Assembly: GCA_002189035.1 (NCBI GenBank)
Contig: NEEC01000017.1
Coordinates: 1,302,001 to 1,366,000 of the forward strand
Direction: 5' to 3'
DNA length: 64,000 nt
Origin: Utricularia gibba
Lineage: Eukaryota; Plantae; Magnoliophyta
Shown here: piece after piece, positions 1-64,000 of the stretch
Layout: each line of letters opens with the position of its first letter
Position numbering within the stretch: position 1 is the stretch's first letter
Notes under the pieces: generated by a model
Told to the model about the DNA's origin: nothing
Databases searched by the model: none
What the model saw: only the letters and a program-made list of their open reading frames with translations
Position numbers and translations under genes: made by a program

Positions 1-45
1 ATTCGACTCGTACAAGTTACTAATTTAGGCAACTCTAGAACGGCA

Positions 46-90
46 CACGTGGAGGTAGATCAGGCGCCCTCGCTAGAATGGCGCCACGTG
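46..90 (+). promoter_or_regulatory. Two G-box/ABRE elements upstream of the LEA gene
   Basis: CACGTGG at 46-52 and GCCACGTG at 83-90 (ACGTGGC on the minus strand), about 110-150 nt before the ATG at 197, with a TATA-like TATATTTA near 133. Paired ABREs are typical of ABA-induced LEA promoters. Confidence 0.6.
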
Positions 91-196
91 TGTTTTTTCA
101 CTAACTATGGAAACCGTCAGCTTTTTTATTTATATATTTACTGCTCCACGGTACTCCCTCTTTCCCGGTAGATTGCTGTTCTGACTGTTTTCCGAT

Positions 197-1032
197 ATGG
201 CGGTGAAGACGGCGGCGTTGGTGTTCATGTTGTGCGTCTTTGTGGCGGCGCGTGGGGAGGAAGAGGCGCCGGCCACTTCCGATGACGATAGAAATTCCGC
301 CAGTTCTTGGCGGGTTGGGCCACAAACACTTTCTCTAGGTACATAATTTTTTACTCCTCTTTTTAGTTTTTGTAATTTTGAATTAAATTAATTTATTTTA
401 GAGGAATCAACATGGGCTCGGAGGAAGCCCAGAGAGCGGCTGAGAAAACCCAGGAAGCTGCTGGAGAAGCCACCGACACCGTGAATTCAGCTACATTTGG
501 TGCATTTCTTGCTTCGTTTCATTGTATGTGATTCTGGAAGTTTGATCATTTTTTCTTTCTTCCTCTTTTTTTTCATCTCTCAGAGACGTCGAAGCAGGCC
601 TCTGAAAAAGCGAGCGACTTCGCCCAAAGCACATGGCAGAAAATGAAGCCTGAAGACCAGGACACAGGCAAACAAAACTAAATTTGTTGTGTGGTTTGCT
701 CTGAAATGGGCGCTGCACTCATTCACTAATCATGCTCTGAAACGAATAGTGGGTTGTGCTCTGTTATTGATGATGCATCTTCTGCTGCAGAAGGAACAGG
801 CCAGGGGATCAAAGATGGTGGCTCAGAGGCGTATGAAAAGGGCAAAGAAAAGATAAAAATGGCGACGGAGAAAGCTTCTGATTTGTACGAGGACGCAAAA
901 GAGAAGGTTGGGGAGACGTATGAATCCATGTCTGCAGAAGCGAGGCAAAAATATGAAGCAGCCAAAGAGAGAGCTTCACAGGCAGCAGGAGATATAGGGG
1001 CCCAAATGAGGAGGGGAAGTGCAGAATTGTGA
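197..1032 (+). CDS. Secreted LEA-type (late embryogenesis abundant) protein, 4 exons, apparent 1-nt frameshift near 310
   Basis: ATG 197, signal-peptide-like MAVKTAALVFMLCVFVAARG. Exons about 197-338, 402-499, 584-667 (GC donor), 791-1032. A/E/K-rich LEA repeats (AYEKGKEKIKMATEKASDLYEDAKEKVGETYE). The SWAGWA motif appears only if one G is added at 309-310. Confidence 0.75.
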
Positions 1033-1211
1033 GAAGTCTCTGTCTTTTGTTCATCAATAAGGTTTTGAACCACTGGAAATCAAACATCTTAGTAACATAT
1101 ATCAGATTTTGGAGTATGCATAGAAAATGATTCTCCATGGAAATCAAGTACGTTGCTTTTCAATGTACACCGTCATACCAAAAAAACAGTAAGAAGCTGA
1201 GAAATTGAAGC

Positions 1212-1710
1212 TCATCCAAAGCACTGTTCGCTGGGAAGAGGACCGGGAAGGGAACCCTGATCGAGAAACTGCAATCCAAACACCACAATTATTCCCAACA
1301 GACACAGATACGAGAGACCCTCAACGGCTCCCAGTAATCCAAATGGCCCGTTCGGAAGACCCGAACCCGTTTTGCTCTTCGTGTACAGAGACCACGCCAC
1401 GATTGCGCCAACCGTCAGAAAACTCACTCCCTCCAGCGCGCCGATTGATCCTCCAGGACCCGGAGGGAGCCCGCATCTGGTGGTCTTAAGTGTGTACAGA
1501 GACCAAACCACCACCGGGTTCGCGATTAGACCTCCTATAATGGCTGCGCTCTCCACGACGGTGGGGCTGCCGCTGCTCCCTTCGCCACGGGCCATGGCGT
1601 GAATTTTGAGGATACGGCAACGGGGAATGGATTCCGGCCGGTGCAGAAGGCGGCATAGCGACGGCAGCTTGCGATTGCGGGAATTGAAAGGGGGTTGATA
1701 GCAGCAACAT
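1212..1710 (-). CDS. Small chloroplast-type membrane protein with an internal duplicated GLPxGPxGxxGAxEG motif (resembles Arabidopsis At3g50685 as I recall it)
   Basis: ORF 1212-1595 carries WSLYTLKTTRCGLPPGPGGSIGALEGVSFL and WSLYTKSKTGSGLPNGPFGLLGAVEGLSYL and ends GPLPSEQCFG. The upstream in-frame sequence reads like a transit peptide and links to an ATG at 1710 through a frameshift in the run at 1687-1694. Confidence 0.75.
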
Positions 1711-2606
1711 TTTTTTTTCTGGATGGAGCTTGTGGCTGCGAACTGGCTGCCTTAGCTTCAGATGCGAGAGCAATGGCTACAAAAATATTAGCTTTTTATT
1801 CTTTATTTCTTTTATTGTACAGAATTACACATCGCATACATCACCCCTAATCAGATCCGTTGCCAAGATCCGAATCATCCACCTCTCACGAACTATTTAG
1901 CTACTGTATTTTGCAAACTCAGGTACAGAGTCCTCGTTCAGATCTGTCCAAGCTACATTTTTTCAACGAAAACTTTAAAAAACGGAATCTGGGTAGCAAT
2001 TTGAAGTGCTAGTTGCAGCCAGGAATGGTGAGGCAGGAGGCAACTCCACTATACGGTGTACAGGCCACGTTGCCCACCGACTCATCACGTGAACGGACGC
2101 AAATTCCTGGCTCATTTCTCGCTTATGTTCCGCTTTAATCGCGAATCGTCAATGCGTTTTGCCTTTAGTTTTAGTTTGTCATCCTCAACACGCTCCCCTG
2201 TTGGTGTCGGTCTGAAATTTCTCTCTTTTATCTCAAATCTCCAAATGGGGTTTCGTTGTTTTTCCTTTCCCTTTGATGGATGCCTCCTGTTGATAGATCC
2301 ATGTTCTTGCATTCTTGCCTAAGGATCATTTTCTGTTTGATTTGCGAATTGGGTAGGAAGTAGTTTGGTTCATCGTTTTGAATCAGTTTCGCAATTGCAC
2401 AGGGTTTTCCATCTAATTCAACTCCAAAAACAATCTGAACTTTTGCTGCGTTACATACGTTTTTGAAGGAAAATTCCATCTTTACAAGGGAAATGGGAAC
2501 ATGGGGTCAATTCTCTCGAGCTTGCAGTTTTCTTGTACAGTACAGTTTCTCATAGATGCAACATTTCTCTTTGCCGTAGGCTGTAAGAAGCTAGCTTTGC
2601 CACAAA

Positions 2607-3520
2607 ATGTCCTCCCCTAGCAAGAGGCGCGATATGGACATCATGAAACTGTGAGTATTGCTTTCCCATGGTTTTTCTTCGCTGACGCGATATGGATATC
2701 ATCTACATGACTGCAGAATGATGAGTGATTATAATGTTGAATCGGTTGATGATCGCGCAAATGAGTTCAACATAGAATTTCATGGACCCAAAGAGAGTAA
2801 TCTACCAACCTTGTCATTGTGCAAAGATGACAATTTTGTTTACCTACTGTTGCTGTCTCTTTCACTTGTTGATCACTTTCTTCTCTGCGCTGCATCTGAT
2901 TTAGGTCTGTATGAAGGTGGAGTATGGAAGGTTCGAGTTGAACTTCCTGATGCATATCCTTACAAGTCTCCTTCTATCGTGTTCGTGAACAAAATTTTCC
3001 ACCCCAATGTCGATGAACTGTAAGCTCTGCAAGTCTTTCTGTTTCTGTGTGCATCTGAGTAGCTAGCGCCTTCCTTGTCTTGATAGGTCTGGATCTGTCT
3101 GCTTGGATGTGATAAATCAGTCTTGGAGTCCGATGTTCGGTACGCACAAAGTTTGCTCGAATTCTTCTTGTCGAATCCAGGGCATATTGGTGTCTTCTTC
3201 TAATGCAGATCTGATAAACGTGTTCGAGGTGTTCCTCCCTCAACTACTGCTTTATCCAAACGCAGCAGATCCCCTGAATGGAGATGCTGCCTCCCTCATG
3301 ATCAAAGACAGGACCCAATACGAACAGAAGGTGAAGGGTATGTTCTCTACCTTGATCCTTTCTTTTATCATGGGAGCTGAGATGGTTTCGGTGATCAGAA
3401 TACTGCGAACGCTACGCGAAGCAGACTGTGGGTAACGCCGGATCGGAGGAGAGTAGCGATGAGGCAAGTGATGACGAAGAATTCAGCGACGAGGATGTTC
3501 TGGGTCATGCCGATCTGTGA
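2607..3520 (+). CDS. UBC: Ubiquitin-conjugating enzyme E2, UBC4/5/6-type with acidic tail
   Basis: [93 protein letters not shown]..; active-site Cys in SVCLDV; GT-AG introns in phase; stop at 3518-3520. Confidence 0.95.
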
Positions 3521-3671
3521 TTTCCCGTTTCCTCAACTCCTTGATGATGCTGTGAAACTAGAACCAGAAACCGGGTGTTTTTTTTTTTTTTTTACCAGAA
3601 AAGATGAAAAGAATTAAGTTTTTGCATTCAAACAAACGTAAATGCAGACAAAAGAGACACTGACCGATCCC

Positions 3672-4136
3672 TCAGTGCGGAGTGCTCTGCAGATTCTTGG
3701 ATCGCCCCCACGGAATCGCCGCGTATCGCGCCGAGAAGTCCCTGAAAACCACATCGCTATCGTCCTCGGCCTCCTGTCCCCGTCCGTCGTCGAAATTGAG
3801 GGCGTAGCTCAAAGGATCGTACTGAAATCTCGTCGGCTTCACTCTTCCGGAAGTCTTGTTAAGCCGCCGAATGAACGTCTTCCACTTAGGCCCAGCGAGG
3901 AGCTCCGACCATTCCCTCACCTTCTTCAACGCATCCACAGAATTCATCGAAAAACTCCGATGGACGTGTTCCGGCACAGAAATCCGCTCCCAACCTTCCG
4001 ATTTTCTGGATCCAAAACAGGGGAATTGGAGGCAGCGGGAGCCCCATCCAGAGCTATCAAAGACACCTGAATTCGATTCATCAACGGGCTCATTCGCGTC
4101 GCTTCTTGAGGGTAAACCGGCGGCGAGTTGCGCCAT
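3672..4136 (-). CDS. Uncharacterised plant-specific single-exon protein (154 aa)
   Basis: Contains family motifs KKVREWSELLAGPKWKTFIRR, FQYDPLSYALNFDDG and RDFSARYA, which I recognise from a widespread angiosperm family of unknown function. Confidence 0.8.
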   Translation of the reverse strand: MAQLAAGLPSRSDANEPVDESNSGVFDSSGWGSRCLQFPCFGSRKSEGWERISVPEHVHRSFSMNSVDALKKVREWSELLAGPKWKTFIRRLNKTSGRVKPTRFQYDPLSYALNFDDGRGQEAEDDSDVVFRDFSARYAAIPWGRSKNLQSTPH

Positions 4137-4564
4137 TAAACCGAACTCAAAAGAAACCCTAGCAGAAAACTCCCATATTCAAAAGCTTTCTTCCCTCTTA
4201 CTTCGAGTTTCCTGCTGATTTCCCTGATCTAAACCGGCGAGTGGGAAAACGGTAACTCGGGAAGGGCTACGGGGAAACGCCGGTTTCAAGAAGCGCCATC
4301 TTTACTACGCTCTTTAAAGAAGTAGCCAGATGGCAACCGGCAGATGACCGGAATACACCTGGGTATAGAATTCCAGGTCAGTGAGGTACAACGGTCGAGC
4401 TACGGCCTAGGTTTTTAAACACTCCATCGGTGGGTTAGGTTTTAGGGCTTTCAACAATAAAAATGATACATTTAATGAAATTCATTATTTATTAATAAAA
4501 TATATGAAAAAAATAAATTATACAAAGAAATAATGAGGTTAAAACATTAAACTTGAGACTTAAA

Positions 4565-4780
4565 CAGTATTTTGAAAATTTTTTGAATCATATATTTACT
4601 TTTTAAAAATAAAAATAATTTTGTTCTAAAATATTAATAATTATAAAAGTAATTTTATCAAAAATATTTTTAAAATTATATTATAAAAATTACTTTTAAA
4701 AAATAATAAATATATTACTTTTACTTTTCTAAAATAATTTTTAAAAAGTAAAAATAAATTCCAAAAATTTTCCAAAACAA
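4565..4780. mobile_element. MITE-like element, copy A (about 215-230 bp, AT-rich)
   Basis: Imperfect inverted ends: gtattttgaaaattttttgaatc..ttactttt versus aaaagtaaaaataaattccaaaaattttccaaaacaat. The internal sequence is similar to 22125-22353. Confidence 0.55.
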
Positions 4781-6443
4781 TATTTTAGATGATATTCTAC
4801 ACGACTTTTTTGAATTACTTCTCCTTATACAATCATAATAATACGAATATAATCAGAACAATAAATAATTATCTTTTTTCTTTTGTTTTTAAATTTTTCT
4901 TTCTTCTTATTCATCCATTCCCTATCATTTAAAATGGGATAGACACCAAGTTTTATCATCCTAAAAATATTATATGAATTTACCTTTAATATGTTAGATT
5001 TTGTTTTTTGAAACTTTTTGATAATAAACTACCTTTTTATAACCTCTTAAAAACAATAAATATCTATATTTTTTTTCAACCAAAAATCGTTTATGTTTTT
5101 CGTCTGATCTACCAAAATCGCTGATTTGTTGAGAAAATATTTAATTTAATCTTCTTTCATATAATAAAAATAGAATTTAGAAAAATACCCATTTTTAGAT
5201 GCCCACATTGAAACTTGTTCGATATTTTGGGCCTCGCCAAGCCACGAGCCGCCCGTTCAGCCCAACGTAGTGGCCCATATTGCAATGTCCACTTTGCTTA
5301 CCGCGTATTCATATGATATTTTAATTTACTCAATATTAAATGTAGGTGGAATTAATTTAGATAAAAAATAAATAATTTCAAAAATACGAATGTGTTTTAT
5401 AAATATTATTATTTAATTAAGAATCATTTCTCACGTGCATGATATAAAGTTTATGATGAAATTCACATATGATATTATCAAAATTCTATATTAAATAATT
5501 ATAAACACACATTAGATTAATATTGAAATTTATCATCAAATGATTAAATAAACTCATTTTAAATAAAATAATTACTTAAATGTACAATCCATATTATTAA
5601 ATATCAGTCCTTAACAAATATGTGACTAAGCTCTAAAATATTATATTAACTAATGAAATATGCAATAAAAATTCTGAAATATTGTTAAGACTGGTCTAGT
5701 GGTGGCAGGTTGTGCAAGAGAAGGGGTTGAAGGCCAATAAGCAATACACGTTTCGTGTGTGCTCCAAGGCGCTAAGGATTAGACACCTACCAGAACAGAC
5801 ATTAACATATACCTAAACCTCTGCTCCCCTCCTCACTGTGCACTACCTTGTGATCATCTTGGCCACATGACACTAGCCGAGCATTCATTTGGAACAACAT
5901 GCAGTTCAGATCCTCCCACCCTCCTCTTAATGCCATCCTTGATTCGCATCCATTCAAACTCGTTGTTCTGTAAAGTATGCGTGGGTGGAGCTAAATCAGA
6001 GAAAGTTAAAAGTTAAATAATCAAGTATATAAAAAAATATATATTAATAATGATTGGTTCTATTTGATATTTTATAATGTAATTCATGTTTATTATGTAT
6101 TTGGATTTTAAGTAATCATTTGATTCATTGGATACTTAAGTTTAATATTAGGTGAACAAGGAAGCATGCTGGCTAGATGTTCCGTTTTTTAATCTTTCTC
6201 ACCCAAGTGCATGAAAATGGTGAAATTTTTTTCGTGTAGTTGAGTTTTTGGTGCAATGAGCGGTATGCATTGTAAAAGTGCTGGTTTAAGAGAGTAATCA
6301 TTTGCATCTTGTGTTCACCAATCATGGCGTATGGTTGAGATATTTCATGGAACTGGTTAGAATACCCACCCCAATAATTTGATATTTCTGCAGTCGCACA
6401 CACAAGCCACACACACGTAAAGCAGCGTCGATCAATACTCGTT

Positions 6444-6710
6444 TCAGTTGTGTACTACCTCCATGACGGTTTCCCGACGATGAAAGCTCCGGTGGCAGCC
6501 GCAGGCGGCGCAAATGAGGGCCCCACGGGTGCCGTCCTCGCCGGAGGCCATGAACTCCCGGCAGCCGTCCACTGCGTAGCCGCCCTCATTCGCAACCTGG
6601 TTCTTCTGGCACTCCGCGTACCTCACCGTCCGCACGGTGGAGGCGGAGCCGGTAGAGTTGGTCGGAAATTGGTCGTCGGATTTCAAGCAGACCACGTGGC
6701 GTTTCTTCAT
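6444..6710 (-). CDS. MIF: Mini zinc finger protein (ZF-HD dimerisation domain only), 88 aa
   Basis: [63 protein letters not shown] with no homeodomain. The MIF-like start MKKR is at 6710; the longer track ORF begins at 6827. Confidence 0.9.
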
Positions 6711-9071
6711 TCGGACGGGGGAGTGAGATGCTCCCTGTCTCCTCAAGATTGTTATCTCCACCAAATCGGACTGGTTTTCTTCTTCGTCTATGTGCAGCGG
6801 GGGAACCCTAACCCTAGATAGCTCCATTTATACAGCGAGACAGAAGATTCCTTTCAAACGTGAACCACTAAACATATTTGTTTGGCAGATATTTTTTAAT
6901 TATTCCGTTAATCACCATATTATAACACTTTTGTTCCTGTACGGAAATACCGAAAATCAATAAACAAAAAAACGAGCCATTCCTCCCGTTGCCTATTCAT
7001 GATACATCTGGTTTCATGGACTAGTCAATTCTAAATATTAAATAAGTTATAGTATACTTGTTGAAACTAAGTATCGAAGTAATTCAAATATATAAAAAAT
7101 ATAGATCACATTAGAAAAAATTATATTCAACTAATATTTAATTATTTTTTCTAATAATACTTTGTATTTTCACTTAGCTAGTATTATATTAATATCAACT
7201 AATTATCTTTATATTTCCACTAGAGTCATAAGTAACTCCCCTCACCCTATTTTAGTCTCAACTAATAATGAATTGATGGCGCCCAACTACCCTGCTTCCA
7301 AGCCTCACTTAGCGAGGGCCCACTCACTAGATTATTGGAAGACCCCTGGCCCCACACCACGTTCACTTCATTTCACCCCTCAGGACCGACGGACGACGCC
7401 GTTTCCTACAGGAGGCGACGGGGTGTTATTAAATAAAAATATAGATTATATTACATACTGTATTTCACGAATGCTTTAATTCAACTGCAAATTTGTCGTC
7501 AAAATTATTTTATTTTGCTTTTCAATCTGAAAAGGTCGACGACAATGGAATGTTTGTCGGTACTAGTAAAATTGAATTGAAAAAAAAATAAGATTATAAA
7601 TTGAGCATCAATTATGTCATTAATATAAATAATAGCAACTGTTTTTTTTATTTTTAAATAATAGAAATCAATTATAAATGGTTTTGCGTAGCTGAGGGGT
7701 CAATGAGATGGGGCCCATGCTTCACCATTTAAAATAATGATATAATAACCAAAAATACGTAAGCCATGCCATGCATGCGGTGTTGGGTTGTGGGGGAGGC
7801 CCATGTGAAGTCATGGGCCCAATCCTCTCCCTGCTGCAGGCCCAGCAGCTGGTGGATGGGTCCTTTTGTCCCCAGTAGGAAGGACATGAGATGGGGGTAG
7901 GGGGCCAGGGGCTCCAATGATGCGGCTCTGCTTGGCCCAGCAGCTGCTTCCATTCAAAGCATTTATGGGTCCGGGTCCGGGTCCGGGTTTTGTCCATGTA
8001 ATTTGGTCCACTCCCGAGTTTACATCAACCATTTGGTCCAATCGTACCGCATCACTTCAAATCACATTACGCCCATCATAATCACCCTGTACTGTGTGGT
8101 TCCACAAGCCCAACCACCTGATTTTTATGACCTCCATTAACCCACAAACGAGTAACCAACCCCTGTTTTTTTTTAATCCCATATATATGGAGTTACTTAA
8201 AATTACTTCCCTATTTAACTTTACTTAAAACCAATAATTCTATTTTTAATTTCAATAACTAAACACTACTTAAAATTTAATACCAATATATCAAATTTAT
8301 TTAAATCTAAATAAATTAAACTCATTTTATCTCATTGCTCTCAATTAATACACTTAGATTATATTTGATAATATAGTATAAAATCACATAAATTATTGTT
8401 TTATTAACTAATATATATCTATATACAAACTGATTATATCATTCATATACTTATTTTTTAAGTATGTCAATAATATACATAAAATAAAAGAAATTCATAT
8501 ATTAATATTTCTATTTTTGAATATTAAACGTTATATAAAGTTGAGTATATATATATATATACTCAATTACAGTATACTTAAATATACTAATATTCTAATT
8601 TCAAACAATTTCTAATTATATGGATGAGTGCCCCCATGGATGGTGTGACGGTTGAGACGTTATGAAACCGGCCATTTGAATATAAAGATGACCCGATCCA
8701 CGACAACGACTCCCCACAAATCAAATTCCCACATTGAAGACAAATGTATGCAGCAGAGTGTCAATGCCCGTGGATGCGGTCCTTTTTTTCTTTTTCTTTT
8801 TTTGTTTTTTTAAATATAATTAAAATTAAAATTCAATTCTAAATTTAATAGTAATAATAATAATAATAATAATATAATAATTGAGAGAGACAAGAAAAAA
8901 CAGCATTAAATATATCTCAAGGGTGCCGTGGTAGGGAGGTAGGAAGGGGAGAAGGGACTCCTCCCCTTTTATTTAATGTCTGCTACCTAATAGTAACTGC
9001 ATGCATTTAATTAATTAGCCAACAAGCGCCACATTTTCTTGTATAAGATGGATTAATTAGCATAATCCCCC

Positions 9072-9829
9072 TCAGATTAGGCTCCTAATGATTGCTGCCT
9101 CCGGGCTCTCTGCGTCGACGGTGGACAGCAGCTGCGACAGCCTCTCGCTCAGATCCTCCACCTCCTTGTGCAGGTCCCTGATGTAGTTGCACGTCTCCTG
9201 CAGCACCTTGTTCGCCGGAACCTGAACCCATTACACCCCACGTATCAGCAAGCAAGCACGCAAGCATGCATGTGTAAAAGCTGCTGCAACACAACTCGTT
9301 TCCTTTTTGTTTCTAGGAGAAAGGCACGGACTTGCTTATATTGCTCACTTTTTCAATGAAGAAATCATGCTACCACATTTATAGCTGAGTTTCCTTTATG
9401 GGTAGGAGGGACTAGTGGCTCTAAGAAAGTGGAATTAATCAGCATTGACTTGTGGGAAACAACCTCCACTCCCCAGAGACTCTATCCTCGAGATGTAACT
9501 TTTTTTTTACCTCAGACATAGCTGAGTGTCGGGGTAAAATGGATGGATGGAGTGTTTGGGGTGCATGGTGAATGTAGGGAATGCAATTTCACCTTCTGCA
9601 CGCGGCGCTAGAAGCTATTTGGTGTCTAAAAATTGAAGGGTTTTTTCCTGGTTGGGGATGCCTGATGACAGATGTGATAGGGTAGTTGGAAGAATACCTT
9701 GTTTGATCGACGGTTGCTGCGCATTTCGGGGAGGAGTTGATCCAGTTTGGAGACGAGGTCTCTGATCTGCTGATCAGTTATCCTGGTGGCGGCGCTGGTG
9801 GTGGGCTGCCTTGACCTCCGGCTGGACAT
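9072..9829 (-). CDS. PRE: PRE/ILI-type atypical (non-DNA-binding) HLH protein, 2 exons, 93 aa
   Basis: Exon 1 (9829-9698) [31 protein letters not shown]. Exon 2 (9221-9072) [41 protein letters not shown]. Phase-0 GT-AG intron. Confidence 0.93.
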
Positions 9830-10111
9830 CGTCGGAGACAAGGAAGAAGGTGTTGCAGGTGGGGAGGATGGGGAAGAAGAAGAAGAAGAAGAAGGTGTAT
9901 ATATGCATCGTGGGGGAGGGGCATTTGGAGATATAAAACAAAACAAAATAAAAAAAAGGGTAATTTGGAGTGTTATAAAGGTGGATGGACCACAGAGAAA
10001 GAGATTAGAGGGGAGCGGGGGTAGGGCGCAACAACAAGGACAGTGATGTTGGATGTGAAGAAGACAAGCTAATTAGGAAAACCCAATGGTGTAGTGCAGC
10101 CATACTTCTAA

Positions 10112-10643
10112 CAACCCCTATGTCTTCCCACACTATAACCCTTAAAAACCTTTGATTCGAATTAGGGAGAGAATGTGATTGAATAGATAGATTTTGTTAA
10201 TCTCGTAGGATATTTTTTCCTTAAAATGGAAAAAAACGTAAAATCGTGAGAACCCTAAACATAGAATATCATGTAAAGTAATCGTGAATCAACCCCTATG
10301 TCTTCCCTCACTAGAATCGTTAATCAGTTCCCATTCAAACTAGGGAGAGTATGTGTTTGAATAGATAAATTTTTTTAATCTTGTATGAGATTTATTCATT
10401 AAAATGGAAAAAATATAAAATTGTGAAAAACTAAATGTAGAATATCATGTAAGGTAAATGTGGATCAACCCCTATGTCTTTCAACACTAGAACCATTAAC
10501 CAGCTCCGATTCGAACTAGGGAAATTATGTAATTTAATAGATAGATTTTCTTAATCTTGTATGAAATTTTTTTTCTTGAAATGAAAAAAATGTAAAATCG
10601 TGATAATCTAAAACGCACAATATCATGTATAGCAAGTGTAGAT
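10112..10643. repeat. Tandem repeat, 3 diverged copies of a 176-178 bp unit
   Basis: Units start CAACCCCTATGTCTT at 10112, 10290 and 10466 and share internal blocks (tagggagag, gaatagata, ttaatct, aatatcatgta). Confidence 0.9.
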
Positions 10644-12137
10644 CATGATAAATGAGGAACGGCTCTGTGTCTTTGGATCATTGAGTGTGCACTTGCAGAC
10701 GATGGATCATTAGTGATTCGCCAGATCGTAGCGGGAGACCTAACATGCAGCGCTGCGGTATGGATCGGGGTGCATCTTGCATCCTAAGTTGGTCTCAAGA
10801 AAATTAAATGCTGCGTGTCCCTGTTAGTTATGAAATTGTACTAACGAGAGTGGGCCTTCATGTGCATGCAGGCAGCAATGCACAAGACCGTGTGTCCAAA
10901 CGGGTCGGTCACTCATCTATCTCTACTCCCAATTTTTATTTCTTTTTAGCATTCTTGATTCGGCCTCCCATTTATCCCATTCCTACTAAAATGGCAAAAA
11001 CTAATAAAAACAAGAAATTTGCCTTAAAAATGGTGAAAGTCTTAACCCTTGTTAGATGCATAGTTTTCGGGTTAGTTTATGACGAGTTTATAAAATTATA
11101 GTTGTTTCGGTATATAGGTATATTTATACGAGTTTGGCATAAATATACTCACATAATATTCAAACCCAAAAGAGGATATAGGTATTTTTTATAGCTATAT
11201 ATCTGAATTTATCTAAATTCAAATAATCTAAAGTCGTAAAAATTTAAACTAACAAACCAAATAATCCCTAAAAATAATAATATTAAAATAGAATTTAATG
11301 AAAAGCAAATATTGTTAAGCACAATTCAATGGTAGTTCAAACCATAATTGAATAGTTTTTTTATTATTTTTGCTTATAAAAAATATGTCAAAGTGTGATT
11401 AAAACATGATTGACCACGAATGAATCTTGGTTTTTTTTTCTATTTTAAAACCTTTGTAACAAGTACTATATAAATATTACAATATCTTATAAATCATGAT
11501 GATTCTAAATGACTGCAACATGTCGTTTTGAAATTCGTTTTAAGTCAAAAGTTGATCGTCCAATGAATAATTGATACTCGAAAAATAAACTTATATTAGA
11601 CTTCCGGAGACGCTCCCATGGCAAGTACGAAATTTAATCAAATGTATATCCGAAATGATATATACCAAAGATGACCTTATTGTAATGGTAGAGGGAGTTA
11701 GGAAGCCCTTAAATTATTCCGTTTTAATCACATTTGGTCCTGATGCGAAAGTAGACCCCTTTATTGTCGTCCTTTTTTGCCTGGGGTGCGAAATTCCTCT
11801 TTTGCCCCTAAATCCTTATCGCGCTTTTCCTTCTGGTAGTTAATCTTCAATTCTTAGTTTTTAATTCATCCGTACGGTTTTCCCATCCATGGGCACACAT
11901 GACCCGATCCACTTATTTTCAGAAAAGAGTTCAATTCAATACCATGAAATCCATCCGCCAAAGTGGGCCGATAGGGGCCCATATTTTGTGAGCCGCATGT
12001 GGACCAATCCTTCTTCCTTTATGCCGTTGGGCCAGCCATTTGCGGCCCAATATGCTCTCATAAGTCATACTATGTTTAACCAAGGTTTTAAATTCCAAAT
12101 ATTCAGAATTTTGACTCATCTTTTTATTTATAAACCT

Positions 12138-12447
12138 AGGATGTAGTATGTGCAACTTAATCAATAACTTCTACTTAAATCATAAACAAAAGTTATTATA
12201 TAAGTATATATAAAATAAGTAGAAGTAGTTTATTTAAAATTAAACAACTTGCTTATTAAATAAGTCACATTTTCTTAACTTGTGTGATAATTAAATGAAT
12301 TAGTTAAAATTGAAATAATTTAAAGATAAGTCAAAGTAAATGTTGAAATTAAATTTTGAAACAAATAGAAGTATTATATAAAACACTTATTTTTACTTAT
12401 TATTTTAAGTAATAAGTTGCAAAATAAGTCACACATACTATAGACCT
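12138..12447. mobile_element. MITE-like element with terminal inverted repeats
   Basis: 5' aggatgtagtatgtgcaacttaat versus 3' aataagtcacacatactatagacct form imperfect inverted repeats; the interior is AT-rich and non-coding. Confidence 0.55.
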
Positions 12448-12970
12448 AATTTATAGATTTAGCCCATTCCATAACCTGATTTAAAACAATTTTGATTTAA
12501 ATATATATTTTTCGATCTTGAGTGATATAACGAGTATGAAATATCATTTTTTATAATTTTGATAAAAAGCCCGGAGAATATGTAACAGAAATAAAAAATA
12601 TATTTTTATCTTAATAACTAATTTTAATTGTTATTTATATATTAATATAATAAAAAATAAATGGATAAAATGAATTTATAGGTATTAATTTAAAATGGAT
12701 TCAAATTTAAATTCAATTTGTTGGGAGAGGCGCGGGCCGGGTCGGATTCCATACCCGATGGGTACAATATTCGAAAATTGAAGTTTCGTCCACAAAAAAG
12801 GAATAAATAAAAAAAATGATTCTGAATGTCGAGTTGGATGGATGTGGCTTCTTTGGTGACGACACGTGGCGGTATTTTGTTGAGGGAAATTGCTTTTTCG
12901 CGCTTTTTCAGCCACAAAGCCCTTTCTACAAATGGCCGACTCATTCGGCACTCGGCAGTAAGCCTCCCAT

Positions 12971-13020
12971 CCTCCTCCTTCTTCTTCTTCTTCTTCTTCT
13001 TCTTCCTCGTCGTCGTCGTC
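12971..13020. repeat. (CTT)n/(GTC)n microsatellite in the probable MADS 5' leader
   Basis: cctcctccttcttcttcttcttcttcttcttcttcctcgtcgtcgtcgtc. Confidence 0.85.
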
Positions 13021-13488
13021 ATTGGCGGAGCTGCAGCTTCTCGCCCTCCGCTTTCTTCTCCGGATTCGCGTCAAGTGAAACCTCGACAGGGGCTTTAAGT
13101 TTCCGCGTGAAACGGGCGTGTCGGCGATTTCAAGGCTTTGTGTTGTGCTCGCTCGCTGTAGCTTGGAAGCCGGAGTGTTCTCCGGAAAGTCGACGTGCGG
13201 GAAAATATTTTTCTTTATGTTAATTTGTAGCATGCCTGTTTCCTAGGGTTCTTTTTATTTGAGATGGCGCCGCGCCCTTTGTTTTCATGACTGACGTAGA
13301 GAAAACCGGTATCACACCATAAACCAAAACTTCGCCTTGCAAAAAGGGTTCGGTGTGGAACGCAGATAGAGCCATGATCTTGCTACACTTTTTTAAAAGC
13401 CCAAATCCTCACAAGTCCACACATCATTTGTATTGCTTCGTGATGTTCAGGACGATTCGTGATTAACTGTCGTTGGTTATTGTTCAGG

Positions 13489-16400
13489 ATGGGCAGAGAG
13501 AAAATCGAGATCAAGAAAATAGGCAACTTGGCGGCGAGGCAAGTGACCTTTTCCAAAAGACGTCAAGGTCTAGTAAAAAAAGCTCGTGAACTTTCAGTTT
13601 TGTGCGAGGCTGAGGTGGCAGTCATCGTTTTCTCTCAAACGGGGAGGATCTACCACTACTCCAGCTCCGAGTAATGCACTTTTTGTTTGATCTTGTCCCA
13701 TGTTCTGTTTACTGCAAAGATTGGGTTTTTGTGTGAATTCATTCCCATATTCATGATTTCTAGCTTGAACCCCTCTATGGTAAAACTGATCCTCGTTGGC
13801 AGAATATTTGCTGACGCCTCTTGTGCTGTGGCCATGGAATTATGTTTTGGCAGATTAGAACCAAACACTGTGGATTTTTGTAGTCAAAAATTTTAGAGCG
13901 TTGATGGATATCTTGATGATGGTTCTGTGATAATACTTGCTTGTTTGCATAACTTTTGCTGTCCTACTTGATTAATTTGATGGAATAAGGAGTCTAGTTT
14001 GCTGTAGATCCTGACATGTAAAAAGTTGGAATGGGGAATAAGGATTATGAAATCGTTAATAGAAACAGAAAAGATTCACAAAGCTCCATTGAGATCATGA
14101 AAACGCTATCCATAACAAGGATTCTAGATACTTTCTGTTGATACCCGACAGAAGAGAAGATAGGATGTGATGTTGATTAATTGTATTGTAATGTGTCCAG
14201 GTGAAGATGCTGAAGAAATGCTTTTTGAATGCCACCAATAACTTTGTCCCATGCATAAAAAAGTATATAGAAGAGTTTTTTGGTCATTTAATTCTCAGTG
14301 AGTATAACAAACATTATCTGTTTCTTAATAAGGTGTCATTTTTCACGATGAAAGGCTGAAGGGGCTTCTGACAGGTACGAAGTGCTGCTTTCAGAACTTC
14401 TTTGGCCTTTTGACATTTTCCATATAAAATAGTCATGATACATTTCCATGGAACAGGTTTGCATCTTTGTTCAAAAAAAAAAAAAAAATTAGAAAGAAAA
14501 AAAGTTGTGTTGGGGTAGTAGCGTGTGTGGAAGCCCTTTTCGTCCACAGGAACCAGAAAGCTAGAGTTAGGAAAATGACCAACACCTTACTATTGTTTCT
14601 TGTCTGTTCTTTTCTTTTAGACACTCACACATACACATGCTCTGAAGCTCATTCAAGAACTGACCCTCCTTCAGTGCTCATGCTTCACCATTTAGCAGTT
14701 GCCATGTTTGCTGCCATGAACTAAATCTAACCTGCAGCAGTAACAGATGTCAATCCTAAATTCCAGTAGAAAACATGCTCCATTTTTTACAAGTTCAAAT
14801 TTTTTATGTGACAAAAGCAATTGCCTATTTATTCATCTTTCATGTTCCTTAAAAACAGATTTCCATGGCCATGTTGGAAATTTACGAAGCACATCATTCT
14901 GTCAATATGCTACTGTTAGATAATATTTTTTCGATGTTAATTTGTCTGTTAATTTCTGAAGCATTGATGAAACGCTCAAACAATTTTCTGTGCACTTGGA
15001 CTCGGAGCGGAAACTGGTAGGATTTACTTGTACGAGTTGGGAATATTTTATTCATGATCCTACACTTTAAGCACATAAGCACTTGCATGGTATTCAAGAC
15101 AGTGAGTCAACTTAAGGATACTTTCAGAGTTCTCGAAATGCATCAGCTCAGAATAGTTATGAAAACTTCAAGCATCTACTATCAAAATTCTTTAACTGGG
15201 AAGATGCTATCAATATTTCAAGAACTATATTGTGCCTGAAGTCATTGAAATAGACCTTTAGGCCTAGATTTGTATTCACCTGACTGATACTATTCTCAAC
15301 CAAGACATTTAAACAAATAAAAAGAGATAGCTAAAAAAGAACAGGGCACAAGTTACCTATTGTGGCATCTTGTCCACCATATTTTTGATGCCTGTATTTG
15401 CTTTCAGGTACAGAATCAGGTTCAGCTGAGTACAGATGTTGAGGATAAAATAAATTACCTGAGGTATGATCCCAGGAATTCTCACCAGGGTACTGAAGCT
15501 ATTGAAATTCATATTAACATCCATCCATACAGGAAAATCACTGAAAATCCTCATAAGTTTGGTGAAGAAGAAGTCAACAAGCTAGAGGTGAAGCTTGAAG
15601 AAATACTTACCGGCTTGAAGAACAAAAAGGTTCTTCCCTCGAACTATGCAAATTACAGTCAATTACTAAAATGAAGTTGCCGTTGATATGAATCTTCAAT
15701 TTTGATTCCAGCGAGATGTTCTCATGAGTGAAGTGCCTGCCCTTCAATCAAAGGTGGGTTTACAGCAAAATGCCATCTGCATAAAATGTTGATTGTAAAA
15801 GAGCCTAAATCACCTAAACGATGAAGTTGAAGATGGCTGTTCAATCTTAGATAATTTGGAAGCATTAAAAAACCTTTAGAGCAGTGGAAAGATAACTCCT
15901 CCTTTGAATCATTTCAGGATCCCTGCACCTACAATGCTGCTAGAAGTCAACCGGGAGAGTTAGCTGCTGATGCAGTCACTGAATTCGGTTCCGGAGAACC
16001 TTATTTTTCATACTACCAACTACAAAATGTTCTATCCAACCAACCTGATTCTCCCGGAAGGTGGTCTCCCCCACCTCCAAGTACTTACAAGGTGAATTTC
16101 AGTGGAGCAAACTTTGGTGCTTCCGGGGTTGGAGCGGGAGTTGTGATCCGGAACTGGAAAGGAGAATTTATGGCTGCTCTAGCGAAGTTCTCACCGGAGT
16201 TAATGGACTACAGCAGCACTTCCTTCTTTGCTGCAAAATGTGCTCTAGAATTTGCTGCCGGTTACTCCTTCACTGACATCCTGGTGGAAGGGGATTGCCC
16301 AAGTGCCATCAACCGGCTACAGAGTATCCATGAAGATCTGCCTCTCGCATCCACCAAAGACATGCTAGATGCTAAGACTTGGATGATGCAATTCAGAAAA

Positions 16401-16547
16401 TGCATGTTTTTGCATATACCAACAACAGGAAACATTGCTGCATACATGATGGCACAGTATGCAAAAAATGTTCCCGATGAAGATGTCTGGCTAATCAAAG
16501 AACCTGACTTCCTCGCTGACATCCTTTTGGCTGATCAAACCCCATGA
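13489..16547 (+). CDS. MIKC-type MADS-box transcription factor (AGL15/SVP-like MADS domain) predicted to be fused to a C-terminal RNase H-like domain, about 353 aa
   Basis: Exons 13489-13670 (182 nt; [49 protein letters not shown]), 14962-15016, 15408-15463, 15533-15629 (K-box like), 15712-15753 (42 nt) and 15918-16547. All phases are compatible with GT-AG introns. Confidence 0.8.
15918..16547 (+). other. RNase H-like (RVT_3, plant LINE-type) domain exon, catalytic residues degenerate
   Basis: [67 protein letters not shown] matches the plant RNase H pattern WxPP..KxNxDGA..GxVxRD..VExDC..F.HV.R..N..AH.LA. The frame is open for 630 nt from the TTTCAG acceptor at 15917. Confidence 0.85.
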
Positions 16548-17587
16548 TGCTCCTTCCACAAGAGGCCCCTTTCCGTGACGCCCAAAAGACCCTTTTTGCA
16601 GCAAACCATACAAGTACAAGTGTCAGTTCATAATGAGAAAATGATCTCAGTCCCAAGTCCCTGTTACCGGTCCCTCCCGCCGGCTGGTTGCCGAGAGAAA
16701 ACAGCGAAATCAAGCAGTCATGACCCAGCTACACGTTTAGTTTGGAACATCCATGGACATGAGCAGCAAGTTCACTTTTGCACACATACTTTACAGGCCG
16801 CCACCTCTTCATCACACGTAAGGAACCTGATTCCCTTTCCTCGCACAGCACGTGGTGGTGACTCTTGAGCATTGAACAAAGAAACTCTTACCTTTTCACC
16901 TTTTCGCTCCTTGTCTTATTGCTCCACTTTCGCTCCTGATTCCATTTTATGAAACAATATGATACTACCATCAAATTTTGATTGTACAGGTCCCACATCA
17001 AATTCCTGATTAAAACGTTTTATAAATTACTATTAATATTTAAGAAAATATAAATTTGGAGCAACCTAATGAAACGTTAATGGTTTTAATATTTAGAGGA
17101 TATTTGATAGTTGAATATAAAAGATTTATATTTAAATTTACATATATAATAATGTTTAATTAATTAATATATGTATGTCAACCTTATATGGCTATATCAC
17201 TCACATACTTATTTTTTAAATATATGAATGATACATGCAAATGAAATGAGGGGGAAGGGGAGGGGAAGGGAGTAGGAAGTTAATTATATATATGTTACTT
17301 ATATAAATTTTTATTATCGGATATCAAATGTTATATATAATTAATTATGTATACACAATTGCGTTATACTTAAATATATTAATATACTATTATCTAACGA
17401 ACTCATAATATTATATTAATTTTTGGTTTTCTATAATTTTTTTAAAAGATAAATTTTCGTAGGCCAATTTCTTTATATTTATGGGCCGTGGAATCCAGAG
17501 AGGCCCAAAAGGCCTGGATCCGTATTGTGTGCTTGGATTCAACGCAGCGCAGGTATATTACTTGTGGTTGCTGCTTGAAAAAAAGAA

Positions 17588-20578
17588 TTACAGGTCCAGA
17601 AACTGAACAACGTCCTTGTTCCCTCCAACCACAGACAGAACAGTCCCTGCAATGTGCCTTGGGGTGAGCCCGGCTTCTTCCATCTGGTCGCTCTGCGCGC
17701 CGTGGTCGATGTATCGGTCCGGTAGCATCATCGCCCGCCACTGCCGGACAATGGATGCGTTTCGTTAGGAAAATCTGTCCTGTTAGCATGAGATGTTAGG
17801 AGGCTGACTGACCTTGAGCTTGCCGTCGAGTAAGCCGTTCAGACTCAAGAAATGGGAGACATGGGAGCTGAATCCTCCGATGGATCCTTCTTCTACAGTT
17901 AGGAGAAACTCGTGCTCCTTGGCTAGCCGGCGGATCAAGTCGCCATCTAGAGGCTTGCAGAATCGGGCATCGGCTACCGTCACTGAAACGCCGTGATCTT
18001 GGAGAATTCTTGCGGCAGCTAGGCAGTTTTGTACGATTATTCCGAAGCCAAGGATTGCAACTCTGGTTCCCTCCCGCAGGATTCTTCCCCTGCCGATCTG
18101 TGCAGAAAGGACAGTTCTTGGGATGAGAGATTCATGTTGCTCCGTGAAGATGGATGTGACGGCGTACCTCCAAGGGAGAGCCCTTGTTGTCAGGAGGAAG
18201 AGGAGCTCCGACGCCGTTGCCACGAGGGTATCTGACGCAGCTCGGGCGGTCGTCGATCGCGGCTGAGGTAGCAATCATGTGCATCAGCTCAGCCTCGTCA
18301 GATGGAGCCATGACGATCATGTTAGGCAAGCAAGCCATGAAAGTAGTATCAAAGGCTCCACAGTGGGTAGGACCATCGGCTCCGACGAGCCCTGCACGAT
18401 CCATCATGAATCTCACCGGCAGCTTCTGAAGGTCCACGTCATGAACCACCTGTAATCCAGGGACGCTGTTGCTGACTCTTCCATCAGCAGTAAAAATGTG
18501 CAGAAACTACTCAGTGACTTACCTGATCGTACCCCCGCTGAAGAAACGATGAGTATATAGCGCAGAATGGCCTCAAGCCTTCAGTGGCCATGCCAGCTGC
18601 GAAGGTGACTGCGTGCTGCTCAGCAATTCCGACATCGAAACATCGCTCAGGGAAACGTTTCTGGAAAATGTTTAGTCCAGTGCCACCACCCATGGCGGCG
18701 TGGATGGCCACGATCTTGTCGTCCACCATTGCCTCAGCCGCTAAGGAGTGTGCGAAATACTCCGTATAGGAAAGCGTCGCCGATTTGCTTTTGGATTGCC
18801 GCCCTGTTTTAGGATCAAACTTCACCACCCCTGCAGCAACATGATCCAGCTTCAGAATGCAACCAGAACGTAACCCATGAGGAATTTTACGAATAAGTAC
18901 CGTGCATCTTATCAGCAGCAGCTTCCGCCGGCGGATACCCTTTCCCCTTCTCAGTTAAAATGTGTATCATCACCGGTCCCGGTGCCGGCATCTCCTTAAC
19001 CCTACTGAAAATGTAAACCAGATCCTCAATGCTGTGACCGTCAACCGGGCCGATGTAATAAATCCCAAGCTCGTCAAAGAAACATCCTCCGCCGCCAGTT
19101 ATCATTCCTTTGAAGTGAGCATCGACCTTAGCAGCGACATTGTGAACCTGACTCCCCATTCTTTTGGTCATATCCTGCATCGAAAATTATATTCACACAC
19201 CACAGACGTGGAAACAGGTGGGATATTCAAGTTTACTTCTCCTACCTTCGCGGCCTCACGGAGGAGACGGAACTCCCCGTTAGCTTGTAGCCTAGTAAGC
19301 GCCTTGCTCAGTGCCCCCACCGGCGGAGCCGGGCCGTCGATGGTGGCAGTGGGAAGCGAAACTTGCTTATTGTCATTCAAAACAATTATCAGATTGGAGT
19401 CAAGATATCCAGCGTTGTTCATCGCCTCAAAGGCTTGCCCCGCCGTCATGGCCCCATCGCCGATCACCGATATCACGTGGTTTTCTTTGCCCAGCAGATC
19501 CCTCGCCACCGCCATTCCTAATTATAAAATAAACCACATAAATACTTTCACTATACTATAATTTTTTAATCCATTACTTACCCAATTAATTAAATTAACG
19601 TAAATATTTTCTTGAAATATTCTGCTACTTATTTAAATAAAAAATAAATCAATAAAAAATACGATATTTTTGTCTGATTAAAAAAAAAAAAGGCATGCAC
19701 CTAAACCAGCAGAAATGCTTGTGGAGCTGTGACCAGCTCCAAAGGCATCATGCACACTCTCATCCCTTTTGGGGAAACCAGCCAGCCCAAAGCTCTGCCT
19801 GATTGTCTGCATCCTCGACCTCCTCCCGTCAGAATCTTGTGCCCATACGCCTGTCGACATGAGCAGACAACAGGCGTCAATATGCACACAGATTCAGCAA
19901 GATTTGTGTGTTTTCTGTCAAGAGTTTCTTTCCTCTGTGCTGGATCTTGAGTTACGAAGGGTTTTGGGGAGGGTGATTTACCTGATGGCCAACGTCCCAT
20001 ATGATTTTATCTGATGGAGAGTTGAAGACATGGTGAAGTGCGATGGTGAGCTCAGCGACGCCGAGGCTGGAGCTCAAGTGCCCTCCGGTTTTAGAAACTG
20101 CGTACACTATGTCTTCCCTGAGCTCATCCGCCAGCTTCTCCAGATCCTGGAGCAAAAGCATGCATGATTCTAGTAACCGGAGCTTTGCTGTTTTCGAATA
20201 GTCTGTTAGTTACAGACACACGACGCAGATCACCGGAACTACCTCCACAGACAGGTTCTTCATGTGAATGGGGTGGTTGATGGTATCCAGAACCGGAGTC
20301 ACCGGCTTTTCTCCAGTGAATCGGAGAGACGCCGGCGGCCCTCCGCTGGACTTCTTGACGATCGCGTCTTCGTTCTCCTCCGTGTTACTGTGCTGGTGAA
20401 CCGCTGAAATCCCCCATGACTGAAACCAAAGCCACAAGGTAAGAAACCAGACAGAGAAACCTCTGGGAAGAAAGAAACCAAAAAGATCAACCTTTTGTCT
20501 TTGAGTAGTCGGAGAGGAGTCATGGGACTGGAGAAGGGAGAAGAAGCTGTTCCTGAGAATCCCACAGGAAGCCGCCAT
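17588..20578 (-). CDS. DXS: 1-deoxy-D-xylulose-5-phosphate synthase, clade 2-like, 10 exons, apparent 1-nt frameshift at about 19826
   Basis: Transit peptide [12 protein letters not shown]; [40 protein letters not shown], ThDP motif [46 protein letters not shown]; stop at 17588-17590. Confidence 0.95.
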
Positions 20579-22124
20579 TCTTGTTCCTTCTTTGCTTCCT
20601 TCTTCACGTCTCCTTAGGCGCAGCCGTTTGAATGATTGAGTCTCTCGAGGAAGTACAAGATTGCGCAGATCTAAGCTCCGATTCCAGTCCTTTTATAGCA
20701 AATAGCGTCATTTATAAAAATAGACACAACTATATTATATCTCTTACACCTTAAGTTAAAAACTTTATACTATAAAAAACCATTTTTATCATAACACATG
20801 ATCAGATTTCTAGTTCATCCATAACATAGTAGTAAATATGCCATGTTAAACACATGGCATGTTCATTGATGCCCTAAACCCAACCACCAAACTCCCCATT
20901 TAGGAATCATCCCTTTAATGTCATCTCATGGCCATGCCCCAAAAACTCAATTTTCTGATGCTTGCCTCATCTCATCATCCTTTACATGGGAAGATGAACC
21001 CACCCCTGAACTTGATCATCATGCTTGTTATGCCATTTTTATTTTATTTTATTTTATTTTTCCAAAATTAATAAAAAGTATTTAATTAGATATGCAAACC
21101 TAAGTCCATAATTCTACGGTTATTTAATAGTGAAGTCACCCACGTGCCGGCGCGTGTCCGTGAAATCAAGCAATAGCCCAGCGCACGAGACGTGTGTGCA
21201 CATTAGTTTAATCTTTTATACACGCACATAAATAAATAAATAAATAAAATTTATATATATAAAGTGTGCACGCAATAAAAAATCGCGCGACCGACAAGAA
21301 GAATAAAAGGTAGGGTGAGGTATTTTAAAACTATGTTAAATTCATGGTAAAAAATATTACACAAAATAAAAAATATGTCGAAATTTAATAATTTTTTTTA
21401 TATAAATTACTGAATTAATAATTAATTCAATAAATTGAACAACACAAAATATATTTTGATTCAGTTATTCTTTTTGCCTACTTAAATTACTTATTTGGTA
21501 TACCAACTTTTTTTGCATACTCACTAATCACATAATATTTCCACTTATTTATACCTAGTTTGATACTTTTTAAAATAAATAATTTAAAAAATCGATAGTA
21601 TTTTCAAAATGAACTTTTTTATCACAGCCCAAACAAATTGCAAATACAATTTTTTTAAGAATTATGTGGATTGAAGAGATAGGTCATCATCACTCAATAG
21701 AAGAGAAATATCTCCAATATGAGAATTACAGATATATATGTTAAGAAGTATTTTTTTAAAAGTAGTTATCATAAAATTGATATCAATGTCTCGAGTCTAA
21801 AAAATTAAGAATTGATTTTTATAAATAAATGATATATTTACACATACTTATTAAAATCAATGTTATTATGTTGGCAATTTGAAAATCTGTAGAATCTAAA
21901 CTCATATAAGTATAATTCAATTTTGATAAAAATGAATGTAAATTAATATTTATTTTTAAAATGATGTTAATTATAACTGTTTATTTAAAAATGGGTATAT
22001 TAGTAAATTATTTCTCAAAATCAATTCTAACAAACTAAATATGTATGAGAATAGAAGTCATTCATGATTCTCATTTAATTGAAATGATTTTCAAAAATCA
22101 ATTTTCCCTAGAATAGAATTAAGG

Positions 22125-22353
22125 AGTGTTCTGGAAAATTTTTAAAATTTATTTTTACTTTTCAGAAGTAAAAATAATTTTGTTCTAGAATACTTTTAAT
22201 TGTAAAAGTAATTTTATTAAAAATATTTTTGAAATTATAACTATAAAAGTTATTTTTGGAAAAATAATAAGTTAGTTATTTTTACTTTTTACTTCTACTT
22301 TTCAAAATTATTTTTGAAAAATAAAAATAGGTTTCAAAAATTTTTCAGAACAT
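22125..22353. mobile_element. MITE-like element, copy B (same family as 4565-4780)
   Basis: About 38-bp TIRs: gtgttctggaaaatttttaaaatttatttttacttttc versus gaaaaataaaaataggtttcaaaaatttttcagaacat. Confidence 0.65.
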
Positions 22354-24054
22354 TGGTTTAATTACACATTTGAATGGTAGAATCAATTTTATGGGAATAT
22401 AATTGATTTTCAAACCTTAGTTATATATTGTATTCATTAAATATATTTTGAGATTCCCATAGTGATACAGTCCTCTTCATGCTGATCAACAATATTTTTT
22501 ATTTTAATATTTATTAAATATTAAATAACTCATGGGTTATTTCAAATAAAATATACTTCCCATCACTTGACCAAAAAGAAAGAATTATATAAATACATAA
22601 TATCAATAAAAATTCAAATAGGTTTATAGTGGAAAAATTAAAATAAAGTCGATAAAAAACTGATTATTCAAACTATTAAAAATAATTTCGGGAACATATG
22701 GCAATTAAGTTGTGAAAAATCGATTAACCGCCCAAGGGTAAAAATGTCCGCAACAATTTAAAGTTGGAAGGTTTCTTAAACCATCCTTTCCCGAAGTGGA
22801 ATAGCCTTTTGGGGAAACAGCGTATAAAAAAGGAATAATACTTTGCTATTATTGACTTTTAAATATAATAATAATTTATTCACCAGAAATAGAAATGTAC
22901 TGTTAAAGGGAGGAAGAAGATGCTGATGGCTGGTGGTGCACGTTAACATTGTGCACATTTTTTTAATACATAAGCCAGCGCATTTTGTCTGATATTATTG
23001 CACACTCTCCATTTAAAAGCCCACGAGTTGGGGAAAAGTCAAATCCCATGCAGCCCCACCACAGAAATAATTTAGAAAAAGAATTATAAAAGAATAGCAA
23101 CTCTAGTAATTTATATCTCAGAAAAATGATCACTTTTTAAAATAAATATTCATTCAAACAAATCTTTTTTAAATACCCAATTGCTGAATTCAAATGTACT
23201 TAGGTTATCTGTCTTATTTTTAGAAATAAAGAATGTAAAATCGTAAAGTTTGAATATATAAAATAAATAATATTGTATAAGAATAACATGAATCTGAACA
23301 TCAGTTTTGATGTTTCAATATAAAAATATATGAAAATACAATTATTATATCAAAATGAGTGGCGAACAAAATTTGAATTTTTTTTATTTCAAAGAAAAAA
23401 GCGGAATTCAAAATTTCTTGAAATTTAAAATATTGTTTTTATGGACCGTGAACTGCAAAAGCAAAATAAATAAATGGTAAATAGGCCCATGAAGTTCGGC
23501 CCATTAATATGGGAGGAGAAGGCAGGGGAGCCCCCATTGACGGGGGAGGCGGCGGAGATGGAGGCGATAGCCTCCAATTAATTATTAATTAAAATATTTG
23601 AATTTAACTATATTTTAATAATTTATAATGAAATTAAAATCATTTAACACATCGACATTCTCAGTCCACTAGACAAAGCTGACAATTTTCTCATCTTCTG
23701 TGGGCCGCGCTGCAGCTTCGAGGGTAGAAGATGAGTGATGCTGATGATGATCCAATTTTTCTTGTGATAACGACTGAAAGGAACGAGGTCCCCCATCAGC
23801 ACACTCTCACTGACACCCTCTGTTTTGCATAAGAAAAAGAAAACCACTTCTTCTTCATTCATGCTTCTTCTGCATGCATTGGCTGCCGGTGTCTTGGATA
23901 TGGGAAGAACAACCCGTGTCCCGACAAGGGGATCGGATGGAGGAACGCGGGGGATCACCCGCAGTGCTGTTTCCAGTCGCCACCACTCTGTTCTTTTTGT
24001 ACATTATAGGAACTTGTTGCTGCAACGTGATTGTGGTGGCACTAGCATTTGGCT

Positions 24055-25321
24055 TCATCTTCTTCCTGTTCCTCCTCTGCGGCTGTGGGTCATCGGAGCC
24101 AAGTAGAATCGCAGCAACCCACTATCGATCTCGCAATGTGGGTAGGGGTGTGAGTGTCTCAGGCTCCTTTTCGCATCTCGCTTGTGGAGTAATCTGGCGG
24201 TGTTGTTGGAGGTTTTAGTTCTGTTCACTCCATTTTCTGTGGTAGGCGACTCCAGTTCTTTGTTCCCAAGGCCCAGTAAGCGCCAGCTCCACCATTTTCT
24301 CGGTCCCTTGACGCCATCTCTAGATTCTTTTGCTCCATGGAAGTAATCTGCACTTGTTGGGGAAACTCTGGCGTTTGACTTTTTGGTTTCATCGATCTCT
24401 GAGACCTGTGACTTCCTGACGGAATTTGACCGTTCGAGAACCTTTTTTCTTCTGTGAGAAGATGAATCGGCGTAGTACTCCCGCGTCTGGGCTGAGCCGC
24501 CGGGGACGCTCTCCGCCGTGTCGCATTCCGCTGGCATTCGGTGAGAGTTTCTCCTTATGATGTACCCATCCCAAGAAGCTCGCGGCGCCTCCAATGCAAG
24601 CCTCAGATCCATGTCGCAGGATCTTCTTTTGAAGGGGAAATCAGCGATTTCAAACTGGGTTTCGATGTGGCCCCGGGAAATCGGCTTCTCCGGTTGGAAG
24701 TTACTCTGTTTCTTCGTCTTCTGGATTCTCCCCCATTTCTGCAATTTTTCTGTGAAAATCGAAGCCGCAGCCCAAATCCCACCTCTGGAACTCCTTTTAC
24801 CCGCGGGGTCTTCTACAATTTCACCCCCGTTAACATCAGTTTCCACAGAGGATGCTAATTTCTCCAAATGGGTATCCACAGATCCCCGCATTTCGCCATT
24901 CTCGCAATCATGCCCAGAAGCAACATCTACAGGATCCCCAAAACCAGACCCAATATTGCAGAAATTCTCATTACAACAAGAACCCAGATCGCCACTCTCA
25001 TCATTAAGCGTGAACAGAGACAAGAGAGTGCTCACATTACCATCCCTTCCTCTGACATCACAAGATTTCCTCTGGGGCACAAACGTCAACCCCAAACTCT
25101 CATTCTTTGAAACGGAAAAGGATTTCGTGCGTCGTATCGGAGCATCCAAGGTTGAGGATCTGGGACAATCGGAGGTAGGGACGACGACGAGGAGGAGTTA
25201 TCAAGAGAACTGAGACGCTCGCAGAGACAAGAAGGACAGAACCCAGTAAACTTCTCCCCGGGTGCCGGCGGCAATTGACCAACGAGCGCGGCGGAGGGCG
25301 CGAAGACAAAATGGGATCCAT
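24055..25321 (-). CDS. OPS-like: OCTOPUS-like (DUF740) protein, single exon with two apparent 1-nt frameshifts
   Basis: MDPILSS..CRRHPG/EKFTGFCPSCLCERLSSLD/..IRRTKSFS..PQRKSCDVR..GGIWAAASIFTEKLQKW..RRSCD..EAPRASWDG..GLLRFYLAP. The three reading frames join if one base is added at 25256-25259 and one at 25178-25180. Confidence 0.85.
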
Positions 25322-26003
25322 ACCCTCTGAGACAAAAACAAAAAGCGAAACGCCGTCGGCGGCTTCTGCTCCTCTTCACTTCATTCCACGCAAAAAAACC
25401 TGTATCCGCGAACGTGCGCGTGCAGATACATTTAAAAGCAGAGAAAGGAACAGGGAATTTAAGACAAAAAGAGCAAAAATGTTAATGATTTTCACCTTTA
25501 TATCACGTAACTCCATAAACTTCCCACAAATTACAAATGCACCCCAACCGGACACAACAACATGTTCCTTGTCCACATTCTTGCATTTTCTTCATAGTAC
25601 CAAAAGAGATTGTTTGATTGTGAATTTAAATAATATTATTTTTTAAAAATAGTAATTATATTGCAGTAATATTTTGTTGCTTTTCTATATGAAAAAAAAG
25701 TAAAAATTTAGTCATTGAATGGCGAAGGAGACGCTACAGGGTAATCAATGAATGGGCACGTGTTAAAATTTAATAATAATAATAGTAATAAATAAATAAA
25801 AGATGAGAGAAGAGGGAAATTAATTACCTAGTTTTGACTGGGAGTTGAACTGCTCCATCACCGCATAATGCACGAAAACCTCGGAGGATGTTAATGGGCT
25901 GGGCTTCAGATGGGGAGACCCGCTCTAGATGGTGGGCTCTGCTTTAGATACATGGCATCACGGATGGCTTGCTAGACAAGTTTTCTTTCGCTCTGATCCA
26001 TCT

Positions 26004-27860
26004 ATGGCGACCGAACAGTCTATTCTGGCGGTGGTTCGGGCGGCTCGGCCGTCGTTTCGCAACCGGTATGATAAGGCGGCGTTCGCTATCCACGCGGCTT
26101 TTCTTTCAGCTGGGTATGTGTTGAACTCCACGGGGGCGGCCGCCTTGCGGGATGATACTCTCGCTTCGGCTCCGTCAGGTGAGTAAATTGGAATTACGTA
26201 TTTTTTTATTCGTTTCTTGTGGTGGTGTTATTTGTTTTGTGAATCATCTTTTTTTTTTTTGGTATGGTTTTCCAATTTGTGTTAATCGTGTTTTGCAGAT
26301 GAAGTGGGAACGCGTAATTGGAATGAGGTCGATGGTAATTATGGGTTTGTGTATTCCAGCCCTGAGAAGGGCGGAAAGAGGGTGCTGATGAAGTGTCTTG
26401 GGTTGAAGGATAAGTTGTTTGTCGATGCTTTGCAGGAAGGTGTTTCTGAGCCTCTCCATCTTGAAATTGAGTAAGTGTTAGTAACTGCTTATTGCTCACT
26501 TTGTGAGAGCACGCTCTTTCTTCATATGCACTATAGATGTTAGAGAGAAGCTTCCGGTGTTCCGATGCTTCTTGTTTTTCTGAGAACATGTGCTACGCCA
26601 GCTTCAGTGTTTTAATCATCGTGCTTTTTACAGCGTTGGGGACTTCACTGAAGAAAATGGTGGCGCAAACTATGGGTCCCATTTCAAGAACCTGGGAAAG
26701 CTTGCATCAGAGGTTAATAAAAACCTTTTAAGTAAATTGAGCGGGGATTCTGGTCCAAGTTCATCTACACAGCAAGCACGGTGATCTTTTGCACTTATGC
26801 TCCTGTTATTTTCAGTTCAAAATTTTTTCTTTTTGCTGCGATGATGAGATGGTGCATGGTGATGCTTATGCTGTTGGACGAATGCAGTTCTGAAGAATCA
26901 AATCTTGGATTTGTGGCGCCTGAACACATTGAACTTCAAACTTCTCCAAGACATTCAGGGCATGTTTTTATTGCTTTCGGCTGATTTCTTGACACCTCTT
27001 GTACCCTTTTTGCTTGCATATGCTACACTTTTTTCGTAATGGCTTTGCTTAATCTGATGAAGTTTAATACCATTTTTTCTGTCTTGATATGGGTTGTGTA
27101 TCCAAATCTGGTTTAATTTTCCCTGCTCATCTGTTGAACATTTCAGTATATTCCCGTGTGCCTGTTGATTCAAGTGTTATTACAGCCTTGTGATCTCCTG
27201 TTCATTCTACAGGTTCATTGTTCCACCAGTTCCTGCTTTCGGTGACAGTGATATTTTTCCTGGGATTGGTGCTGGGATGTATCCCCACAGGTTTGACTCC
27301 TGTCCTTGCACTTCAATTCCGTCCAGTTGTGCCTGGTGAAATACTCACACTGATTGTTCAACCTCCTTCTATATGCAGGGGTGATATCGGTGGTGGAAGC
27401 ATGCTAGTCGGTTCGTGCCTTCCCACACAACTTCCTCATATGAATACAGTTATCTTTCATGATATTTCTGATCACAATTTCATCCCAAACGCAGGCCCCA
27501 ACGATCCCAGGTTCTTCGGAGGGAGGACCGGAGGCATTCCTGGGCTACCCGGAAGCCAAGGGTGAGTCTCTTCCCAGTCCTACCATCCTCTCTTCTCAAG
27601 TCCCATCCATTCCCTTATTCATTTCTTCATCACCAACAGGGTTATACCACCCGGTGCCCGTTTCGATCCATTTGGACCTCCCGGCGTTCCCGGTTTCGAG
27701 CCTGGCCGATTTGTGAGGTATGGTGTCTCAGAGATGATCCATCTCCCTTCCCGAAAAACCCTCTGAAACTACTGGTTATTGATGCAGGGATCCACGGAGG
27801 CCCGGAGGAGGGACGCATCCAGACCTGCAGCACTTCCACAATGACTCGGATTTTATCTAG
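26004..27860 (+). CDS. PI31: Proteasome inhibitor/regulator PI31
   Basis: MATEQSILAVVRAARPSFRNRYDKAAFAIHAAF..NWNEVDGNYGFVYS..VLMKCL; C-terminal PPGARFDPFGPPGVPGFEPGRF..HPDLQHFHNDSDFI*. Confidence 0.9.
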
Positions 27861-28510
27861 TGTCGCTTTCATTATGAGATGTATACTTGTTTTGTGATGT
27901 TGTGTTTTGCCTGCATTTATGATGGCGGGTTTTCTTAAAATAGAAATAAAAACTGAATACGCCATTTCCAAAGAACTTGTGACGCGTGGGAAACCCCCTG
28001 CAGATATTCTCAAATTAATAACAGGAGCGGGAACTGGAGGGGGTTGGTAAAGATTGAAGACGACGAGACCTTCGCGCACGATTTCAAGGTTCTCACGTTT
28101 CCGAAGCGGAGGGAGCAAGGAGGCGGCGCGTGGGTGGTAAGTGGTAATTATTTCTCAAGATAGTCTACTTCGGAGAAGTTCGTTTCCCGTTTCGGGATCA
28201 CTGTCGCCGGACTGCCGGAACTGTAGTCGACTGTCTCGGCAGACCGTCTGTGTTTTGATTTTTAAAGATCGAATTTCTTTAGCACATTTCGAGACTTGAG
28301 CGCTTGTCGTAAGGGTTTTCGGCTTCTGTTACTTCACCATCGTTGAACATGTGCATGAGCCCTGGGTTTCAGTTTTTTTTTTTTTTTTTTTTTGTAGTTT
28401 TCTGAACTTCGGCGTGCTGTTTATTTTGGTTTCGCTTTAGTTTTCCGGCAGTTCCGTTTAGTGATTGAAAAGTTGTGATGATTAACATTTGTGCTTGATG
28501 AATTGAGAGG

Positions 28511-31453
28511 ATGGCGTGGGGGAAAGCTGCCGGTTATAAAGATGTTCCGAGAAGGAATTTGGCGAAAAATAAACTTGGTGGTGTTATATTTCTGTGCTCA
28601 AGCTCCACAATGAAAGAATGCCTTGACAAACAGCTGTTTGGTTAGTACTGGATTCGCATCCTTCTTTGTGAATTAGTTTACAGTCACCTCTTTCAGTGAG
28701 GGACATTCTCATCAGTCATTGTTAACAGGACTTCCTTCTTCTCATTCTTCATACGTGAGGCAAATTGATGAAGGCCTACCGTTATTTTTGTTCAACTTCA
28801 ACGAGAAAGTGCTTTATGGTATCTTTGAAGCTGCTTCACCTGGTCGACTTAATATTGACTCCTATGCCTGGACAGAAAATGGGGCGTACAGGACAGACTA
28901 CCCAGCTCAGGTATGCTACATAAACACTTATGTTTGCTTTGAAAAAGTAAATAATTCTCCTTATTCTTGGTTAAGGTTAGGGTACGTTTCCGCCATCGAT
29001 ATGATGGCCTTCCTGAATATCTGTTCAAGCCCATTATTATTGACAATTATGTGGATCAAGTCCATTTCAAGCTTGAGTTGGATCATGCTCAAGTTAGCAA
29101 GTTGATTGCTAAATTCTCCTCTTCAGTAAATCCAAGATCCCTTGATCATGGTAACCTCCAAAGTTGGCTAAGGCAGTGTTGAAGTTTCCTCCCAAGTTAG
29201 TGGAAGACAGCAGTAAAGTGGAAAATGGTATTGGATCTTTAGATGAAGCGGCCAAACATACCAAGGTTGAACACTGTGAGAATAGTTTGGACGGTAGCAA
29301 TAAATCCGTTGTGACTGATTTAGATTTAAAGACCCTAATCTATGAACAGCTGAAAGAGTTGGCTAAAAGTTGTCAACCTTCCGAGGAAAATAGCGGGGAA
29401 CTGGAGTTTGTAAACACAGACGCTACTATTCAGGCTTCTAGTAGTACTACTGCGGCTTATTCTGATTGTAAGGATCCTTCACTTTTCGAAAAGGTTTGGT
29501 TCATTTAACGGTCATCAAATTTTCCAATCAGAATAACTAATTAGTTTCTTACAGTAAGCTTGAGTTTTATTCGGTCTAGGATTTCTACTCTACCAATTGA
29601 GCTGGCCTTCTTTTCTTGTTTCTGTCCTTTCCTTCCCTCCACTGGCTTGAACCTTAATACTTGTGTTTATCTCGCATATCCCGCATAAATGCAGGTTTGC
29701 CTAGAGAATGAAAGTCTGAGGAAGAAATTGGTATTTTTCTTTCTATCAATCATCATTTTTTTGTGAAGTGTGCATCGTTTTGATTGTGAATAACATTCCA
29801 GGCTGAGGCAGAGAATGAAAATCATCAGTTGAAAACGAGAATCTCGTTTTTGGAGTCCCTTTGTGATGCGTCTTCGAAGAAAGGAACGTTAACCTCATCT
29901 TGTGATGGTCTTTCATTTAGATCAAATGAGTCAATCTTGGTAGTTGGTGGTTATGATGGTGAAGCATGGTTATCATCAGTTAATTCCTTCCCTTCCTCAC
30001 ATGATGTGCTTAAGTCACGCAAATCACTGTCCTGTGTTCGAGGTAGTGCCTGTGTTGCAAAATTAGATGGAGAAATTTATTTATTTGGGGGTGGGGACGG
30101 TCACAATTGGCATGATACAGGTATTGTTGGCTCCTCTTGCCATCTTTTTCTATGTAACCAAATTTGAATGCTCTCTTTTCAAATTGTTTACCAAAACCTT
30201 GTTCATGATTATTTGAAGTTGAGTCCTATGATGCTCCAAGGGATGAATGGGTACTCCGTCCATCTCTTAATGTGGCAAAGGGCAGCTTGGGTGGTGCTTC
30301 AGTAAATGGTAAAATTTTTGCAATTGGTGGAGGAAACAGGACTGATTTTTTCTCAGATGTTGAAATGTTCGACCCCAATGTTGGACGATGGATTTATGCA
30401 CGCTCGTTGCTTGAAAAGGTGCCTGCTCTTCTTTATTAGTGATTTTCGTCTTTTTTATACATATTAGATGAAACAATTGTTTTTTTTTTCTTTTATCTGG
30501 CGATGATTTATTCTCGATTATTCTTATGTTGTATTACGTGCTTTAGCTCTTGGTTTCTCATTCAAGCTAAGCTATACGTTTGTTCATCTAGGCTTTTTGC
30601 GTGCCAAAAAAAAAAAAAGGTTCTGCAGAAGGAACTGATAGCACGTTTCATTTTTAGATACTAGTTGCGTCGCACTTTTTCTTACTAGACTTCAGTGTAA
30701 CTGTCAACTCTATTGTTAGTAGAGGTTCGCTGTTGCAGCTGCAGAGCTCAACGGTGCCATCTATGCTGCTGGAGGATTTGATGGTTATAACTATTTGAGG
30801 TGACTTGAAGTGTAAACTGCTACATTTCATATCAAGAAGCACTCACATACAAACAAGGACAACGTCACCCTATCCTTTCTTTTATTGTAGGTCCGCTGAA
30901 AGGTTTGACCCAAGAGAACACAACTGGACAAAGATCCAGCCTATGCTAACAAAGAGGGGCTGCCTTGCATTGGTTGCAATGAATGAGAAGCTGTAAGTTC
31001 AATCCTCTTCCGTTCATGTAAAGATGATCTTCTAGGTGTCGGGTGATACCATCCATCATATGTTAATGTTTTCAGGTACGCCCTCGGTGGCTTTGATGGA
31101 TCTAAGATGGTGCCCAGCATGGAGATATACGATCCTCGCCTTGGGGTATGGAGGGCCGGGGAGCCAATGCATCATGCCAGGGGATACCTCGCTGCTGCCG
31201 CCATCCAAGATACCATCTACACAATAGGAGGGATCCGAACCGACCATGAAATCATTGAACAGGCAAGGAACGCATCCCCTCTCCTGGTTTTCCCAAAGAG
31301 CTGAATCTGGATCACTCCGCGCTCATCTTCGTTTTGTGGATACGTGTGTTGCAGATGGAGTGCTACAAGGAAGACGGAGCCTGGGTGGAGTCCAACCTGA
31401 GAGGGATTGGGAAAAGATGCTTCACTTGCGCTATCTCCTTCCATGGGAACTGA
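28511..31453 (+). CDS. DCD-domain plus C-terminal kelch-repeat protein, apparent 1-nt frameshift at about 29155
   Basis: DCD: LGGVIFLCSSSTMKECLDKQLFGLP..GLPLFLFNF..LYGIFEAAS..DYPAQV. Kelch repeats: ILVVGGYDG, IYLFGGGDG, IFAIGGG, IYAAGGFDG, YALGGFDG, IYTIGG. Stop at 31451-31453. Confidence 0.85.
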
Positions 31454-32390
31454 TTCCCGGTGAGCATTTTTTCCAGCGGCGAGGGCGTTTCCGGTGTGGC
31501 ATCTCAGGCCTTGCCACCGTGTTTAGAATCCCTCCCAAGCTGCAAGTAAATTCTCACCCTCCCCTGGCTTTGTTTTCAACTCGGCTTTTGCTTTTTGAAA
31601 TCAGAAAATTGAAAAGTAAACAGAGAAATTTGGAAATTAAAATAAATAAATAAATGGTATTTTTGTGTCAGTTAAGTGGGCTGGGCCGTGGATGCGTTGT
31701 GCGTGGTCTAATTAAATGGGTTGGGCTGGGAGTACTTATGGATACAATTAACTGCAAGGTTGTAACATGCCCATTGACTTTTTCTTTTCTTCGATAGTAA
31801 TTGTAATTAAAGTAAATAAAACTAGCATTTCAATAATAAGTAATGATAAGCGGAATTACATAAATACCCTATTTATTACTATGTTACTGGATACAATGAA
31901 TGTAGAAGAGATCAATGTAATTATGTGTATAGATGCCGTACAGAGGTACCGCTACACATGTAAATCGTCTAGATGAACATAATCCGGACACATACAAACA
32001 CACATTTAAAAAGAAAAAGACAAATTATCAGCACCCACGTTCTAGTTAGATAATATTATCCGTTTAAAATATTTAACATTTATGGTTTTATGTTCTAATC
32101 TTTCAAAAAAAATTTATAATACAAAATTAGAAAGTCACTTAATTTAAATACGTTACTTCCCTTATTTATATTCAATATACGATATTTTTATTAGTTCTCT
32201 GGTATTATACTAATGTTTGTCAATTGGAATAGACTTTTATTGTTAGTATATTATTATTATATAATCAATGTAATTAGTATTTGATTATTTTTGCTTCGTC
32301 GTTTTTACGGATCCTGCAACTTGAATCAAGAACAGTCTCTGGATTACTGTCCCCTGTTTTGCTCTTTCTTTTGAGAGTTGATCTTGAAGA

Positions 32391-34867
<2,477 letters not shown>

Positions 34868-35456
34868 CAGCTACTTCATGCAGATGTACAGTACATTGAG
34901 ACTATATAGTGATCCATGAAATATAATGATTCATGATATTATTCATTTTTAACATATAAATATCATGATTTTACATTATTTATATATAAGAAAAAGGCAT
35001 CATTCAAAATGATTATAAAAGATATTTATATATAAACTATATCTTTATCGCATCCATAACTAGGACCATGTCCTTCTAGCCCCTTAGAAATTTGGGATCC
35101 TCATTAAAGTTTGTTACTCTATTGGTTATAGGATCATGGTTGATTTTTATATCAAATATAACAACTTACAATCACATTATATGGTATTATTTGTTTCGAG
35201 CATTCAACCCTTAGTTTTATGTTATCCCTATTCAATGAAAATGTTTAATGTAAGATTAAAGAAAATCTATTAATATAAATTATTTTTCTATTCCAATTCA
35301 TACCAATGTGACATTAATCTAAAGATATCCCATCTCTAACCAGCCTAAGGTAAAAGGAACACTCATTCTTGTGTGTCATCAAGTTTGCCTTACTCTAAAC
35401 CGATTGTATTAATTGAATCACCATCAAAACAAATCAAACAACAAGAGACAATAGAT

Positions 35457-36029
35457 TTAGCAGTATTCCAGAGGGTGAGAATGGAGATACATCTCAACAG
35501 CATTGAACAGCTCCTTGGACTTCGTTTTCCCTTCCTTGATCTTTCCCTCCGTGATCTCGCCGCCGTCCATCACATACCACACGCTCCTAGACTTGACGAC
35601 GGACTCGGAGCCGGCGCCGGCGCCGGCGCCGCCCTCGATCTTCACCGTGGTCTCCACCTTCTCCAGCCCTGCAAGTGCATCACCGGCGACCACGACGTAC
35701 TTGAACACCATCTTCTCCTCATCGAGTTCATCCACCACGTACCTTGCTGTACTGTAGCTGCTCCCTGAAAGCAAACCAAACCAACAAATCAACATCAAAG
35801 TACCTTGCTGAATATGAATCTTTAATATATATATACCTTCCCCGAAGGTGATCAGCTTGATGGAGCCGGCGCCGCCGTCTCCCTTAAGGAGCTCGATGCT
35901 CTTGAAGGCGGCCGGGACGGCCCTGGGGAGGAGGCTGTCTCCGCCGAGGATGAAGGCTTTGAACAGCCTCTCCGGCGCGACGGAGCAGTGGACTTCTTCC
36001 TCACACTCGATCATCTTCATCATGCCCAT
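35457..36029 (-). CDS. PR-10 / Bet v 1-like protein, 2 exons
   Basis: MGMMK..EEEVHCSVAPERLFKAFIL..AFKSIELLKGDGGAGSIKLITFGEG; intron 35765-35836 at the usual PR-10 position; ends LFNAVEMYLHSHP. Confidence 0.9.
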   Translation of the reverse strand: MGMMKMIECEEEVHCSVAPERLFKAFILGGDSLLPRAVPAAFKSIELLKGDGGAGSIKLITFGEGIYILKIHIQQGTLMLICWFGLLSGSSYSTARYVVDELDEEKMVFKYVVVAGDALAGLEKVETTVKIEGGAGAGAGSESVVKSRSVWYVMDGGEITEGKIKEGKTKSKELFNAVEMYLHSHPLEYC

Positions 36030-37399
36030 GACTTTGCGAACACGCATGAAACAGAAGAATGTGCAGAACCAGGCGCACGACGCCTCCATTTATAGGTTAC
36101 ATGTTACCGTGTTGGCTGACCATTCTTTTTCTTGGTTCCCAGTTCCCACACATTGGTGACTTTTTCTGATTTCTTTTCCAACATATAATATATAATATAT
36201 TATTCTCCCCCTGAAATTGGTGCATCATGAATTCTAGGTTTACACTGAAAGTCAAAGGAGGACTAACAGATTAATTGAGATTTTGTATTTTAATTTGATC
36301 GGTTAATTAAGATTTTTTAATAATTTTTATTTTAATAAATAAGTCGACTAAAAAAATCTAAAATTAATGTATATATTAATAGATTAAACTTGGATTTGGT
36401 TGGTAAAAATAGAGGGTTATATTGAATTATGTTACATTTAGAAAAATTAATCTAAAATTGATTTTAATAAAATTGAAGATTATATTAGAATTGATATATA
36501 TTTAGAATTATTTTTTAAATAAAATTTTATATTCTTTTTTCATCCGTCATTTTTAGGTTTTTCAATATGTTTTGACAGATTTTTATTAATTTATAAAAAT
36601 AGAAAATATCATTTACGTCCATGCTTTTTTTATTTCTAGAATTTATTTAGCAAAATATTAAATGATACATATTTTATTATTATAAATTAAATACCTAAAT
36701 ATTTTTATTTAGTTCTTTATTTATTTGTAAAATATAAATTCATGTATTAGGTAGACTTAATTAATTTCATAATAATAAAATGCAATATTATTTTTATTTC
36801 AAAAAATTATCCTCAATTATTATATAAAATCTAATTATAAAATTTATATCATGTATATAATCAATAATTATTTCTTGAATAATAGTCTATATAAAACATT
36901 TTCATGTTTTTTTAAATAATTCATTTTTATGTAAATTAATTTTATTGTATTTAATTTGAAATGAATCAAAACATCATACTAAAACAATCTTTAAATTTTG
37001 ATATTTTCTAAGAAAATAAATTTTTCCTACAAAAAAAGAAAGGAAATTAAGGTGTGATTACTGCTGGATTAGAGGTTTAACCGGGCTGGGTCCCACCTTA
37101 AACCTCTACTTTTTCATTTCTTGGTACGCTTTTCATCTTACAGCACCGCTAGGTATCCGATCGCGCGCCGCCGCGCGGCTAAATATAACACGATCACCTA
37201 CGGCTAATTCTTCCACTCTAGGGGGACAGGACTCGTGCGTTCTTCGTTTCACTGCGTATTTTTGGTGCAGCGTTCATTTTTCGGCATCTTAGGTTGCCCG
37301 AGTTGTTTTTATTTTTTACATTTCGATGTCCTGTGTGATAATGCGTATGTGAAGATATTCTGATCCCTAACCCGAGCAGCGATTTCATGTGGCCAGAGT

Positions 37400-39800
37400 A
37401 TGATTTCAAAAGCGTACAGTGGGGTATTCTGTGGACAGAAAAGCATAAATATTGAATGCTTGGATCGGGTGTTTTGTGATGCAAAGGTTCATGTGGGAAA
37501 CTGTTATGATCTAGTTGTTAATCGTTTCTAGCGTGGTCGGTTAACAGGGGATATTGTGGTTTCTATGCAGGCATTATGGAGGTTTACATCTCTAGTTTCA
37601 GGGGCGATTCTTGGCAAGGGCAATGTCAATAATACTATGAATCATGGTAACATGGAAATGTGCGACTTAGTCACTGCAAAGGATTTTTGCTTTAATGGGA
37701 GAAACCATATCTCACGGTAAGTTCCTTTCGTGTATAGCATCTCTTTCAATGTAAATTGCGTATCTTTATTCCCCGGAGTTTATGACTGCTTGTCGAGTAG
37801 TAGAAACTGTTAATATAGTTTTATTTAATTTTTACTCTTCCATAGGAACGTAGGCCAAACTAAGGAAAGCAATTCGAAAGATCAATTGGAAATTAAGGAT
37901 CCGACTGGACTAATTGGCGGAGCTGCTTTATGGATGCTTCCAAGAAGCAGATTGTGTGATGTTAGTTGTTTTAGATGCTTAACTTTCATTTTCCTTTAAT
38001 AATGAGATGCTATGTTTTGAATTCAATAGTCGCAGACATCTATCTAACTCAAAGTTAATCCATTGTTGAATGCAGCCATCTTGCTTCACCAACATCAAGT
38101 TTTCCCAATTCAATACTAGAAGAGGATTTGCCAAGCAAAGAAAACAAAAATTCCGTACATATTCTTTTCACTCGTTCCTTGGTTTTCATAGTTGCAATGT
38201 GATCTTTCTGCTTTGGACATTGTCTTAAGCTGGGATTAGTTTTTTCTTTCAATTCTCTGGAATGTTCCATTTGCCAAGTGAACGTTTTGAGGATCCCAAG
38301 ATATTCTATTGCTTGAGCACTCACTTCCTGCCTGCAGAATCTTTGTTTTTTAAAGAACAAAAGGTCATCTTAATCAATCCTGAATTTGGAGATCTTGTTC
38401 ATGAAAATGAGTACTTTGTATACTAGGGGAGGAAGAATCTGAGGAAGAGCTAGAAGATGAGGATGCTGAGGATGATCAAAACACATTTGATTTGGCGGTT
38501 ACTGCTAAGACTGCCGCACTTTCACAAATGGAAGCAGCAATGGATGCACTATCACGCGAGTTGGCCAAGTTGCGAGTTGGGAGAGCTTCTGCAGGTGGAT
38601 AGCAGTATACTTGATAACTCCTCCGGATGTGCAATAATTGTCATTTACTTAATACGGGTGAATTTCACAATTTTGTGCAGGGATGCTTGACCACATCATG
38701 GTTGAACATTATGGTGTTGAAACACCCCTTAACAGGATGGCGGTTGTCTCTGTGTTAGACCCGAAAACACTTTCGGTTACCCCGCATGACCCTAATGTAA
38801 TATGATACTACTTTTCTCCGTCAGCAGTTGTGCGCAATTCTTGATTTAGCTACTGAAATGCAAGCAACTGTTGAATTCTTCAGTCCCTAAAGGAGTTGGA
38901 GAAAGCCATCCTCTCATCGCCCTTGGGTTTGAACCCCAAGTCTGATAACCAGCGATTGGTAGTCCCAATACCCCCGTAAGAAACCTATCCCCATCTTCAA
39001 AAATGACATTTGCTTTTGCACCATCTGCAGTGCACTTTTTCTTCTGAAATTTTATGTGAGTCACATTTTTTATGAAAATTCTAAAATTCTGTACTCCTTT
39101 TGTCCATCCTGTTGAAGTTAACGAATTCATATGATTTTTTGGTTGAAATGCAGAATGACGAAGGAACACATGCAAGTAAGTCTTGTTGTATGCCTATGTT
39201 AGTCTTTGTTACGAAGTCTGTCATTCCTGCAGTGCAGTTGAAAAACTGTTAATATTGTTGCCGACAGGCAGTGTTGAAAGTTGTCGCCAAATCTTCTGAA
39301 AATGTGAAGCAGAGTATAAGAAGAGCTCGCCAAAAGGTGTGAAATTGATTATTTCGTGTCCTAGGCTTGCACACACTCCTGACTCCAGGTTTTTTTTTTT
39401 TTTTTTTTTTGAGGAAACTCCTCCAGGTTAATTGGACAAAATGTTTCATGAAATTGATTATGACCGCATGGTCCTTGTTCTTTTGCAGGCCATGGATACC
39501 ATCAAAAAAGCCACAGCACCAAAGAAGGACAAGAGTAAATCAGGCCCCGGTCTACCTGAAGAGGAAGTCAAACGCATGGAGAAAGAGGTGTGTTTTTCAT
39601 TCACAGCTTTTCTTCCTTGACATAGAAAAAAATCAGACACAACAAGGCAAATGAAACCAAAAGCCCACCCTTGGAAAAACTCTCTCCCTGACTCAGCTCC
39701 CATTCTGCCTGCTTACCAGATTGAAGGTCTGACAAAAAAATTCATTGAAAAATCTGAAGAACTATGCAAAGCCAAGGAAAAAGACATTAGAGCTGGCTGA
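37400..39800 (+). CDS. RRF: Organellar (probably mitochondrial) ribosome recycling factor; start exon uncertain
   Basis: RRGFAK presequence-end motif (exon about 38076-38155), then ALSQMEAAMDALSRELAKLRVGRASAGMLDHI..MAVVSVLDPKTL..AILSSPLGLNP..VPIPPMTKEH..KQSIRRARQK..KAKEKDIRAG* with stop at 39798-39800. The ATG at 37400 is tentative. Confidence 0.85.
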
Positions 39801-40032
39801 AGGAACTGATAAGTGTTCTGATCTCCGAAATGTAGTTGAATGCTGCTGTAGCCTTCTTTGCTGATGAAACAGAATGGCTTATGTTACTGCATTGCCTTTT
39901 AGCGAACTGTGGAATCCATTTCTCATTTACCCTTTTCGAAGTCTCGAATTTGGATCCAAATTTCAAGGCAGTTACATATGAAGATGAACGTTTTACAGCC
40001 AAAAAACGATAGATTTGACGATGATCAACATC

Positions 40033-41560
40033 TTACTCCTTATATGCATCGCAACCGCAACACACGATACTCCTGCTGCACAAGATACAGTCCCATCAAC
40101 AACATGATGTCTCCCTTGTTCACTAAAATGGAGGTAGAAGGGAAAGTGCACTCACGCAAAGGAACTGCTGGTGCTACTTGTGTTTCTCTTCTTCCTGGGA
40201 GTTTCTCTTCTCTGTGAACTTTGAAGCACAACCTTGATTGCGGTATCGAAAACAAGCTTCACGTTCTGAAAACAATTCAACAGGCAAGCAGTCCCTTATA
40301 AGCTAAAATTCTGCATTTTTGGTGTGAGCATAGAAACTACCTGCTGCGTTTTGGAGCTGCATTCTACATAAGCAGCTGCACCGATTTGTCTCCGTAGCTC
40401 CTCTCCCTGAACATAAAAATGTTGAATCTTCAGAAGAAGTGAAATGCAGCAGGGTAATTTGTGCACGACACTTGAAATCCTACACACTTGAGCTGTGGTG
40501 ATGACATTGTTGAACCTCATTCGATCAGCTGAATAGCTTTTGCTCTCTCGGAGATCTGTAAGCGAATAAAACACAAGAAACCATGATCAAACCACTTAGC
40601 AGCACTACACTCCTCGGAAACAACAAACCATGTTACATTCACGCACCCAATTTGGTCCCTACGAGTACAACCGGTACATTAGAAGCGAATCGGCGAAGTT
40701 CAGGCATCCACTGAAATGAGATCAATGTGAACAGATGGATCAACTTAATATGCAGCTACAACTTCATCAGCTGCAAAAACCATGAAGAGATTGATTTCAG
40801 AAGCCATGTTTTACCTTCTTGAGCACATTTTCATAGCTGGCCTTGCTAACTAAAGAGAAGGCAAGGATGAAGACATCAGCACCTCTGTAACTCAAAGGCC
40901 TCAATCTGCTGTAATCCTCTTGACCTTCATATTCGAGGAAAAAAAAAGAAGCCAAGATCAAAGTCATGGCAATTCGAAAAACGGATCACAATCAAAATCA
41001 TGTGGATCATTCAAACCTGCAGTGTCCCATAATCCTAAGTTGACAATGCTGCCATCCACAGTCACATTTGCACTGAAATTGTCAAATACTGTAGGGATGT
41101 AATCCTGCAGAAGGAGATCAGATGTAATAAAGGAAGTTACTGTGGTAAACTTCTCTGCATGGTAAATCTAAATATCAAAGACCGATTTTTTAGATCAAAC
41201 ATTCCTCAACTCTTTTTACCTTCTATTTGACATTCTACAGGTACTGTTACTTACGTTTGAAGCATCACTCCTTTTTTGACATTAACAGTAAGAAAAACAT
41301 CCAAGCATTCAAAAATTCAAATAAACCGCAAGACACTTGATTGGTAAACCCAGATTGTTTCTTAGATCCAAAAACCAAACGTTTTGGATACTAAGGGGTA
41401 AGAAAAAATCAAAATTTGCAAGCAGGTTGTTCAAATGGGAGAAAAACAAGAGCTTTACAGTAGGAAACTTGTTGCTGGTGTAGGAAATCAGCATGCAGGT
41501 CTTGCCTACAGCACCATCTCCCACAGTCACACATTTGATGAACTTTGAAGCACTCCCCAT
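40033..41560 (-). CDS. ROP: Type II ROP/RAC small GTPase, 8 exons
   Basis: [60 protein letters not shown]. An extra final exon encodes [12 protein letters not shown] with no CaaX box, as in type II ROPs. Confidence 0.93.
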
Positions 41561-42590
41561 TTTCCTGCAACGCTGTTTCTGCTAAAAGCAACGGGAAAAA
41601 AAAAAAACCCAAATGCTCCAAAGATGTAAAGAGGAAGAAAGTAATAGCCGAGGAAAGATTGCTCACAGGAAATACCAAAAGCTGCAGCTGCACAGAACAA
41701 ATAAGTTAGAGTTTTGTGCCGTTGAATGAGGGGGATACACACTTTTTTATTTCCTCGAGGACACAAGAGAACTGTGATATATTTACTTCAGGTCACCATT
41801 TCTGTTCAATTTGACCACCTCACTTCCACTCTTCAACTAACAGCATTTACTAAAAATCTTGACAACACTGCTCTGTACCCAATATGTCTTTTTTTTTTAG
41901 CAGGCAGAAATGTATTATAAAAACATGTATTTAATAATCTTTTTTATTTAATAAAATAAAGAATTTTAAAAAAAACTATTTATCTTTCAATTTCCTTAAA
42001 AGCAGATATGTCTTTGTATTTAAATTATTTATTTTTTAAAATAAAAAATGCTCTTTAAAAAATTTTAAAAATTTGAAATTAATTTTTCACCTAAATACTT
42101 TTACTTTTCATGACCAGCGTCAAGTGGTGGGCCCCATCGCTGTAACGGTTCAAATGTCGGCTGTAGTGCTTTTTAACATCGGATTCGGTAAAAATTCTAT
42201 TTTTTAATATTGTTTTTATAATTGAGCCCCCAAAACATATATTGTACCTTTAAAAAAATATTCTAAAATAATTTTATTATCAAATATAAGCTAGTTCTGT
42301 TATAAAAATAGTAAAAATTTAAAGTAAAATTATTATTCAACGAGAATTGATTTTTGATAAATATAACTAAAAGAACCTTAATTAAAAGTGAAATATGAAT
42401 TTTATCTTTTTACTAAACGGAATTTAATAAAAATAAATTCAACTACCAAAAGGCATCAAACCACCGAACTGCCGAAATATATTTTGTGGATGGGTCGGGT
42501 CGGGTCGGGTTAAGATCCGTCGTCTCCATTAGCGTTGTTACAGTAGTCACTGGCCGGGAAGAAGAGAGCAGTTGGCAGCCCGGCTGCTGC

Positions 42591-44114
42591 TTATCTCAAA
42601 GGAAGCAGACCACAGTGATCACTTCCATGAGCTTCTGCCCCATCCACAAGGCTGCCGGAGATTGGGACCAGGCAAAGCCCTCTGCTCCGCAGATCTCCTG
42701 CACACTCCTGTACCAGCATCCTTTTGAACAGCACACAGTGAACATGCAGTATGAAGAAGAGTTTATTTATAGTTCACCTCGCTCGAGCTGCTCCTCGCGC
42801 TGCGGTGGCTGCCCATGTAAGGGAGGCTGAGCGTCTACACAGAGAAACGATGGCGCATGGTTGGAATAACACGTGATGGTAATCTGGTTGAAGAATGAAG
42901 AAACGAATCCCTGATCAGGAAGTGAGCTGGAAAGTGACCTGGATTTGGGACTGAAGGAATTTGATGTATCCTATGGCTTCGAGTAGGACAGAAGCTGCAT
43001 CAGTCTGCAACATCGGACGCCATTATTGCATCATGAAACAAAGCAGATGTTTTACCCTAGAAATCTACAGTACATGGGGTAAAAGGTACAAAAAGTTTTG
43101 TTTTTCTTACGTACGTACCTTGCCAAACGGGGATACTAGCTGGTGAAGGGCATTGATTCTGTCTCCAAGTTTTTCTTTTCTCACCTGTTCTCATCAAGAC
43201 CCTTTTGATTAGTGTTTGAAAGGTTTGTTGCTGTGAGTCACTGTAGGTGCAATTTGCATTGATAGGTTACCAAACACACGCTCAAATATGAATCTATAAT
43301 GGTGACAGGGAGAGGTGGGAATGGTAAAAAGGAGAAGAAAGCATAAAAAAAGCAAACAGAGGCATCAAATAAGGACAAAGCGTTTAGTTCCAAAGAGAAA
43401 ATTTCGGCATCAGCTGAGTCCATTTCGTTACCTGTACCTTGAATGCGCCCTGTCCTGATGTCCTTGCTTCGACTTTTGGCTTCTTCACCGAACCAGTGCT
43501 CTAAAACACACAGCATACGGTTCAAGGGTCGGTTGCTGTGTGTGTGTTGCAGTGAAGAAAGGAGAACTTTTTTTTTTTTTGAGGTGAGGGATGACAACCT
43601 TGTTGTATGATTGAAGATTGCTGTTGGGGTGCTTTCGATCTGAGGGTTTGGAACTTCGGAGATCTAAAGTTGAAGTCTTTTCTTGTTTAACATCAGCTTC
43701 AACACCAGACCATCCATAGCTGGATGATGATGTCTGCGGATTGAAAACCTGCTTTTTCGTCTCCATCTCTTTCATAATCATCTTCTTCTCCTCATCCTCA
43801 GCAATCATCCCATCCCTAATCAAAAACAAATGATGAGAGAATCAGTGCGTTTTAAGCAATCTCGTAGAAGATTCTCAAAAGGTGAATAATTTACAACAAA
43901 ACTGTGTATTGCATGTGTAACAAGGGTCGGTAGAATGATAAAAACACAAGGGAATATGATCACACCTGAGAAGCTGGCTCCACGACCCAGGGAAATCCTC
44001 ACAGGAAGAAGAAAGATTCACACTCACGGGCTGCTCGCCGGAGAGATGCCACGGCGCAAACGCCGGCCAGCTTACAGAGGTATTCTCCACCATGGGCTGC
44101 CCGGATGGGCTCAT
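42591..44114 (-). CDS. bHLH transcription factor, subfamily X (bHLH68-like)
   Basis: DFPGSWSQLL motif; KKPKVE..AFK/VRKEKLGDRINALHQLVSPFGK/TDAASVLLEAIGYIKFLQSQIQ/TLSLPY../DLRSRGLCLVPIS; stop at 42591-42593. Confidence 0.9.
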
Positions 44115-45713
44115 CTGTGCAATGATACTTTCTGAGCCTCTTCTGCTCTGCTTTGGATGATAGTTATTGCCGGCTTGCTCTTTCTTTCACTCTCTCCAGC
44201 TGAACCTTTTTTCTTTCTTTCTTTCTCTTTTTTCCATGGAAGAGAATATTTTGAAAAGTCGCTGGCACACTTGATGATGCCGGAGAAGAGACAAACAGTG
44301 GGAATAGATTAGGAGGTGGATTAGGAACAACAGCCTTTGTGTTATTGTGTGCTGGTTGTTTGATTTCATTCCTCAAATTCTGTCTCTACCAAAGTACACG
44401 ACGAAAGTGGGTGTCCGCTGTCTACTCCTCTTCTTATTAAAAGATCCAAGCTTGGAAAACGATATCAAAAGAGGGTTTTGGGAGGAGATCACATTCTCAT
44501 CATCAAATCCCAGAAAAGTAAAGTAGGTTAGTTATTTTCTGATTAGAATCTTGAAAAATTCTAATGTTTAATGGTTTGTAGTAAAATCAGAATTCCAAAT
44601 TTTTTAATTAATTTCATGAATTATTAAATTTATTTAATTTTTATTTTGATAATTAATTATAAGAATTATGTCATTCATTTTTTTATTATTCTAAAAATAT
44701 ATTTAATTATAAAATTTATAAAATTTAATATATTAAAATTTATAATGTATATTTTATTTTATTAAATTTTATAAAATAATTTTATAATATCTAATAAAAC
44801 AATTTTACAATCATTCACATACCCTTAAAACTAATTTTATTTTATATAATTTGAAATACAATTTTAAATTACAAAAGAGATCCTAAATACTTGATTCATT
44901 GGGTTAGATGAGTTTAAAAATAGAATTATAAATTATAAGTTGTGGATTTAAATAAACTTGAAATTATATGAACCTTAACACATATATAATTTTATTTAAA
45001 ATCATATTTTTTTCTTTATTTTACTTAATATCATTAAATTCTAATTTTAATCCTATCAATTAAATACTATCAATTTGAACCGGAACTAGAGTTACGATTT
45101 CAATTTGATTTGAGAATATGAGTGTTTGTAAGGTTTCAGTTGATATTTTTTTTCATAAATTTCAATTTTGTTGAGCCCGGTGAACACCAAAATAGACATG
45201 AAAAATATAAATTAAAGTTTTAAAACAGAAATTAGCTTTGTCAAATAATAAAATATTAGGAATCACAATATAGCATTTTCATTAGATAATGAATATCAAA
45301 TATATGTTATTTTGAAAAATATATATCATTTTGATCAAGTTGATCGAATTTCAAATTTTGATTTTAAAATACTATCCATTAGTTGTAAGTTGAGGTAATT
45401 GTAAGCCGACAAGTTTTATGTTACGTTAAAGAAATAATTGAGTAATGAAGAACACATGTTTGTTGGCGTACATATTTGTATGCGAATGGGAGCGCGCAAG
45501 ATTCTTTATGGGATTTCTATCGTATTTTGCACATTAATCCTCAAACTTTATGAGAATTAAAATGTGGTATTGAAATTCATGATAAATGGAATTTTAGCCA
45601 GTTTTGTGAAAGAATTGTTGCCTTGTATGATTCTGAAAATGTGTGAAATCGGTTTTTTAACCCAAGGGTCAAGTTTGTAGAAGAATTTTATCCAAGTCGC
45701 TCGATTTGGGAAG

Positions 45714-47140
45714 ATGAAGTTGAAGCAGTTGGAGAGTCTTCTGGGTTCTCTTCAGCAGTTCGAAAACCCCAAGGTTCTTCTTTTATTGTTTTCAGTTGTG
45801 TTGGTATACTGCTTGCTATATTTCGTAAAGGAATCACCTTTATTGTTCAATAGATTCAATTGGAGCAATATCCAACAGGATCCCATATTGCATCTCGCCT
45901 TCTCTACACTGTAAAGTTTGCTACTTTGGTTAAATGTGTATATATTCCTCTGTTATTGTACAAGCCCAATATCTGATATGTTGGAAGTCTGTTATCTGTT
46001 GATTTTGTTACTGCCATTAGGCTGATACTTCATTTGGCGATGTGAGGGATAAAGTGGTGGCAGATTTTGGATGTGGTTGTGGCACGCTGGGACTTGCTGC
46101 TGGTCTTTTGGGCGCAAGGTGAAGACTTTTGTTTTCTTGCTTCAGAATTATAATTGGAACCCCAATTGGTACTTATGCCCTTTTCAATTGAGCAGCCATG
46201 TAATTGGGTATGACGTTGATGCAGAGTCTATAGAAATTGCAGTTTCAAATGCTGATGAATTGGAGGTACTAGTTGAAGCTTGCTGTTAAGTGAGTAGTGA
46301 AAATGTTTCTGAGATCTACGTTTTGATATGTGAATTCTTCTGGAAATACAGACAGATATGGACTTCGTTCTGTGTAACATCAAGAACTTCAGATTGCCAG
46401 GTAGCTTTCTTCTCTTTATCTTCAAGTTGTTTTGAGTTTACCATGCAGCTCTCGAATGTGTTCTTGCTGAATTTTGACCAGGAGAATCCCTGTAAGCAAT
46501 CACATTGTTGAGTAGTGAATTAATTGTTAACTGATGCACATGGCTTTCCCGCAGACCATCATGTTATTGATACTGTTGTAATGAATCCTCCATTTGGAAC
46601 GAGGAAAAAAGGAGCAGATGTTGATTTTCTGTGTGTTGCTTTGAAGGTAGAGCCGGATGTGTTATAACCTTTGTATATATTCAGGAGTGATCTCCATTCA
46701 CTTGATCTGCAGGTTGCTTCTAAAGCAGTGTATTCCTTGCACAAAACTACCACAAGAGATGTAAGTGTAAACGTCTCTTTGACATGAACAAATTGAGATG
46801 ATAATGCATAGGACGCTTGTTGCGAAACAAGCATCACATAAACACACTACTGCTTCATGGGAGGCCACTCGATTGACTGCTTCTTCTGCTGCTGCAGTAC
46901 ATTCGACGAACCGCCATCCGGGATTACGGTGCTAGCAGCGCTGAGGTCTTATGTGAGGTACCTACATCACCTTCCCCTGCAACTTTCCTGTTTCAGTGAA
47001 TGAATCTTCATGTGAACAAATCTCTCTGTCCCCAGCTCCGTTTCGATGTGCCTCAGCTCTACGAATTTCACAAGAAAAAAGAGGTTGATGTAGCTGTTGA
47101 TCTTTGGCGTTTCGTTCCAAAGAGCAACCATGAAATCTGA
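45714..47140 (+). CDS. METTL5: METTL5-like N6-adenosine rRNA methyltransferase
   Basis: MKLKQLESLLGSLQQFENPK/IQLEQYPT..VADFGCGCGTLG (SAM motif I)..DTVVMNPPFG (motif IV)..YSLHKTTTR..LRFDVPQLYEFHKKK..VDLWRF. Confidence 0.93.
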
Positions 47141-47461
47141 CTTGCAATGAAGATGCTATGGCTGAAAGAAAGCAGCTTTAGCCCATAGTTTATTGCTACC
47201 TTAAAATAGATGGCGATGCTGATTTTGTGAGGTGCATGTAAAGCTGCTTTTTGGTGATGGGTTCTCTGGTTCTTGAGGTTGACATCAAATATGATCCGGC
47301 AAATCAGCCGTACCCTCAAAACATTGTCTTGCCGACTGTTAGAATGTGAAGAAAAGCAGCAATACCTTATAAAAAGAAGCTCCATATGCACAGCAATGGC
47401 ATGTTTTTCTGATCTTTGAATCAACCCGACGTCCCATTGAAGAACAGGGAAGTTTTCTTCA

Positions 47462-49287
47462 ATGGGGGAGGTATTCGTTTGCCTCATCTTTGTATCAGCT
47501 TTCTTAGGCTGCTCCTCCGCAGCCCAGGTTTCGAATTTCGGGGGCTCATGGATCGTGCACTCGGAGAATGCTGGGGTTTCCGCCATGCACGTCCAGCTTA
47601 TGCCTAACAACAAGGCAGTATGGTTTGATTCCACCAGCAACGGTCTGTCGGAAATTCAGAACAACCCGCCGTTCTGCCGGCCGCGGGTGGGTGGCAGAGT
47701 TCGAGATCCTCCGGAAGATTGCACCGCCCACGCGGTGGAGTATGACATCGAAACGGCCCAAGTTCGACCCTTGAAGGTTTGCGCCGTTTGTAGCAACGTC
47801 GAACCATTTTCAGGGGAACATCACCGTTTCATGACTGGCTTGCCTTTACCCAGGTGGAGACGAGCCCGTGGTGCTCCTCCGGTGGCTTGAACAGAAATGG
47901 CGACCTGATATCCACCGGCGGGGACAAAGACGGTTTCAAATCCATCAGAATCCTGAAGCCCTGCGACGGCTGCGACTTCCAAGAACGGCCGAGAGGCCTA
48001 TTCAACAACCGATGGTACGCGACCCAAACCGCTCTAGAAGACGGCAGTTTGGTGGTCCTCGGCGGCCGCGACGCCTACAACTACGAGACCCTCCCGCCGG
48101 ATTTCGAATCCGGATTCATCACTCAGCCGATGGAGCTTCCTCTTCTCGAGGAAACCAGCGACGACGGCGGCCGGGAAAATAACCTATTCCCCTTCGTCAA
48201 TCTTCTCCCCGACGGAAATCTATTCGTTTTCGCCAACTACAAGAGCATCATTCTCAATCCTCGCACCGGAGAAACTGTACGGGTTCTTCCAGACCTTCCC
48301 GGAGGTTCCAGAAATTACCCGCCCTCCGGCATGTCGGCGCTTCTTCCGATAAATCTCGATATCCCGATGGTGCTGTTCCTCAGGCCGAGGTTCTAGTTTG
48401 TGGAGGTAAACCCCGTTCCCAAATCCATGGTAGAAAAATATCAACTTTTTGTTAATAACCCGATTCTTGCAGGCAACACACGAGAATCATACATATGCTC
48501 CGATCTACGACTGCCAAACAGAACATTTTTACCGGCGGCGACGGACTGCGGACGTCTGATACTCACCGGAGAAGAAGAATCCCAATGGCAGAAAGAGGAA
48601 ATGCCATCACCACGCGTGATGGGCGACATGCTTCTTCTCCCCACAGGAGACATACTTATGATCAACGGAGCCAAGGCAGGAACTTCTGCTTGGAACGCTG
48701 CCGACTTGCCTAATCTCACCCCTGTTCTCTACACCCCAACCGCTCCAATCGGCCTCCGCTTCCGCGAGCTCACGCCGTCGACGATTCCACGAATGTACCA
48801 CTCCGTCAGCGTCGTCCTCCCCAGCGGAGAAATCCTAGTTGCCGGTAGCAATACCAACGCATTCTACATGATGCAAAAGTACCGCGATCGTTTCAAGTTT
48901 CCGACGGAACTGAGGGTCGAGAAGTTCTCTCCGCCGTACTTGGATCCGGCGCTGCAACGACACCGCCTTAGAATCGTGGAAGAGGAGTCGGATAAGGAGT
49001 TGACATATGGACAACAGTTTAGGATCCAGATTGAACCAAGGAACCGGAAGATGGGGAGGAGGGCGGTGAAGGTGACGATGTACGGGCCGCCGTTCACAAC
49101 CCATGGCTACTCTATGAGCCAGAGATTGTTGATCTTGAAGGTGAGATCACTAGACCAGGGACTCGTCACCGCTGTAGCGCCGATGACGGGGACACTTGTG
49201 CCGCCGGGGTACTATCTCTTGTTCGTTAATCACCGGGGAGTTCCTAGCCGTGGGATGTGGGTGCGCATTGATCACAGGATTTGGTAG
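47462..49287 (+). CDS. GLOX: Secreted glyoxal oxidase / galactose oxidase-like copper radical oxidase, 3 exons, apparent 1-nt frameshift at about 48364
   Basis: Signal peptide; GVSAMHVQL, PWCSSG (cofactor Cys), RWYATQ (Tyr), RMYHS, FTTHG; C-terminal PGYYLLFV. Introns about 47776-47853 and 48406-48472. AEVLVCGG is restored by adding one C at 48363-48365. Confidence 0.9.
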
Positions 49288-49569
49288 AATATTCAGAAAT
49301 TCCTGCTGCTTTAAGAAAAAAGATGTTTGTTTAGATGATCATCATTCACTGTGGCAAAGGCCACAGCTTTTAGTTCATATCTACATGAAAGTTCCTCTAT
49401 TCCAATGACAGAGCAGTTCATATCTACACAAAAGAGTACCAGTCTTCTTCTTCATACCTATGAAACCTGGGTTTTGATTGTTTTTGTTGTTTTTGTCGTT
49501 TTTGGCGTTGATTTGCATTGAGAACGCTCACCGGAGATCGAACCATTCGTAGACAGGCAGCTGCGCCGC

Positions 49570-50151
49570 GTAGTTAAAGGCACCAAGCTTTCTACCCACT
49601 TCGCAGCGTCGACGAATTCAGACATTCGTGATCAACATCAAGTTCTTGCTAGAGCCATCAAATGAAACCAAGAAATCCTTTCCAATAATCCCAAGGATTC
49701 CACACTCGCTTATCTCTAGTTTCAAATGAACATATGAAACTGTGAAACGGCTATCTCAACTGACATCTCCTTCTCTATTTGAGTGCAGAAACCAGATATC
49801 AACACCGCCTCCATCTCGAAGCAGGCAATGCAAATAGAGCTGTTCACTGAAGACATTCACTTCTGGAGAATTGTAGTACCTGTAAATCATAGGTTTTTGG
49901 GAACGCCAGAGCTCCGAGGTTCTCAGTTGCTAAGTCAAGACGAACTATATCGCAACTGTTTTCAAACCTAACCCAGTGAAGTTTCCCACTTTAGAACCGC
50001 CGGTTTTTATTGAATTCACAAGATGGGCATCGATGGAATGATCGGATTCTATCAAATAACGCCATGACTGCAAAACGCTTCGAAATCGGAGAAGGGATTT
50101 TTCAGGGAATCCGGTTAGAATCTCCGAGATGAAGTTTTGCGGAGATTCCAT
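49570..50151 (-). pseudogene. Internally deleted F-box/F-box-associated gene remnant
   Basis: F-box-like N-terminus MESPQNFISEILTGFPEKSLLRFRSVLQSWRYLI, then a stop. FBA-like fragments appear in other frames (DIVRLDLATENLGALAFP, GGVDIW, WVESLVP) with stops. Total length is only about 580 nt. Confidence 0.65.
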
Positions 50152-50362
50152 CTCCCACCAAACCAGAAACTGCGATCAAGAAGACCTGTAGCAGCATCCT
50201 TTTCGAAACAGGAAACCGGTAATCAGAATGTAGGCAGTTATGAACCGGTACGGGTAAGATTGGCAAAGGACCGGCTGTCATTAGAGAATGGAGGCAGTTG
50301 CTTACTTCATCTTATCCGTTACGTAGCGGCGTCTCTGGGCGGCTCCTCGCAGTGTCTCAGCC

Positions 50363-53300
50363 ATGTCGAACTGCTGCTGTCACTATGCCGCTGTGAACTG
50401 CCGCGAGGTCCTTTTGGCACCAAGATTGGCCGGTTCTCTCCCTCAGCTTTTCCCTTCTTCCTTCCTCGCTTCATCTCCTAGTCTATCGCAATCATTCTCG
50501 TCAAATCATGCAACTGGGCGTGCGATTTGGAGGCACAAACCGGCGCTTCGGAAGGTTTGATTTGTTACTATTTGAAACGGTGGCTTGTAGACAAATGGCT
50601 TCGATGCTGATGGAAGGTTCTTAAGAAATAACTCTCCTGCTTTCTGTATTAGGAGACGGAGTTAAAGATAACAAGTGGCTTGAAAGTTGAACCGCTGAAA
50701 GTGATCATATCTGGTGCACCTGGTTCAGGGACAGGAACCCTATGTGAGATGATTGCTCAGAAGGTGGTTAAATAACGGGTGATCAATATACGTACTGTGG
50801 CATTAATTGCTTTTCATTCATGTGCATTTTCTTCAGTTTGTCAAGTTGATTAAGCGTTCAAAACTTCAAATGAACCTTCTACCAGACATTGGTTCAGTGT
50901 AGCTCAATGTTGGTTGAAACACTGTGCGCAGCATACATTGGAGTGTAAAATAACACCCTCTTCTTGTGCTGCTTTGTGTTCTCTATCATACTCTGCTTTG
51001 TGGGTATCTATTTGTTGGGTCCGTTAGGTTATACAGGCATTAAGGAATTGAATATGTGGCTTCTGCTTTGTTTGTGGTTTGGGTATTTACATATGCATGA
51101 AAAAAGATTTGAGGCTGCAAATTTTATGCAGCCAAATTAACTACTGTTTTTACAATATAATGAAATTTCAGTTTGGCTTAGTGCACGTTTCTATTGGAGA
51201 TATTTTGAGAGCTGAAGTTGCAGCTGGAACAGAGACTGGAAATAGGGTGAAGGAGTATATGAACTCTATTGATTTAGTTCCAGAAGAAATCATCACACCT
51301 GTATGAAACAACTTAACCTAATAAATCATTCCATGGATTGCACTTCTGAAACTTCCTTTCATAGATGGCCACAGCCAGGCTGTCACTGCAAGATGTGAAG
51401 GAAAAAGGATGGGTATTAGATGGATATCCACAAAGTCTTGAGCAAGCACAAAGTTTAGAGACACTGAATATTAGGCCTGATGTCTTCATTATGCTCGAGG
51501 TATGATGCTGTGTAAATGTTGAGAAGGTTTCTTTATAGTTTGTTTGTAGACAAATTGTTCTTGGAGGACTTTTAATTCTTCAGGTGCGTGATGACATTCT
51601 AATTGATCGATGTGTTGGAAGAAGGCTGGATCCTTTTACTGGGAAGATCTATCATCTAAAAGATTCTCCACCAGAAAATGAAGAAATTGAAGCAAGGCTT
51701 TCTGATTTTCCAGACAATACTGAGGACAAAGTGAGGAACTAGCTTACGTGAATGTTTTCCCTGAAAATGAGCTGTAATGCTATTCCTGCTAGATACTTCC
51801 GGAATTAATATCAATTCTAGCTCTTTCTCATTTTGGAGACAATTCTTTATACATCTCAGAGGTTTTATTCAGGTTATATCAAGGCTAAAAATATACAAGA
51901 AAAGTGCAGAGTCATTTGTATCAACTTACTCAAGAATCATGAAGAAGGTAAACAAAATATTAATATTTCATTATTTTTTCATATTCTTTTAATATGTTAT
52001 CTCATATCAACAGATTGATGGAAACCAGCCGATTGAGGCTGTTTTCAAAGAGATAGATTATATATTGTCGGGACTTGAAGTGTTTAGAAAGGAGGAAGTA
52101 ATACCTGGTTCAAATTTTCATCCTTGGCATTACTGATTATTTCCATATTGCTAAGATATGCTTTAGCGTTAGAACTTGTAACCCCTTGCAGGTGAATCAG
52201 GAAGAAATGATAAGGAGCTTTATAATTCCTCTACTGAGGTCAGTTATAGGAAATCAAAGTGATTTGTGTATGCTTTAAATTTTTTGATATTGATATATTG
52301 TTTCCAGAACTCTTGGAGAGGAATACCGACCAGGTTGAACAACATTCCTCATTCTAGAGAAATTAGAAAATATTTCTATGAAGATGTGTTGCAAGCAACC
52401 CAACGAGCTGTCTTAAATGGTAAAACCCGACTAAAGGTAATTTGACATAATGAGTTTTGATCCCTACATATGCTCTTTCCTCAGCTGTACAAAGAAGGCT
52501 CATTATGTATTACTCTTCTCCAATCACATATAAACAAATGGAGAACAGCAAGAAAACTGTTTCATACGATTTCTTTGCTACCTTTAAGTTTTCTTGTTCA
52601 TCATTTAATAAAGCAAGTTTGAGCTGTAGGTGGAAATCAGTATTCCAGAGCTGAATCCGGAAATGGTGAGAACACTATCATTCTACATATTTTTCTTTTT
52701 TTTTCATGTCATTTTTGTAGTTCTTGATTTTCTTGGCCAGGATGTTTATCGGATAGGTACCTTAATGGAACTTGTACGAGTCCTCGCTCTTTCATTTGCT
52801 CAAGATGGGAAGCGTGTTAAGGTTTGTGTGCAAGGATCCATGGGGGAAGGAGCATTGTCTGGAATGCCACTTCAGCTCTCTGGTAGTCGCAAGATTTTGG
52901 AGTTCATGGATTGGGGTGATGATGGTGCCATTGGTACCTTCATCAGGTTTGGTTCCGTTGGTAAGTCATTTTCTGATAATGTATTGCAATATTGAAGATG
53001 GCAACGATTTAACTAGTCTCTTGCTCCTAATGAAGGTGGCAAAGAGGTCGAAGAGCAAGATGACATGTTTATCATAGTGGCTCCTCAAAATGCAGTGGGG
53101 AACTGTATTATTGATGTGAGCACTGAAGTAACAACCTTAATTTTCCATATTTGAGACGTCTTAGCTGATAAAGATGATGAATCTTGTAATGCAGGATTTG
53201 AAAGCTATGACTGATGCTGCTGCTCAACGTCCAGTCATCCTTGTCAATCCCCGACTGAAGGTTGGTTCTCTAATCAGGAACATGGGAGTCCCTTCTGTAC

Positions 53301-54146
53301 ATCTTCCGAAACATGTAAGCTAACATCTCTATTCTTGAATGCTTAGGATTTACCAGGTTCAAGTGGCATAATGCAAGTAAGTTCCAATCATCAAACTACC
53401 TCTACTTGGAAAATGTTGGAGTCGATTATGCACGTTTTTCCTTGATGCTTATTTGTTTTCTTCTGAGATGTAGAACTAGACAGAATAGTCTTTTGTTTAA
53501 CTTGTTGGAATCTCTGTTCCCAAAAAACACTAGAGAGTTGAGACATGGTCTCTTCAATTTCATACCCCTGAGTTTGTTCATTTACAAGACAATGGGCCGA
53601 GATAAGAGATTGGAGTACGCTGCATCATTTGAGATATGCTACCTTTTCCGGCTGCTGTACTACCTAGGAACGCAATACCCAATAATGGGTGCCCTCAGGT
53701 GATCTCATCGTTCAGAACAATCCATTGGTGAGCTTGGTGTCTGAGAAACATGCTACTCCTCCACCTGACCATGCTTTTCTTATTACCAGGATGTCATATC
53801 CCAACGACTACGAGCTCTACAAGAGGATCGACGAGTCTGCAAAAAAGGAAAAGTATGTGCTCTTATCGAAGTTTGCAAGACGGCCTAGCGGCCAGGAGAT
53901 CAATGACTCCTTCGAAGGGAAAAGCAGGTGACAGCCTCAAACTACTATGATGCACTCCCTTTTGTTCCCCATTGACGCCATTAGTGAATGTGTGTGTTAC
54001 TTGCAGAGGTAAGGCCGAGGACACTGGAATATGGTGAGAATAATCAGACATCCGCCCATCCATTTTCTTCTGAGGGAAAACTAGTTTCACAGATTCTGAT
54101 GAGCTTGATGTGTTTCTGCAGGAGGTTCTTCAGCAACTTATTCTGA
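50363..54146 (+). CDS. ADK5-like: Plastid adenylate kinase-DUF1995 two-domain protein (AMK5/ADK5-like) with degenerate kinase active site
   Basis: Transit peptide. ADK fold: VIISGAPGSGTGT, SIGDILRAEV, GWVLDGYPQ, RCVGRRLDP. DUF1995: WRGIPTRLNNIPHSREIRKYFY..IPELNPEMDVYRIGTLMELVR..VCVQGSMGEG..RPVILVNPRLKDLP. Stop at 54144-54146. Confidence 0.92.
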
Positions 54147-54847
54147 ACTGAGAAGCAGCACCTGCCATTGAAAACAAAATAAAAAAAAAACTGAGAAGCT
54201 GAATAATTTTTCGTATTTTTATTTATCCCTCATAATTCATTTTCGTGTGAAGTTTGGTGGCGATATCTTAACTTACCGTAGGTACAAAAAATTTAATCCC
54301 TATGACTCAAAATTATATAATAGATTTTTCAATTTACTTTTTTTATAGATAGTTTGTTTTTCAATTTATGAAATTATATATTTAGTTTATTATGTTACTG
54401 AAACTAATTAATTTTAATTTTAATATTGTTACAACATTGCATTATATAAGATGTGATATAATCATTATTATTTTAAATCATATGAAAAATAAATATGATA
54501 TAACTCTAATAGGGATATTATTCAATTCGTTGAACTTAAGACACGAAAAGTATTAATATAAAATTTTATTGAGTTTGAAATTAGAGTCGGTTTATAATCG
54601 GGTGAATCAATTCATTTTTTAAAAATTTTGAAAATCATTTGGATTTTCATTGTATGGTTTTGACAAATTAAGATTACTTTTTTATAATTTTCAAAGTTGA
54701 GGGTTACATTTTTTATACTAACTAAAATTTGAATTGTTGTTTTTACAATTTTATTCTTTATTTTTATATAAAATGTAATACTTGTTTCCAAAGTCGCACG
54801 TGAGATCACGTGATATGCCCCCACTTCCCGTCCCTTGCCGCCAAATT

Positions 54848-54859
54848 CTTCCCGCCAAG
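54848..54859. promoter_or_regulatory. E2F-like site in the MCM5 promoter
   Basis: CTTCCCGCCAAG, a near-palindromic one-mismatch match to TTTCCCGCCAAA, about 90 nt upstream of the MCM5 ATG. MCM genes are established E2F targets. Confidence 0.45.
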
Positions 54860-54945
54860 AACAGCGCTAGGAGTTCCCCTACCCGGCTGATCCAGAATTC
54901 AGCATTTTCAGTTTCACACGCAGAAGCGGTGAGGCAGAGTGAGAA

Positions 54946-59039
<4,094 letters not shown>

Positions 59040-59190
59040 AAAGTCATTCAGTGATGGGAACAAGAAACAGTGAATTTAGTGTAGGGGAGGTGCATCAACT
59101 ATCAAATTATTGGAAAAATGTCATCCCTATGACGAGTTGAAGCAGTAGAACACACATAACTCAATACAAATGTACAATGAATTACAGATC

Positions 59191-61660
59191 TCAGCCTGCC
59201 TTGGATGTTCTCGACACAGCCGGTAATACGACCGCGTCGAGATTTGCAGGGTAAGGCATCCACAGACCCAACCCACCTCGGCTCTCTCTTAACTCAGGGT
59301 GTTTCTTGAACTCTTCTATTGTTTTCACCCACTCTACTTTAGATGAATGTTCTCGGATGTGCGGGTGCAGTGTGAAAATGGAGTTGTATTCACAGTTCGG
59401 AAACATAAAAAATTTGAACTTGGCACCTAGCCTATGCACAACATACCCAAAACTCAGCTGATCTCTTGGTGTGAGGAGGTGAACCTCGTTGAACCATAAG
59501 CAGCTGAACAGGTTATTCATTGCAGTATGCTCACGGATGATGATCGCTCCTTCAGGAACATCTGCATATATAAAAAAAAAAAGGCATGCATGACTATGGG
59601 AAACTGTTGAAGAAAGCTCCAGCGCTTCTGAAATGTGAATAATATGCTTTCAAGGACCTATCTTACCACTGAGGGTGCTTTTGAGTGGACTCCATGGCTG
59701 CATTCCCTCGTACCAGTAGATTTTCATGTGCAGATCGATCAGGGGGCGAGCATATCTTTTCCTCCGCTTGTTTGAATCTGCCTCTTCATATATACTGCGG
59801 TGATGCTTATGCTGAGCAATGGCAAACGTGTGCTTTCCACGCCACAAATATCTACAATAGAGATAAAACCTCAAAGCGTGACTATGAATAGCCTTGTAGC
59901 ATTTTTGGATGAGGCATTGGATTCCCTATCAAAGTTTGTAAAAGATATTTGGTGCAGTTTGGGGTTAGAGAATCATATACCTCTCCAACAGAAGCAATGG
60001 ATCAACAATAAGCTCCATTTTCCCGTCAATCCAAATACTGTATTGGGTTTGTGGAAACAACCTATGGGTTAGAATCTTTGGGACCTTTCCATTTCTCCTG
60101 GGTTCATCATAAGGTTGGTGCTGGAGCAGAATGAGGCGCCAGATGCCGATCCACAGTCCTCCATCACTATCCTCTCTGATAGTGACATTGCTTTTGATGA
60201 ATTCAAGTGAGACTTCATCAACCACCATTAGGAAACAAAATATAGACTTTGATCGTTTACTGACATTTGACGGCTCGTGAGGTGTGTCATATGCATCAAA
60301 AATGCCTGACGCAACAACAAATCTGCATTTCTTCACATACTCAACATCTTTTGGAGCCATTTCTTCGCCTCCACCAGATATAAACCCACAATGCAGCTGA
60401 AGTATTACTTGTCATAGTTAAAGCAGATAGAAGAGGCAGAACATAACTCATCAGAGAATACACGCATGAAAGAAGATTAACAACAAACCCGCTTTTACCA
60501 CTTGATGACATTCGCATTTTTAGAAAGAAAAAAATCTCATATTGCGAAAACCAGATAAATAAAATAAGCATTTAACATTCCAAAGTGTAATGTACTACCT
60601 CCATAGTTGGCTTGACTTTGAAGCTCTCCTCTCTCTGCTCCCATGTAATATACCCACCAAAGAGTGGTTGAGATTCACTGTCACTGGAACTATCTTCCAC
60701 AATATAGGACAGTTCATGCACCACTTCATCAGGTGTCCTTCCTTCCGGGATGACTATTTTATTTGGGTCATTGGCAAGTGGTATAGGACAACCTTCATTT
60801 TGGGTAAGGCCTCTTAATATATCGATCCGCAATATAAAAGATGAAGATAAGGCAAAACAGGGAAAAAAAAAAAGATGAAATGCAGCTCTTACGATGTAGT
60901 GGTGCCACAAGCCCTATTGTGTTTAACACGCCATGTACCTTGTTATCATTGTTGCAAAGTCCTGCAAACCAAAATAACAAATGAGCAACAATGTGTGCCT
61001 GAAAGAGAAACTGACACTCTTTTGTGTAACAAAATTTTCATTGTGGATCCAAAAAAAAAAATCAAAAAACTCACAAAAGAACTTATTACAGAACAAGGAC
61101 AGCTTCAACATTAGAGAAAGTCACGGTAGCATAGCATATGACCGTGGACATAAGCAGCAAACAAGAGAGCATAGCTTGAAAATCTGTAAGCGGCAATTGC
61201 ACGCTATTTTTTTTTTTTTTTTTGTTCTACGGGAAGATAATTGCACGCTAAATTAAGCACCATAAAAATCTGAATGCCCAGTAGCTCACTCTAATTCGGT
61301 AGCTCATAAAAAGCAGTTCCTTATCAAAAAAATTAGGGCGATTCCTACCTGAAAAATCTGAACTAGTAGATTGGCAAGACCAAATATGAATCAAAGAGAC
61401 GGTGACAATCAACAAAATCGCAATAATTCCGCCGATCAAGGTCGATCGAATGAAACCCTTTCTCCATAAGCCCATTGAATAATCTTGCGACACTTTCTCA
61501 CCATACAACGGATCTCCATCGTCTACATTAAGAGTTCAGAGCATAAACACACCGAAACACAACCCATACGAAGCGACATAAATATAGCACCTTTCGGTAT
61601 TTGAAGAGGATTTCTCCGTCCAGCTCGCGAAGAAATAGACCTCTGGGCGTCCGTTTCCAT
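59191..61660 (-). CDS. DUF616 (MUCI70/TOD1-family) Golgi glycosyltransferase-like type II membrane protein
   Basis: METDAQRSIS../TM helix GFIRSTLIGGIIAILLIVTVSLIHIWSCQS/CPIP../FVVASGIFDAYD..CFLMVVDE..RRNGKVPKILTHRLFP..SIWIDGK/AIAQHKHH/CLWFNEV..RDQLSF. Confidence 0.88.
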
Positions 61661-62090
61661 CCAAATCAAAGCTTCAGCTGACAATGGACATGGGCTTGCG
61701 ATGAGCTCCGGCAAAAGAAAACTGGAGTGGAGCTATAGAAAATAGAAGAAGACGCCTGATTTTCTGGTAATATCATTTTTCATTAATATTAATTAATTAA
61801 TTCGTTGACCCATATTCTAAAACTCGAATCGAATCGAATCGGCGGGTCGGATCTTTCGATCACAGAACAATTAGGGCTCTTTTAAGGGACTCAGGCCCAG
61901 CGAGTCTTCATGTAAATGGGCTCACTGTGACCCAATTACTCAGTGGCCCATCAATACCCAGCGTAGCCCAGAAACGGGGAAAAAGTCGACGAATCGCCTA
62001 GAAACGTGTAGAAGCCAGGACGAAGCTCTCCAATGTGCAAATCGCGTGGTTAGGGTTGATGTACATCTCTTTGTAAAAAGACAACGAGAA

Positions 62091-63496
62091 ATGGCAGTGA
62101 TTGAAGAAGCCCCGGCTGACAACGATCGCAAGTCTCCGGAGGCTGCGACGGCTCGTGCGAGTTACAATTCTGACGGTTATGAGACCGCCAGCGATACAGA
62201 GCTGCAGGAGGATGTTTCGGAGGCTGAAAACCATTCTAAACATCCTCGCAGTAATGAGACAGATACTTGTTGTGTCAGCAGTGTTGGACATGGAGAGGAT
62301 TCGGCGAGCGGTGAGAGTAAGGTAAAAGCATCACTGGAGAAAGCTGAAAGTATCGGAGCTGAAGCTATCGAGGTTGTAAACAATTTTATTGGATCATGAG
62401 ATAAAGTTTATGTTACCGGATTTTTTCGGTTGATTCTAGTTTATGAAGATGGCTGGTTTTCATGAATTGATTTTCATTGCTGAAATTGCGTTGGTTGGAG
62501 TCGTATCATTTTGACTTTATTTCTATGTTTTTGAGAAGCAGAAAGCTTTGGTGGAAGCAAATGATGCAAAAGCTGAGGGAAATGCCTTGTTTAAATCAGG
62601 ACTTTATGTAGAGGCATTGTCCAAGTATGAGTTTGCGATACAGATTGCCCCTGAATGTTCTTCATCTAGTGAAGTTCGTTCAATGTGCTTTGCAAACAGA
62701 GCTGTGTGTTTCTTTAAACTGGTATTTTACTAATATCGCCTGTGTTTTTTTCAATGCAATGGTGATGATCATTGACACATATAACATTATATGGGATTCA
62801 GGGGAAGTATGAGGAGACAATCAAGGAGTGTACGAAGGCACTAGAACTGAACCCTGGCTACGTGAAAGCTATTTTAAGAAGAGCGGAGGCCCATGAAAAG
62901 CTTGAACATTTTGAAGAGTCCATTACAGGTAAGATTAACACCTAGGGATCTACATTGTAATGTCTTTTTTGTTTGGTTTTTATGCATTTCTCCACACAGA
63001 TATGAACAAGATCCTGGAACTGGATCCTTCGAATGACCAAGCTAGGAAATCTATCATACGCTTGAAGCCATTGGCTGATGAAAAGCGAGAAAAAATGAAA
63101 GAAGAGATGATAGGTTAGTGAATTTGTGTTGGTAACCCTTTTTACCTATTCAAGCCGTACTTGGCAATCTGAACCACATTTCTCTTTTACCCTTGATCTA
63201 TTTGGCTTTCCCTGAACTCAGCATGGTTTCTATGCCGCAAATATCATTTCATGCGCTGCACTCTTGTAAAGAATAGGAATGTCTTCCTTTCTTTTGTGCA
63301 ACCTCAGCATGGGGCATCCGCCTCTGTTAGATGATGTCTGGCTCAATGCCTGTACTTGATGACCTTGTTCTTGATTGCAGGAAAACTTAAGGAAATGGGG
63401 AACTCCATCCTTGGTCGCTTTGGAATGAGTGTTGAAAATTTTAAGGCTGTCAAAGACCCAAACACAGGCTCCTATTCCATTTCATTCCAGCGCTAA
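62091..63496 (+). CDS. TTC1-like tetratricopeptide repeat protein
   Basis: Acidic N-terminus with DGYETASD; TPRs AKAEGNALFKSGLYVEALSKY, CFANRAVCF, CTKALELNPGYVKAILRRAEAHEKL; C-terminal GKLKEMGNSILGRFGMSVENF..SYSISFQR*. Confidence 0.9.
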
Positions 63497-63762
63497 GATG
63501 ATGCTCAAGTAAAACTCTTTCACAGTGACTGTGACTTGATTGTGGAATTCATCCCGCATAGTGTGAATTTGGCATGTGTTTGCGTTAATGGTATAATATT
63601 GAATGATAAACGAAATCGGGGAATGTGGCACGTGTTGATTGCTGCCTGATTCGATAATTTAGTAATTTAATTGGGGGCCAAGTCACTGAAAAGTGGCAAT
63701 GCAGAAGGGGAATTTATGAAACTTTCCCAGGGAAAGGAAGTGAAGGGCAGGGGCGGAGGAAG

Positions 63763-63958
63763 ATGGTGAAGATCACGGCGTTGCTCGCATTGAAATGCCT
63801 CTCAGAGGGAGGCGATCCGATCATCTTTGCTAACGCTTCCGATCTAAGCAATTTCGGCTTCTTTCAACGTCCCAGCGTTAAGGAGTTTATCGTGTTCTTC
63901 GGTCGCGCGGTAGCGAAGCGGACGCCTTTGAACCAACGCCAGTCGGTGCAGCATGAAG
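63763..63958 (+). CDS. YKT6: R-SNARE YKT6, first exon only (window ends)
   Basis: MVKITALLALKC..DPIIFANASDLSNFGFFQRPSVKEFIVFFGRAVAKRT..QRQSVQHE, then a GT donor at 63959. Confidence 0.9.
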
Positions 63959-64000
63959 GTGTGTATCAATCATACCTTATTCCCCCAGGCCACCTCTTTT

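Follow-up and report, generated by a model that had tools for sequence, protein, structure and literature searches.

Few plant regulators have received as much study as the MIKC-type MADS-box proteins, whose order of M, I, K and C regions is, to our knowledge, highly constant. Tetramers form and cofactors are recruited through the end of the K domain (K3) and the C domain, and the usual exon sizes of MIKC genes are about 80, 62–65 and 100 nt. From a different background, the RNase H of plant L1 elements is reportedly titled 'Archaea-like RNase H'. Here, we describe a locus of Utricularia gibba at which these two systems meet. The window is a stretch of 64,000 nucleotides (contig NEEC01000017.1 of assembly GCA_002189035.1, positions 1,302,001 to 1,366,000 of the forward strand), and all coordinates below are counted from its first letter. 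The locus is transcribed and properly spliced, and it belongs to a gene family of Lamiales in which a single 3′ exon has taken the place of the remainder of K3 and the C domain. This exon matches the C-terminal RNase H part of RVT_3 proteins, and many of these proteins are fragments of non-LTR (LINE/L1-type) ORF2.

Results

Gene structure and MADS part

The six joined exons (Table 1) give a frame of 1062 nt, corresponding to 353 codons with zero internal stops, and all exon borders are framed by AG and GT. The encoded protein runs in the order MADS, I, K1, K2, first K3 exon, a linker of about 46 residues and the RVT_3 domain. Each of the five coding introns is supported by GT..AG joints in RNA contigs. 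Among them is the junction 15753>15918, which a first-pass annotation of the sequence had predicted and which is borne out in this genome by one assembled contig from one study (X1) that joins exon 5 to 15918. The splice donor of exon 1 (13670) is in use in X1 and X7 contigs. In X1, the k-mer depth of contigs with MADS exons (12.7–27) and of the contig with the RNase H exon (17.9) is alike, with the proviso that assembled contigs give no isoform proportions. The exon coordinates and sizes given by the first-pass annotation stand, but its wording 'canonical MIKC exon sizes' needs qualifying, as the exons are close to, but shorter than, those usual for MIKC genes.

Table 1 Features of the MADS-RVT_3 locus in the window.
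Feature	Coordinates	Strand	Evidence
5′ UTR exon (left end undefined; contigs extend past 13050)	13050..13194	+	X1 and X5 contigs join 13194 to 13488, GT..AG
Exon 1 coding part, MADS (SRF-TF), from ATG	13489..13670, 182 nt	+	Pfam 3.9e-25; SVP-clade profile nodes 1–60
Alternative exon with in-frame stop	14333..14374, 42 nt	+	X1 joints 13670>14333 and 14374>14962
Overlapping antisense spliced transcript(s)	14577..16649	-	CT..AC joints in X1, X5, X6 and X7
Exon 2, I region	14962..15016, 55 nt	+	X7 contig straight from 13670; X1 joints; SVP profile
Exon 3, K1	15408..15463, 56 nt	+	X1 joints 15016>15408 and 15463>15533; SVP profile
Exon 4, K2	15533..15629, 97 nt	+	X1 joints; SVP profile
Exon 5, first K3 exon, last MADS-derived exon	15712..15753, 42 nt	+	X1 joint 15629>15712; profile alignment stops at node 155/226
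Exon 6 part 1, linker of ~46 residues	15918..16055	+	1060-nt X1 contig joins 42 nt of exon 5 to 15918
Exon 6 part 2, RNase H-like (RVT_3) domain, C-terminal beta-alpha tail and stop	16056..16547	+	Pfam 1.5e-14; AF2; Foldseek
3′ UTR to poly(A) site	16548..16845	+	X5 contig ends at 16845, followed by A12

Exon 1 covers the full Pfam SRF-TF model (PF00319, 1–48). Against a profile made from 101 SVP-clade proteins, residues 1–144 of the window protein correspond to nodes 1–155 of 226 (E ~1e-47); within this alignment, residues 61–144 match nodes 61–155, so that I and the K-box are present with K3 only half there. The K1 region of the window copy is shorter than in its relatives. The window protein has nothing that corresponds to nodes 156–226, which represent the second K3 exon and the C domain. 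Likewise, the SVP profile found no remnant of K3b or C-domain exons at E<1 beyond node 155, neither in the DNA from 15754 to 17450 nor at five orthologous loci, in agreement with the earlier statement that no conventional C-domain exon lies before the DXS gene. With the Pfam K-box model, the Buddleja ortholog scores 35.1 bits (cut-off 30), and those of Primulina and Andrographis stay below the cut-off. Among the listed non-fusion matches of the Buddleja ortholog that bear a clade name, all are SVP, JOINTLESS, AGL24, SVP-like rice-type MADS22 or dormancy-associated MADS proteins. Judged by best matches and profile, the MADS parent appears to be an SVP/StMADS11-like MIKC protein.

Orthologous fusions in Lamiales

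A word-based protein search with the last exon gave zero matches; this was a failure of sensitivity, because an exhaustive search recovered the family. The best match of the latter is a Buddleja protein of the same MADS+K+RVT_3 architecture, and orthologs were found in Buddleja, two Primulina species, Henckelia and Andrographis, in addition to two transcript contigs with uninterrupted ORFs. The named carriers of the fusion belong to four other Lamiales families, and all named members are Lamiales. All annotated orthologs share the residue position at which the last exon opens. All six exons are also present in the Genlisea genome, where the gene is annotated as two models. The first-pass annotation had pointed to the combination of SRF-TF, K-box and RVT_3 and allowed for uncharacterised database entries of this kind. 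Such entries do exist, under the automatic names 'MADS-box transcription factor 47-like', 'uncharacterized protein' and 'hypothetical protein'; an exact-sequence look-up of the Andrographis protein gave no record.

The downstream, convergent neighbour of the window gene on the minus strand encodes DXS (Transketolase_C, DXP_synthase_N). Synteny beside DXS, which had been proposed as a check, is not shared by the Buddleja, Primulina, Henckelia and Genlisea loci, and none of the flanking ORFs at these loci match the window. A downstream Flavoprotein gene is common to the Buddleja, Primulina and Henckelia loci; the neighbours in Genlisea differ.

A literature search by titles and abstracts for MADS-box together with RVT_3 or RNase H returned, among the matches listed, no publication on the MADS-K-RVT_3 architecture. 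In one paper, PF13456 is mentioned solely in a transposon filter list, RVT_3-containing genes being discarded as transposons (PMC8641386). The fusion appears never to have been studied so far.

Origin of the last exon and selection

In a tree of RVT_3 domains, the fused domains are monophyletic (100/100) and sit on a long stem. The more distant RVT_3 matches of the exhaustive search carry RVT_1 and zf-RVT, which is the architecture of LINE ORF2 and accords with the LINE-type origin first proposed for the domain. The fused exon itself is part of a host gene and not a transposon. No other RT-like or RNase H-like matches occur in the window, and no poly(A) tract was seen directly after the stop in the genomic sequence; the poly(A) at 16845 belongs to the RNA and not to the genome. 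The locus does not have the make-up of a LINE (non-LTR) retrotransposon insertion, with MADS exons lying upstream instead of a reverse transcriptase or zf-RVT.

Since dS between families exceeds 1.5 and is saturated, we relied on dN/dS within Gesneriaceae. The fused domain shows values of 0.21–0.38 at unsaturated dS (0.10–0.21 in deep pairs), and the linker 0.4–1.0 in unsaturated pairs. For the I+K region, a single transcript pair offers 9 non-synonymous and 2 synonymous changes, too few to interpret. The low ratios of the domain indicate purifying selection on the fused RNase H-like domain.

Fold and catalytic residues of the RNase H-like domain

Exon 6 as a whole spans 15918–16547 (630 nt including the stop) and matches Pfam RVT_3 at residues 71–182 of 209 with 54.4 bits (cut-off 21.6). 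In the AF2 model, pLDDT is >95 over last-exon residues 50–209 and <50 for residues 1–24, and the linker is predicted to be disordered at residues 1–30, with a short helix at 32–40. Foldseek analysis of the predicted domain returned RNases H1 as top matches, the best being the archaeal RNase H1 4e19 (TM 0.87 by target, E 1.9e-8), in line with an RNase H fold of a five-stranded sheet flanked by helices. A homodimer prediction scored 0.00, which is not evidence either way.

The domain had initially been called complete, which holds for the fold but not for the active site, where two of four catalytic residues are missing. At the positions of the catalytic tetrad (Asp-Glu-Asp plus Asp/His), the window protein has Ser, Ser, Asp and Tyr. 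The first Asp is retained in 0/9 fused domains versus 49/51 generic RVT_3 domains and the Glu in 0/9 versus 48/51; the third Asp is found in 8/9 fused domains and the His also in 8/9, Tyr being specific to the window copy. Because two of the four residues are lost in every family member, the domain should be unable to act as an RNase H and is predicted to be catalytically dead.

In the reading that the first-pass annotation put forward, a dead domain might nevertheless still bind RNA:DNA hybrids; it could thereby anchor the MADS factor at R-loops, guide it there or act as an R-loop sensor. Catalytic-carboxylate mutants of RNase H1 keep hybrid binding, and the losses described here are limited to such carboxylates, leaving the third Asp and an intact fold closest to true type 1 RNases H; purifying selection on the domain further implies that some function remains. 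However, the fused domains are markedly acidic, with a mean net charge of -10.7 and a pI of 4.7, where generic LINE RNase H domains stand at -4.8 and 5.7. Such acidity does not speak for nucleic-acid binding, and the archaeal-type fold comes without a separate hybrid-binding domain. We regard hybrid binding as unlikely and R-loop recognition as speculative. Quite unlikely, too, is co-option of the dead domain as a reader of RNA:DNA hybrids, through which R-loops or nascent antisense RNA at the target genes would recruit or regulate the SVP-like MADS protein. The R-loop reading, if true, would tie the MADS network of flowering and dormancy directly to RNA structures that form during transcription.

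Transcripts of the window copy

Inclusion of the 42-nt alternative exon ends translation after 66 residues, and this exon is possibly a poison exon. Its presence in X1 contigs would suit a redundant, decaying paralog that is transcribed and spliced but yields little or no functional protein, for example when the stop exon leads to decay; so would the lack of synteny to loci of other families, the change of His to Tyr and the shortened K1. On the other hand, the 353-codon frame and every splice site are intact, and an X7 contig omits the stop-containing exon. At 0.56, the terminal branch of the window copy in the RVT_3 tree is about as long as those leading to Genlisea (0.46) and Andrographis (0.52). 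Variants between accessions, given as synonymous/non-synonymous, amount to 3/0 in the MADS exon, 2/0 in the RNase H domain and 1/2 in the linker, i.e. 6 synonymous versus 2 non-synonymous changes, both of the latter in the linker. Decay of the window copy is distinctly improbable.

At the 3′ end, one X1 contig reaches 16933, beyond the poly(A) site. One X5 contig covers 16081–16845 with a poly(A) tail, and its 5′ end consists of 24 unmatched letters. The start at 16081 could represent a separate 5′ end; the 24-mer has no match in the window, even at 3 mismatches, so that no upstream alternative exon was identified, and it may be adapter. On the minus strand, the antisense transcript has introns at 14731–15355, 15736–15812 and 16372–16503. 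Since these spliced RNAs run over exon 6, part of the X6 and X7 coverage there does not stem from sense mRNA. Read in frame, the last exon has no Met until residue 85, which lies within the RVT_3 domain, confirming that no ATG precedes the middle of the domain. A rival reading, in which the RNase H exon is for the most part transcribed by itself or belongs to the antisense RNA and the fusion is a rare read-through isoform, is very improbable: the X5 contig and the antisense contigs of X6 and X7 would fit this, but an in-frame ATG is missing before residue 85, the acceptor at 15918 is in use, the junction recurs in annotations or assemblies of at least six other species or transcripts, the linker-domain frame is conserved, and the 24-nt 5′ end may be adapter.

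Discussion

Taken as a whole, we consider it probable that the last exon encodes an exapted, catalytically dead module replacing the K3 end and the C domain of an SVP-like factor. The part of this explanation that concerns identity and conservation is very likely, and the part that predicts a protein-interaction or regulatory surface could go either way. The RNase H exon would have been captured once, before the sampled Lamiales families diverged, and the two catalytic residues would have been lost in every member after the capture. Since then, purifying selection appears to have kept the domain as a compact, acidic globular unit on a flexible linker. The M, I and K regions would retain CArG-box DNA binding and dimerisation, and the pseudo-RNase H domain may serve as a new non-catalytic C-terminal module, most likely as a surface for protein interaction or regulation. 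Such a module would take over or alter the higher-order complex formation and cofactor recruitment that normally come from K3 and C.

In at least five lineages of a single plant order, the K-domain end and the C domain have been exchanged for a transposon-derived globular domain, and the fused domain was kept under selection after loss of enzymatic residues. This exchange provides a well-dated case of exaptation of a transposon domain into a transcription factor, and at the same time a clean natural experiment on the part that the C-terminal module plays in the assembly of MADS complexes. The gene is poorly labelled, with split models in Genlisea and 'uncharacterized' or rice MADS names elsewhere, and annotation pipelines that drop RVT_3 genes as transposons would lose it altogether (PMC8641386).

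Comparison with known systems

With the StMADS11 clade (SVP, AGL24, JOINTLESS), the window protein shares the MADS signature, which opens with MxREKIxIKKI and includes ten further residues. The I, K1, K2 and first K3 exons are likewise present, with five coding introns at the region boundaries. In contrast to these genes, the window gene lacks the second K3 exon and the entire C domain and has 209 residues of linker and RNase H-like domain instead, and its I and K1 exons are below the usual length.

With the RNase H of plant L1/LINE ORF2, the window domain has in common the RVT_3 match, the W-x-P-P lead-in and the conserved C-terminal tail. It differs in having no reverse transcriptase or zf-RVT upstream and in the replacement of the first Asp and the Glu throughout the family; moreover, within its context the fused domain occurs as a single copy, is conserved at an orthologous exon position and is, as its dN/dS suggests, under purifying selection. 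Finally, the stand-alone or fused RVT_3 proteins of plants ('RNase H type-1 domain-containing protein') belong to the same Pfam family and share 25–36% identity with the fused domain, but they have kept the catalytic Asp and Glu at a rate of about 95% and fall outside the fusion clade.

Structure and transcripts of the MADS-K-RNase H gene

The gene comprises six plus-strand exons with canonical AG..GT borders, which splice to 1062 nt, or 353 codons, without an internal stop, in agreement with the MIKC-type exon set of the first-pass annotation. Its exon sizes were reproduced, but exons 2–4 are somewhat short for the canonical set it had described, as MIKC exons are typically somewhat longer. 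Exon 1 encodes the SRF-TF domain in full (Pfam, E 3.9e-25) and the last exon the expected RNase H-like domain (RVT_3, E 1.5e-14, 54 bits versus a cut-off of 21.6). We further compared the spliced protein with a profile of the SVP clade (226 nodes, built from 101 SVP, AGL24 and JOINTLESS proteins). Residues 1–144 match nodes 1–155 (E about 1e-47), a match that runs from M through I, K1 and K2 to the first K3 exon of 42 nt and breaks off exactly at the exon 5 border. Best hits and this profile suggest a placement of the MADS part in the SVP clade. As anticipated, no conventional MADS C-domain exon precedes the DXS gene: the profile detected no remnants of the K3b/C exons in intron 5 or ahead of DXS. 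The claim that the last exon has no ATG before the middle of its domain also holds, the first in-frame Met being residue 85, within RVT_3. A simple repeat that immediately precedes the 5′ UTR exon gives rise to spurious ORFs, acidic or basic, on both strands.

Features of the fusion locus and its neighbourhood (window positions)
Feature	Position	Strand	Remark
GAA/GAC-type simple repeat	12960-13030		
Exon 1	13489-13670	+	182 nt
Alternative exon	14333-14374	+	42 nt, in-frame stop
Antisense RNAs	14577-16649	-	spliced
Exon 2	14962-15016	+	55 nt
Exon 3	15408-15463	+	56 nt
Exon 4	15533-15629	+	97 nt
Exon 5	15712-15753	+	42 nt
Exon 6	15918-16547	+	630 nt, including stop
DXS, convergent	17445-20578	-	Transketolase_C 17786-18274, DXP_synthase_N 19171-19515
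DUF740	24058-25149	-	gene piece
Protein kinase exon	33058-33684	+	gene piece
Bet v 1 family exon	35460-36089	-	gene piece
Galactose-oxidase-like E-set domain	48400-49284	+	gene piece

The locus is present in four public sequencing runs of the same organism (X1, X5, X6 and X7). Introns with GT..AG borders are missing from their contigs, which shows that the runs derive from RNA. The fusion junction 15753>15918, on which the original proposal hinged, is found in RNA in one 1060-nt X1 contig from a single study, in which 42 nt of exon 5 lead into 15918-16933. Further sense joints of X1 lie at 13194>13488 (a 5′ UTR intron), 15016>15408, 15463>15533 and 15629>15712, an X7 contig passes from 13670 directly into exon 2, and a poly(A) tail closes an X5 contig at 16845. 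The k-mer depth in X1 is alike for the MADS-exon contigs (12.7–27) and the RNase H-exon contig (17.9). Assembled contigs give no isoform proportions. One X5 contig starts at 16081 after 24 unmatched letters, which occur nowhere in the window. X1 contigs also contain the alternative exon that lies between coding exons 1 and 2; it may be a poison exon that cuts the protein short directly behind the MADS domain. In addition, all four runs, from three studies, contain spliced antisense RNAs that overlap the locus, with CT..AC joints at 14730>15356, 15735>15813 and 16371>16504 (minus-strand introns 14731-15355, 15736-15812 and 16372-16503). These transcripts may represent read-through from DXS or an independent antisense RNA; the distance between the 3′ end of DXS and the stop codon of the MADS gene is about 0.9 kb.

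A fusion family within Lamiales

A word-based protein search with the last exon gave no match, though an exhaustive HMMER search found relatives, the top match being a 368-aa protein of Buddleja alternifolia (E 5.9e-49, 51% identity) with a MADS domain at its start and an RNase H-like domain at its C-terminus. Searching with this protein returned eight clusters with PF00319 (SRF-TF) and PF13456 (RVT_3); five of them also carry PF01486 (K-box) and thus the full architecture that the first-pass annotation had proposed to look for. Members derive from Buddleja alternifolia (the query itself), Primulina eburnea (two loci), Primulina tabacum, Henckelia pumila and Andrographis paniculata, together with two transcript contigs holding uninterrupted ORFs of 331 and 357 aa. 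In Genlisea aurea, a 'partial' RVT_3 protein was matched at 59% identity; its 10.6-kb contig (KE526773.1) contains a complete six-exon MADS-K-RNase H gene on one strand (849-3260), for which the annotation gives two proteins, an SRF-TF of 61 aa and a partial RVT_3 of 169 aa. All named species belong to Lamiales (Scrophulariaceae, Gesneriaceae, Acanthaceae and Lentibulariaceae). A profile search limited to shorter proteins gave no further clear fusion members outside this group; after Genlisea (268 bits), scores fell to 124 bits, and below that came generic RVT_3 proteins of about 32–36% identity.

The last exon starts at the identical position in every annotated ortholog, right after the exon 5 end L-Q-[ST]-K. 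Of the two transcript contigs, one is missing exon 5 (42 nt) and the other most of the linker, so that alternative splicing near the fusion junction occurs in other family members too. On Primulina eburnea CM040892.1, a decayed RNase H-like stretch split over two ORF pieces (7961-8555) directly precedes the fusion gene and seems to be what is left of a tandem duplicate. Synteny next to DXS does not extend to the relatives: a Flavoprotein gene lies downstream of the loci in Buddleja, Primulina and Henckelia, but not in Genlisea or at the window locus, where DXS is the downstream gene. The window copy may be a paralog.

Origin, inactivation and conservation of the captured domain

A maximum-likelihood tree of 60 RVT_3 domains unites the nine domains from fusion proteins in a single clade (100/100 support) set off by a long stem (1.03), which fits a single capture; the window domain is sister to Genlisea (98/78), with a terminal branch of unexceptional length. 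Among the search hits, more remote ones carry RVT_1 and zf-RVT, as does the ORF2 of non-LTR elements. Some generic RVT_3 matches already align from about residue 17–30 of the last exon, so that a stretch of ORF2 preceding the domain was probably captured along with it. AlphaFold2 (60-sequence alignment) gave a pLDDT >95 for residues 50–209 and <50 for residues 1–24 of the last exon. The best PDB matches of the predicted domain are type 1 RNases H, led by a Halobacterium enzyme (TM 0.87 by target), in agreement with the term 'Archaea-like' used for the RNase H of plant L1 elements.

The active sites of the nine fusion domains were compared with those of 51 generic RVT_3 domains. The first Asp (49/51 generic domains) is replaced by Ser, Ala or Thr and the Glu (48/51) by Ser, Thr or Cys in all nine, which suggests that the domain is enzymatically dead in the whole family. 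The second Asp (51/51) is kept in eight of nine, as is the His (48/51), which is Tyr in the window. Most likely, these losses are older than the family's diversification.

The domain nevertheless appears constrained, with a dN/dS (Nei-Gojobori) of 0.21–0.38 within Gesneriaceae (dS 0.09–0.34), arguing against the neutral evolution of the last exon that the first-pass annotation had considered. Values between families are 0.10–0.21, but dS is saturated there; the linker reaches 0.4–1.0 in unsaturated within-Gesneriaceae pairs. In the window species, every between-accession variant of the MADS exon (three) and of the domain (two) is synonymous; the linker has one synonymous and two non-synonymous variants. 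This pattern and the intact frame make it improbable that the window copy is decaying or regulated by decay.

Proposed function and relation to known MIKC proteins

Altogether, our analysis shows an SVP-type, presumably DNA-binding and dimerising M-I-K core, without half of K3 and without the C domain, which a flexible linker connects to a conserved RNase H-like domain with a confidently predicted fold; this domain is acidic and, judged by its residues, catalytically inactive. In MIKC proteins, K3 and C help to form tetramers and to recruit partners and cofactors. The simplest reading, to which we give about even credence, is that the captured domain serves as a new, putatively non-catalytic interaction or regulatory module, which would alter the complexes an SVP-like factor can form. 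The earlier idea of an R-loop reader is doubtful in our view; the mean net charge of the family's domain (-10.7, pI 4.7; generic domains -4.8, 5.7) speaks mildly against it.

In a full-text search of literature available without subscription, no title or abstract among the listed matches dealt with an RVT_3 or RNase H-like domain in a MADS or MIKC protein; the one paper there that names PF13456 alongside MADS uses it as a filter to remove transposon genes (PMC8641386). The caveat that uncharacterised database entries might exist was justified, as the SRF-TF and RVT_3 proteins are filed under automatic names ('hypothetical protein', 'uncharacterized protein', 'MADS-box transcription factor 47-like', '18-like'). 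The window gene is consequently a new member of an existing, uncharacterised family in public databases, and this fusion family constitutes an apparently undescribed variant of the MIKC architecture.
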